Shown piece after piece: positions 1 through 64,000 of a stretch of 64,000 nucleotides of DNA; the first letter of the stretch is position 1; every line of letters begins with the position of its first letter. The stretch is from Candidatus Doudnabacteria bacterium (GTDB taxonomy: Bacteria; Patescibacteriota; Doudnabacteria; UBA920). The translations under genes were made by a program, and so were the position numbers. Below the pieces are notes generated by a model, which had not been told where the DNA came from, did no database searches, and worked only from the letters and a program-made list of their open reading frames with translations. The DNA is taken from the NCBI GenBank assembly GCA_016218585.1, contig JACRDK010000010.1, positions 68,974-132,973 on the forward strand, in the 5' to 3' direction.

Positions 1-2
1 CT

Positions 3-1814
3 TTGCCGGCAACCGCTTCTTACAGGAAGACCTGGTGGGATTATTTTATTAAGTACGCTTTCTTTACTCCTATAATGGCATTCTTTTTAAACCTTACCGC
101 GGTAATTGCAAATACATATAAAACTAATCCGGTACTGCAGAGTATTAACGACGGCACTTTAACGCAAAATTTGGGCGGGTCTGATATTGCCGGTTTTGTT
201 TTTAAAGTCGCAAGTAATATATTGTTATTAATATTTTTATTTGCTTCATTAATGGTTGCCGAAAAGTTTGGTGTTATGGGCGCAGGCGCAGTAACAGGAA
301 TAGCGAAGAAAGGAATTTTTGCTCCGTTTGGCGCTATTGATGCTGGTGCAAAAACTGGGGCAAGTATGTTTGGCAGGGCTTACGCCAGATACACAACTGG
401 GAAAGCAAAAGAGGCTGAGGCGGGAGACAGAAATAAAACTGCGTTTATGTGGAAAGCTGCTGGATTATTAAACCCCAAAGTAGCAAAAAAAGCTTGGGAA
501 GAGCGACAGCATGATAAGGAATTGGAATCTTATAGTGAAGCGATGGGCTTGGCCAGGGATACCTTGAATAGATACATGCCAACAGAATGGAATAATTCTC
601 ACGGTAAATTTAACCTTGGTCAAAAAACCTATTACGGCAAGATTGGCCATGAAAATATGATTGCTCATAAGAGATCGGAATGGGAGAAGGCAAATTTGAC
701 TATGCCAGAAAAAGTTGCTGCTTTTGAAGGGGCCCACCATAAGGAGGAGGTTGAGGCTTTGATGTATATTATGACAGATGGAAGGCACGAGGACGACTGG
801 ATGATGGAAGTGAAGAAGGCAGAACTACCGGAAATCAAAGCGCAGATTAAAAAGAATTTAATGGCACAAGGAAAATCAGAGGCAGAAGCAGAAAAACTCG
901 CTCAAGACAGAGCGGATGTTTATTTTGATAAGGTTGAGTATGGTGATTTGTTGTACGAAAAATTGGTTCATGGCGGTGCTTCCCACGAAGATGCTGTCAG
1001 AGCAATTTCTCACTTACAGGAGTATGCGGAAGGCCAAAGTAAAGGTAGAAACTATGGTATGACAGTAGAAGATCCTGATGGGGCTGTTCGCTTGGCGTCC
1101 GACCAGTCTATGTATAAACAAATGGACAATAAACAAATGTTGAACAGTTTAAATGATTTGGGCATTTTTGAATCTACCAAGGACGCAGATGGAAATGTAA
1201 CAGAGTTAAAATTTGTAATGAAAGACAAGGAGACTGGAAGTGTTCTTGGAACCGAAACAATAAAAAATTATTCTGATTTTGAGAGCGCAAAAGCCAGAAC
1301 TAAAGAAAAGTATGGCAACTACTATGACCATGCTTACAAAATTGCGGACTTAGAGTATGCCGTTACCGGAGCAAGGTCCTGGAGATATGATGGAAGAACT
1401 AGACAAAATAGAGGGACAGTGGAAAATCATATGAAAGGCAGAGAAAGAGGAGAGGTTGCGGTGCTTACAGGAAAAAGAGGCGCAATAGGTTCAACATCCT
1501 ATGGTAACAGAGCTACTGTAGAATTGACTGACTTGTCCACAACGGTTATTGGTAAATTGCGCAATTTACAGCCGCGTGCTTTGGAGGAAATTGGTGTTAA
1601 AAAGGATGCCCAAGGCAATTCATATATAGATTATAAACAATTTGCCATAAAATGGGCTGAAAATTCTAAGTTAGTTAGGCAATATATTACACAAGCCGGT
1701 TTAGGCGATGAAGAGAAACAAAAAATCTGCGACGAAATCAACTCGAAGTATAAAGGTACTGCTGGTATCACATTGGATATGAAGAAAGAGGATTTAGCAG
1801 TTCCAAAAGTTTAA
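3..1814 (+). CDS. Membrane protein, partial at the 5' end (N-terminal TM helices, large hydrophilic C-terminal region); possible VirB6/TrbL-like T4SS component
   Basis: The ORF runs off the window start with no upstream stop. Hydrophobic segments FLNLTAVIANTY and ILLLIFLFASLMVAEKFGVMGAGAV are present. It sits at the head of a cluster containing VirB4 and a PrgI-like gene. Confidence 0.4.
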   Translation: MPATASYRKTWWDYFIKYAFFTPIMAFFLNLTAVIANTYKTNPVLQSINDGTLTQNLGGSDIAGFVFKVASNILLLIFLFASLMVAEKFGVMGAGAVTGIAKKGIFAPFGAIDAGAKTGASMFGRAYARYTTGKAKEAEAGDRNKTAFMWKAAGLLNPKVAKKAWEERQHDKELESYSEAMGLARDTLNRYMPTEWNNSHGKFNLGQKTYYGKIGHENMIAHKRSEWEKANLTMPEKVAAFEGAHHKEEVEALMYIMTDGRHEDDWMMEVKKAELPEIKAQIKKNLMAQGKSEAEAEKLAQDRADVYFDKVEYGDLLYEKLVHGGASHEDAVRAISHLQEYAEGQSKGRNYGMTVEDPDGAVRLASDQSMYKQMDNKQMLNSLNDLGIFESTKDADGNVTELKFVMKDKETGSVLGTETIKNYSDFESAKARTKEKYGNYYDHAYKIADLEYAVTGARSWRYDGRTRQNRGTVENHMKGRERGEVAVLTGKRGAIGSTSYGNRATVELTDLSTTVIGKLRNLQPRALEEIGVKKDAQGNSYIDYKQFAIKWAENSKLVRQYITQAGLGDEEKQKICDEINSKYKGTAGITLDMKKEDLAVPKV

Positions 1815-1823
1815 TTATTTTTT

Positions 1824-3002
1824 ATGAAAATAATAAGCATAACTGAAGAAAACTTTAGCCAAATAGATTCGCAGGAGTTGCTTAACCCGGCGAGGTATGT
1901 TGAAGTTGAAAATTTGGTTTTAGCCGTAGGCTGGGAAGGTTATCCGCAAGCTGTTAATCTTGCTTCAATTCTGGTTGACCGGTTGTCAGTGGTTGCGGAA
2001 AAAATGCCAAAAGAATTATTTGCTAAATATCTTTTTTTGCTAAGGGTTTTAAAGCTCTTTGGTCTTCGGGCGCTTACAGACAAGGAAAAACAGAAATTTT
2101 TTAGCGAGGGTATTTTAGACGTATTTAAATCAGACCTTGTTAATGTTCATGAACAAGTCGATTACACCCTCAAAGCCTATGCATACGCGCCTGACATATT
2201 AAAGAGCCTGCGTGACTCCTTAATTACAGGGTTGGAAAAAAATAGCGAAATTTTAGGTAAAAAAAATATTAAAGTTACATTTAATGGTGAGGATAGGCTA
2301 GTAAACCCAATGGTTCAAAATTGGTTAGCGGACTATAATTCTTTATTTCACACTTCTTCCCAAATAAAAAAAAGAGGGGGCTACGAACAAATTAATTATA
2401 TTACTGGTTCTTCAAATGCGAGGTTGTTAGAGAAACAAGATTCTGCTGTTTTGTTAAAGTTAATTCAATTTTATGATTGGCTTAAATTTGACCCACTGTT
2501 GTATAACTTTAGAGAGCAAGGGTCGCCTTTGTGGGAAGAAGAAATAATAAATGTAGAAAAACCGGAAAAATTTATTCCAGATGATTTAGCTTCCATTATT
2601 GAAAATATAAGATCTTCAGATTCTTCAAATGGTAATGGTCCGGAAAAAAGTTATATCAGCACAGAAAAGTTAGAATTGCCGGAGGAGTTCCAGAAACAAG
2701 ACAGTGTTGTTAAAACGCCGCCAGTTACGCCAACTCCGCCGAATGTGCCAAAGTTAAAGCCGATGGAGGAAATAAGCAATTTGGCATCCAAGCCTTTGAC
2801 TACTTCCAGGCCGCTTGTCGGCGGGTATAAGGCCGCTGCAGCAAAAGGGGTAAGCGCCCGCGGAATTTTAAGCCAGTCAGATGACGGCGACAAGGGCTTA
2901 AAGATGAGTTGGCAAAATCCGGAACCGGATATTCAAGCCAAGCAGCAGGAAATAGACAAAAAGTTAGAAGATTTGGAAAAAAGAACCAAGGGCAGCAAAT
3001 AA
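1824..3002 (+). CDS. Hypothetical protein (T4SS-cluster associated)
   Basis: 392-aa ORF tightly spaced after the previous gene. It has a proline-rich C-terminal stretch and no recognisable motif. Confidence 0.45.
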   Translation: MKIISITEENFSQIDSQELLNPARYVEVENLVLAVGWEGYPQAVNLASILVDRLSVVAEKMPKELFAKYLFLLRVLKLFGLRALTDKEKQKFFSEGILDVFKSDLVNVHEQVDYTLKAYAYAPDILKSLRDSLITGLEKNSEILGKKNIKVTFNGEDRLVNPMVQNWLADYNSLFHTSSQIKKRGGYEQINYITGSSNARLLEKQDSAVLLKLIQFYDWLKFDPLLYNFREQGSPLWEEEIINVEKPEKFIPDDLASIIENIRSSDSSNGNGPEKSYISTEKLELPEEFQKQDSVVKTPPVTPTPPNVPKLKPMEEISNLASKPLTTSRPLVGGYKAAAAKGVSARGILSQSDDGDKGLKMSWQNPEPDIQAKQQEIDKKLEDLEKRTKGSK

Positions 3003-3032
3003 AATTTGTAGTTTCGCATTATACATATAATT

Positions 3033-4325
3033 ATGCAGGCTGAAAAACTTGAAAATTTGAAAAGTCTAATATCGTCGTCGCCAATATTGCTGCCTCAGGA
3101 GCGGACAGAGTGGCTGACGCTTTTGGGTTTGATGAACGACAAACAGTTAAATGAGCTGGAAAAGATTCTCCAGTCTGGAATTAAGAATCAAGAATTAAGA
3201 ATTAAGGAAGAAACACAAACCACCTCAAGCCAAAAATCTGCAAGTCAGGTTGCGTCTTTTCAACCGGCGATTTTAAAATCCGAAGCTCCCAAGCAGGTTC
3301 CGAATTTGAGCCATATAATGAACTTGCCAAAAACTTTTGACGGCAAGCCCGCGGCTTTAAAAATTCCCCAAAACCAGACAAGTGGCTTTAATTTTAAACC
3401 ATATGGCGTAAGCTTAGACAAACCGGCAATAAAAGCAGCCCCGGCGGTCTCTTCAGTCGACCAGAAAGCAAAATCCGGATTTGCGTCGAAGTTAAAATCT
3501 ATTTTTACAGAAAAAGAATTAACCACCAGTCAGCCCAAGTATGAGTTAAAGCTTCCGCCTCCGGAGGTGCCAAAACCAAAGCCGAAAGTTGTAGCGCAAC
3601 CGACTGCGGAAGCAAAGCCGGTGGTTCAGCCAAAACCTTCAGCAATTCCTGCAGTTCAACAAAAATCTGTTGTAACGCCTTTGGCTCAGCCAAAGCCGAT
3701 TACCGAAAAAAAGACGGAGATGGCGCCGGTTCAAACCCCTCAGGTAAAGCCGGAATTAAAGAAAGAGCTGGAAAAAATTGTCCCAACTGTCCCGCAGTCA
3801 GTGGAATCTATTTTAGCCAGCTTAAAAAAGCCGGCCGAGACCCCAATTTTCAATAAAGCGGAACACCAGGCTCCGGTCCAACAACAGCCACGCCCTGCAC
3901 GCCAGACCTCGGGTTTAAATTTTGGCCACGCTTCGGAAAAAATCAGGCAGGATACCCTGGCTTCGGTTAAACAGCATTTGGAAGAAACCGGCAGATCACA
4001 AAACGTTCCTATATTCCAAAAAGTATTGCCTAAAAATTGGGATATAAAATCTCTGGAAGACTTAAAAGCTATGGACGCGCTTATTCTTACCGCTGATTTG
4101 TCGACAGTTGCAAAAAAAATTAAAAAACTTTATAGCAGCCACGATTTTCATGATGTAATATTTAGCCTGGAAAATAGCGAACTCTATAAGAATTATTTAA
4201 AAACCGGCACAGAAATACTCACTAAACAAACCGACTTTGAAAATTTAAACCCCGCATCGGGTTTTTTGGACAGAAGCCAATTTGAGAAATTTACCGATCT
4301 GCTTAGGGAAATTCAAGGAGAATAG
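3033..4325 (+). CDS. Hypothetical proline/lysine-rich protein (low-complexity PKP repeats)
   Basis: 430-aa ORF with a PPPEVPKPKPKVVAQP type low-complexity region, which would fit a periplasmic or cell-envelope spanning protein. Confidence 0.45.
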   Translation: MQAEKLENLKSLISSSPILLPQERTEWLTLLGLMNDKQLNELEKILQSGIKNQELRIKEETQTTSSQKSASQVASFQPAILKSEAPKQVPNLSHIMNLPKTFDGKPAALKIPQNQTSGFNFKPYGVSLDKPAIKAAPAVSSVDQKAKSGFASKLKSIFTEKELTTSQPKYELKLPPPEVPKPKPKVVAQPTAEAKPVVQPKPSAIPAVQQKSVVTPLAQPKPITEKKTEMAPVQTPQVKPELKKELEKIVPTVPQSVESILASLKKPAETPIFNKAEHQAPVQQQPRPARQTSGLNFGHASEKIRQDTLASVKQHLEETGRSQNVPIFQKVLPKNWDIKSLEDLKAMDALILTADLSTVAKKIKKLYSSHDFHDVIFSLENSELYKNYLKTGTEILTKQTDFENLNPASGFLDRSQFEKFTDLLREIQGE

Positions 4326-4364
4326 GGACAAGTATATAGCATTTAGCATATAGAATTTAGAACA

Positions 4365-4736
4365 GTGGAAAACCATACTAAAATCCAAAATTTTACAGAT
4401 CTTATAGTTTGGCAGAAGTCACATGCTTTAGTTTTGGATGTTTATAAGCTGACTAAAAAATTTCCAAAAGATGAGTTATTTGGTTTGGTTTCTCAATTAC
4501 GTAGAGCTGCTGTGTCAATAACCTCAAATATTGCTGAAGGTTTTGGGAGGTTTTCCGAGAAGGAGAAGCTTCATTTTTATTCTTTCTCATATGGGTCACT
4601 TTTAGAAGTTAATAATCAAATATTAGTTGCAAAAGATCTTGGTTATATGAGTGAAGAAGAAAAACAAAAAGTAGTTATGCTGTCCATAGAAGTTGGCAAA
4701 ATGCTCCAAACGTTAATGGCAAGAATTAAATGCTAA
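4365..4736 (+). CDS. Four-helix-bundle protein (23S rRNA intervening-sequence protein family-like)
   Basis: 123 aa with the characteristic FPKDELFGLVSQLRRAAVSITSNIAEGFGRFSEKEKLHFY core. GTG start. Flanked by related imperfect inverted repeats. Confidence 0.7.
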   Translation: MENHTKIQNFTDLIVWQKSHALVLDVYKLTKKFPKDELFGLVSQLRRAAVSITSNIAEGFGRFSEKEKLHFYSFSYGSLLEVNNQILVAKDLGYMSEEEKQKVVMLSIEVGKMLQTLMARIKC

Positions 4737-4789
4737 GTATTTATAGAGCTAAATGCTAAATTCTATCTACTATATGCTATAATTTAGAT

Positions 4790-5248
4790 ATGCAATTCCC
4801 AGTACCACAATTTACCGACGTTGAAGATAAAATTATTGGACCGCTTACAATAAAGCAGTTTGGAATTTTGTTTGGCTTAGGAGTGGTTTTGTTTTTGGGA
4901 TATTCAGCCACTAAAAGCATAATAGTTCTGATATTTCTGTTTTTAATTCTAGGAATTCCCGGACTATCCCTTGCTTTTGCGAAAATTAATGGGCGCCCTG
5001 TTTACAATAGCATTGGATATTTTGTTAAATTTTTCTTGAGTCCTAAAGTGATGGTCTTTCATAAAGAAGCTGTTTCTTTAAGGTCAGACGCAGAAGTAAA
5101 AGACGCAAATTTGAAATCCGACACGGTAACTAAGCAGTCGGACAAAGAAGATACTCAAGACAATCTCCGCAAGGTGCAGCAATTGTTAAGGCAGACCCAG
5201 GACCAGGAAGAAGAAATGGTTAGGGCAAGAAGCAAGAGTCAGGAATAA
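4790..5248 (+). CDS. PrgI/VirB3-like small membrane protein of T4SS
   Basis: N-terminus MQFPVPQFTDVEDKIIGPLTIKQFGILFGLG is followed by two TM helices. This is the pattern usual for PrgI-family genes next to VirB4. Confidence 0.55.
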   Translation: MQFPVPQFTDVEDKIIGPLTIKQFGILFGLGVVLFLGYSATKSIIVLIFLFLILGIPGLSLAFAKINGRPVYNSIGYFVKFFLSPKVMVFHKEAVSLRSDAEVKDANLKSDTVTKQSDKEDTQDNLRKVQQLLRQTQDQEEEMVRARSKSQE

Positions 5249-5369
5249 TGAATCAAGGCACATGCAGAGATAGCTTAACAAGTTCTTATAAAGATTTATT
5301 TAGAAAGTGGTTACCCGAATTAATAAAAAGTTTCAAAACATAATTCTTAATTCTTGATTCGTAATTCTA

Positions 5370-6056
5370 ATGCGTTTAGAAATGCAAAACAAAAAAGGGG
5401 CGGTTGGCAAGCCGACACAAAGTTTTTTAAAGATATCGGAAATAAAAAACGATACTGTTGTTTTAGAGGACGGCAGCATGCGAGCTATTGTTGCGGTTTC
5501 CAGCACGAACTTTGATTTAAAAAGCCAGGACGAACAAAATTCTATTATTTTTAACTTTCAGAGATTTTTAAATTCCCTGGATTTTTCCATTCAGATTTTA
5601 ATGCAGAGCAGGAAAATGGAAATTGGCGATTATTTGGAAAAGCTTAAGCGTCTGGCGGAAAAACAGACAAACGAGCTGCTAAGAGTGCAGACTGCGGAAT
5701 ACACAGAGTTTATTAGCCGTCTTATTGAAAATGCCAGCATTATGAATAAGAATTTTTATATTATAGTTCCTTTGGGGGACAGCATTCTTCCTTCGCCCGC
5801 CGGATTTTTTAGCAAGCTTTTGGGCAATGGTAAGACCAGGGAAATTGAGGAAAAGATTCAAAATTTTGAAAGGGCCAAAGAAAAACTGGACGGGCGCGTT
5901 ACCTCGCTTATGGCAAATCTTTCCGGAATTGGGATTAGGGGTGTTAAGCTTAAAACAGAGGAAATAATTCAGCTTTACTATAATTCGTACAATTTTGGCG
6001 CCGGCCCGCTAATAGATCCTACTCAACTGGAAGAAATTAAAATCACCAAGAGTTAG
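5370..6056 (+). CDS. virB4: VirB4/TrbE N-terminal domain fragment (split gene, first part)
   Basis: ISEIKNDTVVLEDGSMRAIVAVSSTNFDLKSQDEQNSII resembles VirB4 N-terminal regions. The downstream ORF continues with the YPR...WL region and the ATPase motifs. Confidence 0.5.
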   Translation: MRLEMQNKKGAVGKPTQSFLKISEIKNDTVVLEDGSMRAIVAVSSTNFDLKSQDEQNSIIFNFQRFLNSLDFSIQILMQSRKMEIGDYLEKLKRLAEKQTNELLRVQTAEYTEFISRLIENASIMNKNFYIIVPLGDSILPSPAGFFSKLLGNGKTREIEEKIQNFERAKEKLDGRVTSLMANLSGIGIRGVKLKTEEIIQLYYNSYNFGAGPLIDPTQLEEIKITKS

Positions 6057-6074
6057 AATCAAGAATTTTGAATT

Positions 6075-6470
6075 ATGAATCAAGCAGAAAACAAAGGCAA
6101 AATAAAGTCTTTTATGGACCTGATTGCTTGGAAAGAAGCCCATCAATTAGTATTGATAATATATGATGTTACAAAAGGTTTTCCCAAAGAAGAAATATTC
6201 GGTTTAGTTATGCAATTAAGAAGAGCTGTAGTTTCAATAACATCCAATATAGCAGAAGGTTTTAGTAGGCAGTCGTATAAAGATAAGATTCATTTTTATA
6301 GTATGGCTTTAGGCTCTCTTACAGAAGTTCAAAATCAAATTTTAGTTTCAAAAGATATTAAATATTTAGCTATAGAAGAGTTTAACAAATTAGTGGACCG
6401 GACCGTAATTGTTAGTAAGTTATTAAATGGCTTAATAAAAAGCTCTAAAACCCTAATTCTTAATTCTTGA
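6075..6470 (+). CDS. Four-helix-bundle protein (second copy), inserted between the two VirB4 parts
   Basis: 131 aa, about 50% identical to the 4365..4736 product (FPKEEIFGLVMQLRRAVVSITSNIAEGFSRQSYKDKIHFY). Its stop codon lies inside the upstream repeat of the next gene. Confidence 0.7.
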   Translation: MNQAENKGKIKSFMDLIAWKEAHQLVLIIYDVTKGFPKEEIFGLVMQLRRAVVSITSNIAEGFSRQSYKDKIHFYSMALGSLTEVQNQILVSKDIKYLAIEEFNKLVDRTVIVSKLLNGLIKSSKTLILNS

Positions 6471-6484
6471 TTCGTAATTCAAAT

Positions 6485-8332
6485 ATGAGCATTTTTGGAA
6501 AAATTTCAGAGATAGAGCTTCAAGAAAAAAAGCAGTTGCTTGAAGAAAAGGAAGCTGAAAGCAGCACTCGCGCCAGCTTGCGGGATTTAGACGTGACTTA
6601 CCGGGAAGGCCTTACCACATTAAGGGACCTTATTGCCCCTTCGTCTCTAAAGTTTGAAAGTTCTTATTTTGAGCTAAACGGCAAATTAGGCCGAAGCTTT
6701 TTTGTGCTGGCATACCCAAGGTTCCTTTCTACCAACTGGCTGTCATTTATTATTCAGGCTGAAGGCGCGCTGGATTTGTCTATGTTTATTTATCCGATTG
6801 ACTCCGCGGAAATATTAAAGAAGCTTAAGTCAAAGGTGGGGGAAATTGGCTCGCAAATGTCCATTAACCAGGAAAAAGGCATGGTGCGCGACCCAATGCT
6901 TGAAACTGCTTATAAAGATGTGGAAAGTTTGCGCGACAATTTAATGCAGGGAACGGAAAAATATTTTCGATTTGCTTTGTACTTTACCATCTATGCTGAT
7001 GACCTAAAAGAACTGGAAAAGTTTTCAACTACTTTAGAAAGCTCGCTTGGCTCAAAACTTATTGTTACCAAGCGCGCGCTGCTGCAAACCCAAAATGGTT
7101 TAAATTCAACTTTACCTTTGGGAACCGACGAGTTGGATGTGGCTAATAATATGAACACCAGCCCGTTGTCGTCCTGTTTTCCTTTTGTTTCGTCTGATTT
7201 AACCAGTAATGACGGAATTTTATATGGGATTAACCGCCACAATAACAGTTTAATTTTATTTGACCGGTTTGCCATGGAAAATGCTAACGCCGTGGTATTT
7301 GCCAAGTCCGGCGCGGGAAAATCTTATGCGGTAAAACTTGAAGTTTTGCGCAGTTTGATGGTCGGCACGGAAGTTATTATTGTTGACCCGGAAAACGAAT
7401 ATCAACATTTGGCTGCGGCGGTTGGCGGCACTTATTTGAGCGTCTCCTTAAACTCAGCTTCCAGAATTAATCCGTTTGATTTGCCGGCTGCTATTGAGGG
7501 AGAAGACAACGGCGACGTGCTAAGAAGCGCGGTTATTAATTTGCTGGGTCTTTTCAGTTTAATGATAGGAAAACTTAATCCGACCGAAGAAGCTTTAATG
7601 GACAAGGCTATTTGGCAAACTTATGCCAAAAAAGATATTACCCCGAATTTAACCGATTTTCACGGCGTGGAATATCCGACTATGAACGATTTGGTGGAAA
7701 TTTTAAACAGCATGGTTGGCGCCGAAAGCTTGGCGCAGCGTTTAGAAAAGTATACCCAGGGAACTTTTGGAGGGCTTTTAAACCAGCAAACCAATGTTGT
7801 GTTAAATAACCAACTGGTTGTTTTTTCCATTCGTGATTTGGAAGAAGAGCTCAGGCCAATTGCAATGTACATAATTTTGAACTTTATTTGGAATATTGTG
7901 CGTTCGGAATTAAAAAAGAGAATTCTTGCGGTAGACGAGGCTTGGATTTTAATGCAGCACGAAGATAGCGCCAGGTTTTTGTTCGGCATTGCCAAACGCG
8001 CCCGCAAGTACTATTTAGGCCTTACCACAATTACCCAGGACGTGGCCGACTTTTTAGCCAGCCCTTATGGCAAGCCAATTGTGACTAACTCATCTATCCA
8101 GCTGTTGCTTAAACAAAGCCCGGCAGCTATAAATATTATTGCCGAAACTTTCTTTTTAACCGAAGGGGAGAAGTATTTATTGCTGGAAAGCGAAGTTGGA
8201 GAAGGAATTTTCTTTGCCGGGTTAAAGCACGCGGCAATAAAAATTTATGCTTCTTACGTGGAAGACCAAATTATTACTACAGACCCGAAGCAGCTTTTGG
8301 AAATTCAAGAGAGCCAGGACAAACTTAGTTAA
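6485..8332 (+). CDS. virB4: VirB4/TrbE-family T4SS ATPase (C-terminal main part)
   Basis: Walker A FAKSGAGKSYAVK and Walker B ILAVDEAWILM are present, and the overall architecture fits. The ATG at 6485 directly follows the heptad repeat element. Confidence 0.8.
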   Translation: MSIFGKISEIELQEKKQLLEEKEAESSTRASLRDLDVTYREGLTTLRDLIAPSSLKFESSYFELNGKLGRSFFVLAYPRFLSTNWLSFIIQAEGALDLSMFIYPIDSAEILKKLKSKVGEIGSQMSINQEKGMVRDPMLETAYKDVESLRDNLMQGTEKYFRFALYFTIYADDLKELEKFSTTLESSLGSKLIVTKRALLQTQNGLNSTLPLGTDELDVANNMNTSPLSSCFPFVSSDLTSNDGILYGINRHNNSLILFDRFAMENANAVVFAKSGAGKSYAVKLEVLRSLMVGTEVIIVDPENEYQHLAAAVGGTYLSVSLNSASRINPFDLPAAIEGEDNGDVLRSAVINLLGLFSLMIGKLNPTEEALMDKAIWQTYAKKDITPNLTDFHGVEYPTMNDLVEILNSMVGAESLAQRLEKYTQGTFGGLLNQQTNVVLNNQLVVFSIRDLEEELRPIAMYIILNFIWNIVRSELKKRILAVDEAWILMQHEDSARFLFGIAKRARKYYLGLTTITQDVADFLASPYGKPIVTNSSIQLLLKQSPAAINIIAETFFLTEGEKYLLLESEVGEGIFFAGLKHAAIKIYASYVEDQIITTDPKQLLEIQESQDKLS

Positions 8333-8400
8333 ATTTCCAATTTCCAATATCCAATTTCCAAATTTCAAACAGAATTCTTTTGGAAATTAGTCATTAGGAA

Positions 8401-11382
8401 TTGGAAATTTTTAATAATATGGCCGATACGTCCACTCAAAATGATACTCAGGAGGAAGAACTAAGCCCGCAAGCGGGTAAGCGGGAAGATTCCGATACCA
8501 TAGCAATTCGGGAGCCTTTTAATTTGGGCGGCCAGGACAGAATAGTTTATGATATCTCGGTAGATAAGGGTCCCAAATTAACTTTTGGCTGGAAAATAAA
8601 GCCCGGGTCTGTTGTGGAAATTTCCGGCAGCGGGCTGGATATTTATGACCAGATAATTTTGTGGATCGCCGGGAGCCGGGAAGAATACAGAGAGATTGAC
8701 CGCAGCAAAGACGGAAGAACTATAAGTTTTAAAGTTCGCGATAATATAAGCGAGCTTTATGCCGAGGGGGCTGCGGCTGAGTTAGAATTTGTAAATTCAG
8801 GAAACGCGCAACAGAACCGTTATTTAAAACAACAATTTAGAATTGCCCAAGAAACGGAAGAGCAAAAAAAACAACGGAAAGTGCAGGAAGAATCTGACCG
8901 CATAAAAAACGCCGCAGGGATTGCAGCCGAGCAAGCTTTAAATTCAACTCTTGCCGCCGCAGGCTCAGTTCCTGTTTCCGCTGGTGCCAATGCCGTTGCC
9001 TCGTCAGCAGCGCCAGAGCGGGCCCGGCAAATTAATGAAGAGTTAGACGATGACGGCGAAAATACTTCAGACGTTGTCACTGATGGGTCAGAACAGGAAG
9101 TTTCCGGAACAGGTGTTGCAGGCATAAAAACCCAGGAAACAATTACTCAAACCGCTACAGGAGAAACAGATAATGTTGTTTCCGGTTCAATAAATCAAAC
9201 AGTAAATACTGAAGTGCGATCGGCCGGTCAAACAGAAACAAATGTTTCGGGTTCTGTTGAAAGCCAAAGCCAAAGCCAAAACACTTCCAGGGCACAAATT
9301 AATTCTAATGTTTCTTCTTCAACCACAACTCAAACTCAAGCCTCTGCTAACGTTTCTTCTTCGGGTAAGGTAGAAAGCCAAACCAGTTCAGGCGGCTCAA
9401 GGGAAACCAAAATTTCCGGCAATGTCTCAGGCGGTGTAAGCGGGAGCGGAAAACAAACAGTTTCGGCAAAAGCTTCGACAAACAGGCAGGTTAATGCCCA
9501 AACCAGCGCAACAGTAAGCGGCCAAGGAGGTAGTAAGGGTCAGGCCGGTTTACAAACTGAGTCTGAGGTTAGCAATGAAGTTAATGCTAAGGCAACTCAA
9601 AATCAGTCAGTCCAAAATCAAGAGCAGATTCAAGAAAAAACAAAAACAGAAGCAGAAACATCAGCTAAGTCAGAAGCCAGTTCCGGACAGAACCAGTCTC
9701 AACCAGAAACCCCACAAGCTCAAAAACCAGAAACTGGTCAGGAAAAAACAGCCAAAGATACTCAACCCGAACAACCACAACAGGCAGCCCCAGCCCAGGC
9801 CAAGCCAACAAAAACCCAGGCACCTGGAAAGGGTAATATTGACGGAGCTTCCCCAAAACCTCTTGATAAAACTGCAAAAAAATCTGTTGAGCCAAAGACA
9901 GGTACAGAACAACAAGAGCAAGCTCCTGTTAAGCCGCCAAAAGGCTTAGAGGGTGTTTTAAGTAAGTTTGGGGCAAACAGCGCAGCCCTGGATTCTAAAA
10001 TTGGCTTTAGGCCTACGTCTTTAGATTTAAAAAATAATGAAAAGCAAAATAGTTCGGCCAAGCTAGGAGGAGGCAGGACAGGCGGCAGGGCGGAAGATCA
10101 GGATACAAAAGAAAAGGATGATAATCAAAAAGAACCTGAAGTCCAGCAGGGTGCCGGAGCAGCTCCGTTAAAACAGCCGCTTGGGGATATGCCGCAGGGC
10201 GATCAGAAATCGGAGGTCGGGGATCAGGCGGGTGTGCCGCCAGCAAGACAGCCCAATCAGGTGCCGGAGGAAGAACAGCCAAAGCAAGATAAAGATTCCG
10301 AAAAAGAGCCTCAAGAGGAAGTTGAGCAGCCAAAGCAAGCAGATGATAACCTGCCAAATGCGGATCAAGGCGTTAGAAGTTTTAGCATTGCCGAAGCGGA
10401 AAAGTGGTTAAACACAACAGTTAATGTTTACTTACAAACTTTGGCCACAATGGTGTGGGCAGGGGCATTGCCTACTTTAGGTTTAATGATTTTAATTGGC
10501 GCTATTGGCGGCGATTTAATTTGGCTGTTGAAAGATCGGGTTGTAAAAGAAGCATTAAAGAGAACTCCGTTGCCAAAAAGATTTGGCAATATTAAGCCTG
10601 AAGATTTAAAAATAAATATTAATTTTGCAATTAAGGCGCAAATTGTTCTTTGGAATTTAATTGTTGCTTTGATTTTGTGTTTTATTTTTGTTTTTGTGTT
10701 TACAATATTTTGGTCAATTTGTAATTCGCCGATTTATTACCCAATCAGGCAGACATCTTTAAAATCCGCCTGCGAGTATCTGGACAGCACCAAATTAAGC
10801 TCGTCTTTAAGTAATTTTCAAAGCACCGGCAGTTTTGTTGCGAGCAATAATACCCCGGGTAGTTTAATTAGCACCGCCAGTTGGACTGACCAAATAAATA
10901 GCACGGCGCAAAAATGGAATATTGACGCCTGTATTTTGCGCGTGGTAATACAAAAAGAATCAACCGGAAAAGCAGATGTAATTGGCTGCGACTGTGCTGC
11001 TGACAAACACCCGGAATATTGCCCGGATAAAAGGAAAACATACAGTTCAGACTACCAATTTAACTGGGCGCAATGTTCTTATGGTATTGGGCTCACCCAA
11101 TGGACTATTTATCCCAAAGGCGGCAGCGGATACAAGGCTTGGCAGGATGCCAGCACCCCTTCCAGGCAATTATACTCTTCCTGGTACGGCATTTCCGACT
11201 TTTTAAACCCAACCACCAGCTTGGATTTAACAGCTAAAGCTTTTAGCGCTAATTTAGCCAGGGCTAATGGGGACGTGGCCTCGGCTTTTGCGGCGTATGT
11301 AGGAGCCAGCAACGTACAGGCTCAGCTGGTAGCCGACAGAATGGCTTTATATAATTTGTGTAAAAGTTCAGCCACTCCTTAA
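8401..11382 (+). CDS. Large membrane protein with a long S/T/Q-rich disordered region and a C-terminal lytic-transglycosylase (SLT/VirB1-like) domain
   Basis: TM helices occur around aa 700-760. The C-terminal region has QKESTGKADVIGCDC and YGIGLTQWT, which are SLT-like catalytic Glu-Ser and GLxQ motifs. The likely true start is the ATG at 8419; 8401 is a TTG. Confidence 0.55.
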   Translation: MEIFNNMADTSTQNDTQEEELSPQAGKREDSDTIAIREPFNLGGQDRIVYDISVDKGPKLTFGWKIKPGSVVEISGSGLDIYDQIILWIAGSREEYREIDRSKDGRTISFKVRDNISELYAEGAAAELEFVNSGNAQQNRYLKQQFRIAQETEEQKKQRKVQEESDRIKNAAGIAAEQALNSTLAAAGSVPVSAGANAVASSAAPERARQINEELDDDGENTSDVVTDGSEQEVSGTGVAGIKTQETITQTATGETDNVVSGSINQTVNTEVRSAGQTETNVSGSVESQSQSQNTSRAQINSNVSSSTTTQTQASANVSSSGKVESQTSSGGSRETKISGNVSGGVSGSGKQTVSAKASTNRQVNAQTSATVSGQGGSKGQAGLQTESEVSNEVNAKATQNQSVQNQEQIQEKTKTEAETSAKSEASSGQNQSQPETPQAQKPETGQEKTAKDTQPEQPQQAAPAQAKPTKTQAPGKGNIDGASPKPLDKTAKKSVEPKTGTEQQEQAPVKPPKGLEGVLSKFGANSAALDSKIGFRPTSLDLKNNEKQNSSAKLGGGRTGGRAEDQDTKEKDDNQKEPEVQQGAGAAPLKQPLGDMPQGDQKSEVGDQAGVPPARQPNQVPEEEQPKQDKDSEKEPQEEVEQPKQADDNLPNADQGVRSFSIAEAEKWLNTTVNVYLQTLATMVWAGALPTLGLMILIGAIGGDLIWLLKDRVVKEALKRTPLPKRFGNIKPEDLKININFAIKAQIVLWNLIVALILCFIFVFVFTIFWSICNSPIYYPIRQTSLKSACEYLDSTKLSSSLSNFQSTGSFVASNNTPGSLISTASWTDQINSTAQKWNIDACILRVVIQKESTGKADVIGCDCAADKHPEYCPDKRKTYSSDYQFNWAQCSYGIGLTQWTIYPKGGSGYKAWQDASTPSRQLYSSWYGISDFLNPTTSLDLTAKAFSANLARANGDVASAFAAYVGASNVQAQLVADRMALYNLCKSSATP

Positions 11383-11393
11383 ACTAAAATTTT

Positions 11394-11939
11394 ATGCCAA
11401 AAAATTACAAACTTTTTCTATATTTAGGCTTATTCTTGATATTTTTACTGGGGATATTTTTAATTGTGACCAGTCTGTCCGGAAAGCCGGCTACCAGCCC
11501 TGGCAACACCTCAACCAGCACGCCGCAAAATACGTCTAATTTGCCGGACTATATTTTGAGTTCGGACGAAGAAGCAAGTTTGAAGGAATTTGTAAAAAAC
11601 TTCGTAAATTTGTATAATACTTATAGCTACGAAGATTACAGCAATCTTACGGCTTTAGGCGATTATCAAACCCAGGGTATGCAGGAAAAGACATTGGCTG
11701 TTATTGAAAATCTGAAACAAACATTGCCGATTGGCTACAGCTTGCAAACTCAAGCAGACGAAAATACATTCAGTTACAAGTACCCGTCCGCTAATGAGAT
11801 TATTGTGCAAGTCACCGCGCAGGCCAGGGAAGTCTTAAGCGAAGGAAAATTGGCGCAAAAGTACAAAATCAACGCAACTTTACAAATTAGCCGCCAGCAA
11901 AAAAGTTGGCTGGTAGATGATATAAAAATTAATCAGTAA
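11394..11939 (+). CDS. Hypothetical membrane-anchored protein
   Basis: An N-terminal TM helix (LFLYLGLFLIFLLGIFLIV) is followed by a S/T-rich linker. Confidence 0.4.
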   Translation: MPKNYKLFLYLGLFLIFLLGIFLIVTSLSGKPATSPGNTSTSTPQNTSNLPDYILSSDEEASLKEFVKNFVNLYNTYSYEDYSNLTALGDYQTQGMQEKTLAVIENLKQTLPIGYSLQTQADENTFSYKYPSANEIIVQVTAQAREVLSEGKLAQKYKINATLQISRQQKSWLVDDIKINQ

Positions 11940-11968
11940 ATTGAGTAAAAAATAAAAAACAAATAATT

Positions 11969-13132
11969 ATGAACAAAAAAGCTATCGCTATTTTAGGAGC
12001 AATTTTTTTGCTGATTGTGGGAACTTTAGGATTTTTAATCTATTCCAAATATTCATCCAGCAAAACGCCGGCTACTAACGGCATAAATAATACCGCGACC
12101 ACAACCCCGTCGGACAACACTCAGGGTACCGGCAATGACGTCGCAACAACAACTACCCAAGTCCCCGTTTCTAATATTGTTAAATTGAGTGAAGACCAGG
12201 TTGTTTCTCCGGCCTTGTTTTATAGCGGCAAGGGCATAACTTATTTTGACAAGCAGGGCGGTTTGTATCAAAGCACTCTTCAGGATGATTCCGGACAAAC
12301 AATTTTAACCCAAAAGAAACAAATAGACATTCCGGTTAAAAGCGGCATAACCAAAATCCTTTGGCCGGCTAAGGGCGATGATTTTATTGCGGAAATGCAG
12401 GACTCTGCGGGAAACAAAACCTGGAGTTATTTTAACAGCAAGACTCAAGTTTACAGCGATTATCCGGCTCAGGTGGAAAGCGTAGACTGGATGCCTACCG
12501 GGGATAAAATTATGTATGTTTGGTTAGAAAATGGCAAGGCGACTTTAAACATTAGCGACCCGGACACAAAGAACTGGAATCAATTGGCGGATATGTGGGA
12601 GTTGGACGATAAAATTAGCGTTTCTCCCAACGGCAACCAAGTGTTATATTATGAAACCTCCAGCACTTCTTCCAATATAGCAATAAACTCTGTAAGCTCC
12701 GACGGCAAGGTTTGGAAAACTTTGGTTAAGACCGGTATGAACATGGGAGTTTTGTGGAGCCCGGATGGACAAAAGTTTTTATTTGCGAAAAAAGACGCAG
12801 ACAGCCAAAAATATCAAATTTGGGTTTACAATTTGGTTTCGGACGAGGTAAAAAATTTAGGTTTGTTTACCACCACAGACAAAGCCGTTTGGGATAAAGA
12901 CAGCAATGTAATTTATTTGTCAGTGCCCACAACCGGCACAGCAGGCTCCGCTGCTTTGACCGAAGACACATTTTATAGAATGGATACTACAACTATGGAG
13001 AAGAAACAATATCCGTCTTCATCCGACTCGCCAATTGACGGCCGTGATTTGTTTTTAAATGGCATTGGTGATAAATTGTTCTTTAGAAATGCGCAAGACG
13101 GCAGCCTGTATTATTTAGATTTGACGAAATAA
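11969..13132 (+). CDS. Membrane-anchored TolB-like (PD40/WD40-like beta-propeller) protein
   Basis: An N-terminal TM helix is followed by repeated SPNGNQV and SPDGQKF PD40-like motifs. Confidence 0.5.
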   Translation: MNKKAIAILGAIFLLIVGTLGFLIYSKYSSSKTPATNGINNTATTTPSDNTQGTGNDVATTTTQVPVSNIVKLSEDQVVSPALFYSGKGITYFDKQGGLYQSTLQDDSGQTILTQKKQIDIPVKSGITKILWPAKGDDFIAEMQDSAGNKTWSYFNSKTQVYSDYPAQVESVDWMPTGDKIMYVWLENGKATLNISDPDTKNWNQLADMWELDDKISVSPNGNQVLYYETSSTSSNIAINSVSSDGKVWKTLVKTGMNMGVLWSPDGQKFLFAKKDADSQKYQIWVYNLVSDEVKNLGLFTTTDKAVWDKDSNVIYLSVPTTGTAGSAALTEDTFYRMDTTTMEKKQYPSSSDSPIDGRDLFLNGIGDKLFFRNAQDGSLYYLDLTK

Positions 13133-13289
13133 AGCAAGTTCGAACATATTTGACACTCTTTATTTTAGTGAACCTATAAATTTCTAATTTACCTAATTGA
13201 CCTAATTTCTAAACAAATCCCAATGAAGGAATTTGGGCATTAGACATTGTTTAGGTCAATTAGTACAATTAGAATAATTAGAATTTTTT

Positions 13290-14612
13290 ATGGTTAAGTC
13301 TCAAACAATTTTTGTCTGTTCCAACTGTCAGCATAAAACCCCGCGTTGGCAGGGAAAGTGCCCAAACTGCGGACAATGGAATACCCTGGAAGAACAGGTA
13401 CAGTTGTCTTCAAAGACGGCATATTCCGGCGTGGCCGTAAAACCTGTAGATTTGTCTGGCGTGGAAATATCTATGCACGAACGAATAAAAACCGGCATTG
13501 GTGAATTTGATGAAGTAGTCGGCGGCGGCGTAGTGCCCGGGAGCTTAGTTCTATTGGGCGGCGACCCCGGAATCGGAAAATCCACTTTAGCGCTCCAGTT
13601 GTCTATGAATGTGGATGCAGAGGTATTGTACGTTTCCGGCGAGGAATCGGTAAGCCAAATTAAATTGCGGGCAGACAGGATAAATAAAAACCACAGGCTA
13701 AATGTGTTGGCGGAAACTTCGCTGGACGCAATTTTAAGCGCTATAGAGGCGCAAAAACCGGAACTGGTGATTATAGACTCAATCCAGACAATGTACTTAG
13801 AGCAGGCCAGCGGCGTTGCCGGAGGCGTGGCTCAGGTAACTTCCGCAGTGCAGCAAATAATGCGCGCTGCCAAGCAGAATCATATTTCCTTTATTATTAT
13901 TGGCCATGTGACCAAGGAAGGTTACTTAGCAGGACCAAAAACTTTGGAGCATATGGTGGACACGGTTTTATATTTGGAAGGGGAGCGGTTTGCCGCCTTC
14001 CGTATTTTGCGTTGCGTAAAAAACCGTTTTGGCACCACAAACGAAGTTGGGGTGTTTGAAATGGCCGGCGGCGGTTTAGTGGAAGTAAAAAATCCTTCCC
14101 AATTATTTTTGGGCGAGGACAGCATTGAAGCCTCGGGAAATGTAATTACCGGAATAATGGAAGGCAGCCGCGCGCTGCTTTTGGAAATTCAGGCATTAAC
14201 ATCTTCTTCCAGCTTTGGTTATCCTAAGCGCACTACCGCGGGGTTTGACAATAACCGCCTGCAATTATTAGCCGCCATACTTTCCAAGCGGGCAGGTTTA
14301 AATTTATCAAACCACGATATATACGTAAATGTTGTAGGTGGAATAAAAATAGACGAACCAGCCGCAGATTTAGCCGTGGCTTTGGCAATTGTTTCCAGCA
14401 TAAAAGATAGCGTAATAAAAAATACAGTGGTAATAGGGGAGCTTGGGCTTTCCGGCGAGGTAAGGTTTGTGCCGAATTTGGAAAAAAGAATTAAGGAAGC
14501 TGAAAAATTAGGTTTTACTGAAATAATTTGCCCAAGAAATAAAATTTCTTATAAGGGTAAAATAAAAATCCACCAGGTAAAGACTTTGGCGGAGGCCTTA
14601 AAATATATTTAA
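13290..14612 (+). CDS. radA: DNA repair protein RadA/Sms
   Basis: N-terminal C4 zinc ribbon CSNCQHKTPRWQGKCPNCGQW, RecA-like Walker A GGDPGIGKST, and a C-terminal Lon-like domain. Confidence 0.9.
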   Translation: MVKSQTIFVCSNCQHKTPRWQGKCPNCGQWNTLEEQVQLSSKTAYSGVAVKPVDLSGVEISMHERIKTGIGEFDEVVGGGVVPGSLVLLGGDPGIGKSTLALQLSMNVDAEVLYVSGEESVSQIKLRADRINKNHRLNVLAETSLDAILSAIEAQKPELVIIDSIQTMYLEQASGVAGGVAQVTSAVQQIMRAAKQNHISFIIIGHVTKEGYLAGPKTLEHMVDTVLYLEGERFAAFRILRCVKNRFGTTNEVGVFEMAGGGLVEVKNPSQLFLGEDSIEASGNVITGIMEGSRALLLEIQALTSSSSFGYPKRTTAGFDNNRLQLLAAILSKRAGLNLSNHDIYVNVVGGIKIDEPAADLAVALAIVSSIKDSVIKNTVVIGELGLSGEVRFVPNLEKRIKEAEKLGFTEIICPRNKISYKGKIKIHQVKTLAEALKYI

Positions 14613-14615
14613 TTT

Positions 14616-15077
14616 ATGATTAAAAATTACAGAGAATTTTATAAAGATTTAGAAACTATTGCAGCCATTGTTGCTAATCAGGCTTACGTTGAAGTCGCTA
14701 GAGATTATCAGGAAGACTTACAAGATCCAAGAGCGGAGGCTGTATATATGGAAGGCGATAAATGCCAGCAGGTTTCCGAGCGCGCATATCAGCAGTTTAA
14801 AAAACATGGCGTTCCTGTTGAATATGTTGATGTCGATCCCGGTAAAATTATTGGAGGGAATCAGGCAAGACACCATGTATATCTATTTGTAGATGGAAAT
14901 TATTTATTTGATGGTACTTGGCAAAGTTTTCTTGAGAAATATAAAAAAGATATGCCATATATTTTTGTTTCCATAAAAAATTTAGAACAGGAGCTGGATA
15001 GAATCGGAGTTCCAAAACAAGTACAGGGGGTGTGGTTAAATTACCAAAAAGGTATAAAGACGCGAAAAGCGGCTTAG
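14616..15077 (+). CDS. Hypothetical protein
   Basis: 153-aa ORF immediately after radA. No recognisable motif. Confidence 0.35.
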   Translation: MIKNYREFYKDLETIAAIVANQAYVEVARDYQEDLQDPRAEAVYMEGDKCQQVSERAYQQFKKHGVPVEYVDVDPGKIIGGNQARHHVYLFVDGNYLFDGTWQSFLEKYKKDMPYIFVSIKNLEQELDRIGVPKQVQGVWLNYQKGIKTRKAA

Positions 15078-15121
15078 TTAGAAAGTTTTTATAGAATTTT
15101 CGATTTGCCCTAGAGTAAATT

Positions 15122-17629
15122 TTATTCAAAATGAATAACCCGGTCTTTGATTTTTTCTTTTAACGCCGGGTATTTTTTTAATTCTAAATCGGTTTCTAAA
15201 ATCGCCCTGGCTTCTTGGCGGGCGGGTTCTATGAGCGAGGTGTACGATAGGTCAAAATATTTAAAGTCCCAGCCGGCTTGTTCTGTCCCATAAAGCTGCC
15301 CGAAACCGCGCTGTTTTAAATCCAATTCCGCCAAAGCAAAACCGTCTTGCGTTTTGGCAAACTGCTGTAAGCGCGTAATTGCATCTTGGTTCTGATTCCC
15401 GCAAAAAAGGTAGCAATAAGACTGATGCTCGGCACGGCCAACGCGCCCGCGGAATTGGTGTAATTGGGAAAGGCCGAATCTTTCCGCTCCTTCAATTACA
15501 ATAACCGAAGCATTTGGAACATCTACCCCAACTTCAACCACCGAAGTGGCAACCAAAATTTGCGTTTTATTGGCCAGGAAGTCAGCCATTGCCGCCTCTT
15601 TCTCAACTCCTTTTAAACGACCGTGCAGAAGGCCGATTTTGAAGCCAGGGAAGATTTTTTGTAAGGCTTCGGCTTCATTGACCGCGGATTTAACCCCTAA
15701 GCGGTCCGATTCTTCCACCAGCGGGGTAATAACAAAAGCTTGTCTTCCGGAAGTTATTTCTTTGGCAATAAATTGGTACGCTCCGGCGCGTCCGGCTTGG
15801 TCAACAACTTTGCTTAGAATGTTTTTTCTGTTAGCGGGTTTGGATTTTATTTGTGACAGGCTAAGCTCGCCAAAGAATGCCAATTTTAAGGTGCGGGGGA
15901 TTGGAGTGGCCGAGAGCGATAGCAAGTGCGGCACTCTCGCAGGCGCAGACTTACGCGGATCTAACGCCGACTTACTCGGACCAGAACGGGCCGTGTCGTA
16001 GATAATTCTTTCTATATGCACATCATCGCTGGCAAAGTTTACTAAGAGTGCAAGTTTATAGTTGGAACTTTTTAGATATGTCCAGGCTTGCCGTTTTTCA
16101 ATATTTCCAATAAATGGCAATGCTTTAAGCTCAATTATAATAGTTTTGTCAATAATAAAATCCGGTTGATATGAACCAATGTTTTTACTTTTGTAGATAA
16201 TTGGCAGATTTTTTTCTCTTTCAAACGCAATGCCTTTTTCTTTAAATTTTATTTCTAATGCATTTTGATAAATTTTTTCTTTATGTCCTAATCCGAGCTC
16301 TTTTTTTACTTCAAAAACACAACTTCTAATTTTATAAGTCAAATCTTCAAAAAGCAGAGCTGCCGGTTCTGCGTCGGTCTGCGGCTCAGTCGGCGTTTGT
16401 CCGTGTATCAGTTGCGCGCGTTGCTCTACGCCCCAGCGGTGCTGCTCGTCTATAATTACCAAAGCTAATTTTTTAAACTTGACGTTTTTTTGCAGCAAGG
16501 CATGCGTGCCAAAATAAACCCCGGGCATACCCTCAGAAATTAGTTTTTTAAACTTGTCTTTTGCAACGGTTTCCCCATTTATAATTGAATGGGTATTGGT
16601 GAGAAGGCAAATTTTTAATTTTAAATTTTTAATTTTAAAATTCTTTAGCGCTGTTTCAAAATGCTGTTTAGCCAGAATTTCCGTGGGAGCCAAAAATACC
16701 GCTTGATACCCTTTGTTTATTGTTTGCAGGGCAGCCATTAAGGCAACCAAAGTTTTGCCGCTGCCGACATCGCCTTCCAGCAGCCTGTTCATTGGCTCCT
16801 TTTTTTCTAAGTCCTGCATAATTTCCCAGGCTGATTTTTTTTGTTCGGGAGTAAGTTCAAACGGCAATCCGGCCAAAAAAGTTTTAGTTAAATCCTGATC
16901 AAACTCAGAAGGGTAGCTTTGCTTTTGCGCCATTTCCATTTTAGTTTTTTGCGCAGCTAGCTGGCTAAAAAAGATTTCTTCAAAGGCCAGGCGTTTTTTT
17001 GCCATGTCCAAACGTTCAACTGAGTCCGGAAAGTGGGACTGGGTAATTGTCTCGCTTATGTTTAAAAGTTTTTGGTTGGAAATAATTTTGTTTGGCAGCT
17101 CATCGGTAATCTTTTCAGCCAATGGTAAAACTTCTTTTATAAAATTGCGTAAAGTTTTAGGGTATAGCCCGGCTTTGAGGTGGTAGACGGGAACCAGGCG
17201 GGAAGTGTGAACAGGGAAGTCGGAAACCTTTTCATAAATTGGGTTGGTGAGCTGGAGCTTGTCTTTATAATAATTTGCGGCTCCGGCTAAAAATATTTCT
17301 TCTCCGGCGCTCAAAGTTTTTGCCAGGTAGGGCTGGTTAAACCAGGTTACCTTTAAAGAACCGGTATCATCAGAAACCAGAGCTTCGGCTAAAGACATCC
17401 TTCCCCTAAAGGAAAAGCGAGAAGAAATGCTTTTTATTTTTACTTTTAAGCTAACATTTTCTTCAGGAACAAGTTCTTTTATAGTTTTGGTTTGGCTAAA
17501 GTCTAAATAACGGAACGGCAGGTGTAAAAGCAAATCTCGCACGTTGAAAATCTCGAGTTTTTTTAAAGCCGCAATTTGCGGCTTGGTAATTTTTGGAAGA
17601 TTTTCAATTGGAGAATCTAAGCCGTCCAT
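15122..17629 (-). CDS. recG: ATP-dependent DNA helicase RecG carrying an in-frame ~160 aa GxxExxY-domain insertion between helicase motifs II and III
   Basis: Contains the wedge/OB region, Walker A GDVGSGKT, DEQH, then the inserted GHKEKIY...FIIDKTIIIELK segment, then SATPIPRTL, the HGRL.. and QLHQFRGRVGR motifs. Confidence 0.85.
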   Translation of the reverse strand: MDGLDSPIENLPKITKPQIAALKKLEIFNVRDLLLHLPFRYLDFSQTKTIKELVPEENVSLKVKIKSISSRFSFRGRMSLAEALVSDDTGSLKVTWFNQPYLAKTLSAGEEIFLAGAANYYKDKLQLTNPIYEKVSDFPVHTSRLVPVYHLKAGLYPKTLRNFIKEVLPLAEKITDELPNKIISNQKLLNISETITQSHFPDSVERLDMAKKRLAFEEIFFSQLAAQKTKMEMAQKQSYPSEFDQDLTKTFLAGLPFELTPEQKKSAWEIMQDLEKKEPMNRLLEGDVGSGKTLVALMAALQTINKGYQAVFLAPTEILAKQHFETALKNFKIKNLKLKICLLTNTHSIINGETVAKDKFKKLISEGMPGVYFGTHALLQKNVKFKKLALVIIDEQHRWGVEQRAQLIHGQTPTEPQTDAEPAALLFEDLTYKIRSCVFEVKKELGLGHKEKIYQNALEIKFKEKGIAFEREKNLPIIYKSKNIGSYQPDFIIDKTIIIELKALPFIGNIEKRQAWTYLKSSNYKLALLVNFASDDVHIERIIYDTARSGPSKSALDPRKSAPARVPHLLSLSATPIPRTLKLAFFGELSLSQIKSKPANRKNILSKVVDQAGRAGAYQFIAKEITSGRQAFVITPLVEESDRLGVKSAVNEAEALQKIFPGFKIGLLHGRLKGVEKEAAMADFLANKTQILVATSVVEVGVDVPNASVIVIEGAERFGLSQLHQFRGRVGRAEHQSYCYLFCGNQNQDAITRLQQFAKTQDGFALAELDLKQRGFGQLYGTEQAGWDFKYFDLSYTSLIEPARQEARAILETDLELKKYPALKEKIKDRVIHFE

Positions 17630-17630
17630 A

Positions 17631-17810
17631 TTATAGAAGTAGAGAAATAAAATAAATTAAAAAGATTATCGGCCAGAAAAATGTGTAGTATAACAGAGTA
17701 ATTATATTTTCCGGGAATGGCAAACTGCCCAAGCGGGCGCTAAAAAATCCGGAGATTCCAATTAACAGGTAGCAGACAATAAAAGTAATAATTTTCTTTT
17801 TCATTTGTGT
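17631..17810 (-). CDS. Possible small 2-TM membrane protein (internal Met of a longer ORF that otherwise overlaps the tRNA)
   Basis: MKKKIITFIVCYLLIGISGFF... lies directly upstream of recG on the same strand. Confidence 0.25.
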   Translation of the reverse strand, partial: TQMKKKIITFIVCYLLIGISGFFSARLGSLPFPENIITLLYYTFFWPIIFLIYFISLLL

Positions 17811-17833
17811 TTTGGTTGTATTTGGGCCGGCGT

Positions 17834-17899
17834 GGTGACTTCGGCTGCCTGCCTGCCGGCAGGCAGGGAATCGAACCAGCTTGCCCGCCGTAGCTTTAG
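17834..17899 (-). pseudogene. tRNA 3'-half remnant (variable/T-arm/acceptor-3'/CCA) with a 20-bp palindrome inserted in the T-stem
   Basis: The minus-sense sequence reads gctgg ttcgatt cc[cctgcctgccggcaggcagg]agc cgaagtc a cca. Removing the palindrome restores a perfect gctgg/ccagc T-stem. Confidence 0.4.
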
Positions 17900-17966
17900 C
17901 GAAGGTGGGCGACCTTTCCCTGATAATGGGGAACGCCCCGCCTGCCGCGTCCTTGTATAAAATTTC

Positions 17967-18041
17967 TGGTGCTTCCAGCAGGAATCGAACCTGCATCCCA
18001 GCCTTCGGAGGGCTATACTCTATCCATTGAGCTATAGAAGC
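17967..18041 (-). tRNA. tRNA-Arg (anticodon CCG)
   Basis: 75-nt cloverleaf gcttcta..ctCCGaa..gcagg ttcgatt cctgc tggaagc a cca, with the CCA encoded. Confidence 0.8.
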
Positions 18042-18051
18042 TTAATTATAT

Positions 18052-18090
18052 GGCATGGCGGGCAGGTCTAATCCACTGAGCTACGAAGCC
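18052..18090 (-). pseudogene. tRNA 5'-half remnant (acceptor + D-arm + start of anticodon stem)
   Basis: ggcttcg ta gctc agtggatta gacc tgcccgcc. No 3' half follows it. Confidence 0.4.
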
Positions 18091-18114
18091 TCTAATTTGT
18101 TTTATAATCTATAT

Positions 18115-18168
18115 CTCAGTCCGCCTCCGGCGGAAGAGCCGCGCTCTATCCATTGAACTATAAGGACC
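18115..18168 (-). pseudogene. tRNA 5'-half remnant followed by a GC hairpin
   Basis: ggtcctt ata gttc aatggata gagc has a D-arm near-identical to tRNA-Arg. It is followed by the hairpin tccgcc-ggag-ggcgga and lacks a T-arm. Confidence 0.35.
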
Positions 18169-18177
18169 AATAATGGA

Positions 18178-18651
18178 TTAGAACTTTAGTTTGTGCATTA
18201 GCCTTTGTATAGGAGTTTCGTCCGTTTCGTGGTGTTCGGGTAAATATTTTAGCAAGAGGTTTCTAACCTGATCGCCATCTTGATTTTCCAATTCCAATAT
18301 TACGGTATTATTAATAAGCGCTGTTGTATGGAAATTTACGGTTCTGTGGCGGTCATTGTTCACAACCCAAAAATACTTCATTTGTTTGTAAGGGAAAAAC
18401 AAGTTATCAAACTTTACCCCCTTGTCATTAAGTTCAATGTTAACAATCTTTGGGGTTTGCAGGGAAAAGAATATTACCAAAACGGCAATTATTCCAAGAG
18501 TTATAGCGGCAAAAATGTCGCTTTCCACAATTATAAAAAAAGCAATGACTAATATGGCAACAGAAATTAAGGTTACGTACCAGCCGGCGCTTTTTGGATA
18601 ATGCCGGAATTCGGCAGCCGTCCAGGAAATTGTTTGATTTTTGTCTGACAT
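18178..18651 (-). CDS. Hypothetical membrane protein (2 TM helices plus PH-like C-terminal region)
   Basis: Hydrophobic helices VTLISVAILVIAFFIIV and ITLGIIAVLVIFF. Confidence 0.45.
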   Translation of the reverse strand: MSDKNQTISWTAAEFRHYPKSAGWYVTLISVAILVIAFFIIVESDIFAAITLGIIAVLVIFFSLQTPKIVNIELNDKGVKFDNLFFPYKQMKYFWVVNNDRHRTVNFHTTALINNTVILELENQDGDQVRNLLLKYLPEHHETDETPIQRLMHKLKF

Positions 18652-18674
18652 AGTATTAATTAGTTGGTTTTATT

Positions 18675-19193
18675 TTAAATTTTATAAAAATATTTGGTTA
18701 ATTTTGGCAGGTCTTCCTTGGCTTTGTCACCTTGAGCGATTTTCTCAAAAAGTGCTTTTGGCGATAGCCAGAAATATTCAGTAAAGTCATCTTTGTTATA
18801 ATTTGGGGCTTCCTCCATTTTAATTTGATATACCTTCATAAATGCAGAGACTTTATTTTCTTTGGGTGTTAGATGTCCTAATAAAAGTAGTTGGATTTTA
18901 TCAGTATCAATATTTAATTCTTCCCATGTTTCCCGTTTAAGGGCTTGTTCGTAGGTTTCCCCGCTTTTTACATGACCACCCATACTCATATCTAAACAAA
19001 GTGGAAAAATTTTTTTGTTTGAAGCTCTTCTTGGAATCCAAATTTCACCTTTTGAATTCACAACAAACGCATTTACAACTCTAAAATTTGACAGGTTTTG
19101 CGCATATATTTCTGATCTTTTTTTCTTGCCAATAACATTGTCATCCACGTCTACCAAATCAAGATATTCATCTGTTTCGTAAATTGCATTCAT
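18675..19193 (-). CDS. NUDIX hydrolase
   Basis: Nudix box GGHVKSGETYEQALKRETWEELNI. Confidence 0.75.
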   Translation of the reverse strand: MNAIYETDEYLDLVDVDDNVIGKKKRSEIYAQNLSNFRVVNAFVVNSKGEIWIPRRASNKKIFPLCLDMSMGGHVKSGETYEQALKRETWEELNIDTDKIQLLLLGHLTPKENKVSAFMKVYQIKMEEAPNYNKDDFTEYFWLSPKALFEKIAQGDKAKEDLPKLTKYFYKI

Positions 19194-19240
19194 AAGACTT
19201 AAATTTTATAGGAAAAACGGCTATTTCCTTAACAAAATTT

Positions 19241-19331
<91 letters not shown>

Positions 19332-19384
19332 AAAAAATAAGTGGTTTTGCCGGTTTATTATACCATTATATTAAGAAAAAAACA

Positions 19385-19425
19385 AAAACGACGCCTGCTC
19401 TAGAAAGGCGTCGTTTTTATATTTT
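19385..19425. terminator. Bidirectional rho-independent terminator
   Basis: An A-run, the stem cgacgcc/ggcgtcg, and a T-run. It lies downstream of the sigma/anti-sigma operon on the minus strand. Confidence 0.6.
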
Positions 19426-19608
19426 ACCCGCATTCTCTTTTTGGGAGAATTGTGGATGTTTGTTTCAAAGCTTCCATACTCTGTCGTCCTGAAGTGGAAG
19501 AAAGAAGAAATTGTGTTGAGTTGTGGATCCCGGTTCAAGTCTGCCTACCGGTAGGCAGGCCCAGGATGACACATGCAATCTTCTTTTCCGCCTCTTCAGA
19601 GCAACAGC

Positions 19609-20787
19609 TTAGCGGGTGTATTGTGGAAGTGGGTCTTCAAAAATAAATGAACCAGTGGCTTTGCTTGGATCGGTAGAAGTGCTGGAAGGCTTTTGTTCAT
19701 CAACAGTCGCTGTAGAAGTAGAGGCATTTTTGCCGACAGTTGTTGTTGAAGTTATGGTGGTGCTGGCAGATTTTACTTCAGGTTCATTTGCCTCATCTTT
19801 ATTTATAATAATTTCTTTGGCTACCAACTTGGTTTCGCTCTTTATTCCGCTAACGCTTACATTCATGGCGGTTAGGAGCTGGCTGGCCGGCAGAACTTTT
19901 CCTTCAGAATCTTTAACTATAGTTTTATCGGATAATTCAAAAGTTGTTTTATCTATGGTTATTTTGTCCTTGGAAATATTGTTTATAAGGCCGGAGACAG
20001 ATACGCTGTTGGGGTCTTGCGCAAGGGCAGCCAGAGTTTGTTCGTTGGCAGCCACGGCAATGGATTCTTTAATCTCAGAAATTTTTGCGGTGCTTTGGTT
20101 AAGCGCGGTTAATGCGCCGCTGGCGGCCTCTTGAATTTCGCTGTTGGGCTTAATGGCGCTAATTAAGTTTTGCTGTTTTTTAGTTAAGTCTTCCAGGGAA
20201 GCTATTAATGGATGGTTGCTTTGGGCTTTTGGCGATGTTTGGGTTACCGTGTTTACTACGGCAATAGCGGTGGAAGTTTGGTTGGCTAATTCGCTAAGGG
20301 CTGCTTTTTCCTGCTCAATATTGCTGGTCGGATCTTGAAATATTTTTTGCGCTTCGTCCAAGCGTTTTTTGGTAATTTCAATTTGCAGGTTAGCTTTTTC
20401 ATCCTGGCTATATGTTAAAACCAATTGAACTTGTTCCGCAGACTTTTTTACGGCAAACAAGGTTTGTCCGGGGCCGCTGTTGTAAGCCGCGTAGCCGGTT
20501 ACGGCTAAGGTGCTAACAAGCAGCATTACGCTCATGCTGACAGTGGCAAGTTTGGAAATATGAATCCAGGCAAACCAAAGTTTCTTTTCCGGAGTTAAAA
20601 TGTATTTCCTTTGCATTAGGGGAGTGGGGACCGGGTTTTTTGGCAGGTTCATTAAGCTGGCGCTTAAATCGAGCAGGGAAGAGAGTTCGTCTTTTTCTTT
20701 CGGCATATCCAAAAGCGCCTGCTCTTTACTAACTCCGTTTTTGAGCAGTTCTATGGCGTTATTGAATTTGTCTTCTAATTTATTCAT
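19609..20787 (-). CDS. Putative anti-sigma factor (N-terminal cytoplasmic domain, one TM, extracytoplasmic domain)
   Basis: Overlaps the stop of the ECF sigma gene. A TM helix sits near aa 75-100. Confidence 0.5.
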   Translation of the reverse strand: MNKLEDKFNNAIELLKNGVSKEQALLDMPKEKDELSSLLDLSASLMNLPKNPVPTPLMQRKYILTPEKKLWFAWIHISKLATVSMSVMLLVSTLAVTGYAAYNSGPGQTLFAVKKSAEQVQLVLTYSQDEKANLQIEITKKRLDEAQKIFQDPTSNIEQEKAALSELANQTSTAIAVVNTVTQTSPKAQSNHPLIASLEDLTKKQQNLISAIKPNSEIQEAASGALTALNQSTAKISEIKESIAVAANEQTLAALAQDPNSVSVSGLINNISKDKITIDKTTFELSDKTIVKDSEGKVLPASQLLTAMNVSVSGIKSETKLVAKEIIINKDEANEPEVKSASTTITSTTTVGKNASTSTATVDEQKPSSTSTDPSKATGSFIFEDPLPQYTR

Positions 20788-21373
20788 TTTTCCCTTGTTG
20801 CTTAATTAATTCTTGCAATCTGGCTAAAGCCCGATGTTGAATTACCCTAATTGCTCCTTCATTTTTGTGCAGGAGTTCGGCTATTTCCCCGTTGCTTAAA
20901 TCTTCAAAGAATTTTAATTTAATTACTACCTGCTGTTCCGCGCCTAATTCTTTCATCAAGTTAAGCAAAACTTTTTGTTGTTGGCTTAAATTTACCGTAT
21001 CAATTATGTTCGATTCATATTCCAAAATATTTTCCACGTCTTCCAGGGCAACTGTTTGCTTTTTTTGGCGATAGTAATCTATTACTAAGTTGCGGGCAAT
21101 TTGGTAAAGCCAAGCTTTAAAAGAACTGTGTCCGCTAAGCGACCCTAGCTTGGAAAAAGCTTTAATAAAAACTTCTTCGGTTAAGTCCTCGGCGGTTTCT
21201 TTATGGCTTACGCGATAAAAAATAAACCGGTATATGCTTTTAAAATACAGCTCGTAAATTTCGGCCAAAGCCGCTTCTTCTCCTTTTCTTGCTTTTTCAA
21301 GCAGGGAAGAGCTTACTTCGTTCATACTTTCGGAATTTAGGGAGCTAATGTTATAGACGGAATTGATGTCCAT
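20780..21373 (-). CDS. ECF-type RNA polymerase sigma-70 family factor
   Basis: Region 2 (YELYFKSIYRFIFYRV...AEDLTEEVFIKAF) and region 4 (LSNGEIAELLHKNEGAIRVIQHRALARL). Confidence 0.85.
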   Translation of the reverse strand: MDINSVYNISSLNSESMNEVSSSLLEKARKGEEAALAEIYELYFKSIYRFIFYRVSHKETAEDLTEEVFIKAFSKLGSLSGHSSFKAWLYQIARNLVIDYYRQKKQTVALEDVENILEYESNIIDTVNLSQQQKVLLNLMKELGAEQQVVIKLKFFEDLSNGEIAELLHKNEGAIRVIQHRALARLQELIKQQGKNE

Positions 21374-21635
21374 TTGTTACAAGGTTAGGGAATATTTTGG
21401 CTGTTTTGGCAAAATATAGGACTTACGCATTTGGCCAAGAACGAGGCATTTTCCCAAGAGATTTGGAGACGTAGTATGCCTACGGCGAGAAATACCGAGG
21501 GAAAATAACGAAGTTATTGGCCAAAAGCCGTGCCGTTAATTTGGCTAAAAGAGCGGCGGTGTGTAAGTCCTATTTGGCCCAATTTAAAACACCCAAAACA
21601 TTTTGAATGTCTGTATTTTAACACATTTTGATGAT

Positions 21636-22622
21636 TTATAGGGTGGTTATAGGGCGGCTTTGGGTAATATAGAATTGGCCTTTTTGGTAGGCCCATTCAA
21701 TATCCTGGGGGTGTTTGTAGTGCTTTTCTATGTTTTTGCAGATTTTTGCCAGTTCAACTATTTGCTTTCCGGTAAGTTTTTGTTTGCCGCCGGCAGCTTT
21801 AGAAAGTTTTTTGTTAATGTTTTTTCCGCTCGCGGTTTTAACTATGGCAAAAGACTGTTCGGAAACGTTAATGTCCAAAATAGAAAAGTCATTCTTATGA
21901 ATAATATAGGTATCCGGGGTAATCATGCCGCCGACAATGGCTTCGCCCAGACCAAGGCCGGCTTCAATTACCATTTGGCCATAATCTTTGGTTACCGGGT
22001 GCACGGTAAAGCTAATGCCGGAAATTTCGCTTTGCACCATTTTTTGCACAACTACAGCCACTGAAACTTTATTCTTATGTAATTTTTTCTCAAACCGGTA
22101 AAAAATTGCCCTGGGAGTGAATAGGGAAGACCAGCATTTTTTTACGCTGGTTAGAATATTTTTTTCCGTGACGTTAAGATAGGTTTCCAGTTCTCCGGCC
22201 CAGGAGGCGGTTTTACTGTCTTCGGCCGTGGCGGAAGAACGCACAGCAAAGAATTGGTCGGTGTGTCCTCCTCGCCCCTTGCGGGAGAGGGTGGGGTGAG
22301 GGGTTGTAAGCAATGTTAAAGACTCCATTATCTCACTTTGAATATCAACAGGAATTTTCTCGTCCAAAATAATCCTTCTAATTTCAGCGCTGGCTTTATC
22401 CACCGAGTTAACGTCTTTATGGTTAACTTTTTTTAATATTGCCTCAATGTCTGCCGCAATATTTGTCTCTTCTAAAAATCTTTCAAAAGCCCCGGCCAAA
22501 ACCACAAAACCCGGCGGAACAGGCATTCCCGCGCGCGTAATTTCGCCCAAAGAAGCCCCCTTGCCCCCGGCAATCGAAACATCTTTTTTTGAAAGTTGTT
22601 TGAAATTTTTAGTTAAATTCAT
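21636..22622 (-). CDS. PEP-synthase/pyruvate-phosphate-dikinase N-terminal ATP-binding (PEP/pyruvate-binding family) domain protein, stand-alone
   Basis: SIAGGKGASLGE and VRSSATAEDSKTASWAGELETY are signature motifs of the PPDK_N / rifampin-phosphotransferase ATP-grasp-like domain. There is no His or TIM-barrel domain. Confidence 0.75.
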   Translation of the reverse strand: MNLTKNFKQLSKKDVSIAGGKGASLGEITRAGMPVPPGFVVLAGAFERFLEETNIAADIEAILKKVNHKDVNSVDKASAEIRRIILDEKIPVDIQSEIMESLTLLTTPHPTLSRKGRGGHTDQFFAVRSSATAEDSKTASWAGELETYLNVTEKNILTSVKKCWSSLFTPRAIFYRFEKKLHKNKVSVAVVVQKMVQSEISGISFTVHPVTKDYGQMVIEAGLGLGEAIVGGMITPDTYIIHKNDFSILDINVSEQSFAIVKTASGKNINKKLSKAAGGKQKLTGKQIVELAKICKNIEKHYKHPQDIEWAYQKGQFYITQSRPITTL

Positions 22623-22707
22623 AAGGATTTAATATATTGACAAAATTATAATTTTATGGTATCATATTTAGTTCTTGTGTGCAAATTTTGGAAGGAGGAA
22701 TGGCAAG

Positions 22708-23274
22708 ATGAAAAACATCTATGTCGTTACCCATGGAAAAAAATTCCCGGGTGCAAACCCGGGGATGACCGAAGAAGGATTTGCGGAAGTCGCACAACTC
22801 CGCAACCTTCTTCCGGCTAAGGTTCGCGATGTCGTCTGTGGTACAGGCAAGCGCCACCTGGACACGGTCAAGGCTCTTGGCCTTAAACCAACGCGCTACA
22901 CCAGCGCGGTTGGTGGCCCGGACTCCGGCGAAGCCACCGTCAAAGGTGGGCCGGTAGACGTGGTGCGGTTGCCGTGCGGAACATTGGTTCCGTATTACAG
23001 ATACACGACTCTTGTCGATGGCCAGGACGGGATGAAGTCGGTCATTGCACAGCTGCGAAACAACAGCGTGGTCTGTGCCGGCCGTCCCAGCATGATCATG
23101 CTGGGCATGATGGAGGAGGACTCTAAGTCCGCTGCAGTATATAAGGTATCGGTGGCCATGGTCGTCGTATGCGTGAAGGTTGGCGACGAGCCCACGCTCC
23201 GCATAAGAATCGGGAGGGTGCTTAACATTCAGGAAGTCAAAGCGGTCGGCACCTCGGAGATTCACACGGTCTAA
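22708..23274 (+). CDS. Histidine-phosphatase superfamily (PGM/SixA-like) protein with RHG changed to THG; GC-rich foreign gene
   Basis: IYVVTHGKKF...EEGFAEVAQL...DVVCGTGKRHLDTV fits the histidine phosphatase branch-1 layout. There is a strong AGGAGG RBS. Local GC is about 58% against about 38% for the genome. Confidence 0.45.
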   Translation: MKNIYVVTHGKKFPGANPGMTEEGFAEVAQLRNLLPAKVRDVVCGTGKRHLDTVKALGLKPTRYTSAVGGPDSGEATVKGGPVDVVRLPCGTLVPYYRYTTLVDGQDGMKSVIAQLRNNSVVCAGRPSMIMLGMMEEDSKSAAVYKVSVAMVVVCVKVGDEPTLRIRIGRVLNIQEVKAVGTSEIHTV

Positions 23275-23360
23275 GCCCGCCAAATCGGCGACTACGTCCA
23301 AGCATTGATGCCCCGGCACTCCAAAAGAGTGTGCGGGGCATCTTTATATCTTTCTAACAG

Positions 23361-23426
23361 TTCCTTTATTTGCATCTACCCCAGTAGAATATGCTTCGTA
23401 TCTCTACGGGGCAAGCTTCAACCACA
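23361..23426. repeat. Conserved ~66-nt 3'-flank element, copy 1 (second copy at 25717..25782)
   Basis: Near-identical to 25717..25782. Contains the stem-loop ccccagtaga...tctacgggg. Confidence 0.7.
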
Positions 23427-24812
23427 TTATTTTCGTTTTATAAGTTTAACTATTCCCGTGTTAGCGTTAACCTCGACAATATCACCATCTTTAAAGACTT
23501 TGGTGGCGATTTTGGTACCAATAATACAGGGTTTTTTCATTTCTCTGGCAACTATTGCCGCGTGGCAGGTGAGCCCGCCTTCGTCCGTGATTATGGCTTT
23601 GGCAATTCTCATAATTGGCATAAATTCCGGATGGGTCATTGCCGTAATTAAAATGTCACCTTTTTTAAATTTTTGAAACTCGTCTTTGTGATAAATAATT
23701 TTTGCGGTTCCGGTTACAACACCTTTAAATCCAATAGTACCTGAGACAAGTTCGTTATTGTGACTTCTTGCTGTCTGTTCAGCAAGTTTTATACTTTCTT
23801 TTGCCCCCGAATGTATTTTGAATTTACCATTTTTTAACTCTAAGGCATAGCCATTCATTCTTGAGTGGGCCAAGTTTTTTAGCTGGGGTGGAAGATGCCT
23901 TAATCCCGATTTAATTTCTTCAGGCAATAAGTAATTCACTTCTTTTAAGTCCAGGTTCAAACGTTTACCCACCTCAATAAAAAACGATTGCAATATTAAA
24001 TAACAGGGTCTCCGGTAGTCGTCACGCATTTCTTTAAGGTAAGAAAAAACATGGGCAATTTTCATTAGTCGTTTTAATTTAGAATCCCGGGTATCTTTTA
24101 TAATTTTTTTGTAGTTATTTAAACCTGTTTTTTTGTGAAAGTTGTACTCGTAAATTTCTTTTTGTGCTTTTATTGGTGAGATAACTTGTTTTTTTAACGA
24201 GCTTACGTCAAGCGGTTTGTCTATAAAATCATAAATAGGAAGCCAACTGTATTTATAAGCATATTTTTGCAAAGCTTCATTTGTTGGGTTTCCTTTTAAA
24301 CACAGTTTTAAAAACTCCAACCTGGCTAAATTAACTTTAGTTTCTTTATATGGAGTAGAAATGGCTTCTAGCGTTTCTTTGTTTTTAATTTTACTCTCAA
24401 CTTCTTGTATTGGTCCTTCAAGAGCAATAAATGACAACAATTGCCACTCGCCAAATCTTCTTAATCGTTTGTCCAGAAGGCCTACGTCCGCTATTAATTC
24501 GCGGGCGCTTTTAACGGAAAAATTTTGCATTGAAAACTTTTTACAGAAGTTCAGCTCTTGAATAAATACATTTTCATAAGCCTTGGCAAAAATTTGAATG
24601 TCTTGCTTTAGCAAGAAGCTCTGAAATTTTTTAATTACCGCTTGCAGTTCTTTTTCGTCAAAAAAATAGCCGTTTAAATTGCCTTTTGGTACAAAAAGTT
24701 TATTTTTGCAGGCAGCCCATTTGGGGTCCGATTTTAGGAAGGTCAAAAAATAAGATGTTGCAATAAAAGGGGAGTATTTTCTAGCCCAAATTTCCTGCCA
24801 TTTAGTGCTCAT
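23427..24812 (-). CDS. PEP-utilising-enzyme mobile (phosphohistidine swivel) domain protein with a divergent N-terminal domain, paralog A
   Basis: C-terminus GDILITAMTHPEFMP...TDEGGLTCHAAIVAREMKKPCIIGTKIATKVFKDGD (the conserved His lies in TCHAAIV). Confidence 0.75.
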   Translation of the reverse strand: MSTKWQEIWARKYSPFIATSYFLTFLKSDPKWAACKNKLFVPKGNLNGYFFDEKELQAVIKKFQSFLLKQDIQIFAKAYENVFIQELNFCKKFSMQNFSVKSARELIADVGLLDKRLRRFGEWQLLSFIALEGPIQEVESKIKNKETLEAISTPYKETKVNLARLEFLKLCLKGNPTNEALQKYAYKYSWLPIYDFIDKPLDVSSLKKQVISPIKAQKEIYEYNFHKKTGLNNYKKIIKDTRDSKLKRLMKIAHVFSYLKEMRDDYRRPCYLILQSFFIEVGKRLNLDLKEVNYLLPEEIKSGLRHLPPQLKNLAHSRMNGYALELKNGKFKIHSGAKESIKLAEQTARSHNNELVSGTIGFKGVVTGTAKIIYHKDEFQKFKKGDILITAMTHPEFMPIMRIAKAIITDEGGLTCHAAIVAREMKKPCIIGTKIATKVFKDGDIVEVNANTGIVKLIKRK

Positions 24813-24813
24813 T

Positions 24814-25683
24814 TTAGATCCCCTCGCTAATTAATTTGTTTAGTATTTCTTCATTGATTACAATATCCCATTGTTTACCGCCGGTTTTAGCGTGAATTAT
24901 CGCAGACTGTTTTTGACCTTCATTTGTAATCTCAACCTGGAAACCTTGAAGCTCGGCAACGCCTGAGCCACCCACTTCTTTTAAATATTGATCTCTAGTT
25001 TCTGGGCCTTGGGTATCCTCTAAAAGTTTGGCAATAAAACTTTCTCCCACTGTTTGGTGGGTGCCGAAATAGCGCTCTAATTGATTATTGTAGTCTTGGT
25101 ATTTTTCTGGGCTTCTTTCAACTATTTTTTCAAAACTGTTTCCTACTTTCAAGTATTTTTTTAAAATTTTAGCTATGTTGGCTGCGATGCGTGAATAGCT
25201 AAAAGCTTCGGGGTCTTGCAGCTGTTCGGCAAGGCTGTCGCTTTCGTTAACCATAAAATCCATGATTCTTCCGGCCTTAAATGCTGCTAGGTGCTTTTGT
25301 CCAAATTCTGATTGGCGGTCTTGTTGAAAATCAAGCCTAGGATCGCTAATTATTTTTTTTCCATTTTTTATTTCGCTCTCAATAAAAGTCTCTATATCTT
25401 CAAGGCTGGCATTGCTTGGTATTTTTTCGGAGGACGCAAGCAAAACCCTACCAGCTGTTTCCTGGGCTCGCTGGCGGGGACTGCCAAAGGCAATTGATAC
25501 TTCTGGCTGCGGGTTTATTTCATTGCTTCTGTTTGTTGCCATATCTCTACCTTTTTCAGTAAGGCGAATTTCGTTTTCGGGTTTATCAACTTTTTCTTTT
25601 TCGCCGTGCCTAAAGAATTCCAATATGACTTTGGTTTTTGCAACTTCTTTTGGTTCAATATCTTGCCTAGATTTTTCGAACAT
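24814..25683 (-). CDS. Histidine phosphatase superfamily protein (RHG motif)
   Basis: LEFFRHGEKE is the catalytic RHGE signature. A C-terminal GTHQTVGESFI His motif is present. Separated from paralog A by 1 nt. Confidence 0.6.
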   Translation of the reverse strand: MFEKSRQDIEPKEVAKTKVILEFFRHGEKEKVDKPENEIRLTEKGRDMATNRSNEINPQPEVSIAFGSPRQRAQETAGRVLLASSEKIPSNASLEDIETFIESEIKNGKKIISDPRLDFQQDRQSEFGQKHLAAFKAGRIMDFMVNESDSLAEQLQDPEAFSYSRIAANIAKILKKYLKVGNSFEKIVERSPEKYQDYNNQLERYFGTHQTVGESFIAKLLEDTQGPETRDQYLKEVGGSGVAELQGFQVEITNEGQKQSAIIHAKTGGKQWDIVINEEILNKLISEGI

Positions 25684-25782
25684 ATTTTTTATTTAAGTTA
25701 TTTAATTTTTTAATGATTCCTTTATTAGCATCTACCCCAGTAGAATATGCTTCGTATCTCTACGGGGCAAGCTTCAATCACA

Positions 25783-27075
25783 TTACTTTCGTTTTATAAG
25801 TTTTACTATTCCCGTGTTAGCGTTCACTTCAACTAAATCACCGTCTTTGAAGACTTTAGTCGCGATTTTAGTGCCAATGATGCAGGGTTTTTTCATTTCC
25901 CTGGCAACTATTGCCGCGTGGCAGGTGAGCCCGCCTTCGTCGGTAACAAATCCGGCTGCCAATTTCATTGCCGGTAAAAAGTTTGGAGATGTCATATAGG
26001 TAATCAAAATGTCTCCTTTTTTAATTTTGCTCAATTCTTTTACGGTCATTAAAATTTTCGCTTTGCCCGTAATTATGCCGTTTTGAGCAACCCTCCCTTT
26101 TATTTCATTTATTTTTGAGTTATCCTTTTCTAAAAATATCGGCTCATTTAAATAATAGAATTTCTCATTTATGGAAACGCAGGAAAATTCCGGAGGATAA
26201 TATTTTGGCTTTCCCTTTATTAAGCTAGATAGCGTATAATATTTTAAATCTTGATAGGGGATGCCAAATTTTTTTGCAGGAATTTGCAGTAGCGGTTTAG
26301 CCAAGTTCATTATTTCATAATAAACATCCATCCTAAGCATTCTTAAATACACCAGTTCTCTGGCCTCTTTTATTATTTTTTCAAGTGGCTCGGGGATGGC
26401 TGGGTGTTTGTGTTTCTCTTGGGCCAGCGCATGCTTTGCAATATCAATTAGTTCAGAAGCTGAATAAGCCGGCGAAAAACCATCTCTTGCCCTCATCCAA
26501 CCGTATTTTTTTGCCAATACCCCCTTTGATATTCCTCTTTTATAATCCTCAATCATTTGTTCAAGAGAATTATGCTTAACCGGAAAAGAGGCGTCGCCAA
26601 TAAATTTTTCCAGGTCTCCTTTAACAATTTTTGAAACCCGGTTTTTTAAAAGTGGGGTAAAAAAATGTTCCGCTGTGTGAACAGCCCAAACGTAAGTTGT
26701 GATTTCCCTAAGAATGTTATCTAGAAATTTTAATTTATTAACGTTATCTTTAGAAGCGTTTTTCGCAAGCTCGGTAACTTTGGTTACCCATAATTTATGG
26801 GAAGTTTCCAGCCTCTCGGAAATTTCTTTTACTGAATGTGTTTTGAACCATTTCAAGACAATTGGTTTCGCTTTGGCATATGATTTATCAGATTTAAACC
26901 ATTCTCCATTGCTAAATAAAAAGTCGCATTGCCAGCCAGGCAAGCCGATTTTGTTAAAAGCTTTTTTGGTGTTACCGTCTTTGAAGGTGGACATAATAAA
27001 ACCAAAAAATGGGCGCTTTAACCAAGGCTCCCAGCGGTAGGACGAAGTTGCTTTTTTAATTTGTTCAGAAGTCAT
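25783..27075 (-). CDS. PEP-utilising-enzyme mobile domain protein, paralog C
   Basis: The C-terminal 40 aa are identical to paralog A. The N-terminal ~340 aa are unrelated in sequence. Confidence 0.75.
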   Translation of the reverse strand: MTSEQIKKATSSYRWEPWLKRPFFGFIMSTFKDGNTKKAFNKIGLPGWQCDFLFSNGEWFKSDKSYAKAKPIVLKWFKTHSVKEISERLETSHKLWVTKVTELAKNASKDNVNKLKFLDNILREITTYVWAVHTAEHFFTPLLKNRVSKIVKGDLEKFIGDASFPVKHNSLEQMIEDYKRGISKGVLAKKYGWMRARDGFSPAYSASELIDIAKHALAQEKHKHPAIPEPLEKIIKEARELVYLRMLRMDVYYEIMNLAKPLLQIPAKKFGIPYQDLKYYTLSSLIKGKPKYYPPEFSCVSINEKFYYLNEPIFLEKDNSKINEIKGRVAQNGIITGKAKILMTVKELSKIKKGDILITYMTSPNFLPAMKLAAGFVTDEGGLTCHAAIVAREMKKPCIIGTKIATKVFKDGDLVEVNANTGIVKLIKRK

Positions 27076-27078
27076 ATA

Positions 27079-28443
27079 TTAATTAATTTTTTTAACAGTC
27101 CCTTTATTGGCATCTACTTCAATTATATCACCATCTTTAAAGACTTTGGTGGCGATTTTGGTGCCAATAATACAGGGCTTTTTCATCTCTCTGGCAACTA
27201 TTGCCGCGTGGCAGGTGATACCTCCAGAATCAGTTACAAAAGCACCGGCCAAGTTCATCAAAGGCATAAATTCCGGACGTGTCATTGAGGTAACTAATAT
27301 TTCTCCTTTTTTTATCCTTTGAGTTATGGGGTTGTGTATAATTTTTGCTTTGCCAATATATATGCCCGGGTTTGCTGGTAGTCCTTTTATTATACTGGGA
27401 TTTTTTTTATTCTGCGCTGTCAAAATTTTATTCCATTCCTTTTTTGTGATGTCTAAGTAACCGGTTGGCGTCATTATACCTATTCGATTTTTTAGCTTGC
27501 TATAGATTTTGGCCTTTTTGACTAGAGAGATATCTTTAGTCTTCCCTGCTTTAAAAACCTCATCCATGCTTAACCAGCGCATATCATGAAAATTCCAATT
27601 TTTCTTTTCGCACTCAAACCTAAGCCATTTATCCATTAGATCAATTGCAATAAGCTGCAATTTCTTTTTATCGTCCCTAAACGTAACGGCGGTTTTTGCG
27701 AGTTTAGCAAAGAGTTGATATTTTTTGGGAATTTTATCAAGCTTTATAATTTTTTTTATTGCCGATACTTCAAAAGATGTTTTTTTAATGTACGCATCAA
27801 GCCATTTAGGGCTAAGTTTGAAAACGCCAGCGTACGAATTTAGAAACCAGCCGAATTCCAAGTTAAAAGCCGGGTAGATTTTATTTAAATCTCCTTTGTA
27901 TTTTTTTTCTAGCTCAACAAGCTTGAATTGAGCTTGGCTCATAAAAGAAGGGGAGCCTTGGAAAATATAATTTTGAAGTAACTCAAAAAGTTTTGAATCC
28001 GTGAGTTGTATTTTTTTTAGTTCTTCGTCCAGTGCAAAGTCAAAATGAAAATAAATATTAGCGATTTCCGAGTATGATTTTTGAATTTTCGGCCAAAGTT
28101 TAATAAATTGGTCAATATCCGAAGTCGATTGGGCCTTTAGACAAGCTGTTGTTGCCCAATTTATTTCTTTGTAAATTTTATTTATTATATTTGAATATTC
28201 TTTTTTACCAGATTTAGTATCAGTAATAATTTTGTTTCCAACAACACTCATTTTTTTGGTTGGCAGAAATGCTATTAAAAATCCATTTTCAAAATTACAA
28301 AGAAATTTATCCCAAACTACATGGTAGGGCCGTGTTTGTTTCTTTGCAGCCAAGTTGTATAAGGAGGAAAAAAAAGGGTAAGCAAGATATTCCCAGCGAA
28401 TACTTGTTTCCCAATTTTTAGGATTTGTTAGTGAATTATTCAT
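27079..28443 (-). CDS. PEP-utilising-enzyme mobile domain protein, paralog D
   Basis: C-terminus GEILVTSMTRPEFMP...GGITCHAAIVAREMKKPCIIGTKIATKVFKDGD. Confidence 0.75.
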   Translation of the reverse strand: MNNSLTNPKNWETSIRWEYLAYPFFSSLYNLAAKKQTRPYHVVWDKFLCNFENGFLIAFLPTKKMSVVGNKIITDTKSGKKEYSNIINKIYKEINWATTACLKAQSTSDIDQFIKLWPKIQKSYSEIANIYFHFDFALDEELKKIQLTDSKLFELLQNYIFQGSPSFMSQAQFKLVELEKKYKGDLNKIYPAFNLEFGWFLNSYAGVFKLSPKWLDAYIKKTSFEVSAIKKIIKLDKIPKKYQLFAKLAKTAVTFRDDKKKLQLIAIDLMDKWLRFECEKKNWNFHDMRWLSMDEVFKAGKTKDISLVKKAKIYSKLKNRIGIMTPTGYLDITKKEWNKILTAQNKKNPSIIKGLPANPGIYIGKAKIIHNPITQRIKKGEILVTSMTRPEFMPLMNLAGAFVTDSGGITCHAAIVAREMKKPCIIGTKIATKVFKDGDIIEVDANKGTVKKIN

Positions 28444-29897
28444 ATCTTTCTAACAATACCTTTATTTGCGTCTACTTCCACCATATCCCCATCTTTAAAA
28501 ACTTTGGTGGCGATTTTGGTATTAACAATGCAGGGAATGCCGAGTTCCCTGGAAACTACGGCCGCATGAGACATTAATCCACCAACATCTGTAATAATTG
28601 CAGCGGCTTTGCGCATTGCGTGAATGTAGTCAGGCGAGGTCATAGCTGTGATTAAAATTTCTCCAGCTTTCATTTTATTGCTTTCAAGAGCTGAATGCAA
28701 AACTCTGGCCCTGCCTTTTACTATATCAGCCTTGCGGCTAACCACTGTGCCATTTAAGTTTGCAGTGTTTGATTTTGAATAAAGTTCAGAAAAATATTTT
28801 GCCAGTCTCGTTGCTTTTTTTCCGGTATAAAAAGTATAGAAACCTAACTTTGAATAAAAAACATAAAACTTTTTTCTTTGAGCGATAGTTTTTTCTGCAA
28901 CTTTTTTGTCAGTGTCAAATGCCTTCGCCCATTCATCTGCTGAATAATGCAGAATATCTGGCAAAGGGACTTCTAGTCTGTTTGCTAAATGCTTGCTAAG
29001 TATGGTGATTACGCTGGAAGACCGCCAGGCCATACCTTTCCTGTGGTCCTGCAGCCAGATTGATGACGAAAGCGCATGGGCAAGTTTTCGAGTTTGAGAG
29101 GGGATTTTATATTCTTTACTAATCTTCGATTTTTGTTTTTTTATTTTTGATGGGTAGGAAACAATTTCTTTATATTCGTCTTTAATTTTTTTAAGTGAAA
29201 GTTTTCTTATTCTGTTATAAAAGTATTTCTTATTTAGATCTTTTGAACCAAAATAGCTGTTGTTTAGCCAAAACCATTTTTTGGCATAATCTTCTAATAG
29301 CTTATCTAGATGAGCAGATGTCTTAGCTTTTAATTTGCATTCCAAAAGTTCTTTTTGGCTGAGTTGGTTGAAGCTTAATTTTTCCGGCGCTAATAAAATT
29401 TCAAGCAGGGTCTCAACTTTGTCAGCAGGAACCAGCTTGGCTAATGCGCTTTTTAATAACACGGGCGCTCCGTAATTAGCAACCTCAAAAACATCAGTTA
29501 AGCACCAGAATTGATAATATAGTCTATGCCACTCTAAGGCCAAGTTTTTTATTTCATTATTTTTTGAGGCAGAAAAAGAAACTGCGTTAATTTTTTTTAC
29601 TATCCCATTTAATTGTTTTACGTAGGAATAATAAATTTTTTCTATTTTTTTTCTTTTTTCTCCAGGTAAAACCCATTTTTTTATGGAGGCGATGCCATTT
29701 TTTTCAAGGCCGGCCTTTCTCCAATAAAAAGTACCCTTGTCATTTTTAATAATGCCAACCATGCTTTCCCAATAAATACCCCAAGGGCTTTTTATTGTTC
29801 CCGACATTGGGGCAAACCAAAAAGAGGGGTAAATTAGTTTCATATCTATTGGCCCCCATTGTTCAACTTCGTCTTTTGTCGGAAGAATGATTCTCAT
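28440..29897 (-). CDS. PEP-utilising-enzyme mobile domain protein, paralog E
   Basis: C-terminus GEILITAMTSPDY...GGLMSHAAVVSRELGIPCIVNTKIATKVFKDGD. Confidence 0.75.
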   Translation of the reverse strand: MRIILPTKDEVEQWGPIDMKLIYPSFWFAPMSGTIKSPWGIYWESMVGIIKNDKGTFYWRKAGLEKNGIASIKKWVLPGEKRKKIEKIYYSYVKQLNGIVKKINAVSFSASKNNEIKNLALEWHRLYYQFWCLTDVFEVANYGAPVLLKSALAKLVPADKVETLLEILLAPEKLSFNQLSQKELLECKLKAKTSAHLDKLLEDYAKKWFWLNNSYFGSKDLNKKYFYNRIRKLSLKKIKDEYKEIVSYPSKIKKQKSKISKEYKIPSQTRKLAHALSSSIWLQDHRKGMAWRSSSVITILSKHLANRLEVPLPDILHYSADEWAKAFDTDKKVAEKTIAQRKKFYVFYSKLGFYTFYTGKKATRLAKYFSELYSKSNTANLNGTVVSRKADIVKGRARVLHSALESNKMKAGEILITAMTSPDYIHAMRKAAAIITDVGGLMSHAAVVSRELGIPCIVNTKIATKVFKDGDMVEVDANKGIVRKI

Positions 29898-31309
29898 ATT
29901 TTCCTAACGATTCCTTTATTTGCGTCTACTTCCACCATGTCGCCATCTTTTAATACTCGGGTAGCGATTTTGGTGCCAATAATGCACGGCTTATTCATTT
30001 CTCGGGATACAATGCCTGCGTGTGAAGTTACTCCGCCTTCGTCTGTAACAAAACCAGCTGCCTTTTGCATTGCTGGTAAAAACTCAGGCCTTGTCATCGA
30101 GGTTACAAGTATCTCGCCTTTTTTTACTTTTGCAATATCATGATAGCTGGCACATATTTTCACCCGGCCTTTTACAAATCCTTTACAGGCAACCATCCCT
30201 TTTAGTTCCATCAGTCTTTGGTTATTTGGTTTGTTAAGACACTTTTCAATATATGCCGAGTCTTTTTCTGTAAATATAAAGATTTTATTTTTTATAGCGT
30301 AGCTATCGCTTTTAGGGTAACGATTTAGTAGTAGTTTAACAAACTTGGGGCTTGTAAGATTTGGGTATGTTAGCTCCCGTGAGTGAATAAATTTAAAATT
30401 TTCTGTAGGGATATTTACTCTTAAGGCCAACTCTTCTACGACAGGTTCCAGCCAGCTCAGTGTTTCCAATAAGTATTTTTTTCTGTCATCTTGCCAGCTT
30501 GTACATACTTCAACTGTATTTATTACAAATTTTTCTTTTTCTGACAGCCCCAATTCTTTTATTAGCCTAGCTTTACTGCTTTTATTATTTTTTAATTTTT
30601 CAAATGTTGGTAAATATTTTTGTGCTTTAGATTTTTTTACGACATCCTCGTGAGACAAAACTATTGCTTTGACATAACTATTATCTATCCATCCAAATTT
30701 TTTCAAAAATCTTTTTACTAGAATTTTTTGTTTTTCTTTTTTTGCATTTTTTATTTGCCAAAGCATCATCTGTGCCTGGGAAAGGAAGGAGGGCTTAATT
30801 GCTGCGGAAAGAATTTGAAAATTTTCATGGTTGTTTAAACCACGCTTGTCTAGCATCTCTTTAATTTTAAGTTCGCTTACAAATGATATGCCCTCAATAC
30901 AATGAGCGGTTCCCACAGCCATCGATAGTTCCTTGGTAGTTTTTTGGGCCACTCTTACCAGTTCTTTTAATGAAAGTGTTTGCAGATGTTTCGGGTTTTT
31001 TTTGGCCAGCCTTTTCGCTTTTAAATAATCTTGTTTGTGCAAACGTATAAAATATTTTAGCTGTTTTACAGTTTTGTTTTTTTTGTAGTAGCCAAAGCCT
31101 ATGGATGCCAAGTCAGCCTCGTCGTAATAGTATTTTGCTCTCGTCCCATCCATGCGTAAAAAGAAATGAGAGTAGTTAACTCCTGTTATTGGTTTTATCA
31201 TCCAGCCGGTGTTGCTTGCAACAGTATGAAGATATAGAGGTAAACCATTAAAACCCTGAACCATCCACGCCTTATTTTTTAGTATTTCTACAAGCCTCTC
31301 TTTGGTCAT
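29894..31309 (-). CDS. PEP-utilising-enzyme mobile domain protein, paralog F
   Basis: C-terminus GEILVTSMTRPEFLP...GGVTSHAGIVSREMNKPCIIGTKIATRVLKDGD. Confidence 0.75.
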   Translation of the reverse strand: MTKERLVEILKNKAWMVQGFNGLPLYLHTVASNTGWMIKPITGVNYSHFFLRMDGTRAKYYYDEADLASIGFGYYKKNKTVKQLKYFIRLHKQDYLKAKRLAKKNPKHLQTLSLKELVRVAQKTTKELSMAVGTAHCIEGISFVSELKIKEMLDKRGLNNHENFQILSAAIKPSFLSQAQMMLWQIKNAKKEKQKILVKRFLKKFGWIDNSYVKAIVLSHEDVVKKSKAQKYLPTFEKLKNNKSSKARLIKELGLSEKEKFVINTVEVCTSWQDDRKKYLLETLSWLEPVVEELALRVNIPTENFKFIHSRELTYPNLTSPKFVKLLLNRYPKSDSYAIKNKIFIFTEKDSAYIEKCLNKPNNQRLMELKGMVACKGFVKGRVKICASYHDIAKVKKGEILVTSMTRPEFLPAMQKAAGFVTDEGGVTSHAGIVSREMNKPCIIGTKIATRVLKDGDMVEVDANKGIVRKI

Positions 31310-31325
31310 ATTTGTGGAGTAAATC

Positions 31326-32087
31326 TTAAGCTTTGATTTTGGCTGTATTTAAAAATTTTCCATCTGTATTAAATTGGTAAATTTGGCAAAATTCAGGTTC
31401 GTCACCGAGCTTGGCGTCTTCGTTCATATTTTCTCTTTGGAAATATCCAAGAGTGCCGCTGTGTCCGATACCTAAAAAAGTTATGCTACTATTTTCGCTT
31501 GTAATATTGTTAAAAATATTTTTTATTAGTTTTTGGTGTCTTTCAATAGCTTCGGTTGGGTGAATTTTATCATCAACTTCAGGTTTGCTATTATACATAT
31601 CATTCATCCAGCGAACAAGGGCCTCATTTTCAGAAATGCCTTCATTTTTCATCATGTCAGCATAAGGGGCCCACGTGGCTTCGTCAGCATCCGATAAAAG
31701 TTTTCTTAAATTTAAATCCTCAATTCTTATAATATCAACATCCTTGCCGTTTTTGTTAGAAGTTTTTTTATTTTTATTTGAAAGTTGGTCGATGCGGGCG
31801 CACACTAAGTCATTTGTCAGTTTGGCTCGGTCTTTGGCGCTATCTATGCTAATTACAATATTTCTTCCTTGGGGTAAACTTTCAAAAACCTTATCCCCAA
31901 GTCTCAGGCTTCTTATTAGGCCTTCCATTTTTAAAGTAGTTTCCGTTTTTTCAGGCAATTCTTCGCTTAGTACACCTAAGACTAAATTTGCCTCATCTTC
32001 CGGAAGATTTTGTTTTAATTCGTCTTTATTTATTTGCCACGTTCCTTTGTCTGCATGACGAGTTATAAAAGCTTTATTTTCTTGCAT
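31326..32087 (-). CDS. Histidine-phosphatase-like protein (RHA variant of RHG)
   Basis: N-terminal ITRHADKGTW and C-terminal FLGIGHSGTLGY are arranged like histidine phosphatase branch-1 catalytic His motifs. Confidence 0.4.
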   Translation of the reverse strand: MQENKAFITRHADKGTWQINKDELKQNLPEDEANLVLGVLSEELPEKTETTLKMEGLIRSLRLGDKVFESLPQGRNIVISIDSAKDRAKLTNDLVCARIDQLSNKNKKTSNKNGKDVDIIRIEDLNLRKLLSDADEATWAPYADMMKNEGISENEALVRWMNDMYNSKPEVDDKIHPTEAIERHQKLIKNIFNNITSENSSITFLGIGHSGTLGYFQRENMNEDAKLGDEPEFCQIYQFNTDGKFLNTAKIKA

Positions 32088-32174
32088 ATTTTTATGATTA
32101 GAATTAGTTATTTTTATTCTACATTAAACATAAAAATCAGCCAAGTTGTCAATTTTGGATGTGCCAAATTAAAA

Positions 32175-32206
32175 CAAAAAACACCATCTAAAATGATGGT
32201 GTTTTT
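32175..32206 (-). terminator. Rho-independent terminator immediately downstream of tRNA-Ser(GCT)
   Basis: Stem acaccatc/gatggtgt with flanking A-run and T-run. Confidence 0.6.
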
Positions 32207-32298
32207 TGGCGGAGAGGGAGGGATTCGAACCCTCGAAAGGATTTGACTCCTTTACCGGTTTAGCAAACCAGCGCACTAGGCCTCTATGCGACCTCTCC
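32207..32298 (-). tRNA. tRNA-Ser (anticodon GCT), class II
   Basis: ggagagg...ctggt ttgctaa accgg taaaggagtcaaatccttt cgagg gttcgaatcc ...ctctcc g cca. Confidence 0.8.
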
Positions 32299-32359
32299 AT
32301 ATTTATTATATTTTGTCGTGATTTGGAAGGTAATAAACCCTCGTCCGCCTGAGGCGAAT

Positions 32360-32415
32360 GACTCCTTTACCGGTTTAGCAAACCAAGGCTACTTAGGCCT
32401 CCATGAGACCTCTCC
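32360..32415 (-). pseudogene. Truncated duplicate of tRNA-Ser(GCT): acceptor-5', D-arm, anticodon arm and variable arm, with no T-arm
   Basis: Anticodon/variable-arm segment near-identical to the Ser(GCT) gene, acceptor/D-arm diverged. The T-arm is replaced by the hairpin cgcctgaggcg. Confidence 0.5.
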
Positions 32416-32574
32416 ATATTTATAACCTTGAAACTAAAACCTCTCTGTCGCTCAAAAGCATTCGCGACATCTCCCCTCACCAGGGGAGAAGGGAGCATCT
32501 AATAAAAATGCGCCAGGCACTGAAGCTGAACAACGGCATTGATATAGATTACGAAGTTTATTTTATCATATTGT

Positions 32575-33333
32575 TTAATCTCTGGCAACGGTCAGGCAAA
32601 TGACTTTGGCGGCGCCTGCCCTTTTAAGGATTTTAGCTGCTTCCTGCAAGGTAGCGCCAGTGGTTGTGACATCGTCGACCAATAGGCATATATGATTTAA
32701 GATAGAAGATTTATGATTTTCAGGAACTTCAAAAGCATCGCGGACGTTTTTAAGGCGGGCTTCGCGTTTCAGGTCTTTTTGGGTTTTAGTGTGCTTTTTT
32801 CTAATTAGCGCGTCAATAACCGGCAGGTTCGTTTCTTTCGCAATTGCCTCGCAGAGAATTTTTGACTGATTAAAACCCCTCCAGCGCAGGCGCCATTTAT
32901 TTAAGGGGGTGGGGACGAGGATGGGATTTAAGATATATGATTTAAGATTTAAGAATTGGGAATCAGACGTAAGCTTGTTTGCCAGCATGCCGCCGAGGAT
33001 TTGGTAGGCCTCAGGCAAAAAAGAATATTTTCCTTTAATTAAAATTTTTGCCAGGTTAGCATCGTGATAATCATAAAAACTAATTAGCGCGTCCGCTCCG
33101 TAAGGGGTTTGGCAGCTTAAGTGGGTGAGTCCGAAGGGGGAGGGTTTTTGGCACATAATACAGCGCTGGTGTTCGAGCGGTTTTAGCCGGACTTTGCAAT
33201 CCAGGCAAATAAACGAGCCTTCTTGTTCGCAGCAGAGGCAGGAAATGGGGAAAAGAGTGTCTAAAACAAACGCTTTAATATCTGCAAATAGCGGGCGAAA
33301 GAAATTAGAATAAAGCATATAGAATTTAGGCAA
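32575..33333 (-). CDS. comF: ComF-family protein (double zinc ribbon plus phosphoribosyltransferase domain)
   Basis: CxxC pairs in the N-terminus, and the PRTase motif ICLLVDDVTTTGATL. Confidence 0.75.
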   Translation of the reverse strand: MPKFYMLYSNFFRPLFADIKAFVLDTLFPISCLCCEQEGSFICLDCKVRLKPLEHQRCIMCQKPSPFGLTHLSCQTPYGADALISFYDYHDANLAKILIKGKYSFLPEAYQILGGMLANKLTSDSQFLNLKSYILNPILVPTPLNKWRLRWRGFNQSKILCEAIAKETNLPVIDALIRKKHTKTQKDLKREARLKNVRDAFEVPENHKSSILNHICLLVDDVTTTGATLQEAAKILKRAGAAKVICLTVARD

Positions 33334-33367
33334 ACAAAAAGCCCCGCAATTTTAAGGGGCTTTTTGT

Positions 33368-35923
33368 TTAGGCTGGGACTGCAACTTTTTCCATTTTTTG
33401 GAGGGAAAAAATTACCTTCTCATTTTTTAATTCCGCGGAGATTTTTGCTCCGTTAATTGCTCTGCCGGCAATTATTTTTTCCGCCAGCGGATCTTCTATT
33501 AACGTTTGAATATTTTTGCGGACAAAGCGCGCGCCTTGCGCCGGGTCAAAACTTTTCTCGGCCACAAACTTAATTACCGCCGGAGAAATTTTCAGTTGCA
33601 GATTTTGCTCGAGCAGCCTGGCTTGGAGAATAGAAATTTGCAGTTGGGAAATTTTCTTTAATTCTTCAAAGCCCAGAGGCTTAAAGACAATAATTTTGTC
33701 TATGCGGTTTAAGAACTCGGGGCGGAATTCTTTTTTCAAATTATCCAACACCCCGGTTTTAATGTTCTCGTATTCTTTTTCCAGGCGGTCTTTCTGATTC
33801 TTTGATTCATCGCTCTTATCCGCAAAACCAATTTTTGCTGCCTGCTGGTTTAATTCCTGCATGCCCAGGTTGGAAGTCATAATAATTACCGTATTGCGGA
33901 AAGAAACTTTTTTTCCCTCGGCATCGGTAAGCTGTCCGTCTTCCAAAATTTGCAGGAAGATGTTAAAGACTTCCGGATTGGCTTTTTCTATTTCATCGAA
34001 CAAGACAACCGCGTACGGTTTGCGCCTTACGGCTTCGGTTAGCCTGCCGCCTTCGCCATAGCCGACATAGCCGGCCGGGGCGCCAATGAGGCGGGAGACA
34101 TTGTGGCGTTCCATAAATTCTGACATATCCACGCGGATGAGTGCATCCTCGTCTTCAAATATTTCGGAGGCTAAAGCCTTGGCGGTTTCGGTTTTGCCGA
34201 CTCCGGTCGGCCCAAGGAAAATAAAGCTTCCCAAAGGGCGCTTAGGGTCGGAAAGTCCGGCCCGGCTTCTGCGGACGGCTTTGGAAATTTCTTCCACGGC
34301 TTCATCCTGCCCGACAATTTTAGCCTTTAAAACTTTTTCCAAGGAGGAAAGTTTGCCTATTTCCGTCTTCGCCAACTTATTAAGCGGAATTTTAGTCATC
34401 ATTGAAACAGTGTGGGCAATGTCTTCCGCGGTTATGGTATGGGTGGGGACTTTTTCTTCCGCAGCCAGGCTTTTAGAGAGTTGTTCTTTTTGTTTGAATA
34501 ACTTTTCTTCCTGGGTGCGCAAATGCAAAGCGGTGGTAAAATCCTGGGCCAATACTGCCTTGGTTTTTTCTTCTTCCAAAGCCGCCAGGTCGCTTTCTAT
34601 TTTTTTTGTAGCTCTGAGCAATTTGCTGTTTGAATTAATGGAGCGCAAGAAAGCAGCTGTTTCATCTATTAAATCCACGGCTTTGTCCGGCAAATAGCGG
34701 TCTTGAATGTAGCGGGAAGAAAGTTCAACCGCGGATTTTATGGCTTCGTCGGTAATGGTAACATTATGATGTTTTTCGTAAGACGGTTTTAGTCCCTGTA
34801 AAATCTCCACGGTTTCTAAGGCGCTTGGCTCTTCCACCAGAATCGGCTGGAAGCGGCGCTCTAAGGCCGCGTCTTTTTCTATGTGCTGTTTGTATTCGGT
34901 TAAAGTAGTTGCGCCAATTGCCCTAAGCTCGCCGCGCGCAAGAGCCGGCTTTAAAATGTTGGCCGCGTCTAAACTGCCGGTGGTCGCGCCTGCGCCAACC
35001 ATAGTATGTAGCTCGTCTATAAATAGAATAACGTCTTTGTCGTTTTTAACTTCGTCAATAATTTGCTTTAAACGATTTTCAAATTCTCCGCGGAACATGC
35101 TGCCGGCAACAATTAACGCCAAATCTAAGGACAGAATTTTTTTGTCCAAGAGGGAATCGGGGACTTCCCGTTTAGTTATAGCTAAAGCCAAACCCTCTAC
35201 AATGGCGGTTTTGCCAACGCCGGCTTCGCCAATTAGGATTGGATTGTTTTTTGTGCGGCGGTTAAGAATGGAAATCATTCTTTCGATTTCATGGCGGCGG
35301 CCAATTACCGGATCAATTAAACCTTGCCCGGCTTTTTTTGTTAAGTCGGTAGTAAAGTATTCAAGCAGGTTTCCTTTTTTTGGATCCATCATTTTTGGCT
35401 GAGGGCCGGCTGGGCCTTCAAACGGAGGCTGCTGCATATTCTCGGCGCCGGAAGGCATTTCCGGAAATTTAGAAATATTTTCAAAGACGTTAACTAAATT
35501 CTGCTCCAGCTCGGAAATATCTATTCCCAGCTTAGACAAAATTACTTTAGCCTTGTTGTGGGGGACATTAAGCAATCCATACAAAAAATGTTCGGTGCCA
35601 ATAAACTGGTAGCCATACTGGCTGGCAATAATTGCCGCTTTTTCTATTACAGATTTTAAATTTTCACTCAAAACCGGTTTCCAGGAAGCAACCGAATTGT
35701 TGCTGTTTACAAAAATCAGCTCCTGTTTTACAACTTCCGGAGTGAGTTTGGTTTTTGTTAAAATTTCCGCGGCAAAAGAACTTTTTTCGGAAACGACTCC
35801 GTACAAAAGATGCTCAGTGCCAATATGGTCGTGTTTTAATTCCTCGCTAACCAACTGCGCCATAATAAGCGCGTTCTTAGCGCGGGAGGAAAGACGTTCT
35901 AAAATGTAGGTGAAATTAGTCAT
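33368..35923 (-). CDS. clpC: ATP-dependent Clp protease ATP-binding subunit ClpC/ClpB-family AAA+ chaperone
   Basis: Clp_N repeats, and two AAA+ modules (GEAGVGKTAIVEGLA and GPTGVGKTETAKALA) joined by a short M-domain. Confidence 0.9.
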   Translation of the reverse strand: MTNFTYILERLSSRAKNALIMAQLVSEELKHDHIGTEHLLYGVVSEKSSFAAEILTKTKLTPEVVKQELIFVNSNNSVASWKPVLSENLKSVIEKAAIIASQYGYQFIGTEHFLYGLLNVPHNKAKVILSKLGIDISELEQNLVNVFENISKFPEMPSGAENMQQPPFEGPAGPQPKMMDPKKGNLLEYFTTDLTKKAGQGLIDPVIGRRHEIERMISILNRRTKNNPILIGEAGVGKTAIVEGLALAITKREVPDSLLDKKILSLDLALIVAGSMFRGEFENRLKQIIDEVKNDKDVILFIDELHTMVGAGATTGSLDAANILKPALARGELRAIGATTLTEYKQHIEKDAALERRFQPILVEEPSALETVEILQGLKPSYEKHHNVTITDEAIKSAVELSSRYIQDRYLPDKAVDLIDETAAFLRSINSNSKLLRATKKIESDLAALEEEKTKAVLAQDFTTALHLRTQEEKLFKQKEQLSKSLAAEEKVPTHTITAEDIAHTVSMMTKIPLNKLAKTEIGKLSSLEKVLKAKIVGQDEAVEEISKAVRRSRAGLSDPKRPLGSFIFLGPTGVGKTETAKALASEIFEDEDALIRVDMSEFMERHNVSRLIGAPAGYVGYGEGGRLTEAVRRKPYAVVLFDEIEKANPEVFNIFLQILEDGQLTDAEGKKVSFRNTVIIMTSNLGMQELNQQAAKIGFADKSDESKNQKDRLEKEYENIKTGVLDNLKKEFRPEFLNRIDKIIVFKPLGFEELKKISQLQISILQARLLEQNLQLKISPAVIKFVAEKSFDPAQGARFVRKNIQTLIEDPLAEKIIAGRAINGAKISAELKNEKVIFSLQKMEKVAVPA

Positions 35924-36056
35924 AGAATCGCAGATACACGGATTAATTACAGATTACGCTGATAAATATGATACACTTAAATTATCTCATATAAGGTGAT
36001 TATAACAAAATTATCACTCTAGTCAATAGTTTGATAATAGAATTTTAAAAGTTTTT

Positions 36057-36560
36057 ATGTTTAAGCCAAAAATAAAAGCCCGACAGCCGGAAAGTTTTGA
36101 AAAGGCTTATGATTACGCGATGTATTTATTGAATCTGCAGCTTAGAACTTCGGGAGAGTTGGAGAGTAAAATGAAAGATAAAGGTTATCAGCAGGAAACT
36201 ATCCACAAAGTTTTGGTTGAATTAGCCGCCAATAAATATATAGACGACCAGCGCTACGCTGAAGTTTATTTGGAAAATTTAAAAAAATATAAAACTTTCG
36301 GCTTTTACGGAATTAAGAAAAAGCTGATGGAAAAAAGGCTGTCTAATTCTTTAATTGAAAAAGTTTTGGGCGGAGGTTTGGGCGTTGAAGAAGAAATGAA
36401 GATTGCAAAGAAATTTGCCTTGAAGCAAAAATCAAGAATTAAGAGTCAAGAAGCAGGCCGTACGCATCAAGAAATAAATATTGAGAAACAAAAGCTCGCC
36501 CAAAAACTTCGGGCGAGGGGGTTTAGGTCTGAAATAATTATGAAAGTTTGTGCTTATTAG
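36057..36560 (+). CDS. recX: RecX-family regulatory protein
   Basis: Three-helix repeat pattern: AYDYAMYLLNLQLRTSGELESKMKDKGY...YIDDQRYAEVYL. Confidence 0.6.
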   Translation: MFKPKIKARQPESFEKAYDYAMYLLNLQLRTSGELESKMKDKGYQQETIHKVLVELAANKYIDDQRYAEVYLENLKKYKTFGFYGIKKKLMEKRLSNSLIEKVLGGGLGVEEEMKIAKKFALKQKSRIKSQEAGRTHQEINIEKQKLAQKLRARGFRSEIIMKVCAY

Positions 36561-37110
36561 CATCCCAATAAGCGTATAAAGTTTTGGTTAATTCCGAAAA
36601 ATTTTTTTCTTTGAAAGCAGTTATTATTTCCTTTTCTGATGGCAGTTCATTGTTTTGAATTTTTTCTCTTAATAGTGCAGTAACATCGCGACGGCTTTGT
36701 CCCTGAGCAAGCCACATAAAAACCAGCTTCTCAGTTTCCAGTTTAATTTCTCCATTTGTTTGCTGTGTCTCTTCTTTAGGAGTTTTATTTGGGCTTTCTT
36801 CTCCGCCGGATCGTTTTTCAGTTTTTTGATTAGTTTGTATTGCTTTTGCAATGTTCAGCAGGTTTGCGTCTAAGAAGTGGACGTTCAAAAATTTTGCTAG
36901 GGCATTTGGAGAAAGAAGACCCTCTGCATTTCCTAATAAGTTATTTGTATCCGACCAAAGATTTTCCAGTTTGTATGACCCAGAAATAATTGCTTCTATG
37001 TTTTGGTGGATTAGCTGGCTAATAGTAGTCCTTCTTTTTTTAGAGATAATTTTTCGTTCCCAATCATCTCTAGCCATAAATTCTCCCACCTTATACTTGC
37101 CTTCAGTCAT
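36538..37110 (-). CDS. Hypothetical protein
   Basis: 190-aa ORF converging on recX. No recognisable motif. Confidence 0.35.
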   Translation of the reverse strand: MTEGKYKVGEFMARDDWERKIISKKRRTTISQLIHQNIEAIISGSYKLENLWSDTNNLLGNAEGLLSPNALAKFLNVHFLDANLLNIAKAIQTNQKTEKRSGGEESPNKTPKEETQQTNGEIKLETEKLVFMWLAQGQSRRDVTALLREKIQNNELPSEKEIITAFKEKNFSELTKTLYAYWDANKHKLS

Positions 37111-37119
37111 ATTTTTTCT

Positions 37120-38034
37120 TTATAAATTCATTTCTCTTAATCTTTTTACTCTGTCTTCAATTGGCGGGTGGGTGTTAAACAGCCCGGCGAGCCAAGGCTT
37201 TTTGCCGTTTTCATCGGCCTTAAGCGGGCTGACAATGTATAAATGCGCAGTGGCTTTATTGGCGGCTTCAAGCGGTTCGCGATCAGAAGAAATCTTTTCT
37301 AATGCCCGAGCCAAGCCTTCCGGGTAGCGGGTTAGCAGCGCGCCCGAAGCGTCGGCTAAATATTCGCGTTGGCGGGAAATGGCCAGCTTAATTAATGTTG
37401 CAATAATAGGAGAAAGAATAGCTAATATTATCCCGGCAATCATTAAAATGAGTTGGATTTGGCTGCCGCCCTCGCTGTTATTTGATTTCTTGCGGCCTCC
37501 CCAAAAGCCGGCGCGCAAAAACCAATCCGCTAAAAGCGTAATGGTGCCAACCAACACAACCACCAATGTCATAACGCGAATGTCGTAATTGCCAATATGG
37601 GAAAGTTCGTGGGCAATAACCCCTTCCAGTTCCGGTTTTTCCAGTTTGGCTAAAATTCCGGTGGTCACGCAAACTACCGCGTGTTTTGGGTCGCGGCCCG
37701 TGGCAAAAGCATTCGGGGCGGTGTCATCTATAATATAAATTTTTGGCGTTGGCAGCCCCGCGGCAATGCATAAGTTTTCTACTATATTATAGAGTTGGGG
37801 ATTGGCTGCTCTGTCTACTTCCTGGGCGCGGGAAAGCGCCAGAGTTATGGAATCGGAAAAGTAATAGGAGATGAAGCTAGAAAATACGGAAAAGCCTACG
37901 GCAAAAAATAGAATTGCCGGGTCGTCATAGACTCTCGCAAAAATAAATCCAAGCAAAGAAATAATGAGCAAAAAGCTGAATATTAAAATCCAGCTTTCGC
38001 GTTTGTTCTTGTTAATTAGATCGTAGGTTAACAT
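37120..38034 (-). CDS. htpX: Zinc metalloprotease HtpX (M48 family)
   Basis: HELSHIGNYD is an HExxH motif. TM helices are present at the N-terminus and centrally. Confidence 0.85.
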   Translation of the reverse strand: MLTYDLINKNKRESWILIFSFLLIISLLGFIFARVYDDPAILFFAVGFSVFSSFISYYFSDSITLALSRAQEVDRAANPQLYNIVENLCIAAGLPTPKIYIIDDTAPNAFATGRDPKHAVVCVTTGILAKLEKPELEGVIAHELSHIGNYDIRVMTLVVVLVGTITLLADWFLRAGFWGGRKKSNNSEGGSQIQLILMIAGIILAILSPIIATLIKLAISRQREYLADASGALLTRYPEGLARALEKISSDREPLEAANKATAHLYIVSPLKADENGKKPWLAGLFNTHPPIEDRVKRLREMNL

Positions 38035-38115
38035 AAAAATTATAAAGTTTTCAAGTTCATAAAGTTTATCAAGTGCACCGACTTGATAGCTTGATGAACT
38101 TTGTAACTTGATGGA

Positions 38116-38661
38116 CTAAAATTTTACGTTTACCGGCTGGCCTTCTGGGCCTTTTTCGTCGATGTCAAAAAATTCACGTTTGCCAAAACCAAACATCCCT
38201 GCAAAAAGGTTGGTGGGGAATTGCTGAATTTTGGTATTGTAGTCGCGGACATTGCCGTTGTAAAAACGTCTGGCTGCCTGGATTTTGTCTTCCGTGTCGG
38301 TAAGGTCGGCCTGCAGCTTCATAAAATTTTGGTTGGACTTTAAGTCCGGATAGGCTTCGCTCACGGCGAACAAGCTTTTTAACGCGCCGGAAAGCATATT
38401 TTCATCCTTTAATTTTTCCGCCATTGATCCGGCGCCCATAGCCATAGTGCGGGCTTTGGTTACATTTTCCAAAACAGAAGATTCCTGCTTGGCATAACCT
38501 TTAACGGTTTCAACCAAGTTGGGTATAAGGTCATACCTTCTTTTTAACTGAACTTCAATGTCGCTCCAGGCTTCGTCTACCTGGTTCTTGGAACGGACAA
38601 GCCCGTTAAACAAGATTACGGCAATTACGACTATTGCCAAAATTATCCATACAAATATCAT
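38116..38661 (-). CDS. lemA: LemA family protein
   Basis: An N-terminal TM helix and a LemA-like conserved layout. Confidence 0.75.
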   Translation of the reverse strand: MIFVWIILAIVVIAVILFNGLVRSKNQVDEAWSDIEVQLKRRYDLIPNLVETVKGYAKQESSVLENVTKARTMAMGAGSMAEKLKDENMLSGALKSLFAVSEAYPDLKSNQNFMKLQADLTDTEDKIQAARRFYNGNVRDYNTKIQQFPTNLFAGMFGFGKREFFDIDEKGPEGQPVNVKF

Positions 38662-38762
38662 ATTTTTGATTTAGTTGCTTAATTTTTCTACGCCATAATT
38701 ATAGCACAAAAGGGGGGATTTGTGTGAGTTTAACTAGATTATCCACAAGTTGCCCGGCCCGC

Positions 38763-38824
38763 TTGACAGAGTTTTATTTACTGCTATACTTAGATATATC
38801 GCTATACTTAAGTATAGCAGTAAA
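38763..38824 (+). promoter_or_regulatory. Sigma-70-like promoter (TTGACA-N16-TATACT) overlapping a perfect 16-bp inverted repeat, a putative operator of the TrpR-like gene
   Basis: TTGACA at 38763-68. The inverted-repeat arms are tttactgctatactta (38777-92) and taagtatagcagtaaa (38809-24). Confidence 0.55.
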
Positions 38825-38848
38825 TTTTAAGAGAAATATAATAATTTT

Positions 38849-39172
38849 ATGCCGGTTTCTTGGGAGAATAAAAAAACAGACAGTCTTGTTAATGCGTTTT
38901 TGGCTTTGCGAAATAGCGCCGAAGCCAAGATTTTTTTGCGTGATTTAATGACGGTTTCGGAAATTAACGAATTTGGCAACCGCTGGCAAGCGGCGCAGAT
39001 GCTAAGCCAAAATGAATCTTATTCAACTATCCGCGGAAAAACCGGCTTGAGCCCCCGCACTATTGCCCGCATTTCCAAATGGCTCAAAAGCGGCATGAGC
39101 GGCTACAGCCTTATTATCAATCGTTTGCAGAAGCATCACACAAGCTCTTCTTCTAAGAAAGGGCTGGCTTGA
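38849..39172 (+). CDS. TrpR/YerC-YecD-like DNA-binding protein
   Basis: LRDLMTVSEINEFGNRWQAAQML...GKTGLSPRTIARISKWLK is a TrpR-like HTH. Confidence 0.55.
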   Translation: MPVSWENKKTDSLVNAFLALRNSAEAKIFLRDLMTVSEINEFGNRWQAAQMLSQNESYSTIRGKTGLSPRTIARISKWLKSGMSGYSLIINRLQKHHTSSSSKKGLA

Positions 39173-39245
39173 TAATGCTTTAAGTAAAATTGTCACTCAA
39201 CCCCTTCTTGGAAGAGAAGGGGTTTTTAATATTAATTATAAATTT

Positions 39246-40484
39246 ATGAGGAAAATTCAAATTGGAGTTATTGGCTCAATGGCTGATTTAAAATACCCAA
39301 AAAAAATTGAAAAAGTTGCTGAGAGGGTTGGTTTTTGGATTGCTAAAAATCAAGCAGTTTTAATATTCGGTGCCGAAAAGGACTCCGATTCCCTTTCTGG
39401 TGCTGCTTGTCGGGGGGCTAAAAAAGCAGGGGGTTTGGCAATTGGCGTTACTTACGGAAAAGGTTTAAAGATTTTTGAGCAGCAAGCGGATGTGGTGATT
39501 GCAAGTGGTTTAGAGAGAGGTGGGGGGCGAGAGTTTCCTTTGGTGCTGAGCTGTGATGTTGTTATAGCTATTAGCGGAGGGTCAGGAACTTTAAATGAAA
39601 TTTGTGTTGCTTATCAGGCGGGTATTCCGGTGGTAGCAATTAAAAATAGTGGCGGTTGGAGCGAAAAGTTAATTGGTACTTTTTTGGACAACAGAAAACG
39701 CGAAAAAATTTATGAAGCAACTAATTCTTTATCTGCTGTGAAAAAAGCGCTTGAATTAGCTAATGGAGCGGTAAATAAATTAGTTCTCCCAGTTTTTTTA
39801 ACTGGTGTACATGGAGATGAAAAAGTTGGGCAGAAAGTTTTAAATTCTTTGCAAAAAGAAGGTAAAAATTTCTCATGGCTTTTGGGAAATAAAAAGGCTT
39901 TTATTAAAAATCAGAGGTTTGTAGAAGGGGATTTAAATCGTTTGGCTCCTGGAAATATAAAAAGCAAAGTTTATGAAGAAAGGTTGGCGGCTCGACTTTT
40001 AAAAAAGTTGATTTTGTATGATTATGTAATTGATATTCACGAAACTGTTTCGGCAAGCGGAATTTTTACTATAGTTACAAATCCAACAAGGGAAAATTTG
40101 TTGCTCGCTGGTTGCCTACCAATACAAAATATTGTTATTTGGCAGTCTGGATTAAATAGTGGAACAGGTCCATTAATGAATTTTGTAAAGTGCGGAGTTG
40201 AAATAGAGTGTGGTCCTAAAGGCTTGAACCAAATGGAGATAAATTTAAAAAAGGTTATAGAAAAAATATTAGAAGATGGAATAAATTTTGAAAATTCTGG
40301 TTTTGGCAATAAACAGATATTCAAAGTATATGGGAAGTTACAAAATAACCAAGCTATTAAGCCCATCGATTTCAAACTTACAAAAATTTGTGGGGAAGAA
40401 TTTTATCCTTTATTAGTCGGACAGTACCCTAACATTATCTGTTATAAAATGAAAAAAATTAATAAAAATTTATGGAAGTTTTAA
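39246..40484 (+). CDS. Fusion protein: LOG/TIGR00725-like (SLOG) Rossmann domain plus AstE/AspA (succinylglutamate desuccinylase/aspartoacylase) zinc-hydrolase-like domain
   Basis: N-terminal IGVIGSMADL and ISGGSGTLNEI are LOG-like motifs. C-terminal LTGVHGDEKVG and DIHE are AstE/AspA-like metal ligands. Confidence 0.5.
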   Translation: MRKIQIGVIGSMADLKYPKKIEKVAERVGFWIAKNQAVLIFGAEKDSDSLSGAACRGAKKAGGLAIGVTYGKGLKIFEQQADVVIASGLERGGGREFPLVLSCDVVIAISGGSGTLNEICVAYQAGIPVVAIKNSGGWSEKLIGTFLDNRKREKIYEATNSLSAVKKALELANGAVNKLVLPVFLTGVHGDEKVGQKVLNSLQKEGKNFSWLLGNKKAFIKNQRFVEGDLNRLAPGNIKSKVYEERLAARLLKKLILYDYVIDIHETVSASGIFTIVTNPTRENLLLAGCLPIQNIVIWQSGLNSGTGPLMNFVKCGVEIECGPKGLNQMEINLKKVIEKILEDGINFENSGFGNKQIFKVYGKLQNNQAIKPIDFKLTKICGEEFYPLLVGQYPNIICYKMKKINKNLWKF

Positions 40485-40591
40485 AATCTAAAAAAATTTA
40501 TCATATGGCCAATCCTCGTGCGCGGGGATTGATTGTGTATTTTTTTAGCACGCTCAATCCCTTCGCAAGAAGGAAACTCTAAGGAGGTAAA

Positions 40592-41188
40592 ATGAATATT
40601 ACAATAGAAGAGTACGATTCTTCGGGCGCTTCGGCACATCTAATTGATGCAGCAATTACCGCTAGTTACCAGGCAGCCTTTAGTGGTTTTCCATGGAATA
40701 GCCAGGTAACCGCTGAAGAAGCAAAAATTCAATTTGAAAAGCATAAGCGGAAAAATGGTTTTAAATGTCTTTATGCCATGACCATTATTCCAACGGCTTC
40801 AAATAATATTTTTTCAGTTAGTGAGCATGAACTTCTTGGAGCTCTGTGGTGGGATTGCCCTACTGAAAACCAACTACTTGAAGAACGGGGAGAAAAGTTG
40901 GTCAAATTTGCTCGCCAAAAAGCAAACACCCTTTTAATCTGGGAAAGAGAAATCTTTGTTCGCCCCGAGTATCATGGTAATGGTATAGGCAAGATGCTGC
41001 GGAAGTCTTTTTTGGAAAAATTGCCAATCATTTATGGGTCATTCTTAGTTCTTACTCGAATGCGTGATGATAACATACCTGTTATCAAAATTGCTGAGGA
41101 ATTTGGGTATGAAAGAACTGGAATTAAAATTTCTTCTAGCAAGCCGGGGATAGATCATGAATATTGGTTTTACAAAGCGAAAGAATAG
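40592..41188 (+). CDS. GNAT family N-acetyltransferase
   Basis: Motif A VRPEYHGNGIGKMLRKSF. Strong AAGGAGGT RBS. Confidence 0.7.
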   Translation: MNITIEEYDSSGASAHLIDAAITASYQAAFSGFPWNSQVTAEEAKIQFEKHKRKNGFKCLYAMTIIPTASNNIFSVSEHELLGALWWDCPTENQLLEERGEKLVKFARQKANTLLIWEREIFVRPEYHGNGIGKMLRKSFLEKLPIIYGSFLVLTRMRDDNIPVIKIAEEFGYERTGIKISSSKPGIDHEYWFYKAKE

Positions 41189-41202
41189 GAGATGCTGGAA
41201 AC

Positions 41203-42069
41203 ATGAAGGATAAGCCGTTTGTACTTTCCGAAGATGTCGAGGTGTTAATGGGTGGTTGGTCTATGCAGCGGGGCTTTAAGCTTCCGCCACCCGCTTTCTA
41301 TGGCGATTTACTGAATGCTATGAATAAATTGCTGGAAAATTTTTTTGGCACTGTTGTTATTGCCGAGGAAAAAATTATAAGCGGGCAAATAAATTCATGG
41401 GTTCAATCTTGTGGTTTGCCAGCTATATCTATGGATGGGGTATATTTCAAGTCGCCTCTTACAATCCAAGTCACAAGGTCGGTTGATGCTAAGGGTAAAG
41501 ACGTTGGGTTGTTGCCTAGGTACGGAGCATTGCCGCTCCCAGAACAAGTTAGACAAATTAGCGAAAGTGGGATTAAAGAGGCCGTGCTGGTAGATGATGT
41601 GGTGTTTAGTGGCGAACAAGCCATCTTCATTATTCAAAAGCTTTTATCTGCCGGAGTGAGGGTAAGAAAAGTTTTGACTGGCGTATCAGTAGGCGCAGGC
41701 CAAAAAATGCTTGAAGAATTCAAAGTAGAAAATCTGGCTGTGTACCAAGTGCCTGAAGTCATTGATGAAGTTTGCCAGCGGGATTTTTTACCTGGCGTGC
41801 CGCGATCTGGGCGTACGGTAGTGAACGCTGGTAATATGGGCATGCCCTACATACTTCCCTTTGGCAACCCACATAAGTGGGCTTCGATTCCAATAGCTAG
41901 TCAGTATAAATTTTCTAAGGAATGCATAGCAATAACAATGACACTGTTTGAGGCTGTAGAAAAGGCTTCCGGAGGCAAAACTGTTTTATGCTCAGACTTG
42001 GGCCGTATGGTTTTTTCTTTGCCTCATGACAAAACTAGATTTGTTGATGCCTTGCGCAGATTATTGTAA
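41203..42069 (+). CDS. Phosphoribosyltransferase-like protein
   Basis: VLVDDVVFSGEQ is a PRTase-type PRPP-binding motif. The start is taken as the ATG at 41203, after a GGAGA RBS. Confidence 0.45.
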   Translation: MKDKPFVLSEDVEVLMGGWSMQRGFKLPPPAFYGDLLNAMNKLLENFFGTVVIAEEKIISGQINSWVQSCGLPAISMDGVYFKSPLTIQVTRSVDAKGKDVGLLPRYGALPLPEQVRQISESGIKEAVLVDDVVFSGEQAIFIIQKLLSAGVRVRKVLTGVSVGAGQKMLEEFKVENLAVYQVPEVIDEVCQRDFLPGVPRSGRTVVNAGNMGMPYILPFGNPHKWASIPIASQYKFSKECIAITMTLFEAVEKASGGKTVLCSDLGRMVFSLPHDKTRFVDALRRLL

Positions 42070-42158
42070 TTCATCCGGCAGGATTAATATTCTGCCGGTT
42101 TTGTTTTAATTACTTTTTATGGTATAATTTATAAGTAAAAACAAATTTTCGAAACAAA

Positions 42159-44576
42159 ATGTCTTGGGTAGAAAAAATAAAAACCAGTGTTGATAAATAC
42201 ATTGATGACTTGGCTTTGCGCGAACTTCAGTATCGCGTAAAGTTGGTTTTGCGCGAACGGGCGGAACTGCAAACCTGGACAGATAGGGAAATAAAGCTTG
42301 CGGCCCTAGCCTTTAAGGATGATTTGAAAAAAGGTAAAAGCTTGGACACTTTGGTGGTTCAGGCCTTTGCTGTTGTAAACGAGGCCGCAAGGCGCGTTTT
42401 GGGTCAGTCCGCTTATGAAGTGCAAATTTTAGCAGGCATGGTTATTCATTCCGGCCGCGTGGCGGAAATGAATGCGGGAGAAGGAAAAACTTTAACCGAA
42501 ACTATGCCCGTGTATTTAAATGCGCTTACCGGAAAAGGCGTTCACATAATAACCACCAACGATTATTTAGCCGAACGCGACGCTAAATGGATGGGCAAGC
42601 TGTATGAATTTCTAGGTTTGAGCGTGGGATATGTAACATCTACAATGGAAAATGACGAACGGCGGAAGGCTTACGCTTGCGACATAACTTATGTCACAAA
42701 CCAAGAAATTGGTTTTGATTATTTGCGCGATAATTTAGTTTTTAGCAAAAAAGACAGAGTGTTGCGCGCGAACCACCCGTTATATTTTGGCATTGTGGAT
42801 GAAATTGACAGTATTTTGGTGGATGAATCGCGCACGCCGTTAATTATAGCGGAACCGGTTAAAGAGGAGCGCCAGGAATATGACAAGTTCGCTAAAATCG
42901 CGCAAAAATTAAAAGAGGAAGAGGACTATAAAGTAGATTACGCAAACAAACAGGTAAAAATGACAGATGCCGGTTTGGATAAAGCGGAGAAACTTTTAGG
43001 GAGCCCGGTTTTCTCGCGCGACAACCCAATGTATGTTTTTTATTTGGACGTAAGCTTAAAAGCCAAAGTTATTTTTGAAAAAGACCGGGATTATATTATT
43101 AGCGACGAAGGCGTGGAAATCGTGGACGAATTTACGGGACGCGTTTTGCCCGGGCGCAGGTTTACCGACGGCGTGCATCAGGCCATTGAAGCTAAAGAAA
43201 ATGTTAAAGTCAAAGATGCCGACCGCACCCAGGCAGCTATTACATTTCAGAATTTTTTTCCGATGTATGAAAAACTTTCCGGCATGAGCGGAACGGTTAT
43301 GCGCGCGCGTTCGGAATTTAATAAAGTTTATAAATTAGACGTAATTAAAATTCCTACTAACCGCCCGCTGGCGCGCATTGAACATAATGATTTGTTCTTT
43401 AAAACGGAAAAAGGCAAATTTTTGGGAATGATGAAACGGGTAATGCAAATTCACCGAAAAAACCAACCGCTGCTAATTGGCGCGCGCAATGTGGAAACAG
43501 CGCACAAGGTTGCCGGGCTGCTGGAAGAAGTAAATTTGCCGTTCCAATTGCTTACCGCCAAGGATCATAAGGCGGAAGCGGAAAAAATTGCCAAGGCCGG
43601 GCAGCCGGGAATGATTACAGTGGCGACCAATATGGCCGGGCGCGGTACCGACATTTTGCTCGGGCCCGGAGTTAAAGAGGCTGGCGGATTATTTGTTCTG
43701 GGAACAGAGCGCCATGAATCGCGCCGCATTGACGACCAGTTAGTCGGCCGCGCCGGCAGGCAGGGGGAGCCGGGCGAGTCGCTGTTTGTAATTTCTATGG
43801 AAGATGAAATTATGCAGCTATTCGGCAGTGAAAAAATTATTAATGTCATGGAGCAATATGACATTCCGGAAGACGAATATATTTCCGGGCAAACTTTAAG
43901 CGAGGCATTTAAAAAAGCTCAGGATTTTGTGGAGAGTAAAAATTTGGACAGCCGGTTGTATTTATACAAATACGATAACATTGCCAACCATCAGAGAAAA
44001 GTAATTTGCCAGTTGCGTGATTCGTTATTGGAAAATGAGCCAAATTTTTGGGAATTTGCCAAAACATCGGTGGCGGAAATTTTGCAGGACACGCTTAAAT
44101 TGGGCGACGCTTCCTTAATTGCCAAAGAAATGCTCGCGGTTTTTCATATTGCCGCGGATACTGAAGAGGTAATAAAGGCTTTTGGCGCCTCGCATACGGG
44201 ACAGGGGAGTTTTGCAAATGAATGGTTAAATCCATTTTATACAGAACCGCAAAACAGCAAGCAGGCGGAAGAACTTTTTTCAAAATTGTTAAAGTTTTTA
44301 ATCGACACAATGGAAAAAATTAAACAGGAAGAAGTAGTTTACGCCGCCAGCCAGAATTTAATTTTAGAAACAATCGACAATCAGTGGAGCAACCATTTGG
44401 AATTAATGGATTTGCTTAAGCAGGAAGCCAACCTTTTTTCTTACGCTTCGGAAGACCCGCTAATTGACTATATATTAGAGAGCGCCAAGCTGTTTGAAAA
44501 CATGCAAAAGCAAATAAAGAGGCAATTTTTGACGAATATTTTTTTGCATTTGCAGCAACAGGGCTTAATCGGGTAA
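42159..44576 (+). CDS. secA: Preprotein translocase ATPase SecA
   Basis: MNAGEGKTLTETMPVYLNAL is a Walker A. The DEAD-like motor and C-terminal domain layout are present. Confidence 0.9.
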   Translation: MSWVEKIKTSVDKYIDDLALRELQYRVKLVLRERAELQTWTDREIKLAALAFKDDLKKGKSLDTLVVQAFAVVNEAARRVLGQSAYEVQILAGMVIHSGRVAEMNAGEGKTLTETMPVYLNALTGKGVHIITTNDYLAERDAKWMGKLYEFLGLSVGYVTSTMENDERRKAYACDITYVTNQEIGFDYLRDNLVFSKKDRVLRANHPLYFGIVDEIDSILVDESRTPLIIAEPVKEERQEYDKFAKIAQKLKEEEDYKVDYANKQVKMTDAGLDKAEKLLGSPVFSRDNPMYVFYLDVSLKAKVIFEKDRDYIISDEGVEIVDEFTGRVLPGRRFTDGVHQAIEAKENVKVKDADRTQAAITFQNFFPMYEKLSGMSGTVMRARSEFNKVYKLDVIKIPTNRPLARIEHNDLFFKTEKGKFLGMMKRVMQIHRKNQPLLIGARNVETAHKVAGLLEEVNLPFQLLTAKDHKAEAEKIAKAGQPGMITVATNMAGRGTDILLGPGVKEAGGLFVLGTERHESRRIDDQLVGRAGRQGEPGESLFVISMEDEIMQLFGSEKIINVMEQYDIPEDEYISGQTLSEAFKKAQDFVESKNLDSRLYLYKYDNIANHQRKVICQLRDSLLENEPNFWEFAKTSVAEILQDTLKLGDASLIAKEMLAVFHIAADTEEVIKAFGASHTGQGSFANEWLNPFYTEPQNSKQAEELFSKLLKFLIDTMEKIKQEEVVYAASQNLILETIDNQWSNHLELMDLLKQEANLFSYASEDPLIDYILESAKLFENMQKQIKRQFLTNIFLHLQQQGLIG

Positions 44577-44587
44577 TTTTGTTTTTT

Positions 44588-44656
44588 TGTAGGGGCTGGC
44601 CTTGGCCGCCCAAAATCTCAGTAATTTAAAACGGGCGGCTGAAGCCGGCCCCTACA
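44588..44656. repeat. REP-like palindromic element, left copy (TGTAGGGGC...GCCCCTACA)
   Basis: A long imperfect hairpin immediately after the secA stop. It is paired with the copy at 45166..45249. Confidence 0.7.
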
Positions 44657-44708
44657 AAAGCAATTCTTTTGTATGAGTGTTTTGCCGGAAAGAAAACTAA
44701 ATCGTTAA

Positions 44709-45170
44709 AAAAATTTTGACTACGCGTCAGCGGGATATTATTTTATTACCTTATGTACAAAAAATAAGAAGCATTATTTTGGCAAAATTGAGAATGGCTT
44801 ACCAGTCTTAAATAAAGTTGGAAAACTGGTTTGCGAAACATGGCTCACTTTACCGGAAATATTTTCAGGCATAGAATTAGACTTAAGTGTGGTTATGCCA
44901 AACCATTTTCATGGGGTTATAATTTTTAAACGAAACCCTCATTATGCAAAAGCCTGTAAGCAGGCAAGTCTCGGACAAATTATTGGAGCTTTGAAATCAA
45001 AGACAAATGTTTTGACAAGAAAAAATATTTTTCCTGACATGAAAAGTGTTGAATTATGGCAAAAAAGTTTCTATGACAGAGTTATAAGAAGCGAAGTTGA
45101 ATTGTTAAAAATTAGAGAGTATATTCAGAATAATCCATTAAAGTGGAGTTTGGATGAATATTATGTGTAG
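44709..45170 (+). mobile_element. REP-associated tyrosine transposase (RAYT / IS200-TnpA-like, HUH-Y1), start disrupted by an in-frame TAA
   Basis: AGYYFITLCTKNKK, the HUH motif VMPNHFHGVI, and C-terminal REYIQNNPLKW. The upstream ATG at 44673 is in frame but separated by a TAA at 44706-08. Confidence 0.7.
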
Positions 45171-45249
45171 GGGCGAGCTTTATCTGCCCGAAAATTAAAA
45201 GCCCAGTTAAATATAAATCAACCGCGGGCGCCTAAAGGCTGCCCCTACA
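45166..45249. repeat. REP-like palindromic element, right copy, overlapping the RAYT stop codon
   Basis: tgtaggggcgagctttatctgcccg...cgggcgcctaaaggctgcccctaca. Confidence 0.7.
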
Positions 45250-45340
45250 AACCATTAATAAAATCAGATGGTTACGAAACCAGCGAGCATTTACGCCCAA
45301 GTGTATTGCCATAAAGGCTTTTTTTTTATATAATAATCCC

Positions 45341-45622
45341 ATGTTAAGCCGTGAAGAAGTATTAAAATTAGCCAAAATGGCTCGCATTGCTTTAAGCGAT
45401 GCGGAAGTCGAAAAGTTCCAAAAGAATTTGGATGCTGTTTTAGGCTATGTGGATGACTTAAAACAGGTAGATACTTCCGGTTTGGAAGAGGTTTCCCAGG
45501 TTACTGGTTTAATAAACGTTCAGCGTGACGATAAGGTTGTAGTTGAAGAAAACCGGGAAGATATTTTTTCCCAAGCCCCGGAAATGAAAGACGGATATTT
45601 TAAAGTAAAAGCAATATTATAG
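45341..45622 (+). CDS. gatC: Asp/Glu-tRNA amidotransferase subunit C
   Basis: N-terminal LAKMARIALSDAEVEKFQKNLDAVLGYVDDL. Lies upstream of gatA. Confidence 0.85.
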   Translation: MLSREEVLKLAKMARIALSDAEVEKFQKNLDAVLGYVDDLKQVDTSGLEEVSQVTGLINVQRDDKVVVEENREDIFSQAPEMKDGYFKVKAIL

Positions 45623-45647
45623 CGAGAAGAATTAAGAATCAAGAATC

Positions 45648-47138
45648 ATGGAGTTGGAATTTTTAGAACTTACTGAGCTTAGAAAAAAATTAGACAACAA
45701 AGAACTGTCTTCGGTTGAGCTAACGAAGCATTTTTTGTCGCGCATAAAAAATTTGGACAAAGATTATAATTCTTTTGTTACGGTAACCGAAGAAGAGGCT
45801 TTAAAAAATGCCAAAGAAGCGGACGATTTTATAAATTCCCCCGGTGAAAATCCTTTTTTGTGCGGCATACCTTATGCTTCCAAAGATTTATTTTCAACCA
45901 AAGGAATACGAACTACGGCTTCTTCAAAAATTTTGGATCAGTTTAAACCGGCTTTTGATGCCACGGTAACCAAGAAATTAAAAGAACAAAAATCTGTTTT
46001 ACTGGGAAAAACTAATTTAGATGAATTTGCGCATGGTTCGTCCACGGAAACTTCCGCTTACGGCCCGTCAAAGAATCCCTGGGACACTTCCCGTATTCCG
46101 GGCGGCTCTTCCGGCGGCTCAACCGCTGCGGTTGCGGCCGGCTTAACCCCTTGGGCTACAGCAACGGAAACAGGGGGAAGCATTCGCCAGCCGGCATCTT
46201 TGTGCGGCCTTTCCGGATGGAAACCAACCTACGGGCGCGTGAGCCGCTACGGCGTTATTGCCATGGCCTCATCTTTAGACAGCCCGGGAGCGGTTGCAAA
46301 TAGCGTGGTAGACTTAGCCCATTTGGCGGAGATTATGTCCGGGCAAGACGAAAAAGATTCCACCACCAGCCCGGTTCCGGTACCGGCTTACGCAAAAAAT
46401 TTGTCCGCCGATATGTCGGGCATAAAAATTGGCGTACCCAAAGAATATTTTGTTGATGGAATGGAAGATGGCGTAAAGCAGCGAGTTATGGAAGCCGTAA
46501 AGCATTACGAAAAAATGGGCGCAAAAATTCAGGAAGTAAGTTTGCCAAATACCAAATTTGGTTCTTTGGTATATGCTATTGTTTGCCCTTCGGAAGTTTC
46601 TTCCAACTTAATGCGCTTTGACGGTATTCGTTACGGCCATACCACTAAAGATGCCAAAGACTTAATGGAAGTTTATGAAAAATCCCGCGCCGAGGGTTTT
46701 GGCGATGAGGCCAAGAGAAGAATTTTAACCGGAACTTACGTACTTTCCGCCGGCTATTACGATGCCTACTATAAAAAAGCGCAGAAGGTCCGTAGTTTAA
46801 TTATCAATGAATTTAAAGATGTGTTTAAACAGGTAGATGTACTGGCTTGTCCCTCTAGTCCTAATGTTGCGGTAAAAATTGGCGGGGCAAAAGATAACCC
46901 GTTATTTGGGTACATTGCCGACCAGTTAAATATTCCCGGCAGTTTGGCCGGACTTCCGGCATTGTCTATTCCTTGCGGTTTTGGCCGTCCTTCTGACGGG
47001 GAAACTCCAAGCTTGGATGGTCTACCGGTTGGCTTGCAGATAATCGGTCCGCAGTGGGGCGAGCAAATTGTATTTAACGCAGGGTTTGCGTACCAGCAGG
47101 AAACAGATTGGCACTTAAAGCATCCTGGCCTTGCCTAA
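45648..47138 (+). CDS. gatA: Asp/Glu-tRNA amidotransferase subunit A (amidase signature family)
   Basis: GGSSGGSTAAVAAG amidase signature. Confidence 0.9.
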   Translation: MELEFLELTELRKKLDNKELSSVELTKHFLSRIKNLDKDYNSFVTVTEEEALKNAKEADDFINSPGENPFLCGIPYASKDLFSTKGIRTTASSKILDQFKPAFDATVTKKLKEQKSVLLGKTNLDEFAHGSSTETSAYGPSKNPWDTSRIPGGSSGGSTAAVAAGLTPWATATETGGSIRQPASLCGLSGWKPTYGRVSRYGVIAMASSLDSPGAVANSVVDLAHLAEIMSGQDEKDSTTSPVPVPAYAKNLSADMSGIKIGVPKEYFVDGMEDGVKQRVMEAVKHYEKMGAKIQEVSLPNTKFGSLVYAIVCPSEVSSNLMRFDGIRYGHTTKDAKDLMEVYEKSRAEGFGDEAKRRILTGTYVLSAGYYDAYYKKAQKVRSLIINEFKDVFKQVDVLACPSSPNVAVKIGGAKDNPLFGYIADQLNIPGSLAGLPALSIPCGFGRPSDGETPSLDGLPVGLQIIGPQWGEQIVFNAGFAYQQETDWHLKHPGLA

Positions 47139-47199
47139 AGTCAAGGAATTTCTAATACCTAATTACTAATTTCTAAACAGTTTTCAATTTAAAATTTAT

Positions 47200-47532
47200 A
47201 TGGACAGTTTGAATCAAGAGAATAAAAAATATTTAGAAATTTACAAACAAGAAAAACTCTTGTCTATTATTTGGTTTGGTGTTGGAATAGCGTTTCTGTT
47301 GTTATATTTTTTTCTGCAAGCACCTTTTGTTTTCATTATTTTGGCTTATTGGACACTTGCCTTTAGTCTTTATATTTTGTGCATTGCATTAGCAAGAAAG
47401 AGCAAAAAATCAGATTTGCCTGCTTTTTTTCAAATAGGAAGAGGTATTCAGTTGGATAGCATGATAATTTTTAATTTACTATTTTTGCCCCATTGGTTGA
47501 TAAGCGTTTTTTTAAAAAAGGTATTATTTTAG
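47200..47532 (+). CDS. Small hypothetical membrane protein
   Basis: Two or three hydrophobic helices. Sits between gatA and gatB. Confidence 0.35.
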   Translation: MDSLNQENKKYLEIYKQEKLLSIIWFGVGIAFLLLYFFLQAPFVFIILAYWTLAFSLYILCIALARKSKKSDLPAFFQIGRGIQLDSMIIFNLLFLPHWLISVFLKKVLF

Positions 47533-47536
47533 TTTT

Positions 47537-49039
47537 ATGAAAGAATATCCCAAGTCAACTGAATACAAACCGGTAATTGGGTTTGAAATACATATTGAAC
47601 TTAAAACTAAGTCCAAGATGTTTGGTACGGCGGCTAATAATCCGGATGAAAAACAGCCAAACACTAATATCGATGAAATTGATACCGGGCAGCCCGGAAC
47701 TTTGCCTGTGGCAAACAAAGAAGCTATCCGTTTGTCAGCTCTGGTTGGCTTGGCTTTAAATTGCCAAATTGATGAATTTTCCAAGTTTGACCGCAAACAT
47801 TATTTTTATCCGGATTTGCCCAAAGGGTATCAGATTTCCCAGTACGACCAGCCTATTTCAAAAAATGGTTATTTGGATATTGAAGTTAACGGCAAAACTA
47901 AGCGCATAGGCATTACTCGCGCCCACTTGGAGGAAGATGCCGGAAAAAATGTGCACCCAGATGGCTTGCCTTATTCTTTGGTAGATTATAATCGCGCCGG
48001 CGCGCCGCTTTTGGAAATTGTTACTGAGCCGGATATTGAAAGCGGAGAAGAAGCGCGAATTTTTTTGCAGGAGCTGCGCAACATTGTTCGCTATTTGGGA
48101 GCTAGTGATGCCAATATGGAAAAGGGGACAATGCGCTGCGAACCGAATATTTCCGTGCGCCAGCCGGGCGAAACAAACTTGCCAAAATATAAAGTGGAAG
48201 TAAAAAATATTAACAGCTTTAAATTTGCCGAGAGCGCAATTAATTATGAAATCCCGCGCCATATTGAAATGCTTAAAGAGGGGAAGACCCCAAAGCAGGT
48301 CACTATGGGCTGGAATGAAAAAGATTCCTGCACGGTTGAGCAGCGCAGCAAAGAAGAGGCTGACGGTTACCGTTATATGCCGGAACCGGACTTGCCGATT
48401 TTACAGTTTACCAAAGAATATTTGGACAACCTGCGCAATATAATGCCGGAATTGCCGACGCAAAAACGCGCGCGATTTTTGGAAGAATACAAACTTCCTG
48501 CGGCAGACGTGGAAAACTTAATTAACTGGAAAGAACTGGCGTTTTATTTTGAAGATGTTGTCTCGGAAATAGATGAATGGATGACGCAAGAAGCGGGACT
48601 GGACAGGAACCAAATGATTAAGCTGGCGGCTAACTGGTGTCTGCAGGATTTTAGCGCATTGTTAAATCAACAGTTAATTAATCCTTCGGATTCCGTTGTA
48701 ACGGCCGAAAATTTTTCGGAGTTAATTAAGTTAATAGTTAGCGGGAAAATTTCTTCCAGCGCGGCCAAACAAGTTTTTAAAGTAATGTATGAAAAAGGGG
48801 GCGATCCAAGCAATATTGTGGAAGACTTAGGATTAACTCAGGTATCCGACGAGGGCGCCATTGCCGAAGCCTTAGACAAAGTAATTGCCGCTAATGAAAA
48901 GGCTGTGGCAGATTATAAAGCGGGAATGCAAAAAAGTTTTGGTTTTCTTGTCGGTATGGCAATGAAAGAGCTAAAAGGCAAAGGCAACCCGCAAATTATA
49001 AACGAACTGCTAAAAAAGAAACTGAATAACACGGATTAG
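47537..49039 (+). CDS. gatB: Asp/Glu-tRNA amidotransferase subunit B
   Basis: N-terminal YKPVIGFEIHIELKTKSKMF and a GatB/YqeY C-terminal domain. Confidence 0.9.
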   Translation: MKEYPKSTEYKPVIGFEIHIELKTKSKMFGTAANNPDEKQPNTNIDEIDTGQPGTLPVANKEAIRLSALVGLALNCQIDEFSKFDRKHYFYPDLPKGYQISQYDQPISKNGYLDIEVNGKTKRIGITRAHLEEDAGKNVHPDGLPYSLVDYNRAGAPLLEIVTEPDIESGEEARIFLQELRNIVRYLGASDANMEKGTMRCEPNISVRQPGETNLPKYKVEVKNINSFKFAESAINYEIPRHIEMLKEGKTPKQVTMGWNEKDSCTVEQRSKEEADGYRYMPEPDLPILQFTKEYLDNLRNIMPELPTQKRARFLEEYKLPAADVENLINWKELAFYFEDVVSEIDEWMTQEAGLDRNQMIKLAANWCLQDFSALLNQQLINPSDSVVTAENFSELIKLIVSGKISSSAAKQVFKVMYEKGGDPSNIVEDLGLTQVSDEGAIAEALDKVIAANEKAVADYKAGMQKSFGFLVGMAMKELKGKGNPQIINELLKKKLNNTD

Positions 49040-49070
49040 TAAACATAAATACACAGATATAAACAGAGAA

Positions 49071-49101
49071 CGCCGCCCTTTGTACTATGGGGCGGCGTTT
49101 T
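49071..49101 (+). terminator. Rho-independent terminator of gatCAB
   Basis: gccgccc tttgtactatg gggcggc gtttt. Confidence 0.75.
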
Positions 49102-49122
49102 AGTTTGTTCGCGGCATGATGG

Positions 49123-49320
49123 TTATTTATTGCTGTGTGCCTTGATCAGGCGAGCGTGGTAGCGAAGCGCGAACGCCCCGTTAATCCACTCGCCTATAGG
49201 CCTAGGCAGAAAGCTGGTCAGCTTTTCCAGCTGTGTTAGGGCTTCCCTTGTTTTCTCCAGGTTGGTCATGCTCATTCTATTGAGCCTCCTTATTAGAGAG
49301 TATAAGAAAATAAGTACCAA
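49123..49320 (-). CDS. Small hypothetical protein on the edge of the GC-rich island
   Basis: 65-aa ORF with weak support. Confidence 0.2.
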   Translation of the reverse strand: MVLIFLYSLIRRLNRMSMTNLEKTREALTQLEKLTSFLPRPIGEWINGAFALRYHARLIKAHSNK

Positions 49321-49484
49321 GAGTCAATAAAAAAGCTGGCCAAATAAAAATTGTGCAGTTTTGGACGATCGTCCAAAACTGCACAATTTGTTTAATATAT
49401 TTTTGCGGTATAAATGTGTTATATAAATGATTCACGGGCAGCGGTTTTAAGGCCGCTGCCCGCGTTGGTTGCTTGAGACGCCGA

Positions 49485-49844
49485 TTAGCGCCGTCCGGCC
49501 GTGGTCCGCCGCGCAAGTCGTTCTTTGGCAGAAGGGGCTGGCCTTGTTGGTCGGTGGTGGATTGTCACTGAGGATGTATCCGATTTCTCTTCCTTGAACC
49601 TTGCCTCTACGAGTGTCCTGACAGTCTTTTTGTCTGTTGTTTCGACATGCCACTTGAGAATGAGGACGTCATCCTTTTTAGGTTTAGGCTTGTTATCCTC
49701 CTTCCAAGGACTGCCTTCACCGCTTGTCGTGAATGTTTCGTAGCCGTCCTGGCCGTCAACGGATACGGTAACCCGCAGTTTGTTGTCAATGACTGTAGTA
49801 TACAGCACATACGCTTCAGCAGTAGTTATTTGAATGTCTGACAT
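49485..49844 (-). CDS. Hypothetical protein in the GC-rich island
   Basis: 119-aa ORF with a GGAGGA RBS. A palindromic operator-like site lies upstream. Confidence 0.4.
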   Translation of the reverse strand: MSDIQITTAEAYVLYTTVIDNKLRVTVSVDGQDGYETFTTSGEGSPWKEDNKPKPKKDDVLILKWHVETTDKKTVRTLVEARFKEEKSDTSSVTIHHRPTRPAPSAKERLARRTTAGRR

Positions 49845-49953
49845 TCATCCTCCTGTGTTGTTTATTTTTTGTCCAGACTTTCGTCTGGAAAATCCAGAGA
49901 CAATAGTGTAATAAATTTTTGCAGATAATGCAATAGAAAAAAGCAAAAACAAA

Positions 49954-49987
49954 AGCGCCGACGGTCCATAAAGGAGCCGTCGGCGCT
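49954..49987 (-). terminator. Rho-independent terminator of the secreted-protein gene
   Basis: 11-bp perfect stem agcgccgacgg/ccgtcggcgct. It is followed by a T-run on the minus strand. Confidence 0.7.
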
Positions 49988-50033
49988 AAGTGTGTTCATC
50001 TCCCGCCACAGTTGGCGAGAGGGAGAGGGGAGA

Positions 50034-51005
50034 TTACTGCTTGGCGGGGACCACCGCGAGTCCTGCGAGCATGGTTTGCTCGCCGGCCTCGTAGTAGACC
50101 TTCACCTTCCCGCGGGTGCTGGGGTTGTACCGGACAATTGTGTGTTGTCCGGCGACCCAGTAAATGTCGTCTTTACCCGCGGCGACCCTGTTGAGGTTGG
50201 TGACCGGGTCTACATTGATCCCATCGAGCACAACCTTCTGGCTGACCTCGCTTTGACCGTAGTCAAAGCTCACTTCGACTAGCTTTCCAGGAACGACGGA
50301 GGTTGGCGCCACAGGGGAGCAGACGGGGTCGTTGCAGGGAGGGTAGGTGAACTCGTTGGCGAGCAGTAGGTAGAGCTTCCCGCCAATCGCCGCAGTGCCA
50401 ACTGGGTACTGATCCAGGTTCACACTGAGTTCTTCCCGGTGCCCGGCGAAGTCCGATGGTCGGGACATGGTGAACCGTTTGTTGTTAGAGTCGGCACATA
50501 CGATGATGTCCTGCGGATTGGCGGACGACATCGTGCAGTAGTCTAGGTTAGTCATGGGCATTGAATCAGCGGTGTAGAATCCGCCAGCCCAAAGGCCAAG
50601 TCCGAGCTTTTCACGCTCCCAGCGATCGGTGAGAGTGAAGCCAAACCTATTTTCGTTGCGCAACCGGCCGTTGGCGGGCAGCAACCACTGCCAGGTTTGT
50701 TCCGGTGTGTGCCAGCGCACCCTGCCTGACGTTGAGTATGTCAGGAAGTTGTAGGCGCCATCGAGCGGTAGAATCTGTTGAGCCGATGGTGCCCAAACAC
50801 GGTTCACTACCTCAATGTTGCCTGCGTAGCTGTGGCAAATGGACCGGGCTTCCCCGGAGTTCCACTCGCCGACCAGAACAACGTCCTTTGTTGGGTCGCA
50901 AATCATAGAAGTCTGCGCGACCGGCACAGGAGCGGTGTTGTTCTGCGCATTGGCTGAAAAGGCCGCGAGGGCGGCCAGGACGAAAATCGAGAAAAACTTT
51001 TTCAT
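50034..51005 (-). CDS. Secreted hypothetical protein (signal peptide), GC-rich foreign gene
   Basis: Start at MKKFFSIFVLAALAAFSANA with an AGGAAG RBS 9 nt upstream. GC is about 58% against about 38% for the surrounding genome. Confidence 0.5.
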   Translation of the reverse strand: MKKFFSIFVLAALAAFSANAQNNTAPVPVAQTSMICDPTKDVVLVGEWNSGEARSICHSYAGNIEVVNRVWAPSAQQILPLDGAYNFLTYSTSGRVRWHTPEQTWQWLLPANGRLRNENRFGFTLTDRWEREKLGLGLWAGGFYTADSMPMTNLDYCTMSSANPQDIIVCADSNNKRFTMSRPSDFAGHREELSVNLDQYPVGTAAIGGKLYLLLANEFTYPPCNDPVCSPVAPTSVVPGKLVEVSFDYGQSEVSQKVVLDGINVDPVTNLNRVAAGKDDIYWVAGQHTIVRYNPSTRGKVKVYYEAGEQTMLAGLAVVPAKQ

Positions 51006-51333
51006 GGTAATCATCTTCCTTGCCGGGGTTGCCGGCGTTTGCCCAATGAGAAACCCTGCAGAAGTTCCCTTGGACAAGCTGAATACCAGGCTTATGGATT
51101 CCGGGTAGCCCGATGTGGCTCCCGGAATGACAAGCTGATATACAATTTGTCCAAGGGAATAATAATCTCCTCTTAAATATCCTCCATAGATATTATTAAG
51201 AACAAAAAATAGGTCTTAAATTTTGCACGATGAGTGCATTATTAAGACCCAATATTATACACCTTTTTGGCTATTTTGTCAAGAGAATAATAAAAAAACA
51301 CGCTTGTTTAAGCGTGTTGAAAATAGGGCAAAA

Positions 51334-52323
51334 TTAGCTATTTAGGAATTTTTGCGTGAGTTTTTCGGCCTTTTTTATGTCCGGTTTTATCCAAATAATA
51401 TTCTTATTTCTTTTCCACCAAGTCATTTGCCGTTTGGCATAGTGTTTAATGGCAAATGAAAGTTGGATAAAAAGTTCATCTTTGGATATTTTCTTTTGCA
51501 AGAATAACGAAACAAATTTATACTCCAAACCGAAACTAATTAATTTTTTCCAGCTTAACGCGGACTGACGCGGAAATTTGCGCGGACTGACCCGGAAGCC
51601 ATCATGAAGATTTTGGACTTCTTTTATCATCCCGTGTTTTAATCTTTCTTTGAGGCGCCTGTCAATTTTTTCATAAAGTGTTTTTTGCGGAAGATTGGTG
51701 CCGAGAATCAGAGTAACATAGAGAGGCGAGGGTTCAGGGTTCAGCGGCGGAACAGGGCGGCCCGTGGAGATTACAATTTCTAAAGCTCTTATAAGCCGCC
51801 TTCGGTTAAACTTATCTATAGTTTTTGCCCGTTGTGGATCCAAACGGCTAATTCGTGCGAATAAGCCGGTGGTGGAAAGCTTTTCCAAGCGCGCGCGAAG
51901 TTTTAAGTTAGGTTTAATTTCCGGGATTTTTTGGTCATAAATAACCGCGTCAATCCAGTGCATGGTGCCGCCGCAAAGAATAGGCAAGCGCCCGCGCTTT
52001 AAAATTTCAGCAATAATTTTTTTTGCTTCTTTTTGAAAACGAGCTGCGGAATATTGGCGGGCCGGATTTTGAAAATCTATCAGGTGGTGGGGAATAGATT
52101 TGTAAACATAAGTCAAATAGGACTTATTAGACTTATTTGTCTGATTAACTTTTTGCCAAGAGCCAGCCACTTTTCCCGTGCCAATGTCCATGCCTTTATA
52201 GACTTGCCGGCTGTCGCAAGAGATAATTTCACCATTAAATTTTTTTGCTAAGGCAACCGCCAGTTCCGATTTGCCCGAGGCGGTGGGGCCGACTACGGCG
52301 AGTAGTTTAGAATTATGATTCAT
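51334..52323 (-). CDS. miaA: tRNA dimethylallyltransferase
   Basis: P-loop GPTASGKSELAVALA and a conserved MiaA layout. Confidence 0.9.
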   Translation of the reverse strand: MNHNSKLLAVVGPTASGKSELAVALAKKFNGEIISCDSRQVYKGMDIGTGKVAGSWQKVNQTNKSNKSYLTYVYKSIPHHLIDFQNPARQYSAARFQKEAKKIIAEILKRGRLPILCGGTMHWIDAVIYDQKIPEIKPNLKLRARLEKLSTTGLFARISRLDPQRAKTIDKFNRRRLIRALEIVISTGRPVPPLNPEPSPLYVTLILGTNLPQKTLYEKIDRRLKERLKHGMIKEVQNLHDGFRVSPRKFPRQSALSWKKLISFGLEYKFVSLFLQKKISKDELFIQLSFAIKHYAKRQMTWWKRNKNIIWIKPDIKKAEKLTQKFLNS

Positions 52324-52580
52324 GAATTAAGAATTTAGGAAAGCAGAAAATTTGCTAAATTAACTTTTCACGGTTAATTTTTTACCGGCATGGGATTTTT
52401 GAACGAGCAATGAGCGGCCGTGAACGCGCATGCGCGGCCGTTTTTTTATTTCCCGTTTTTTTGCCTTGGTAGGCGGCTCCCCAATAATTATTTTTCGCAT
52501 ATCGCTTAGGCTTTTTCAAATAGAAAAGAATTTCTTAAATCTACATGGTATAATTATAGTATAACATTAACAATATTATT

Positions 52581-53123
52581 ATGAAAAAAACAATTATTAT
52601 AATAGTGGTCCTGGCTGTTTTAGCCGGAGCCGGCTACTATTTGTATGGCAGAAATCAGGCTAAGGCCCCGGCCGAACAATTTAATCAAACGTCGGATTCA
52701 AACCAAACTCAGCAATCGCAATCTGAACAGTTAGAATCATCTTCAACGCCGGAGATGGGTAAATTAAATACAAAAAATAATTCTTCCAGTCCGGATTACA
52801 CACCCGGAAAATTTAGCAACGGGGAAGACGAGGCCGCTGCTCCCGATATTCAGGTTTGGGAGGTGGACTTTGACGGCGCGCAGTTTAGCCCCAGCACTAT
52901 AACTATAAAAGCCGGGGATTACATTATGTTTAAAAATAAAAGCACTCAGGATTTTTGGCCGGCATCCGACCCGCATCCAACCCATACCGGTTATCCGGGT
53001 TTTGATTCCGGCAAGGCTGTTGCCGCCGGCGCAAAATTTAATTTTCAGTTTGATAAGGTTGGGAGTTGGGGCTATCACGACCACTTAAACCCAATCATAA
53101 AAGGAACGGTTATAGTTAAATAG
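52581..53123 (+). CDS. Cupredoxin-like domain protein with an N-terminal membrane anchor or signal
   Basis: An N-terminal hydrophobic helix. C-terminal GDYIMFKNKSTQDFWPASDPHPTH is a plastocyanin-like fold motif. Confidence 0.45.
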   Translation: MKKTIIIIVVLAVLAGAGYYLYGRNQAKAPAEQFNQTSDSNQTQQSQSEQLESSSTPEMGKLNTKNNSSSPDYTPGKFSNGEDEAAAPDIQVWEVDFDGAQFSPSTITIKAGDYIMFKNKSTQDFWPASDPHPTHTGYPGFDSGKAVAAGAKFNFQFDKVGSWGYHDHLNPIIKGTVIVK

Positions 53124-53139
53124 CAGAAATTTCAAACAG

Positions 53140-53186
53140 CCCGGCTTTTAATAAACAAAAGCCGGGCTGTTTTTTGCTAAATAAAG
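53140..53186 (+). terminator. Rho-independent terminator
   Basis: 13-bp stem cagcccggctttt/aaaagccgggctg followed by a T-run. Confidence 0.7.
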
Positions 53187-53211
53187 GCTTAAATGTTATA
53201 ATTTTTAAGTT

Positions 53212-54045
53212 ATGACATGGGAAACATTTGGCCACGACAACGTGAAAGCAATTTTGGAAAAACAGCTTAAGCATAAGGTTTTTCCCCATGCGTATCTTTT
53301 CCATGGACCTTCCGGGGTAGGTAAAAAAAAATTGGCTCTTGAATTTGCCAAAAAAGTTTTGGAAACGGAAAATTTAAGCAGCCACCCGGATTTTTTAAGC
53401 TTAGACAGCAGCGGTCAAATAACTATGGAGGCGACGCGGGAATTTATTTCCAGGCTTGGCTTAAAACCTTTTGCGGGAAAGTACAAGGTTGCCATTTTGA
53501 ATGATGCGGAAAATTTAAGCTCCCAGAGCGCCAATGCCTTGCTAAAGACTTTAGAAGAGCCGGCGGAAAATACAATTATAATTTTAATTTCCTCTTCCTC
53601 TAGGCTATTGTCTACCATTTTGTCCCGCTGCCAGGCATTTAGTTTTAATGCTTTTAGCAAAGCCAGGTTAAGTGAGTTTGCCAAGAGAGAAAAGTTAGAA
53701 ATTAGCGAAGAAATTTTGGAGCTTAGCTACGGCAGCATTTCGATTTTAAATAAAATTGTGGCGGATAAAGATTTTTTTTCCTTGAGGAAAGAAGCGGTTG
53801 AAGAATATAAAAGTTTAATTAAGGCAAAAAGCGGGGAGCGGCTGGCGCGTTTGAGTGAGATCGCGGAAAATGAGAATGAGGAGCTGGAAGAAAAGTTTAA
53901 GGACTGGCTATCCTGGCAGTTGGCGGCCTTGCATAAAAACCCCGGCGATTATTTAAAAGTTCAGGCTTTAAGCGAAGCTTTGTCCGGATTGAAGAAGAAT
54001 TTAAATAAAAAGCTGGTGCTGCAAAGTTTGCTGTTAAAAATATAA
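53212..54045 (+). CDS. holB: DNA polymerase III delta-prime subunit
   Basis: HAYLFHGPSGVGKKKLALEFAK is an AAA+ clamp-loader Walker A. SRC-like TILSRCQ. Confidence 0.8.
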   Translation: MTWETFGHDNVKAILEKQLKHKVFPHAYLFHGPSGVGKKKLALEFAKKVLETENLSSHPDFLSLDSSGQITMEATREFISRLGLKPFAGKYKVAILNDAENLSSQSANALLKTLEEPAENTIIILISSSSRLLSTILSRCQAFSFNAFSKARLSEFAKREKLEISEEILELSYGSISILNKIVADKDFFSLRKEAVEEYKSLIKAKSGERLARLSEIAENENEELEEKFKDWLSWQLAALHKNPGDYLKVQALSEALSGLKKNLNKKLVLQSLLLKI

Positions 54046-54131
54046 ATCGCAGATGTACAGATAAAAACCAGATGGCGCGGATACTTAATTACATTATTTA
54101 ATAGTTAATTGTTTGCATTAAAAAATAAGCT

Positions 54132-55196
54132 ATGCAAAAAAACAAAAAATTTATTCTCGGGATTGCTTTAATATTTTTAGCGGCAGGTTGCAACTTTTTT
54201 TCCTCCAGCCTGCCGGCAGGAGTAATGAAGAGCACGAATGGCGGAGCGGATTGGCAATTTTCTAACGCTATAAAAGGCAATTCCGCGCAGAGCCTGGTGT
54301 CGCTAAGTATTTCCAAAATGGCTTTCGCTCCCAGCAACCGGGAAACGGTTTACGCAGGCAGTTATACTTCGGGATTATTTAAATCGGAAGATTCAGGAGC
54401 CAACTGGAGCAAAATTCTTTCTAACGTATTTGTTTATGACTTTGCCATTAGCCCGGGAGACCCAAAAATTATTTATGCCGCCGGTTATTTTGCGGATCAC
54501 GGACGGGTGGTAAAAACCACGGACGGGGGCGCGAGTTGGAATCAGGTTTACAATGAAGAAAGCACATTAAACGCGGTAAGGGCTATTGCTATTAATCCAA
54601 ATAACCCAAATCAAATAATTATTGGCACGACATCCGGCAGTATAATCAAAAGCGCGGACGGCGGAATTAGCTGGCAATTAGCAAGGAACTTCAGCGACCG
54701 GGTAAACAGAATGCTGTGGCAGAATGGAAATATTTATGTGCTGCTTAAAGCCAAGGGCCTGTTTAAGTCCACCGGATTTGCGGAAAATTTTGACGAAGTA
54801 AGCTCAACTTTAAGTAAAACCTATAATTTAGGTTCATTGTCCTATACCAGTTCGACCATAGATTCTTTTAGCCAGCTGTATGTAGATTACACCACGCCAG
54901 GATTAATTTATGTTACAACCAACAAAGGCTTGTTTAAAACGGTGGATGATGGGAAGAATTGGCAGCAGTTGCAGCTGCCGGTAAAGGCGGAAGACGCCGA
55001 CGCCAGAGCAGTGGCAATTGCCCCAAGCAGCAGCAATATAGTTTTTACCAGCGTTGGTTCAACAATATATAAATCTACCGATGGCGGGCAGACTTTCCAA
55101 ACGCAAAGCAAGCAGACGGCCGGGTTTATAAATTATATTTTAATCGACCCGCAGCTGCCGCAAATCGTTTACGCCGGAGTATACTCGTCTCAGTAA
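54132..55196 (+). CDS. BNR/Asp-box repeat (Ycf48/sortilin-like beta-propeller) lipoprotein
   Basis: Six S/TxDxGxxW repeats: TNGGADWQ, SEDSGANWS, TTDGGASWN, SADGGISWQ, TVDDGKNWQ and STDGGQTFQ. The N-terminus has the lipobox-like LAAGC. Confidence 0.7.
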   Translation: MQKNKKFILGIALIFLAAGCNFFSSSLPAGVMKSTNGGADWQFSNAIKGNSAQSLVSLSISKMAFAPSNRETVYAGSYTSGLFKSEDSGANWSKILSNVFVYDFAISPGDPKIIYAAGYFADHGRVVKTTDGGASWNQVYNEESTLNAVRAIAINPNNPNQIIIGTTSGSIIKSADGGISWQLARNFSDRVNRMLWQNGNIYVLLKAKGLFKSTGFAENFDEVSSTLSKTYNLGSLSYTSSTIDSFSQLYVDYTTPGLIYVTTNKGLFKTVDDGKNWQQLQLPVKAEDADARAVAIAPSSSNIVFTSVGSTIYKSTDGGQTFQTQSKQTAGFINYILIDPQLPQIVYAGVYSSQ

Positions 55197-55326
55197 GCAT
55201 TTAGTAGATAGCATATAGAATATAGAAAAATAATTATTATCCACGAATTCACTAATCTGCGCGAATCATACTAAAGAGCATTTGTGAAATTAGTGAAAAT
55301 TCGCGAATTAGCGGAAAATTAAAAAT

Positions 55327-55884
55327 ATGATAGACCAAATTTTAAATTCACATAAAGAAAATTTTGAAAAAGCGTTGGAACATTTTGTCCACGAACTTTC
55401 CGGCGTCCGCACCGGGCGCGCTAATCCGGCTCTGCTTAACACCGTTACCGTAGAATCTTACGGCTCTAAAATGCCGCTCGAACACGTAGCCTCGGTTACG
55501 GTTGCTGACGCAAAAACATTAGTTATTTCTCCCTGGGACAAAGGCACTATGCAGGCCATTGAAAAAGGAATTCAAATGGCTAACTTAGGTTTTAATCCTA
55601 GTAACGACGGTGTAGTTATTCGCATTACTTTGCCCGCGTTAAATGAAGACCGCAGAAAAGAAATGGTTAAATTAGTCGGCCAGTTGGCGGAAAAAGGAAA
55701 GATTGGAATTCGCAATGCCCGTGAAGGCGTGCAAAAAGAAATGAAAAAAGCGGAAAGCGACGGCAAAATCAGCAAGGATGATTTGCAGGTTGGGCAGAAA
55801 AAATTGCAGGAAGTGGTGGACAAATATAACGATGAAATTAAAAAACACGCCGAGGCAAAAGAAAAAGAAATAATGACAGTTTAA
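55327..55884 (+). CDS. frr: Ribosome recycling factor
   Basis: Conserved RRF layout (LSGVRTGRANPALLN...). Confidence 0.9.
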   Translation: MIDQILNSHKENFEKALEHFVHELSGVRTGRANPALLNTVTVESYGSKMPLEHVASVTVADAKTLVISPWDKGTMQAIEKGIQMANLGFNPSNDGVVIRITLPALNEDRRKEMVKLVGQLAEKGKIGIRNAREGVQKEMKKAESDGKISKDDLQVGQKKLQEVVDKYNDEIKKHAEAKEKEIMTV

Positions 55885-55974
55885 CAGAATTATGAAGTAT
55901 GAGTTAAGAATTATGTGGTAAACATCCTAATTCATAATTCCAGATTCTTGATTCATATTTAAACAGAATAATTT

Positions 55975-57093
55975 ATGATTATAACAATTTTAATTTTTGT
56001 AGCGATTCTCGCGGTTTTAATTTTCGTCCACGAATTCGGGCACTTTATTGTGGCAAAAAAAAGCGGAATGCAGGTGGAAGAGTTTGGTTTTGGTTTCCCG
56101 CCGCGATTAGCCGGAATTCAAAAAACAGGCGGCAAGTGGAAGTGGGTTTGGGGCCATAAAGAAGTGGCGGACAAAGACCAGACGGTTTATTCCATAAACT
56201 GGATTCCTTTGGGCGGCTTTGTCAGAATTTTAGGCGAGAACAACGAGCACCAGGACAACCCCGGAAGTTTTATTAACAAAGGTTTTTGGCCGCGGTTTTT
56301 AACTTTAGTTGCCGGCGTAATTATGAATGTGCTTTTGGCCTGGGTACTTTTATCTATAGGTTTTAGCGTGGGTTTGCCGGTTGCGGTAAATAATTTAAAC
56401 GATGTGCCAAAATCCGCGCATTTTGTTGCCGGTAACATTGCCATACTGGAAGTGGTAAAAGATTTGCCGGCAGATAAAGCGGGCTTAAAGCCAAACGATA
56501 TAATTTTAGGAATTGACGGACAAAAATTTAGCGCGGTGGAAGAAGTCCAAAAATATGTTAAGGACCACGCCGGACAAAGCATTTCCTTTAATATAAAAAG
56601 AGGGCAGCAGCAGGAAAATATAAACGTAGTTCCAACCGCTAATCCGCCTGCCGGCGAAGGTCCGACGGGTATTGCCTTGGCTTTAATTGGAAAATTAAAA
56701 TATCCGGTATATTCCGCATTTTGGGAAGGCGCTAAAACCACGTGGTCAGCTTTAACCGGAATTGTTAGCGGGTTATATAATTTAATTGCTTCCCACTCTG
56801 GTTTTTCAAATCTTGGCGGTCCGGTAAAAATTGCCAAACTCACCGGCGAAGTTGCGGGCATGGGTTTTATTTATTTATTGCAATTTACCGCTTTTCTTTC
56901 CTTGAACCTGGCGGTTTTAAATATTTTGCCGTTCCCGGCATTAGACGGCGGCCGCGTTTTGTTTTTGCTGATTGAAGTTGTCCGCCGAAAAAAGAATAAT
57001 CAAAAAGTTGAGCAAATTGTAAACGGCGTTGGTTTTGCTTTGCTTTTATTACTGATGGTAGTTGTAACAATTCATGATTTAATTAAGAAATAG
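55975..57093 (+). CDS. rseP: RIP metalloprotease RseP (site-2 protease, M50, with PDZ domain)
   Basis: HEFGHFIVAK is an HExxH motif. A PDZ domain is present, and LDGG lies near the C-terminus. Confidence 0.85.
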   Translation: MIITILIFVAILAVLIFVHEFGHFIVAKKSGMQVEEFGFGFPPRLAGIQKTGGKWKWVWGHKEVADKDQTVYSINWIPLGGFVRILGENNEHQDNPGSFINKGFWPRFLTLVAGVIMNVLLAWVLLSIGFSVGLPVAVNNLNDVPKSAHFVAGNIAILEVVKDLPADKAGLKPNDIILGIDGQKFSAVEEVQKYVKDHAGQSISFNIKRGQQQENINVVPTANPPAGEGPTGIALALIGKLKYPVYSAFWEGAKTTWSALTGIVSGLYNLIASHSGFSNLGGPVKIAKLTGEVAGMGFIYLLQFTAFLSLNLAVLNILPFPALDGGRVLFLLIEVVRRKKNNQKVEQIVNGVGFALLLLLMVVVTIHDLIKK

Positions 57094-57094
57094 T

Positions 57095-57637
57095 ATGTGG
57101 GAAAAACACAGGCCAGGGTTGGATCAAGAAAAGCAGAATAGATCTTTATTCGAAGCTGCTAATCCTGATGTAGTAAGACTTGAACGTTTAAAACCTCACT
57201 ATGACGCCAGTTTAGAGTTTGATGCCGAGCGTCCGCCTAAGATTTATCCGCAAGAAGTACAATCCGAGCCTGCTGAGCTTGCCTTGGCGGAAAGTAAATT
57301 TTCTGGAAAAGAAAATCTTGAAAAAATTACCAATGCATTATATTCCGAAATTGCAGAGTCGCCTTATACAATAGAAAAAATGCAGAAAACTTCTGTTTCA
57401 GACATCCGCTCATTTCTCGTTGAGGAACTAGCAAAGTTGGGGCCAAAGCACATAAAACTTTTAATTGATGTGATAGTAAAAAATATTCCATTTACGGAAA
57501 TTCTTAAAGAACAAAAAGGCGGAGAGGTGCAGTACCAGGGCAGTAATAGCGGAGACTATAAAATGCTTCGTTACAAATACGCTAGCTTAATAGAAAGGCT
57601 AACTAAAGTTAATTTATTAAAGAAATTTAAAAAATGA
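57095..57637 (+). CDS. Hypothetical protein
   Basis: 180-aa ORF overlapping the neighbouring genes by 1-4 nt. Confidence 0.4.
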   Translation: MWEKHRPGLDQEKQNRSLFEAANPDVVRLERLKPHYDASLEFDAERPPKIYPQEVQSEPAELALAESKFSGKENLEKITNALYSEIAESPYTIEKMQKTSVSDIRSFLVEELAKLGPKHIKLLIDVIVKNIPFTEILKEQKGGEVQYQGSNSGDYKMLRYKYASLIERLTKVNLLKKFKK

Positions 57638-58863
57638 GACAATCTAAATATTTTTTAAAAACCTCCAAAACTACTCCTGCAGACGACGTTTCTGTAAACG
57701 CAAAATTGTTGGAGCAGGGAGGATTTGTTCAAAAAGCTTTGGCCGGGGTGTATTCATATTTGCCTTTGGGCTGGCGTGTGCTAAAAAAAATTGAAGCCAT
57801 TGTTCGCGAGGAGATGGACGCCGCCGGCGGTCAGGAAGTTTTTATGCCGTCATTGCATCCAAAAGCCAATTGGGAAGCAACCGGCAGATGGCAGGGCTTG
57901 GATGTGTTGTTTAAAGTTAAATCGCAGCACGGCAATGAATATGCTTTAGGCCCGACGCACGAAGAAATAGTTACCCCAATGGCCATACCGGTTATCAATT
58001 CTTATAAAGACTTGCCTTTGGCGGTTTATCAAATTCAAACCAAATTCCGCGATGAACCAAGAGCTAAAAGCGGGTTGTTGCGCGGCCGTGAATTTAGAAT
58101 GAAAGATTTGTACAGCTTTCACGCATCCTCTGAAGATTTAGAAAAATATTATAATGAAGTGGCAATTCCCGCTTATGAAAAGATTTTTCAGCGCCTTGGG
58201 TTAAATGCGTTATTTACAGAGGCCTCCGGCGGGACATTTTCCAAATTTTCTCACGAGTATCAGGTGGAGATTGAAAGCGGGGAAGATGTAATTTATATTT
58301 GTGAGAAGTGCGGAATGGCAAAGAACAAGGAAGTTTTTGAAGATGGGGCAGAATGCACTAAGTGCGGTAAAACCTCCTGGAGGGAAGCCAAGGCTTCCGA
58401 AGTCGGAAATATTTTTATGCTTCAGGAAAAATATTCCAAGCCGTTTAACTTACAATTTACAGACAGCGACGGCTCCAAGAAAACAGTAATAATGGGCTGT
58501 TATGGCATTGGAACTTCCCGTTTAATGGGCGTGATTGTAGAAAAATTCCACGACGATAAGGGGATTATTTGGCCAGCCGCGGTTGCTCCTTTTAAAGTCC
58601 ACTTAATTTCGCTTAAAGGCGGGGAAGAAACAGCGGAAAACCTCTATCAGGATTTACTAAACTCAGGCGTTGAGGTATTATATGATGACAGGGATTTGTC
58701 CGCCGGTTCAAAATTTGCAGATGCGGATTTAATCGGATTGCCATACCGCGTGGTCGTGTCGGCTAAAACCGTGGCCCAGGAAAGCGTTGAATTAAAGGAA
58801 CGCGCAGGGCAAGAATCGCAACTTGTTAAAATCAACGAGTTGGCAGATAAATTAAAAAACTAA
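57634..58863 (+). CDS. proS: Proline--tRNA ligase (short form with a CxxC...CxxC zinc-ribbon insertion)
   Basis: Class II motifs (FRDEPRAKSGLLRGREF), an anticodon-binding C-terminal domain, and CEKCG...CTKCG. Confidence 0.8.
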   Translation: MRQSKYFLKTSKTTPADDVSVNAKLLEQGGFVQKALAGVYSYLPLGWRVLKKIEAIVREEMDAAGGQEVFMPSLHPKANWEATGRWQGLDVLFKVKSQHGNEYALGPTHEEIVTPMAIPVINSYKDLPLAVYQIQTKFRDEPRAKSGLLRGREFRMKDLYSFHASSEDLEKYYNEVAIPAYEKIFQRLGLNALFTEASGGTFSKFSHEYQVEIESGEDVIYICEKCGMAKNKEVFEDGAECTKCGKTSWREAKASEVGNIFMLQEKYSKPFNLQFTDSDGSKKTVIMGCYGIGTSRLMGVIVEKFHDDKGIIWPAAVAPFKVHLISLKGGEETAENLYQDLLNSGVEVLYDDRDLSAGSKFADADLIGLPYRVVVSAKTVAQESVELKERAGQESQLVKINELADKLKN

Positions 58864-58942
58864 AATTAAAACAAAATTAAAATGCAAACAGTATGGGCAT
58901 TTTAATTTTGTTTTGTCTACGTTTAACTGATTAATAAAAATT

Positions 58943-59998
58943 TTGATGTTTGATCGATTTTATCAGAAATTTTCTAAAGATATTGGCATAGACCTGGGTA
59001 CGGCAAATACCCTGGTTTATGTTAAAGGCAAGGGGATTGTTATTAACGAGCCTTCTGTTGTGGCGGTAAACCAGCGCACCAAGCAAATTTTAGCCATTGG
59101 TTCCGAAGCAAGATTAATGGTTGGGCGAACTCCTCAGCACATTGTGGCAACCAGGCCGCTGGTAGACGGGGTTATTTCCGATTTTGAAGTTACCGAAGCA
59201 ATGCTTAGATATTTTATCGACAAGGTCCATTCCCAAACTTATACTTTTTTGCGCCGTCCGCGCGTGGTAATTGGCATTCCCTCCGGCGTTACCGAAGTAG
59301 AGAAGCGCGCGGTGCAAGACGCGGCTATTAATGCCGGCGCGGCTTCCGCTTATTTAATAGAGGAACCAATGGCCGCAGCTATTGGCAGCCGTCTTAATGT
59401 GCAGGATGCTTCCGGAAGCATGATTGTTGATATTGGGGGCGGTACAGCGGAAATAGCGGTAATTTCTTTGGGCGGGATTGTTATTTCAAAGAGCATCCGC
59501 ATTGCCGGCGACGAAATGAACGAGAATATAATTCAGTATGCCAGAGAAAATTTTAATTTATTGCTTGGCGAGCGAACCGCTGAAGACGTAAAAATAAAAA
59601 TAGGCAGCGCTTACCCGCTTGAACAGCCGCTTTATGCCCAAATGCGCGGAAGGGATTTGGTTTCCGGCTTGCCAAAAGAAGTAACCATTTCCGATACCCA
59701 GGTGCGGGAAGCTTTAATGCATAGCCTGAGAATCATCGTAAACAGCATTAAGAGCGTGATTGAAGAAGTTCCTCCGGAATTAATTTCGGATATTATGAAC
59801 AAAGGCATTGTTATGGCCGGAGGCGGGGCGCTGCTCCGCGGTTTAGACAAGTTGGTTAGGGACGCCACCGCAATGCCAATTTCTATTGCAGAAGATCCGC
59901 TCACATGCGTTGCTCGTGGCGCCGGAGTGGTGGTAGAAGATTTGGAACTTCTTAAAGATGTTTTAGTGCCGACTGAATTTGCTAAAATCCCAAGATAA
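58943..59998 (+). CDS. mreB: Rod shape-determining protein MreB
   Basis: DIGIDLGTANTLVY actin-like phosphate-1 motif. Full MreB layout. The ATG is at 58946. Confidence 0.9.
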   Translation: MMFDRFYQKFSKDIGIDLGTANTLVYVKGKGIVINEPSVVAVNQRTKQILAIGSEARLMVGRTPQHIVATRPLVDGVISDFEVTEAMLRYFIDKVHSQTYTFLRRPRVVIGIPSGVTEVEKRAVQDAAINAGAASAYLIEEPMAAAIGSRLNVQDASGSMIVDIGGGTAEIAVISLGGIVISKSIRIAGDEMNENIIQYARENFNLLLGERTAEDVKIKIGSAYPLEQPLYAQMRGRDLVSGLPKEVTISDTQVREALMHSLRIIVNSIKSVIEEVPPELISDIMNKGIVMAGGGALLRGLDKLVRDATAMPISIAEDPLTCVARGAGVVVEDLELLKDVLVPTEFAKIPR

Positions 59999-60102
59999 TA
60001 AATCGATCCGAATACAACGAATTGGTATCCGAATCTGTCCACTGTTAGGAAGGTTGGATTCATTCGGATAATTCGGATGCTATTCGGAGATTAGGATCGC
60101 TA

Positions 60103-60903
60103 ATGCGTTTTATATATACAAAAGCTTTTGCTATTTTTTTTGCTTGCCTGGTCCTCCTGGTTTTTTTGGTTTTTTTTCAAACAAAAGGCTGGCTTGATCC
60201 GGTCCGCAATGCCGTGCTTCAGTCGCCAAGGCCGGTGATTTACTTGGTTAAAGGAGTGGTAAGCCCGGTAAAAACTTTTTTCTCCACGGTTTATAGATTA
60301 AAAGATATTTCCAGTGAAAACACCCGCTTAAATTCCCGAGTCTTAGAATTGCAACAGAACTTGGTTCAGTATGAGGAAGTGTTAAGGGAAAATGAAACTT
60401 TAACTAAGGAGTTGGGTTTTGTTAAAAATAGTAAACAATCTTTGGTGGCTTGTACCGTGCTTTCTCATAACCCGTTTGGCCTTACCGACTCGTTGGTTTT
60501 AAATTGCGGGACAGAGTCCGGGGTTATAGAAGGGCAGGCCGCAATTTCTCAAGGCTATATGGTGGGCAAAGTAATATATTCCGGAAAAAATTCCAGCACC
60601 ATCCTGCTTTCAACCAGCTCGAAATTTTCTACCGACGCCAAAGTAAGCCAAACCAATGCCAGCGCAATTGTAAAGGGATCTTTTGGTTCCGGATTAATTT
60701 TAGACCAGGTTCCCCAATCCACAGATTTACAAAAAGGGTTTTTGGCCGTCACCGCAGGAATTAACGATAAAATCCCAAAAGATATTTTAATTGGCGAGGT
60801 TGGTGATATTGTTTCCACCAGCAACGACTTGTTTAAAAGAGCGTCTCTGGTAAGCCCGGCGGATTTTGAAAACCTGCAGTTTGTTTTTATTGTTAAGCAA
60901 TAA
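60103..60903 (+). CDS. mreC: Rod shape-determining protein MreC
   Basis: An N-terminal TM helix, a coiled-coil and a beta domain. It follows mreB. Confidence 0.7.
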   Translation: MRFIYTKAFAIFFACLVLLVFLVFFQTKGWLDPVRNAVLQSPRPVIYLVKGVVSPVKTFFSTVYRLKDISSENTRLNSRVLELQQNLVQYEEVLRENETLTKELGFVKNSKQSLVACTVLSHNPFGLTDSLVLNCGTESGVIEGQAAISQGYMVGKVIYSGKNSSTILLSTSSKFSTDAKVSQTNASAIVKGSFGSGLILDQVPQSTDLQKGFLAVTAGINDKIPKDILIGEVGDIVSTSNDLFKRASLVSPADFENLQFVFIVKQ

Positions 60904-61046
60904 ATTAAAGATGCAAATTTGCAGATGCACTAATGAAACTAATATCTACAGATGCTAAAAAAACAGAATTAACGGTTATTTGCCTGCCTACCGGCAGGCA
61001 GGTATTATTAGTGCATTAGTATATTAGTATCGCGTATTAGTACACT

Positions 61047-61583
61047 ATGAAATATATAATTTATTTATTTTTAATAGTCTTGCTTCTTGGAATTAATTTG
61101 GGGCTGTTTGGCCAGATGCCGATTGCCAAACAGGTTCCTAATTTGCTTTTTTTATTCACGATTTTTTTTGCCCTGGAGAAAAAAGGATACGACTTTTACT
61201 TTATTGCTTTTATTTCCGGCTTGCTGTTAGATTTTTTTTATACCGGTTTTTTTGGCTCCTTTACCCTGGCGTTCTTAATTTCTTCATCTTGCCTGCACCT
61301 GTTAAGTGACACTTTTATAGTTTTTGAATTAAACTGGAAATCTTTAAGCGGGTTGCTATTCGGGGCTTTGGCCGTTGCTTATCTGGTTGTCTGGCTGTAT
61401 GGGCTTATGGTTTATAAATTTAATTGGACTCATGATTTTGAAAGTTTTTCTTTGTTTTCCCGTTACTTCTTAATAAATTTTTTGTACAATTGGGCTTTGC
61501 TTTATCCAATGTATATTGTCTATACCCTGTTAAAGCAAGGGGTGGACAGTTTAACTATTCGCCGTCGTGGCATAGTGAGGTGA
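61047..61583 (+). CDS. mreD: Polytopic membrane protein, probable MreD
   Basis: Five hydrophobic helices. Lies between mreC and PBP2. Confidence 0.5.
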   Translation: MKYIIYLFLIVLLLGINLGLFGQMPIAKQVPNLLFLFTIFFALEKKGYDFYFIAFISGLLLDFFYTGFFGSFTLAFLISSSCLHLLSDTFIVFELNWKSLSGLLFGALAVAYLVVWLYGLMVYKFNWTHDFESFSLFSRYFLINFLYNWALLYPMYIVYTLLKQGVDSLTIRRRGIVR

Positions 61584-61587
61584 GCTT

Positions 61588-63540
61588 ATGAGAAATCCAT
61601 TTGAAATAAAAACCAGTTTTAGAAAACCGGACAGTTTAAAACCTTTAGACTGGGAAGAATCTGCCGTTGACTCAAATAGTTCGGTAGACGAGCTGCACGA
61701 TGCCGAAAGAGTCGGCCCTAAGCAGAGCTGGCTATGGATGGTTTTGGTTTTGACGTTTGGAATTTTTGGCGCGAGAATATTTTTTTTGCAGATTGTCCGC
61801 GGTTCGGATTTTAGAACAATGTCGGACAATAATCGCGTGCGCAGCCAAAGCCTGCTTGCTCCCCGCGGTTTAATTTTGGACAATTACGGACAAATTCTTG
61901 CGCAAAATACCGCCAGTTTTAACCTGGTGGCAATTCCTTTTGATTTGCCTAAAAACGCGCAGGATCTGGAAACGGAAGTAAATACAATTTCCTCAACTTT
62001 TATTTTTGATAAAGATGAAGTTTTAAAAAAATTGCGCGCAGCTTCGCCGGCACAGCTTACTCCCATTGTAATTTTGCAGGACATAAGCCAGGATCAGGCG
62101 ATTTTATTTGAAACCAGAGCCAGCGAATTTATTGGTTTTTCGGTTCAGCAGATTCCCGTGCGCGATTACGTGGAGGCTCCGGTTTTTTCCCATATTCTTG
62201 GCTATACGGGATTGGTAAGCGAAGATGATTTAAAACATTTAAACAAAGACATATACGATTCAGTTGATTTTACCGGAAAGTCCGGAATTGAGTCGGTTTA
62301 TGAAAATTATCTGCACGGAGAAAATGGCAGGGATTTAGTGGAGGTAGACGCGACCGGAAAGCTGCTTAATATTTTGGGGCAAAATAGTCCGCTTCCGGGC
62401 AACACGCTGCAGTTAAATATAGACAAAGGGCTTCAGGAAAAACTTTATAATGATTTAAAAGCCGGCAATAATCCCAAAGCGGCCGCGGTTGCTATTAATC
62501 CAAAGACCGGGCAAGTTTTGGCGCTGGTGAGTTTGCCGGGTTTTGATAATAATTTATTTGCCCATGGCATAAAAAAACAAGACTACAGCCTGTTAATAAA
62601 CGACAAAAATTTACCATTATTTAACCGCGCCATTGCCGGGACTTATCCGCCGGGATCAACAGTAAAGCCAATGGTGGCGTTAGCGGCGCTGCAGGAGGGA
62701 ACAATAAGCCCGAATACCGTAATTAATGACCGCGGAGTTTTAGTAATTCCAAATCAGTTCAATCCCGCTATTAGCTATAATTTTTACGGCTGGGACAGGG
62801 GAGGCTTAGGCCCGATGAATGTTTATTCCGCGATTGCCGAAAGTAGCGACATTTATTTTTATACCGTTGCCGGCGGGCATCCGAGCAGCCAGGTAAAAGG
62901 CTTGGGCGCGGAAAAATTGGCGGAGTATTATAAAAAATTTAATTTGGGCAGCCCGGTTGGAATTGATTTGCCAGGAGAGAAGCCCGGGGTTGTGGCGGAT
63001 CCAACCTGGAAGGCAAATTATTTTAAAAATGACCCAATTTTAAGCAAGTGGTATTTGGGCGACACCTACCATATTGGCATTGGCCAGGGAGATATGCTGG
63101 TAACACCTCTGCAGGTGGCCGAATGGACCGCAACAATTGCCAATGGCGGAACCGGCATGAAGCCGCAGCTTTTAAACAAAGTTATGGACACTAATGGAAA
63201 AACAATCTTTCAAAACCAGCCCCAGGTTTTAGTCCAGAAATTTGTTGATGATGCAAATATTAAAGCAGTGCAGCAAGGCATGCGGGAAACAGTTATTTCC
63301 GGCAGCGGACACCAGCTTGCTTCTTTGCCGATTACATCCGCCGGAAAAACCGGTACTTCTCAGTTCGACGGAGCCGACCCAAAGCGAACCCACGCCTGGT
63401 TTACGGCTTATGCGCCTTATGAAGATCCGCAAATTGTAATTACTGTTTTGGTGGAAGCCGGCGGTGAAGGGCACATTGCTTCCGTGCCGGTTGTAAAAGA
63501 CGCGTTATTGTGGTGGGCGCAGAATAGATATGGAAAATAG
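61588..63540 (+). CDS. mrdA: Penicillin-binding protein 2 (transpeptidase)
   Basis: An N-terminal TM helix, a dimerisation domain, and the transpeptidase motifs STVKP, SxN-like and KTGT. Confidence 0.85.
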   Translation: MRNPFEIKTSFRKPDSLKPLDWEESAVDSNSSVDELHDAERVGPKQSWLWMVLVLTFGIFGARIFFLQIVRGSDFRTMSDNNRVRSQSLLAPRGLILDNYGQILAQNTASFNLVAIPFDLPKNAQDLETEVNTISSTFIFDKDEVLKKLRAASPAQLTPIVILQDISQDQAILFETRASEFIGFSVQQIPVRDYVEAPVFSHILGYTGLVSEDDLKHLNKDIYDSVDFTGKSGIESVYENYLHGENGRDLVEVDATGKLLNILGQNSPLPGNTLQLNIDKGLQEKLYNDLKAGNNPKAAAVAINPKTGQVLALVSLPGFDNNLFAHGIKKQDYSLLINDKNLPLFNRAIAGTYPPGSTVKPMVALAALQEGTISPNTVINDRGVLVIPNQFNPAISYNFYGWDRGGLGPMNVYSAIAESSDIYFYTVAGGHPSSQVKGLGAEKLAEYYKKFNLGSPVGIDLPGEKPGVVADPTWKANYFKNDPILSKWYLGDTYHIGIGQGDMLVTPLQVAEWTATIANGGTGMKPQLLNKVMDTNGKTIFQNQPQVLVQKFVDDANIKAVQQGMRETVISGSGHQLASLPITSAGKTGTSQFDGADPKRTHAWFTAYAPYEDPQIVITVLVEAGGEGHIASVPVVKDALLWWAQNRYGK

Positions 63541-63618
63541 CATATAGGATTTAGGACGGGGGATGTGTTATGTAGGCTGCTTGATACTAAGCGTTAATTC
63601 CCTTATACTTGAACTAAT

Positions 63619-64000
63619 ATGATAATTGACGGGAAAAAAATTGCCGCAGAAATTTTAAGTTCGGTAAAAGAACAGGTTAAGGCTTTGCCTTTTGTGCCGA
63701 TTTTTTGCGATGTGCTGGTTGGCGAAGATCCTTCTTCCACCCAGTATGTTCGAATGAAGGCAAAAACCGCCGACGACATTGGAATTAAATTTTTACAGGC
63801 AAATTTTCCCGAATCAATTTCTACTGAGGAATTAGTTAATGAAATTCAAGCGCTAAACAAAACCCCGGGGCTTTGCGGGCTAATTGTTCAGTTGCCATTG
63901 CCAAAACACATTGCCACCCAGCAAATTTTGGATGCGATTGACCCTAGTATAGACGTGGACTGTACTGGAACTGCTAATTCAGGGCTTTTTTACAACAATC
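63619..64000 (+). CDS. folD: Bifunctional methylenetetrahydrofolate dehydrogenase/cyclohydrolase FolD, partial at the 3' end
   Basis: MIIDGKKIAAEI...YVRMKAKTADDIGI...GLIVQLPLP. The ORF runs off the window end. Confidence 0.8.
   Translation, partial: MIIDGKKIAAEILSSVKEQVKALPFVPIFCDVLVGEDPSSTQYVRMKAKTADDIGIKFLQANFPESISTEELVNEIQALNKTPGLCGLIVQLPLPKHIATQQILDAIDPSIDVDCTGTANSGLFYNN

Follow-up and report, generated by a model that had tools for sequence, protein, structure and literature searches.

In a genome of Candidatus Doudnabacteria (Patescibacteria), a conserved T4SS-like operon carries the N-terminal part of VirB4 and its ATPase in two separate ORFs, with a gene of a different kind lodged between them. 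The question raised by this locus is whether the insert has broken virB4 or has settled between two genes that were already separate. A preliminary description of the 64-kb stretch of DNA analysed here (hereafter the window) favoured the former: the insert was regarded as a selfish cassette that had entered an essential T4SS gene and, by means of a repeat placed ahead of both halves, supplied signals for the downstream one.

The two-gene VirB4 and its orthologues

The operon includes a 430-aa gene (ORF 3033-4325, stop at 4325) containing a hypervariable linker and, on the forward strand, prgI (4790..5248; PF12666, E 1.3e-10), which codes for a VirB3-like small membrane protein of the Gram-positive-type T4SS and is syntenic in all relatives. 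These are followed, on the same strand, by the gene for a TraC-like protein of 228 aa, the stand-alone N-terminal part of VirB4 (5370..6056; PF26593, related to TrsD/TraD), and by an ORF of 615 aa with the VirB4 middle region and ATPase (6485..8332; Walker A GAGKS, Walker B DEAW). The setting of this two-gene VirB4 is that of a T4SS operon, with PrgI directly upstream and, downstream of the ATPase, a 987-aa protein with an SLT-type hydrolase domain; it should be added that a TrbL_3/VirB6-like gene is situated upstream in syntenic relatives.

The products of both ORFs together equal one VirB4. The ATPase, with P-loop_TraG and AAA_10 Pfam matches, scored 366.8 bits against NF045971 (cutoff 325), its residues 35-579 corresponding to profile positions 177-728, and the 228-aa protein matched positions 2-119 directly ahead of them. 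On NF045975, positions 101-233 were covered by the 228-aa protein (E 5e-9) and 283-893 by the ATPase. The same order was seen in two fused Patescibacteria orthologues, P0262 and P0207; in the latter, residues 8-208 and then 226-796 matched the two ORFs, with 53% identity between the ATPase and residues 226-796, and the C-terminal part matched VirB4 of PDB 4AG5 (5e-44). The alignments that the preliminary description had called for thus bear out its view of the two ORFs as VirB4 halves. As to the larger ORF, its content was read correctly; its length is 615 aa from the ATG, and the 621 aa given previously count from TTG 6467.

The identity of the 228-aa protein as a VirB4 N-terminal domain, also proposed earlier, is upheld by the precomputed PF26593 assignment, the NCBIfam profiles, the fused orthologues and a fold search, on which it rests. 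Its AlphaFold (AF2) model had a pLDDT of 86, and the top 14 Foldseek hits of this model in the PDB were all TrwK/VirB4, with modest scores (E 2e-3 to 7e-2, TM up to 0.48). Neither a Pfam-A scan nor a 49-sequence profile run against the PDB returned anything for this protein. The stand-alone TrsD/TraD family (NF041427) matched as well, with 28.8 bits, below its curated cutoff of 200. In the TrsD/TraD and TrsE/TraE systems, likewise, a stand-alone homologue of the VirB4 N-terminus (~200 aa) is located just upstream of the VirB4 ATPase gene; those systems, however, belong to conjugative plasmids of Gram-positive bacteria, whereas the downstream ATPase of the present locus is devoid of that N-terminal part, and therefore the two genes here make up one VirB4 together.

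This arrangement, a TraC-like protein of ~227 aa plus an ATPase of ~615 aa, is the norm of the lineage. A stop codon separates the two VirB4 parts in 50 out of 50 species-level genome loci of related Patescibacteria, and empty junctions of 2-27 nt were found in L003, L009, L022, L024 and L032-L035, down to 9 nt between the TraC-like and ATPase genes in L009 and a TAA-at-ATG arrangement in L032. Among 1,761 stand-alone homologues of ~227 aa, the best 120 were all 218-286 aa long, and cluster representatives of the family were short in 148 of the best 150. Since the same two genes occur without insert in relatives, the cassette was not the cause of the split, which predates it. The claim that a selfish insert had broken an essential T4SS gene accordingly fails, the two-gene virB4 having a Pfam family of its own. 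The preliminary description itself had held that two-gene orthologues would speak against its reading if full-length virB4 was found nowhere; the former are now at hand, and fused VirB4 forms are rare and present in some Patescibacteria.

The IVP2 cassette, its repeat and other hairpins of the window

The 428-nt spacer between the TraC-like and ATPase genes (6055..6483, forward strand) is filled by an intact cassette, IVP2, composed of inverted arms and one ORF. The latter (6075-6470, forward strand, 131 aa) encodes a four-helix-bundle protein of the family PF05635, 23S_rRNA_IVP (E 2.7e-36), and of TIGR02436, in agreement with the 23S IVS protein-like gene recognised previously. The two IVP ORFs of the window, this one and that of IVP1 described below, scored 124.5 and 132.8 bits with PF05635 (cutoff 33.8) and 118 and 123.7 bits with TIGR02436 (cutoff 24), and the IVP protein matched PDB 2GSC (XCC0516) at 1e-18. 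Both ends of the IVP2 ORF are buried in arms of ~25-30 nt made of tandem GAATNNN heptamers, i.e. period-7 arrays: the left arm (6055-6084) reads AGAATCA AGAATTT TGAATTA TGAATCA AG and the right arm (6454-6483) TAATTCT TAATTCT TGATTCG TAATTC. The resulting inverted repeat (6056-6075 / 6454-6473, 90% complementary) encloses the inserted gene; the upstream TAG stop falls within the stem foot, and the ATG of the ATPase gene follows ~2-4 nt past it. The closing stems of both IVP cassettes were present in MFE and centroid folds; folding z-scores of whole elements were modest, the cassettes reaching -1.5 and -1.75 and the relic described below -0.7. The inserted gene is a cassette-like element, and probably a selfish one, as had been suggested, with the correction that the T4SS gene receiving it had already been split.

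The forward strand has exact copies of the 27-nt sequence TAATTCTTAATTCTTGATTCGTAATTC at 5341-5367 and 6454-6480, ending 2 nt before ATG 5370 and 4 nt before ATG 6485, and the stop codon of the inserted gene (TGA 6468-6470) falls within the second copy; both points had been noted before and hold. A third copy, differing by one mismatch, was found at 3178-3204 of the minus strand, the chance expectation for such matches being zero. On the forward strand it reads as a copy of the left-arm type (3178..3206; GAATTAA GAATCAA GAATTAA GAATTA; 26/27 complementary to the repeat), placed in frame within ORF 3033-4325 at the start of the hypervariable linker.

The repeat is one arm of the inverted repeat around the inserted gene, and the similarity between its surroundings reaches well past the 29 nt described earlier: positions 5300-5372 and 6412-6485 are identical at 59 of 73 sites, and at the left end 25 out of 33 positions agree between 5225-5257 and 6052-6084. 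The spacer from prgI to the TraC-like gene is in fact filled by an internally deleted relic of an IVP2-type cassette (5228..5368, forward strand), consisting of a degenerate left arm with ATGAATCAAG that overlaps the 3' end of prgI (5228-5257), of ~40 nt of the IVP 3' end (5300-5340) and of a right arm (5341-5367), which is the first copy of the repeat. Alignment of relic and intact IVP2 scored 145 vs 78 +/- 5 for shuffles, and the relative L018 has a full IVP2-like cassette at the same prgI/TraC-like junction (72% aa identity). The apparent direct repeat is hence the right arm of two cassettes of the same family, one intact and one decayed. A scan of 4200-8600 for promoters and terminators revealed nothing in either repeat copy, with site counts at shuffle level. 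The idea that the repeat supplies signals for the downstream half could not be sustained, given that no sigma-70-like promoter match was present; the repeat is not needed for expression of that half, because empty junctions are without it.

Other elements of this type are scattered over the window. The IVP1 cassette (4331..4781, forward strand) occupies the spacer between the 430-aa gene and prgI; its ORF of 123 aa (4365-4736, forward strand) matched 23S_rRNA_IVP (Pfam E 6.9e-39) and TIGR02436, and its arms (4335-4360 / 4756-4781; 26 nt, 88% complementary; TAGCATT TAGCATA TAGAATT TAG) are again period-7 arrays. The spacer between the ATPase and the 987-aa gene is filled by an ORF-less heptamer hairpin (8331..8410, forward strand) of four to five ATTTCCA units and their complement, with arms of 32 nt (84% complementary), an MFE hairpin and TRF period 7, which we interpret as a cassette relic. 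Another ORF-less hairpin, with arms of the same GAAT-heptamer family, fills the spacer behind an frr-like gene (55888..55960, forward strand). Searches of Rfam, run with E<=1 on 2500-9000 and at gathering threshold on the window as a whole, returned only three tRNAs and chance miRNA-like matches, the latter falling on the 8331-8410 hairpin; over the IVP2 cassette they gave no known RNA family, intron or riboswitch, and no rRNA was found in the 64-kb window.

Occupancy of the junction in relatives and of similar loci in metagenomes

The TraC-like/ATPase junction was surveyed in 33 close relatives. It measured no more than 60 nt, with no insert, in 10 of them, which further contradicts a breakage of virB4 by the insert, and 61-300 nt, mostly hairpin relics, in eight; IVP cassettes were present in seven (six intact, one relic) and cassettes with a PDDEXK_3/GxxExxY gene in six. 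The inverted arms were distinct for each cassette, and frameshifted and deleted copies were common (L006, L020 and the J1 relic). Flanks of L009 (empty), L014 (GxxExxY) and L015 (IVP) were 84-85% identical to one another despite the differing contents, which implies independent gains; gain as opposed to differential loss is here inferred from the diversity of ORFs and arms only. Comparison of empty with filled junctions, including these three, revealed neither a target-site duplication nor a shared target motif, and no transposase or integrase was found in the junction cassettes. The long junctions of L030, L031 and L023 were rejected as cassettes: here the ATPase itself is extended at its N-terminus by a low-complexity stretch that begins with MSLFGP..., with 237 nt in the case of L023. 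Nor is the virB4 junction a unique target, as the adjoining junctions of this operon are frequently filled as well.

The architecture proved to be general. Terminal inverted repeats were detected in 61 of 72 IVP2-like metagenome loci and in none of 72 shuffled controls, and period 7 was seen in the left arms of all 61. These loci had a median span of 426 nt and an intact ORF in 70 of 72 cases; neighbouring genes were on the same strand upstream in 50/56 and downstream in 49/55, and about two thirds of the arms came to within 20 nt of a flanking gene. Of 20 loci checked, none was located in 16S or 23S rRNA. Arm mismatches on the sense strand exhibited no excess of G.U-compatible pairs (36 vs 51, p = 0.13), i.e. 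the comparison of G.U with A.C mismatches gave no signal of RNA-level selection on the arms, and for this reason their pairing could matter at the DNA rather than the RNA level.

IVS-type units are met with in dozens of protein-coding contexts. One orthologous junction is seen with no insert, with a cassette or with a relic, and with an IVP cassette exchanged for a GxxExxY one; comparing these variants offers a way to infer how targets are chosen, how the units turn over and what part the heptamer arms play. They also account for many genes annotated as 'four helix bundle protein' or 'GxxExxY protein' and for odd AT-rich hairpins in CPR genomes, and such cassettes should not be taken for gene disruptions.

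Nature and origin of the cassettes

IVSs encoding S23p/IVP are found in the 23S rRNA genes of Coxiella burnetii and Leptospira, and have also been reported from 16S and 23S rRNA genes of CPR bacteria; rRNA IVSs have been known since 1990, and the origin, mobility and function of rRNA IVSs and of their S23p/IVP ORFs have raised questions since the early 1990s. In the open-access literature we found no description of IVP or GxxExxY cassettes outside rRNA in CPR. The 23S IVS of Coxiella has 428 nt, an S23p ORF, a 28-bp terminal stem and tandem heptamers, and is excised by RNase III (PMC4990558). The cassettes resemble 23S rRNA IVSs in their size of ~430 nt, with one PF05635 ORF filling the loop, in terminal inverted repeats forming a stem of ~25-28 bp with tandem heptamers near the ORF start, and in a decay-prone ORF with no evident promoter of its own (PMC4990558, PMC11270868). 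An S23p-family ORF and complementary termini enclosing it are thus shared, and the location in an rRNA helix is not: the cassette here lies between protein genes of an operon and not in helix 25 or 45 of 23S rRNA, and, in further contrast to IVSs, these cassettes have ORF-less hairpin derivatives and share their niche with GxxExxY cassettes.

We consider it probable that IVS-type cassettes settle in the spacers of a conserved two-gene virB4 operon and then decay. Their gene being of either the IVP or the GxxExxY (PDDEXK_3) type, they would repeatedly enter the short interval between the stop of one gene and the start of the next codirectional one, nearly always oriented like the host gene; with the ORF lost they would persist as hairpins, and in the end no more than a short spacer would be left. 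On the analogy of 23S rRNA IVSs, the operon transcript may run through the promoterless cassette, whose paired arms would form a long stem from which the cassette is looped out, with the upstream stop and downstream start at the stem foot. Such a stem would be a plausible substrate of RNase III, whose cleavage could free the RNA of the cassette and detach the cistrons on either side from each other. Co-transcription, stem formation in RNA, RNase III processing and selfish mobility are all inferred by this analogy. The tight fit between stop and start may merely reflect the very short spacers of a compact genome. Gene cassettes of integrons likewise consist of a single ORF without promoter and of repeats able to form hairpins, share one orientation and depend on transcription by read-through; the present cassettes differ by having neither an integrase nor an attC consensus, by their dispersal, singly and not in arrays, among housekeeping and T4SS genes, and by repeats at both ends of the ORF.

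An alternative which appears possible, albeit unlikely, is that of DNA-level transposable elements with terminal inverted repeats, mobilised by a transposase in trans, whose short hairpins would be MITE-like and whose RNA structure would be incidental. The terminal inverted repeats, the short derivatives without a gene that share these arm families at other places of the window, the polymorphic presence of the elements and the lack of sense-strand G.U bias in arm mismatches all agree with it, and REP/RAYT systems (REPINs) and MITEs similarly combine a gene between inverted repeats with many short intergenic hairpins of the same repeat family. On the other hand, neither the cassettes nor their vicinity contain a transposase, target-site duplications were not seen, and arm sequences vary between cassettes, against one shared transposase site; ~89% co-orientation with host genes would moreover be unexpected for cut-and-paste movement unless imposed by selection. 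Unlike RAYT genes, the cassette ORFs code for a four-helix bundle or a small PD-(D/E)XK protein and are not Y1 transposases between REP hairpins, and their arms are AT-rich heptamer arrays that vary from cassette to cassette. GC-rich hairpins of an unrelated kind border the sole Y1 transposase remnant of the window (44889-45170); this GC-rich, REP-flanked Y1_Tnp element (44585-45251) is genuine and unrelated to the cassettes.

A bolder extension of the preferred reading, that of IVS-type cassettes settling in spacers, is rather doubtful. According to it, IVP and GxxExxY cassettes would constitute a distinct, active class of mobile elements homing into operon stop-start junctions of Patescibacteria, tolerated because a stem built of heptamers would exclude them from the mRNA as a loop and bring the upstream stop next to the downstream start, permitting shunt-like re-initiation or clean excision by RNase III; rRNA IVSs would then be a special case, and the original fission of virB4 in the ancestor of Patescibacteria may itself have been caused by such an element.

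It is improbable that the elements are intercistronic devices beneficial to the host (in mRNA processing, stability or coupling) and kept by selection rather than selfish. Their precise fit into the interval from one stop codon to the following start, their co-orientation with flanking genes and their presence at most junctions of the operon in many relatives would fit; occupancy in close relatives is, however, sporadic, with the short junctions counted above, the contents are interchangeable (IVP, GxxExxY, hairpin or nothing), and the frameshifted or deleted copies already named are common, and therefore neutral or selfish turnover is a better fit than a conserved function.

Highly improbable, and already contradicted for this genome, is the insertion of a selfish cassette into an intact virB4, splitting it and supplying transcription and translation signals downstream. 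The collinearity of the two ORFs with single-chain VirB4, a cassette exactly at their junction, the same 27-mer ahead of both starts and the fused orthologues of some Patescibacteria led towards it; it is opposed by the split in all 50 related loci, many of them without a cassette and with spacers of 2-27 nt, by the large conserved family of the 227-aa stand-alone protein, by different cassette types at the same junction in near-equidistant relatives, and by a repeat without promoter-like match, whose upstream copy is the arm of a decayed cassette. Finally, an Avd accessory protein of a diversity-generating retroelement can be dismissed with near certainty, as the weak matches to bAvd (PF22296; 26.5 and 33.2 bits vs a cutoff of 40) and of IVP1 to DivGenRetAVD (28.9 bits vs 80) are accompanied by T4SS neighbours, with neither a reverse transcriptase nor a linked template/variable (TR/VR) repeat pair nearby, and both ORFs lie far above the cutoffs of 23S_rRNA_IVP and TIGR02436.

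The virB4 gene pair

The TraC-like ORF (5370-6056, + strand, 228 aa) and the VirB4 ATPase ORF (6485-8332, + strand; 615 aa from ATG, 621 aa if the upstream TTG is used) together represent one VirB4, as the preliminary description had supposed. Both products are collinear on the VirB4-like model NF045971, at profile positions 2-119 and 177-728 (366.8 bits for the ATPase vs curated cutoff of 325), and on NF045975, with coverage of 101-233 and 283-893, correspondingly. Single-chain VirB4 orthologues are present, if rare, in Patescibacteria: in P0207 (797 aa, Candidatus Colwellbacteria) residues 8-208 correspond to the 228-aa protein at 41% identity and residues 226-796 to the ATPase at 53%, and the same two-part pattern was seen in P0262 (898 aa, on five contigs). 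Both fused genes have prgI immediately upstream, as in the window. The C-terminal half of P0207 matched VirB4 structures (4AG5 at 5e-44, TrwK at 1e-9), and the top 14 PDB fold matches of the AlphaFold model of the 228-aa protein (pLDDT 86) were TrwK/VirB4 chains, all with modest scores (E 2e-3 to 7e-2, TM up to 0.48).

The proposal that an insertion had split virB4 did not survive the comparison of orthologous loci. Across 50 species-level genome loci retrieved from Doudnabacteria and other Patescibacteria (designated L below), a stop codon separated the TraC-like frame from the ATPase-homologous region in every case, and 10 of 33 close relatives had a spacer of 60 nt or less with no insert. 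Insert-free spacers included TAA-at-ATG in L032, overlapping TAATG in L035, 6 nt in L024, 9 nt in L009 and 27 nt in L003 and L022. A total of 1,761 homologues of the 228-aa protein could be detected, of which the top 120 all measure 218-286 aa and fall into the precomputed Pfam family PF26593 'TraC-like'; in an exhaustive search, short proteins made up 148 of the best 150 cluster representatives. Since all 50 loci are split, short insert-free spacers exist and the stand-alone family is large, the two-gene virB4 is the norm of this lineage and older than the insert, and the cassette occupies an already existing intergenic spacer. The split VirB4 is therefore not new, being covered by PF26593 and related in its 228-aa domain to the stand-alone TrsD/TraD family of Gram-positive conjugative plasmids.

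The IVP cassettes and the repeat preceding both virB4 parts

The gene between the two ORFs, IVP2 (6075-6470, + strand, 131 aa), was assigned to PF05635 23S_rRNA_IVP (E 2.7e-36) and TIGR02436 'four helix bundle protein', and its product matched the solved XCC0516 structure 2GSC at 1e-18. Exact copies of the 27-mer TAATTCTTAATTCTTGATTCGTAATTC were located on the + strand at 5341-5367 and 6454-6480, with gaps of 2 nt and 4 nt to the ATG of the TraC-like and ATPase ORFs, respectively, and the TGA stop of IVP2 falls within the second copy. Coordinates and family assignments thus agree with the layout first noted, in which the repeat precedes both ORFs and a four-helix-bundle gene lies between them. 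A third copy is present on the minus strand (3178-3204, 1 mismatch); by chance, no match of this 27-mer is expected. Exact protein look-up placed the locus proteins (MBI5530273-77) in a Candidatus Doudnabacteria MAG.

IVP2 is enclosed by inverted repeats at 6056-6075 and 6454-6473 (90% complementary, with alternative registers extending to 6084 and 6483), which form the closing stem in MFE and centroid folds alike. The arms consist of tandem heptamers (left AGAATCA, AGAATTT, TGAATTA, TGAATCA; right TAATTCT, TAATTCT, TGATTCG, TAATTC), the ORF starting within the left arm and ending within the right one; the foot of the stem contains the upstream TAG, and the downstream ATG lies about 2-4 nt past the arm. 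IVP1 (4365-4736), 59% identical to IVP2 and located between a 430-aa gene and prgI, is enclosed by a separate pair of heptamer arms (TAGCATT...), located at 4335-4360 and 4756-4781. No rRNA was found anywhere in the window.

The 121-nt prgI/TraC-like spacer can be aligned to the two ends of the intact IVP2 cassette, the middle missing: 25/33 positions are identical at the left end (arm and ATGAATCAAG) and 59/73 at the right end (IVP 3' end and arm), with an alignment score of 145 vs 78 +/- 5 in shuffles. In L018, a complete IVP2-like cassette (72% aa identity) is present at exactly this junction. The spacer is an internally deleted relic of the same cassette family as IVP2, and the repeat before both virB4 parts is therefore a right arm, present once in each of two sister cassettes. 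Its suggested role in supplying expression signals to the downstream half was not borne out, the copies being such arms and a promoter scan revealing no promoter-like site in either of them.

It should be added that relic and intact cassette agree completely (100% identity) over their 27-nt arms, whereas the adjoining interior (~45 nt) is only about 70-75% identical, a pattern suggestive of arm homogenisation or of selection acting on the arms. Furthermore, a left-arm-type array (GAATTAA, GAATCAA, GAATTAA, GAATTA) at 3178-3206, 26/27 complementary to the repeat, lies within ORF 3033-4325 and is translated in frame as GIKNQELRIKEE. Its position is the exact change from a conserved 47-aa N-terminus to a hypervariable linker in relatives' versions of the protein, and it looks like a cassette arm taken up into coding sequence.

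Turnover in relatives and occurrence in metagenomes

Among relatives, the TraC-like/ATPase spacer is either empty or filled with an ORF-less hairpin of 86-202 nt with heptamer-like arms (L007, L012, L021, L025, L036, L018), an IVP cassette (the window, L017, L027, L037, L005, L015; a relic in L020) or a PDDEXK_3/GxxExxY cassette (L008, L010, L011, L014, L029; frameshifted in L006), each cassette having its own inverted arms. The flanks of L009 (empty), L014 (GxxExxY) and L015 (IVP) are 84-85% identical among themselves, which requires no fewer than two independent gains or replacements. The insert, an armed single-ORF unit polymorphic in presence and absence at an orthologous junction, is probably a selfish cassette, as first proposed, and we consider it highly probable that the locus combines a lineage-normal split virB4 with an IVS-type cassette and a relic. 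This junction is not unique, neighbouring ones in the operon being often filled too: spacers over 300 nt were found at 15/33 loci here (two of them protein extensions), 8/24 upstream of prgI and 6/34 between prgI and the TraC-like gene.

The arms of GxxExxY cassettes in L008, L011, L014 and L029 have a core of CGAAT, CGGAT, CTAAT or CTGAT every 8-10 nt and are not strictly of period 7, in contrast to IVP2-type arms (GAATNNN every 7 nt); the repeat type may be linked to the ORF family. Extensions of the ATPase protein were seen in L030 (4675-6171), L031 (2209-2800) and L023 (4289-4527); they are of 85-500 aa, proline/glutamate-rich and of low complexity, directly following the conserved MSLFGP start, with GC of 0.58-0.59 vs about 0.3 in the cassettes. 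In L048 (5418-7363), ~1.9 kb interrupts the VirB4 ATPase homology between query residues ~280 and ~268; it could be an intein, intron or other insertion and would be, unlike the window, a true virB4 interruption. The ATPase gene of L001/L006 (L001 7168-9016) was called as two ORFs (331 and 283 aa, overlapping at residues 326-331), which may reflect a frameshift, sequencing error or further split; the GxxExxY cassette of this locus is likewise frameshifted.

When metagenomes were scanned with the IVP2 protein, 80 loci of 57-73% identity were obtained, 72 of them evaluable. Terminal inverted repeats (score 13 or more) were present in 61/72 vs 0/72 shuffled controls, with a median cassette span of 426 nt; all 61 left arms had a best period of 7 and were 19-fold enriched in GAAT. 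The ORF was intact (126-145 aa) in 70/72 loci and biased in orientation, sharing its strand with the upstream gene in 50/56 and the downstream gene in 49/55 cases, and an arm lay within 20 nt of the adjacent ORF in about two thirds. None of 20 loci checked was located in 16S or 23S rRNA.

Known systems, possible tolerance and other hairpins

The 23S rRNA IVS of Coxiella burnetii (428 nt) contains an S23p ORF preceded by tandem heptamers, is closed by a terminal stem of 28 bp and is excised by RNase III (PMC4990558); IVP ORFs have also been documented within insertions in the rRNA of CPR bacteria (PMC11270868). The window cassette has the ORF, stem and heptamers of an IVP-encoding IVS but sits in an mRNA operon instead of rRNA. 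No description of IVP/GxxExxY-type cassettes in mRNA operons was found in the searchable literature.

By analogy with rRNA IVS, the promoterless cassette would be read through with the operon transcript, its arms would pair there, and the ~25-bp stem might be cut by RNase III; we put forward such processing as the mode of tolerance tentatively and with some doubt. Alternatively, the stem might just loop the cassette out, the upstream stop and downstream start staying adjacent. Since arm mismatches were not enriched in G.U pairs on the sense strand (36 vs 51, p = 0.13), the arms could instead pair at the DNA level, such as in a TIR or cruciform. Fold z-scores of the whole cassette were modest. 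No transposase was found in or close to the cassettes, and comparison of empty and filled junctions revealed neither a target-site duplication nor a target motif. Avd identity of the IVP genes was rejected (scores under cutoffs, no reverse transcriptase), as was REP/RAYT identity of the cassette, its ORF being no Y1 transposase.

An element of REP/RAYT type does occur at 44585-45251, in decayed form and with no relation to the AT-rich heptamer cassettes; there, GC-rich hairpins (GTAGGGGC...GCCCCTAC) lie on either side of a truncated IS200-like Y1 transposase ORF (44889-45170, PF01797 E 1.7e-5). In L003, the spacer between prgI and the TraC-like gene is filled by a similar GC-rich hairpin (5870-5990). 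ORF-less hairpin relics fill spacers at 8331-8410, 13175-13290, 55197-55326, 55888-55960, 60910-61031 and 63538-63554, and further heptamer-repeat hairpins or half-arms lacking an ORF lie at 45623-45647 and 47147-47176. Such hairpins and half-arms exactly fill gaps of codirectional genes, housekeeping ones included (after frr; from gatC to the next gene), and the arm families of the IVP1 and IVP2 cassettes recur in some of the ORF-less hairpins.

Follow-up and report, generated by a model that had tools for sequence, protein, structure and literature searches.

An in-frame GxxExxY nuclease insert in RecG of a Doudnabacteria genome: a candidate translated mobile element

The recG locus and limits of the insert

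The stretch of DNA that was analysed (64,000 nucleotides from a Candidatus Doudnabacteria genome, referred to as the window) contains a recG gene whose reading frame is interrupted, but not broken, by an additional element (Table 1). Assignment to RecG was based on the NCBIfam equivalog NF008168 (747.8 bits, cut-off 718), which matched in two stretches (aa 4-411 and about aa 560-831), and on profile matches to RecG_wedge, DEAD, Helicase_C and RecG_dom3_C. The best PDB match of the AlphaFold model was T. maritima RecG (1gm5_A, E 1.1e-44). At NCBI, this insert-bearing protein is named 'GxxExxY protein'.

Table 1. Features at the recG locus and a tentative repeat remnant elsewhere in the window. 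Positions refer to the window.
Feature	Position	Strand	Residues	Remarks
recG host gene	15122..17629	minus	835 aa	ORF, interrupted in frame by the element
RecG N-terminal part	16406..17629	minus	aa 1-408	wedge domain, Walker A, motif II, helix GVEQRAQLI
Walker A (GDVGSGKT)	16751-16774	minus		
Motif II (DEQH)	16439-16450	minus	aa 394-397	
Insert	15938-16405	minus	aa 409-564 (156 aa)	in frame, between motif II (DEQH) and motif III (SAT)
5' arm	16358..16405	minus	aa 409-424	HGQTPTEPQTDAEPAA; GC-rich, about four degenerate CGC(A/G)GAC-type units
Nuclease core (GxxExxY / PDDEXK_3)	15986..16357	minus	aa 425-548 (124 aa)	predicted nuclease; AT-rich, without own start codon
GHKEKIY (G-x-x-E-x-x-Y)	16268..16288	minus	aa 448-454	first predicted catalytic glutamate
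QPDF	16157..16168	minus	aa 488-491	predicted catalytic aspartate
IELKA	16121..16135	minus	aa 499-503	E-x-K of the predicted PD-(D/E)XK active site
3' arm	15938..15985	minus	aa 549-564	SGPSKSALDPRKSAPA; GC-rich, inverted copies of the 5'-arm units
RecG C-terminal part	15122..15937	minus	aa 565-835	host resumes at RVPHLLSLSATPIPRT (aa 565-580)
Motif III (SAT)	15905-15913	minus		
Candidate arm-repeat remnant in miaA	51557..51600	minus		in frame; two TCAGTCCGCG units encoding FRVSPRKFPRQSAL; tentative

The element has the orientation and reading frame of its host gene, to which it is joined as ...QLI|HGQT... and ...KSAPA|RVPH.... It occupies a variable 10-residue loop of RecG that is flanked by two invariant blocks; P567 H568 L569 ... 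A574 T575 P576 P578 R579 was invariant in 75 RecG proteins. A first-pass annotation of the sequence had placed an in-frame GxxExxY domain at 15930-16410 between helicase motifs II and III. The insert itself was borne out, and its limits were narrowed to aa 409-564. An assembly artefact or chance was ruled out by inserts in the same loop of independent assemblies (P0002, P0004 and 34 species-representative RecG loci) and by the fixed 10-residue segment that 107 of the 120 closest RecG proteins have at this position. Peptides predicted to span the two junctions include AQLIHGQTPTEPQTDAEPAALLFEDLTYK and IIYDTARSGPSK.

Host and insert were modelled separately, because a joint MAFFT alignment with free-standing GxxExxY proteins scattered the short proteins over RecG. 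For aa 1-408, AlphaFold pLDDT was mostly 80-95. The insert reached only 30-67 in the full-length model because only 3 sequences cover it, and pLDDT was also low for its 5' arm.

The nuclease core

The core of the insert carries neither a start codon nor a stop codon of its own. It matched the complete TIGR04256 profile (aa 429-543, profile positions 1-116 of 116, 118.8 bits, cut-off 35) as well as Pfam PDDEXK_3 (PF13366; aa 429-541, E 4.7e-32, 111.2 bits, cut-off 22). When modelled on its own, it was predicted with pLDDT >90 to adopt a PD-(D/E)XK (restriction-endonuclease-like) fold. Judged by profile and fold, the core is a full-length member of the GxxExxY / PDDEXK_3 family and a predicted nuclease, as had been suspected from the sequence at first sight.

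In alignments A4 and A5, the G and Y of the GxxExxY signature were invariant and the E was at least 90% conserved. Within QPDF, P70 and D71 were invariant in A5, as was D85 in A4; for the E-x-K motif, the same held for E81 and K83 (A5) and for E95 and K97 (A4). D, E-x-K and G..Y were also invariant among 26 embedded copies, and all predicted catalytic residues (E, D and E-x-K) are intact in the RecG insert. The D...E-x-K core recognized in the first-pass annotation stands, but its aspartate had been misplaced: the predicted catalytic D is that of QPDF, and the segment quoted ('FIIDK...') consists of the following residues.

PDDEXK_3 was the sole domain found in the element by Pfam search, with no DDE, HUH or serine/tyrosine recombinase domain. 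A weak structural likeness of the core fold to tRNA-splicing endonucleases was noted. A particular relationship to T7 endonuclease I or Hjc was rejected, as the similarity is weak and generic for PD-(D/E)XK folds. At E up to 1e-3, the GxxExxY family numbered 9,520 representative proteins; a survey of PD-(D/E)XK proteins (PMC3424549) gives its function as 'Unknown'.

Between P0001 and P0004, the core was 90% identical at the amino-acid level (dN/dS 0.04) and the host parts were 69-79% identical (dN/dS 0.09-0.14). These ratios indicate strong purifying selection on the core; the insert-bearing RecG genes are still under purifying selection as well.

Inverted repeat arms

Both junctions of the insert consist of arrays of ~10-nt CGC(A/G)GAC units in inverted orientation, so that the element bears terminal inverted repeats. 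Units of the 5' arm read CACGGAC, CGCCGAC, CGCAGAC and CGCAGAA; those of the 3' arm, which includes a 21-nt tandem repeat, read GTCCGAG, GTCGGCG, ATCCGCG and GTCTGCG. The abrupt GC-rich 3' junction reported in the first pass was confirmed (GC 0.61 at 15900-15999), and the 5' junction, missed at that time, was equally GC-rich (0.63 at 16350-16449), compared with 0.24-0.31 in the core. Neither the nature of the junctions as inverted short-repeat arrays nor the existence of arm-only derivatives had been noticed in the first pass.

Arm pairing was assessed for the window's copy and 77 related loci. The related loci had a GC content of 0.52 in the flanks vs 0.34 in the core, and CGCAGA and CGCGGA were the commonest hexamers in both the 5' flank and the reverse-complemented 3' flank. 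Their median arm duplex energy was -54.6 kcal/mol (z = -4.75; z < -2 in 95%), whereas host control blocks gave -24.6 kcal/mol (z = 0.01). In the window's copy, the arm-arm duplex (-51 kcal/mol) formed the closing stem in both MFE and centroid folds, at a z of about -1.8; its arms are partly decayed, and it may therefore have lost its mobility. For the arms, dN/dS was 0.4-1.8 and dS 0.2-0.9, as against dS >1.4 elsewhere, each arm providing only 13-16 codons. The constraint on the arms thus seems to act on nucleic acid (DNA or RNA) rather than on peptide.

Arms also occur without a core. RecG of P0005, a second site within LepA of L008 and ~13 further places within 390 kb have in-frame hairpins of this kind. 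They are in-frame palindromic repeats retained in unrelated genes.

Distribution in RecG and other hosts

Among the 120 closest RecG proteins, 107 had the canonical 10-residue loop, 3 carried the full insert and 1 the joined arms only; the remainder showed a few short expansions or no pattern match. The closest relative (P0003, 82% identity) lacks the insert. Full (P0004), arms-only (P0005) and empty (P0006) loop alleles were encountered among hosts that are 93% identical. Independent copies differed in their junction positions by a few codons within one loop.

Searching 1.84 billion representative proteins with the core, the ~35 best matches were almost all long proteins in which a host domain is split by the insert. 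The hosts of related cores include RecG, LepA, GT2, GT4, LeuRS, GatB, Wzy and RtcB and further DHFR, riboflavin kinase, transketolase, AsnB (asparagine synthase) and a P-type ATPase. Invariant motifs (SATPIPRT, LIDTPGH, HRKGATRA and IGGGxxY) follow the insertion sites at a distance of a few codons. At the best 80 species-representative loci from CPR (Candidate Phyla Radiation) bacteria, 39 in LepA and 34 in RecG, the core was in frame on both sides without exception (80/80), with no stop codon after the nuclease and an open frame through both junctions. The embedded cores begin directly with (L/F)LYxDLTY and lack a Met. Locus L009, which has an assembly gap at its 3' junction, was excluded.

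Going by these sequences, an insert of this kind is unusual for RecG generally, as had been remarked initially, but recurrent in CPR bacteria. No description of such inserts was found in the searched literature on GxxExxY/PDDEXK_3 proteins and on in-frame or homing inserts of CPR bacteria.

Relationships of hosts and elements

Host and core identities were nearly uncorrelated (Spearman 0.16 for RecG and 0.26 for LepA). RecG hosts that are 78-86% identical carry cores of only 53% identity, and LepA hosts that are 47-56% identical (C-terminal part) carry cores that are yet 84-89% identical. The GatB core P0180 was about 82% identical to a LepA core. A RecG copy and a LepA copy inside one MAG shared 57% identity only. 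For 76 of 92 cores, the nearest neighbour came from a copy of the same host gene, vs 31 expected by chance. In a distance tree, embedded copies formed a cluster of their own, apart from free-standing GxxExxY proteins. In a comparison for co-conversion of host sequence beside the element, third-position identity was slightly elevated (0.56 vs 0.46) over no more than the first 15 codons of the host; synonymous sites were saturated, as seen in LepA.

Occupancy is homing-like: one site beside a conserved motif is recurrently filled, and sporadically so among close relatives. By pairwise comparison, element similarity is discordant with host similarity. The initial view of an invader resembling a homing endonuclease is consistent with this patchy presence in a single loop adjoining an invariant motif and with the near absence of host/element correlation. 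Its 'domesticated' part was not supported, nor was any functional link of the nuclease to RecG, the nearest cores being those in LepA, GatB, LeuRS, RtcB, DHFR, transketolase and others.

Proposed mechanism and alternatives

We consider the insert to be probably a copy of a selfish, translated mobile element that resembles a homing endonuclease, does not splice and has MITE-like derivatives. The ribosome would read through the element, the nuclease being made solely as an internal domain of RecG, and the translated repeat arms would form two disordered hydrophilic linkers. The domain would fold by itself on the surface of the first RecA-like lobe, and RecG would stay functional because of this independent folding at the surface. 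As the frame is open on both sides at all 80 related loci, the domain is very probably kept in mature RecG, which agrees with the earlier expectation. The nuclease would then cut element-free alleles near the conserved motif beside the loop, and recombinational repair from a filled allele would copy the element in, amounting to homing without splicing. CPR cells could gain DNA of filled alleles by uptake. Rare jumps would lead into loops of other genes, and loss of the nuclease gene by decay would leave the two arms as an in-frame hairpin, which may also be mobilised in trans. The arms are most likely cis sites that are bound or cut by the nuclease. We infer homing from distribution alone.

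A further proposal, made tentatively and held with slightly less than even confidence, is that such elements represent a hitherto undescribed mobile class, common across CPR/Patescibacteria ('translated intervening elements'), that would invade essential genes in frame and without RNA or protein splicing, make their PD-(D/E)XK nuclease solely as part of the host protein, have inverted repeat-array arms serving both to encode linkers and as cis sites, and produce in-frame hairpin offspring like those of Rickettsia.

Alternatively, the element could be a transposon bounded by inverted repeats. The nuclease would recognise the arms and excise or nick elements and hairpins, host repair would reinsert them elsewhere, and their recurrence in RecG and LepA would reflect selection for loops that tolerate 150 extra residues instead of nuclease specificity. 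Complementary arms in 95% of the 77 loci, all made from one common unit, accord with this, as do the 42-nt inverted repeats of (A/C)GCAGA units at a free-standing relative (P0127, L010), the 70-82% identical cores in unrelated genes (which would be jumps) and the shift of junctions by a few codons within a single loop. Inverted-repeat arms are not needed by classical homing elements. Taken together with LepA sites that have an arm-only hairpin but for which no complete element was found, the arms are a better fit to a transposon with non-autonomous derivatives than to homing. However, the element has no DDE or HUH transposase, and to our knowledge a lone PD-(D/E)XK nuclease performs no strand transfer. 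No target-site duplication was seen at the junctions of P0001, P0002, P0004 and P0005 in comparison with the empty P0003 and P0006, a comparison in which 1-4 nt would escape detection. The grouping of cores by host gene and the low identity of the two copies in one MAG, both given above, also speak against transposition, and neither tblastn with the insert nor blastn with the arms detected a second copy in the 64-kb window. We regard such a transposon as rather unlikely.

A domesticated module, by which RecG would use the embedded nuclease to cleave the branched DNA that it remodels in the manner of a helicase-resolvase fusion, is a very improbable reading. The low dN/dS of the core would suit it, and junctions are the substrate of RecG (1gm5). 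However, the same element lineage is present in LepA, GatB, LeuRS, DHFR, glycosyltransferases and other hosts, the insert is absent from 107 of the 120 closest RecG proteins including P0003, and unrelated cores are found in related hosts. Repeat arms and remnants made of arms only are, moreover, characteristic of mobile elements.

Removal at the RNA level deserves hardly any credence. Here, the arms would pair as a stem like that of rRNA intervening sequences, RNase III or the element's own endonuclease would cut, and the rejoined ends would encode a mature RecG without the domain. The closing stem in MFE and centroid folds, duplex energies of -51 to -55 kcal/mol and the weak resemblance to tRNA-splicing endonucleases would be in line with this. 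Yet excision would leave open reading through both junctions unselected, and all 80 loci are open. Moreover, RNase III cutting of rRNA intervening sequences leaves fragments and is not followed by religation, and no Rfam family was matched even at E up to 1.

Excision as an intein, an intron or an rRNA-type sequence was rejected, since the motifs are absent and the reading frame remains open: Pfam matches at E up to 0.01 included no Hint or intein family, the first insert residue is not a nucleophile, the downstream junction lacks His-Asn followed by Cys/Ser/Thr, no LAGLIDADG signature was present, and no group I/II intron or other known RNA element was matched by Rfam in 15700-16650 (E up to 1). 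The first-pass annotation had likewise recorded no intein splicing motifs. Within the whole window, tRNAs were the only Rfam matches.

Comparison with known systems

The proposed homing-like element resembles inteins with homing endonucleases in its in-frame position beside invariant motifs of conserved housekeeping proteins (helicases, GTPases, synthetases), in its patchy distribution, in the disagreement of host and element trees and in a nuclease made by read-through of the host gene. Unlike inteins, it has no Hint domain or junction residues and hence no protein splicing, its nuclease is PD-(D/E)XK instead of LAGLIDADG or HNH, and inverted repeat arms flank it.

Rickettsia palindromic elements (RPEs) are palindromic repeats that have entered unrelated genes of metabolism and housekeeping in frame and are retained in the protein (PMC10969869). 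The arm-only forms (in P0005 and at the second site within LepA of L008) have the very appearance of RPEs, by analogy only, as there is no homology. An autonomous partner is not known for RPEs, whereas the arms described here enclose an intact nuclease gene; the host lineage (CPR) and the repeat unit differ as well.

REP/RAYT (REPIN) systems share a nuclease-type gene between short inverted repeats and many non-autonomous hairpin doublets. However, RAYT belongs to the HUH tyrosine transposases and REPs lie outside genes, while the present enzyme is PD-(D/E)XK and its elements are intragenic and translated.

The homing endonucleases I-Ssp6803I and I-Bth0305I, too, employ a restriction-fold nuclease, and the I-Bth0305I catalytic domain was among the structural matches of the core; the 'fractured genes' paper is reportedly linked to the I-Bth0305I-type family. 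These enzymes are housed in self-splicing introns or lie between the halves of split inteins, whereas the RecG insert lacks a splicing partner. The intervening sequences known from 23S rRNA are AT-rich inserts with a stem of complementary flanks and sometimes a small ORF. They differ in residing in rRNA and in being cut out by RNase III, the RecG insert being protein-coding with its frame kept.

Free-standing GxxExxY proteins (TIGR04256 / PF13366) belong to one family with the embedded core (33-50% identity), and at least one of them is also accompanied by inverted repeats of (A/C)GCAGA units. In contrast to the embedded copies, each is encoded by a separate gene (125-150 aa) that has a start codon; the examples named are from Omnitrophota and Planctomycetota.

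Implications and remainder of the window

If the proposed mechanism is true, a translated, self-folding surface domain with flexible linkers would add a third way of lodging harmlessly in an essential gene to the two that self-splicing introns and inteins offer. It would also provide the first proposed, and testable, biological role for the GxxExxY family and would explain why many CPR housekeeping proteins exceed the length of their orthologs and are misnamed. As a possible autonomous counterpart of in-frame palindromic repeats, the element bears on a question that has been open for RPEs since 2000. For protein engineering, the insertions map permissive loops in RecG, LepA, GatB, RtcB, DHFR and others. 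The nucleases could also serve as a small site-specific scaffold (about 120 aa), should conserved gene motifs be what they recognise.

Elsewhere in the window, GC-rich islands in a ClpB-like gene, SecA and the GatA amidase were rejected as inserts, being ordinary conserved gene parts. The islands at 17.8, 22.9 and 49.4-51.1 kb matched no protein or RNA family. The miaA gene contains a tentative in-frame remnant of the arm repeat family (Table 1).

Position and limits of the insert in RecG

The RecG encoded in the window is 100% identical to P0001, a protein of a Candidatus Doudnabacteria genome; the NCBI name of this protein is 'GxxExxY protein'. Pfam and NCBIfam profiles assigned aa 4-411 to the wedge and DEAD domains and aa about 560-831 to the C-terminal part, the two being separated by a complete GxxExxY / PDDEXK_3 domain. 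The first-pass annotation had placed a nuclease-like domain at 15930-16410, between helicase motifs II and III; alignment with ten close RecG proteins located the extra segment between DEQH and SAT (aa 573-575), and these coordinates and motifs were therefore correct. Its GxxExxY identity was confirmed by a full-length match to TIGR04256 (aa 429-543, profile positions 1-116 of 116, 118.8 bits; cut-off 35 bits) and by PF13366 (E 4.7e-32). As also annotated, no intein or Hint domain was found in RecG; with no such motifs present, an intein or intron was ruled out. An artefact was excluded by the same structure in independent assemblies.

The insert follows the helix GVEQRAQLI, itself located after motif II, and precedes RVPHLLSLSATPIPRT, which contains motif III. 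It lies in a variable loop with an invariant block on either side, D394-R404 before it and P567-R579 after it. The predicted RecG model was confident outside the insert, with T. maritima RecG 1gm5 as best PDB match (E 1.1e-44).

Features of the insert and of other GC-rich or repeat regions in the window
Feature	Position	Strand	Description
recG	15122-17629	minus	ORF, 835 aa
Helicase motif II	RecG aa 394-397		DEQH
Extra segment of RecG	15938-16405 (aa 409-564)	minus	delimited by alignment
Core	RecG aa 425-548		AT-rich, GC 0.24-0.31
5' arm			four roughly 10-nt units: CACGGAC, CGCCGAC, CGCAGAC, CGCAGAA
3' arm			reverse complements: GTCCGAG, GTCGGCG, ATCCGCG, GTCTGCG; includes 21-nt tandem repeat
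ORF	17631-17996		121 aa, overlaps tRNA-Arg(CCG)
GC-rich stretch	17809-17966		150 nt, GC 0.64
tRNA-Arg(CCG)	17967-18041
GC-rich region	22650-23320		GC about 0.6; long overlapping ORFs, 221 aa (minus) and 199 aa (plus)
GC-rich island	33368-35923		ClpB-like ATPase
GC-rich island	42159-44576		SecA
GC-rich island	45648-47138		GatA-type amidase
GC-rich block	49348-51160		GC 0.55-0.66, about 0.40 elsewhere
Palindrome	49348-49389		perfect, 42 bp
ORF	49485-49844	minus
ORF	50034-51077	minus
Inverted repeat	51065-51089 / 51135-51159
miaA	51334-52323	minus
Repeat units in miaA	51557-51600		encodes FRVSPRKFPRQSAL via two TCAGTCCGCG units

Arms, core and selection

The abruptly GC-rich 3' junction noted initially was borne out, and the 5' junction is GC-rich as well (0.61 and 0.63); both are repeat arrays. 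When the whole insert was folded as RNA, the two arms formed a closing stem in the MFE and centroid structures; no Rfam match to the insert region was obtained, even at E up to 1. The arms of P0004, another insert-bearing RecG, joined by a loop gave a fold z of -8.0. Those of the window copy reached about -1.8 and are therefore partly decayed.

The core carries neither a start nor a stop codon of its own. Judged by its motifs, all predicted catalytic residues are present (E of GHKEKIY, D of QPDF, E-x-K of IELKA). No variation was seen in the D, the E-x-K or the motif's G and Y, whether among embedded copies or against free-standing relatives; the GHKE glutamate was conserved to at least 90% in both.

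Between P0001 and P0004, the core showed 90% amino-acid identity (dN/dS 0.04, dS about 1.4) and the host 69-79% (dN/dS 0.09-0.14, dS 1.6-1.8). Insert-bearing recG genes are thus under purifying selection and therefore not pseudogenes. Across all arm-carrying pairs, dN/dS of the arms was 0.4-1.8 and dS 0.2-0.9; the lack of peptide constraint, yet low synonymous divergence, suggests from only 13-16 codons per arm that the arms are conserved as nucleic acid.

Occurrence in other genes and genomes

In the ortholog survey proposed with the annotation, exactly 10 residues separated QR from PHLL in 107 of the 120 closest RecG proteins. The full insert was found in three (P0001, P0002, P0004), two joined arms and nothing else in one (P0005), and short expansions in five; four gave no match to the pattern used in the search. 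RecG hosts with a full insert (P0004), with the arms alone (P0005) and with neither (P0006) are about 93% identical to each other.

LepA fragments were the first non-RecG hosts found when the 156-aa insert was used as query; their insert is of the same kind and separates the G2 region from G3. When 1.84 billion representative proteins were scanned exhaustively with HMMER (E up to 1e-3), 9,520 hits were obtained; the best roughly 35 were 42-63% identical and almost all long proteins enclosing the domain. Pfam identified the hosts as RecG (8 clusters), LepA (7 clusters), GT2 and GT4 glycosyltransferases, LeuRS, GatB, RtcB, DHFR, O-antigen ligase (Wzy_C), riboflavin kinase, transketolase, asparagine synthase and P-type ATPase. 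In several, the host Pfam domain was split into two stretches flanking the insert, and two linker peptides were common to all. With the same element and linkers in so many unrelated hosts, a RecG-specific function is very unlikely. A functional RecG-nuclease fusion was rejected, since the element occupies so many kinds of host and many RecG relatives are empty; of the 'domesticated invader' proposed initially, the invader was retained and domestication is wrong, or at least unsupported.

Species-representative genomes were surveyed with a profile from 26 embedded cores (280 loci). The best 80 were essentially all from CPR/Patescibacteria (Doudna-, Magasanik-, Moran-, Giovannoni-, Kaiser-, Lipton-, Sungii- and Yanofskybacteria, Paceibacterota). 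The RecG insert is one case of a phenomenon widespread across CPR bacteria. Hosts among these 80 were LepA (39), RecG (34), LeuRS (3) and four others. In all 80 the core lay within a long ORF open on both sides, and excision at the RNA level was rejected on this ground.

Over 77 loci, the core had a GC of 0.34, lower than its 5' flank (0.52) and its 3' flank (0.51), and CGCAGA and CGCGGA were the commonest hexamers of both the 5' and the reverse-complemented 3' flank. Arm-to-arm duplex energy had a median of -54.6 kcal/mol (z = -4.75; z < -2 in 95%), against z = 0.01 for host control blocks. The free-standing relative P0127 carries 42-nt inverted repeats built of (A/C)GCAGA units. The arms therefore belong to the element.

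Several variants were observed. Two Doudnabacteria LepA loci (L040, L069) kept the 5' repeat arm and lost the 3' arm, the core directly joining LNLIDTPGH of the host, and such copies may be immobilised. In the LepA fragment P0123 the 3' junction was duplicated along with host residues (…NSAQVEGVILNLIDDSARTSALSALSQRNSAQIEDYVLNLIDTPGH), which looks like aberrant repair or a second insertion at the same site. In other proteins, 440-530 aa long, an N-terminal GxxExxY domain was the sole Pfam domain (P0223, P0226, P0247 and similar); yet others, 260-275 aa long, were tandem double-domain proteins (P0208, P0210, P0222 and similar).

Mode of spread

Host and core identities were nearly uncorrelated (Spearman 0.16 for 30 RecG loci, 0.26 for 35 LepA loci). 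RecG hosts 78-86% identical (L074 vs L094) carried cores only 53% identical with differing arms, and LepA hosts about 89% identical (L059 vs L089) carried cores 52% identical; conversely, C-terminal host parts of 47-56% identity accompanied cores of 84-89% (L031/L033, L033/L049). Cores nonetheless grouped by host gene: the nearest-neighbour core lay in the same host gene in 76 of 92 cases (31 expected by chance). RecG and LepA copies within one MAG were only 57% identical. Occasional jumps between genes are visible: the GatB core of P0180 and a LepA copy share about 82% identity. Insertion sites lay a few codons 5' of invariant motifs (SATPIPRT, LIDTPGH, HRKGATRA, IGGGxxY).

Taken together, patchiness, repeated occupation of the same site, discordance between trees and degenerate remnants resemble the life cycle of homing endonuclease genes, as known from inteins and intron-encoded endonucleases. 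Some features do not fit simple homing, which needs no inverted-repeat arms: junction positions varied by a few codons among independent copies, and no target-site duplication was seen at the insert junctions. Arm-only in-frame hairpins were frequent (about 13 in 390 kb). Several occupied a second LepA site, at which no full copy was seen, suggesting that they may be mobilised in trans, as MITEs. Given the evidence for movement and these misfits, the insert is therefore very likely a selfish, translated, in-frame mobile element, for which spread by homing is the favoured, though unproven, mechanism and repeat-arm-dependent transposition the main rival.

One LepA locus on a Hainich groundwater contig (L008, 1273-2492) carried a full element in its usual position, plus an arm-only in-frame hairpin, GDADQRGQHADQRGNFLRESASSQRKSA, further downstream. 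Its in-frame stop (HVDF*YEVSR; contig coverage 2x) is probably a sequencing error.

Comparison with known systems

Four known systems are the closest analogues. Inteins are likewise in frame, beside conserved motifs and nuclease-driven, but splice. In REP/RAYT systems an enzyme gene is likewise flanked by inverted repeats, but these are extragenic. PD-(D/E)XK homing endonucleases share the fold but sit in introns or inteins. Rickettsia palindromic elements are palindromes that likewise lie in frame and for which no enzyme is known (PMC10969869). The function of the GxxExxY family is given as unknown in a PD-(D/E)XK survey (PMC3424549). No description of these CPR inserts was found in the full-text literature searched, subscription journals being outside its scope.

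Other GC-rich and repeat features of the window

The GC-rich stretch between the start of recG and tRNA-Arg(CCG) had no Rfam match, and the 121-aa ORF no family match. Region 22650-23320 matched no protein family and no Rfam entry. The block at 49348-51160, bounded by the palindrome and the inverted repeat, may be acquired DNA; its two ORFs matched nothing in Pfam or NCBIfam. The three GC-rich islands are ordinary, being conserved parts of their genes. Since TCAGTCCGCG is also the repeat unit in the 3' arm of the RecG insert, the miaA stretch may be an in-frame remnant or a single arm.

What the first reader, a model, noticed from the sequence alone, without database searches (positions are those of the whole stretch)
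17834..18168. tRNA locus with one intact tRNA-Arg(CCG) surrounded by tRNA half-molecules; possible disrupted tRNA whose halves still match
Minus-strand order is: a 5'-half remnant with a hairpin, a second 5' half (GGCTTCG acceptor, D-arm, then CCCGCC), the intact tRNA-Arg, then about 90 nt of GC-rich sequence, and finally a 3' half ending CGAAGTC-A-CCA. That 3' acceptor strand is exactly complementary (one G-U pair) to the GGCTTCG 5' strand located about 200 nt upstream across tRNA-Arg. The 3' half also carries GGCGGG, complementary to the CCCGCC ending the 5' half. This may be a tRNA gene torn apart by insertion, a rearranged pseudogene cluster, or conceivably a split or intron-bearing tRNA.
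Basis: seen in the sequence. Interest (0 to 1): 0.6.

Follow-up and report, generated by a model that had tools for sequence, protein, structure and literature searches.

The report
Working tRNA nested in broken tRNA
An arginine tRNA gene in a Candidate Phyla Radiation (CPR) bacterium was split when a replacement copy of the same tRNA, flanked by GC-rich inverted repeats, landed inside it; relatives show that this swap recurs at this site, so the "halves" are relics rather than a working split tRNA.

Summary
On the minus strand of 18167..17833 there is one intact tRNA-Arg(CCG), which I call type C. It sits inside the pieces of a second tRNA-Arg(CCG) gene, type B. The 5' remnant of a third allele, type A, lies upstream. 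Relatives with the same gene order carry B or A intact at this site, and the window's B pieces match them 100%.

B is cut by three GC-rich self-complementary insertions:
- a pair of 10-nt inverted repeats enclosing tRNA C, in the D-stem;
- a 30-nt hairpin before the T-stem;
- a 20-nt perfect palindrome, CCTGCCTGCCGGCAGGCAGG, in the T-stem.

B's anticodon loop is now CATTATCA, so a functional split or intron-bearing tRNA-Arg is not supported.

Related genomes show the same junctions. They also show a presence/absence polymorphism of an inserted tRNA cassette, and GIY-YIG nuclease or serine recombinase genes abutting such cassettes. The best reading is serial replacement of the tRNA gene by mobile DNA.

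Two things remain unexplained. The B remnant is far better conserved than neutral DNA. The palindrome recurs in other tRNA genes, including genes on viral contigs.

The parts
18131..18167 (-). 5' remnant (about positions 1-36) of a type A tRNA-Arg(CCG) allele: GTCCTTATAGTTCAATGGATAGAGCGCGGCTCTTCCG
   Evidence: 97% identical over 30 nt to the intact type A tRNA of L002. The same allele with the GTTC D-stem is intact in L058/L059.
18120..18135 (-). GC hairpin TTCCGCC-GGA-GGCGGA, replacing the 3' side of the type A anticodon arm
   Evidence: The same hairpin (CTTCCGCC-ACA-GGCGGACTG) sits in the type A remnant of L064.
18067..18090 (-). Type B tRNA-Arg(CCG), segment 1: acceptor 5' strand, D-stem 5' strand, D-loop and the first two bases of the D-stem 3' strand (positions 1-23)
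   Evidence: 100% identical to positions 1-24 of the intact L001 tRNA, E 8e-8.
18057..18066 (-). Left inverted repeat CCTGCCCGCC of the inserted cassette
   Evidence: Pairs with 17946-17937 (8 Watson-Crick pairs, 1 G-T, 1 mismatch). The same junction after GATTAGA, with CCCGCCCGC, is found in L045-47.
18042..18056 (-). AT-rich spacer ATGCCATATAATTAA, with TATAAT ending 5 nt before the tRNA
   Evidence: Read from the sequence. The consensus promoter scan did not call it.
17967..18041 (-). Intact tRNA-Arg(CCG), type C; the presumed working gene
   Evidence: ARAGORN. Rfam tRNA 66.2 bits. 97% identical to the type C tRNAs of L033, L045 and L065.
17947..17966 (-). AT-rich spacer on the right side of the cassette
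   Evidence: Cannot be aligned with the corresponding spacers of L065, L045 or L033.
17937..17946 (-). Right inverted repeat GGCAGGCGGG of the cassette
   Evidence: Identical in L065 and directly followed by GCGTTCCCC there too. In L045 it is GCGGGCGGG.
17911..17936 (-). Type B segment 2: the rest of the D-stem, the anticodon arm TTCCC/GGGAA with the altered 8-nt loop CATTATCA, and the variable loop
   Evidence: Stems are identical to L001. The loop is CTCCGAA in intact genes. The same CATTATCA is found in L065.
17881..17910 (-). 30-nt GC hairpin insertion: GCCCACC-TTCGCTAAAGCTAC-GGCGGGC-AA
   Evidence: Absent from L065 and from intact B genes. The core CCTTCGCTRAAGCTWCGGCKGGC recurs after a tRNA in L058/59 and in 5 unrelated viral contigs.
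17868..17880 (-). Type B segment 3: T-stem 5' strand, T-loop and the first base of the T-stem 3' strand
   Evidence: 100% identical to L001 positions 50-63.
17848..17867 (.). 20-nt perfect palindrome CCTGCCTGCCGGCAGGCAGG inserted in the T-stem 3' strand
   Evidence: 0 matches expected by chance. Other copies lie at 19540-19559 and 60983-61002. L065 has it at the same position. ARAGORN finds a tRNA in spliced constructs only when it is removed.
17833..17847 (-). Type B segment 4: rest of the T-stem, acceptor 3' strand CGAAGTC, discriminator A, CCA
   Evidence: 100% identical to L001 positions 63-77.

Best explanation
The locus records repeated replacement of the tRNA-Arg(CCG) gene.

**What is shown.**
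- The resident gene (type B, still intact at this site in several relatives) was interrupted in its D-stem, between positions 23 and 24.
- The interrupting piece is about 130 nt. It consists of 10-nt GC-rich inverted repeats enclosing AT-rich spacers and a complete, divergent tRNA-Arg(CCG), type C.
- Type B also carries two further GC-rich hairpin elements and has lost its anticodon. It is therefore a pseudogene in four pieces.
- An older 5' stump of a third allele (type A) lies upstream.
- The inverted repeats around C are the two arms of the same palindrome family that occurs 'empty' as a 20-nt unit in the T-stem.

**What is inferred.**
- Type C now does the decoding.
- The incoming tRNA arrived with mobile DNA. 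The likely driver is a GIY-YIG homing-type nuclease or a serine recombinase, such as those that abut equivalent cassettes in relatives.
- That mobile DNA targets the stem-loops of the tRNA gene, and the enzyme gene was later lost from this genome.

Carrying its own tRNA lets such an element destroy the resident gene without killing the host.
For: **The halves belong to one gene.**
- Collinear 100% matches of the B pieces to intact syntenic genes.
- Deleting the three insertions in silico restores a perfect cloverleaf, but with the loop CATTATCA.
- tRNA C is intact.
- CGG codons are used at 3.5 per 1000 in window ORFs.

**The same junctions occur in relatives.**
- L045-47 have the same left junction: GATTAGA followed by CCCGCCCGC.
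- L065 has the same right junction, the same CATTATCA loop and the palindrome at the same T-stem position.

**Insertions of this kind happened repeatedly.**
- A type B cassette with perfect 13-bp inverted repeats sits in the T-loop of an older tRNA in L043/44.
- Type A cassettes interrupt B after G15 in L068 and after the T-stem 5' strand in L066.

**The process is recent or ongoing.** L066 and L067 have a 100% identical neighbour gene at the DNA level but differ by the presence of the type A cassette.

**Candidate enzymes sit next to cassettes.**
- A large serine recombinase abuts the type A tRNA in L068.
- A GIY-YIG ORF lies directly upstream of tRNA C in L033.
- In L111, a GIY-YIG ORF lies between a palindrome-bearing 5' stump and an intact copy of a tRNA-Asn.
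- In L086, a GIY-YIG ORF lies upstream of a tRNA 3' portion.

**The same pattern appears elsewhere in the window.** tRNA-Ser(GCT) is preceded by a 5' stump carrying a GC hairpin.
Against: - No nuclease, integrase or transposase lies next to the locus in the window, so the agent is inferred from relatives.
- The L068 recombinase could have integrated beside the tRNA rather than delivered it.
- No target-site duplication is seen, and no clean crossover core could be defined.
- The B 3' remnant plus the right inverted repeat is about 93% identical between the window and L065. Four-fold degenerate sites of the neighbouring gene are only 44% identical, and the spacer next to the remnant cannot be aligned. 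A neutral relic should have decayed, so the remnant may have a function or be under selection at the level of the mobile element.
- L067 carries the palindrome in an otherwise intact tRNA that still scores 61 bits with the Rfam tRNA model. Hairpin insertion alone may therefore not inactivate a tRNA.
Confidence: 0.7

Rival explanations
1. The broken type B gene is no longer a tRNA, but its pieces have been co-opted as a structured RNA or DNA element. This applies especially to the right inverted repeat, the anticodon-arm hairpin, the T-arm and the palindrome. Possible roles are a 3' processing or termination signal for tRNA C, a leader for the downstream small membrane protein and recG, or a binding or landing site that the mobile cassette needs in order to spread.
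For: - About 93% identity of this block between the window and L065, although synonymous sites are saturated (44% at four-fold sites) and the adjacent spacer cannot be aligned.
- The B remnant of L033 has no substitutions outside one hairpin insertion.
- The region folds into stable helices, with MFE -100 kcal/mol and z -2.2.
Against: - L065 has a mutated T-loop (GAAAGATT), lacks the 30-nt hairpin and lacks the 5' half.
- L045 has a different tRNA remnant in the same place.
- No U-tract terminator is present.
- Inverted-repeat arms in other cassettes decay without compensatory changes.
- The locus clearly moves horizontally, so 'vertical' divergence estimates may not apply.
Confidence: 0.2
2. 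Type B is a functional split or multi-intron tRNA. The GC-rich complementary sequences after the 5' half and before the 3' half would bring the halves together, as in Nanoarchaeum. The hairpins would be excised or tolerated, and the nested tRNA C would be released by RNase P and 3' processing.
For: - The trailer and leader are complementary (10 nt).
- The acceptor strands pair 7/7.
- The cloverleaf is perfect once the three insertions are removed.
- Palindrome-bearing tRNAs in L067 and L100 still score 61 and 50 bits as tRNAs.
- The remnant is conserved.
Against: - The anticodon loop is the 8-nt CATTATCA, with no U33-type geometry and no Arg anticodon.
- Three separate excisions would be needed, two of them inside helices.
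- Inspection of the junction pairing shows no bulge-helix-bulge.
- The organism is bacterial (RecG, RadA, ECF sigma), and no tRNA splicing endonuclease is known there.
- L065 has the 3' part without a 5' half on its short contig.
- ARAGORN with intron options finds nothing.
Confidence: 0.05
3. The arrangement is a metagenome assembly artefact, in which strain variants of the tRNA locus were stitched together.
For: - The window comes from a metagenome-assembled genome.
- One related contig (L066) ends inside a tRNA cassette, and another (L048) ends just as a type A tRNA begins.
Against: - The same junctions appear in independent assemblies from other samples and laboratories: L045, L046 and L047 from three samples, and L065.
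- Shared stretches between the alleles are only 19-30 nt.
Confidence: 0.03

Closest known systems
Disruption of an archaeal tRNA-Thr(GGU) gene by a recombinase-encoding mobile element in a Caldiarchaeum population (Sugahara et al. 2012, PMC3293823; read)
   Same: A 5' fragment of one allele lies upstream of a second copy of the same tRNA. A DNA recombinase element sits between them. The population is heterogeneous at the locus. The authors propose that mobile DNA creates fragmented tRNA genes.
   Different: That case is archaeal, the surviving genes carry introns removed by the archaeal splicing machinery, and the fragment lies 1.8 kb away. Here the organism is bacterial, the new gene sits inside the old one, and GC palindromes flank it. 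The enzyme gene is absent from this genome.
Lak megaphage tRNA-Thr(TGT) 'intron' that may itself encode a tRNA (Devoto et al. 2019, PMC6784885; read)
   Same: One tRNA gene is nested inside another tRNA gene. The insert is nearly identical across cohorts and shows presence/absence variation.
   Different: There the outer tRNA is treated as possibly functional and the insert as an intron. Here the outer gene has lost its anticodon and carries two more insertions, and the inner and outer genes have the same anticodon.
Split tRNA genes of Nanoarchaeum equitans and tri-split tRNA of Caldivirga (from my own knowledge; tri-split mentioned in PMC10714607)
   Same: A 5' half is followed by a GC-rich stretch that is complementary to a stretch preceding the 3' half.
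   Different: Those halves are joined at a bulge-helix-bulge by the archaeal endonuclease and yield canonical tRNAs that have no other gene copy. None of these holds here.
Free-standing GIY-YIG homing endonucleases that drive inheritance of neighbouring genes, such as phage T4 SegB in the tRNA gene cluster (from my own knowledge)
   Same: In relatives (L033, L111, L086) a small GIY-YIG gene lies directly beside the incoming tRNA, and stumps of the displaced copy lie beyond it.
   Different: No cleavage data exist, the window has no such gene, and the cassette is bounded by palindrome arms, which is not a feature of Seg elements.
GC-rich palindromic repeats in AT-rich genomes: REP elements, Rickettsia palindromic elements, yeast mitochondrial GC clusters, and the Neurospora mitochondrial PstI palindromes that flank tRNA genes (from my own knowledge; REP overviews PMC3733652 and PMC3184786 appeared in the search results and were not read)
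   Same: Short GC-rich hairpins, dispersed copies, an association with tRNA genes, and occasional insertion into RNA genes.
   Different: The 20-nt unit here is a perfect palindrome that can enclose a whole tRNA gene between its arms. It sits inside tRNA helices, and it recurs exactly in unrelated contigs of very different GC content.

Membership tests
Split tRNA (Nanoarchaeum type) | Complementary GC-rich trailer after the 5' half and leader before the 3' half | tested here: met
   CCTGCCCGCC (18066-18057) pairs with GGCAGGCGGG (17946-17937): 8 Watson-Crick pairs, 1 G-U and 1 mismatch.
Split tRNA (Nanoarchaeum type) | Bulge-helix-bulge at the exon/leader junctions | tested here: not met
   Pairing the two arms by hand gives a continuous helix with no 3-nt bulges around the junctions A23|C and G|G24 (sequence).
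Split tRNA (Nanoarchaeum type) | Joined halves give a canonical tRNA with a 7-nt anticodon loop | tested here: not met
   Two further insertions must be removed, and the loop is the 8-nt CATTATCA. ARAGORN calls it tRNA-?(ttat).
Split tRNA (Nanoarchaeum type) | tRNA splicing endonuclease encoded by the genome | not testable with these tools
   Only 64 kb of the genome is available, and no such domain appeared among the 18 window ORFs scanned. The organism is bacterial.
Bacterial group I intron in a tRNA | Group I catalytic core in the anticodon loop | tested here: not met
   No Intron_gpI match at E up to 10 in 17600-18400. The same search does find one in the tRNA-Asn of L111 at 86 bits.
tRNA pseudogene left by mobile-DNA insertion | Collinear fragments homologous to an intact orthologous gene at the same site | tested here: met
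   100% matches to L001 positions 1-24, 50-63 and 63-77. Intact genes are present in L001, L003, L055, L060, L063 and L064.
tRNA pseudogene left by mobile-DNA insertion | Loss of features needed for function | tested here: met
   The anticodon is lost and the D-stem and T-stem are interrupted. ARAGORN and Rfam do not detect the gene.
tRNA pseudogene left by mobile-DNA insertion | Recombinase or nuclease gene next to the insertion | tested here: inconclusive
   None in the window. A serine recombinase in L068 and GIY-YIG genes in L033, L111 and L086 abut equivalent cassettes.
REP/MITE-like palindromic repeat | Several dispersed copies of the same short palindrome | tested here: met
   3 loci in the window with 0 expected. 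Copies in L001, L065 and L066/67. 57 copies in viral contigs. The flanks are unrelated.
REP/MITE-like palindromic repeat | Target-site duplication or an associated transposase (RAYT or DDE) | tested here: inconclusive
   No duplication at the tRNA sites. Several viral copies lie between 7-14-nt direct repeats. No transposase was looked for beyond the scanned ORFs.
Permuted tmRNA | Match to the family model | tested here: not met
   13.3 bits against a gathering score of 47, E 2.4. The match is driven by the T-arm of tRNA C.

The most novel reading that the evidence does not exclude
The GC-rich hairpins, above all the 20-nt palindrome, could be a new class of intervening sequence in bacterial and phage tRNA genes. 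They would be tolerated in the tRNA or removed from it. Palindrome-bearing tRNAs such as L067 (Arg) and L100 (Met) would then be functional. In this window the conserved B pieces, held together by the complementary arms and the acceptor stem, would still make an RNA with a role. In effect this would be a bacterial counterpart of archaeal split or multi-intron tRNAs, created by a mobile palindrome.
Probability: 0.08. Interest if true: 0.9.

Novelty: new variant of a known kind. Interest (0 to 1): 0.6.

Why it matters
How tRNA genes come to be fragmented, intron-bearing or split is an old question, and it has mostly been argued from archaea. This locus and its relatives give a bacterial (CPR) series of intermediate states at one site. 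The series includes intact genes, a gene with a single palindrome, genes interrupted by a cassette carrying a replacement tRNA, polymorphic insertions within one population, and decayed stumps. The series suggests that mobile DNA can carry a spare copy of the gene it destroys.

The locus also exposes a short perfect palindrome that appears inside tRNA helices in unrelated genomes. If that palindrome is mobile or processed, it would affect tRNA gene finding and genome annotation in uncultured bacteria and phages.

Tried and rejected
**Attempts to find a joint tRNA**
- ARAGORN with intron options and lowered thresholds on the raw locus gave only tRNA-Arg(CCG), plus spurious low-score calls.
- About 100,000 spliced constructs gave tRNA calls only when the palindrome was removed, with no consistent anticodon.
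- My first reading of the 5' half as tRNA-Gly(GCC), from the loop 'ATGCCAT', was dropped once the orthologs showed that ATGCC is cassette spacer.

**Weak matches dismissed**
- Rfam at E up to 10 gave no intron. The permuted-tmRNA match (13 bits) and the Plastid-ycf2 match are by-products of tRNA C.
- 'CAAGGAC' after tRNA C looked like the 3' acceptor strand of the type A remnant. It aligns with cassette spacer in L045, so it is chance.
- The hairpin pattern TTCCGCCNNNGGCGGACTG has 20 viral hits, roughly what I estimate chance alone would give, so it was not used.

**Genome-wide and promoter checks**
- A genome-wide family of GC hairpins was not found: only 3 strong GC hairpins in 64 kb.
- The consensus promoter and terminator scan called nothing at the locus.

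**Searches for the alleles and the palindrome elsewhere**
- Type A/C and type B tRNA sequences have no matches in viral contigs.
- The palindrome has no exact copy in cultured phage or plasmid collections.
- The palindrome string does not occur in the literature library.
- Palindrome flanks share no larger conserved element.
- Literature searches found no description of hairpin-bearing or nested tRNAs in CPR bacteria.

Full report
**What is there**

Read on the minus strand, the stretch 18167..17833 contains a single detectable tRNA. It is tRNA-Arg(CCG) at 18041-17967 (ARAGORN; Rfam tRNA 66.2 bits). A permissive Rfam search of 17600-18400 adds nothing credible.

The neighbouring genes are bacterial: RecG, RadA, an ECF sigma factor and DUF5667/DUF5666 proteins. 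The adjacent 157-aa protein is on record from a Candidatus Doudnabacteria metagenome-assembled genome. The region 17800-17950 is 58-66% GC in a genome of about 40% GC.

I fetched loci with the same gene order (157-aa gene, tRNA site, small membrane protein, recG) from genome and metagenome collections. Several carry an intact tRNA-Arg(CCG) at this exact site. Its sequence in L001 and L064 is GGCTTCGTAGCTCAGTGGATTAGAGCGTTCCCCTCCGAAGGGAAAGGCCGCTGGTTCGATTCCAGCCGAAGTCACCA. I call this allele type B.

The window matches type B at 100% in three collinear blocks:
- positions 1-24 at 18090-18067;
- positions 50-63 at 17880-17867;
- positions 63-77 at 17847-17833.

Between these blocks, 17936-17911 holds the same anticodon stem (TTCCC/GGGAA) and variable loop. 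The two 'halves' are therefore parts of one former gene.

The first remnant (18167-18131) is the 5' part of a different allele, type A. Type A is intact in L002 and L058/59. The intact gene in the window is a third allele, type C. It is also found in L033, L045-47 and L065.

**Anatomy of the broken gene (coordinates)**

Type B is cut three times, each time by a self-complementary GC-rich insert.
1. Between positions 23 and 24, in the D-stem. The insert reads CCTGCCCGCC, a 15-nt AT-rich spacer containing TATAAT, tRNA C, a 20-nt AT-rich spacer, then GGCAGGCGGG.
2. Between the variable loop and the T-stem. The insert is the 30-nt hairpin GCCCACC-TTCGCTAAAGCTAC-GGCGGGC-AA.
3. In the 3' strand of the T-stem. 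The insert is the perfect palindrome CCTGCCTGCCGGCAGGCAGG.

Deleting all three in silico restores a perfect cloverleaf. Its anticodon loop, however, is the 8-nt CATTATCA instead of CTCCGAA. In an exhaustive set of spliced constructs, ARAGORN reported tRNAs only when the palindrome was removed.

The arms around tRNA C belong to the same family as the 20-nt palindrome. They differ from it at 2 of 20 positions. In L045 the arms are CCCGCCCGC/GCGGGCGGG, which is the palindrome with both T-A pairs changed to C-G.

**Why this is not a working split or intron tRNA**

- The anticodon is gone.
- Three excisions would be needed, two of them inside helices.
- The junctions form a plain helix, with no bulge-helix-bulge.
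- No group I core is present.
- The organism is bacterial.
- L065 keeps the 3' block with no 5' half on its short contig.
- A complete isoacceptor sits in the middle, and CGG codons are in use at 3.5 per 1000.

**Evidence that the site is repeatedly overwritten by mobile DNA**

*Shared junctions.* L045-47 show GGCTTCGTAGCTCAG, then a 110-nt inverted-repeat element, then GATTAGA, then CCCGCCCGC..tRNA C..GCGGGCGGG, and finally the 3' part of yet another allele. The junction after GATTAGA is the one seen in the window. L065 shares the window's right junction, the CATTATCA loop and the palindrome at the same T-stem position. It lacks the 30-nt hairpin.

*Other nested insertions.* In L043/44 a type B gene flanked by perfect 13-bp inverted repeats (CCCCGTCACTTAT/ATAAGTGACGGGG) lies in the T-loop of an older remnant. 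In L068 a type A gene follows CTTGCCCCGTCAC directly after G15 of a type B stump. It is abutted by a 496-aa large serine recombinase (Resolvase plus Recombinase domains) and by foreign GC-rich DNA.

*A live polymorphism.* L066 and L067 have a neighbouring gene that is 100% identical at the DNA level. L067 has an otherwise intact type B gene. L066 has the same gene interrupted after the T-stem 5' strand by a type A cassette. This indicates recent or ongoing insertion.

*GIY-YIG nuclease genes sit beside such cassettes.*
- L033: directly upstream of tRNA C.
- L111, a viral contig: between a palindrome-bearing 5' stump of tRNA-Asn and an intact tRNA-Asn(GTT). That intact gene itself carries a group I intron with an HNH gene.
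- L086: upstream of a tRNA 3' portion that has two palindromes in its T-arm.

*Other points.* L004 and L049-54 have no tRNA at the site. Inside the window, tRNA-Ser(GCT) is also preceded by a 5' stump that carries a GC hairpin and is truncated in the T-loop.

**Most likely mechanism**

These points are shown:
- a complete replacement tRNA lies inside the resident gene;
- similar insertions occurred repeatedly at D-loop, D-stem, anticodon-loop and T-loop positions;
- at least one such insertion is polymorphic;
- nuclease or recombinase genes lie next to cassettes in relatives.

These points are inferred:
- A mobile unit breaks or recombines the resident tRNA gene at its stem-loops and supplies its own tRNA. 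The unit would be a nuclease or recombinase gene plus a tRNA, bounded by palindrome arms.
- The enzyme gene is later lost, leaving the compact cassette seen here.
- An alternative order is that the palindrome inserts first and the tRNA is later captured at its centre. The match between the cassette arms and the solo palindrome fits this order too.

I could not define a crossover core or a target duplication, so the enzymology is open.

**Two things I cannot explain**

*The remnant is too well conserved.* The right arm plus the type B 3' remnant is about 93% identical between the window and L065. Four-fold degenerate sites of the adjacent gene are 44% identical, which is saturated. The 20-24-nt spacer right next to the remnant cannot be aligned. 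The type A and type B stumps in the window are also nearly identical to functional genes of distant relatives. Three explanations are possible:
- the remnants have a function;
- they are kept by selection acting on the mobile element;
- the locus is exchanged horizontally in pieces.

Pairwise identities of the neighbour protein place L064 (intact B, no C) within the C-bearing group. This favours horizontal exchange, but it rests on one small protein.

*The palindrome is widely dispersed.* The exact 20-nt palindrome, allowing R/Y at one mirrored pair, occurs 57 times in 48 stretches of viral contigs. Their GC content ranges from 33% to 70%, and the flanks are unrelated. Four of these copies are inside tRNA genes or fragments, where about one would be expected.
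- One sits at the D-loop/D-stem boundary, the position it occupies in L067.
- One sits in the variable region of a tRNA-Met that still scores 50 bits.

No exact copy exists in the cultured phage or plasmid collections, and the string is not in the literature library. By my own rough estimate, some hits in high-GC contigs could be chance or ordinary terminator hairpins. The 14 copies in low-GC contigs and the copies inside tRNAs cannot. The core of the 30-nt hairpin shows a similar dispersed pattern.

**Comparison with what is known**

- The nearest described cases are the recombinase-linked disruption of tRNA-Thr in a Caldiarchaeum population (PMC3293823) and the 'enigmatic' Lak megaphage tRNA intron that may encode a tRNA (PMC6784885).
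- The layout mimics Nanoarchaeum split tRNAs, with complementary GC-rich trailer and leader. It fails the defining tests: no bulge-helix-bulge, no canonical product, and the gene is not the only copy.
- From my own knowledge, the linkage to GIY-YIG genes recalls free-standing homing endonucleases such as T4 SegB. The GC palindromes recall REP elements, Rickettsia palindromic elements and the Neurospora mitochondrial palindromes that flank tRNA genes.
- I found no description of nested replacement by the same isoacceptor, or of this palindrome, in CPR bacteria. The literature library is incomplete, so this is not proof of novelty.

**Verdict**

The finding is real. The 'torn apart by insertion' reading is right and the 'split tRNA' reading is not. 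The locus is a relic of serial tRNA gene replacement by mobile DNA.

It is more interesting than an ordinary pseudogene cluster for three reasons: the replacement gene is nested, the stumps are conserved without explanation, and the palindrome recurs in tRNA genes. I rate it a new variant of a known kind, with interest 0.6.

Noticed in passing
window 15122-17629 (-): RecG is 835 aa, with a PD-(D/E)XK nuclease domain (PF13366, residues 429-541) inserted between the DEAD and Helicase_C domains. L001 has the same length. All other relatives have 684-699 aa without the insert. This could be an in-frame nuclease insertion of mobile origin.
   Followed up: partly
window 32359-32423 (-), next to tRNA-Ser(GCT) 32207-32298: A 5' partial copy of tRNA-Ser(GCT), 91% identical over 65 nt, lies upstream of the intact gene. 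It is truncated in the T-loop and has a GC hairpin (TTCGCC-TCA-GGCGGA) in place of the variable arm. This is the same 'stump before intact copy' pattern.
   Followed up: partly
window 19540-19559 and 60983-61002; L001 4283-4302: These are further copies of the 20-nt palindrome. One lies inside a longer hairpin between the DUF5667-family gene and tRNA-Ser(TGA). One lies between mreC and mreD. One lies after recG in L001, with flanks resembling the 19540 copy.
   Followed up: partly
window 49100-51100: About 2 kb at 55-62% GC. The longest ORFs (347 and 119 aa) have no Pfam match, and there are no credible Rfam matches. A perfect 42-nt palindrome lies at 49348-49389 and a strong hairpin at 49433-49464.
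   Followed up: partly
tRNA-Ser(TGA): window 19242-19331 and relatives L001-L067: The tRNA-Ser(TGA) beside the 157-aa gene changes orientation between close relatives. In L002 it is followed by GC hairpins and a GIY-YIG gene, so this second tRNA site also looks unstable.
   Followed up: no
L111 823-1464 (viral contig IMGVR_UViG_3300035537_000177): tRNA-Asn(GTT) with a 566-nt group I intron (Rfam 86 bits) that contains an HNH-motif ORF. It is preceded by a GIY-YIG gene and by a palindrome-bearing stump of the same tRNA.
   Followed up: partly
L117-L121 and L058 3093-3115: The core of the window's 30-nt hairpin (CCTTCGCTRAAGCTWCGGCKGGC) recurs in five unrelated viral contigs with GC from 48% to 64%. 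Twice it lies directly after the CCA end of a tRNA, and each copy is closed by a different local stem.
   Followed up: partly
window 23400-31300 (-): A tandem array of about six paralogous genes (289-485 aa) that share 72-84% identical DNA segments.
   Followed up: no
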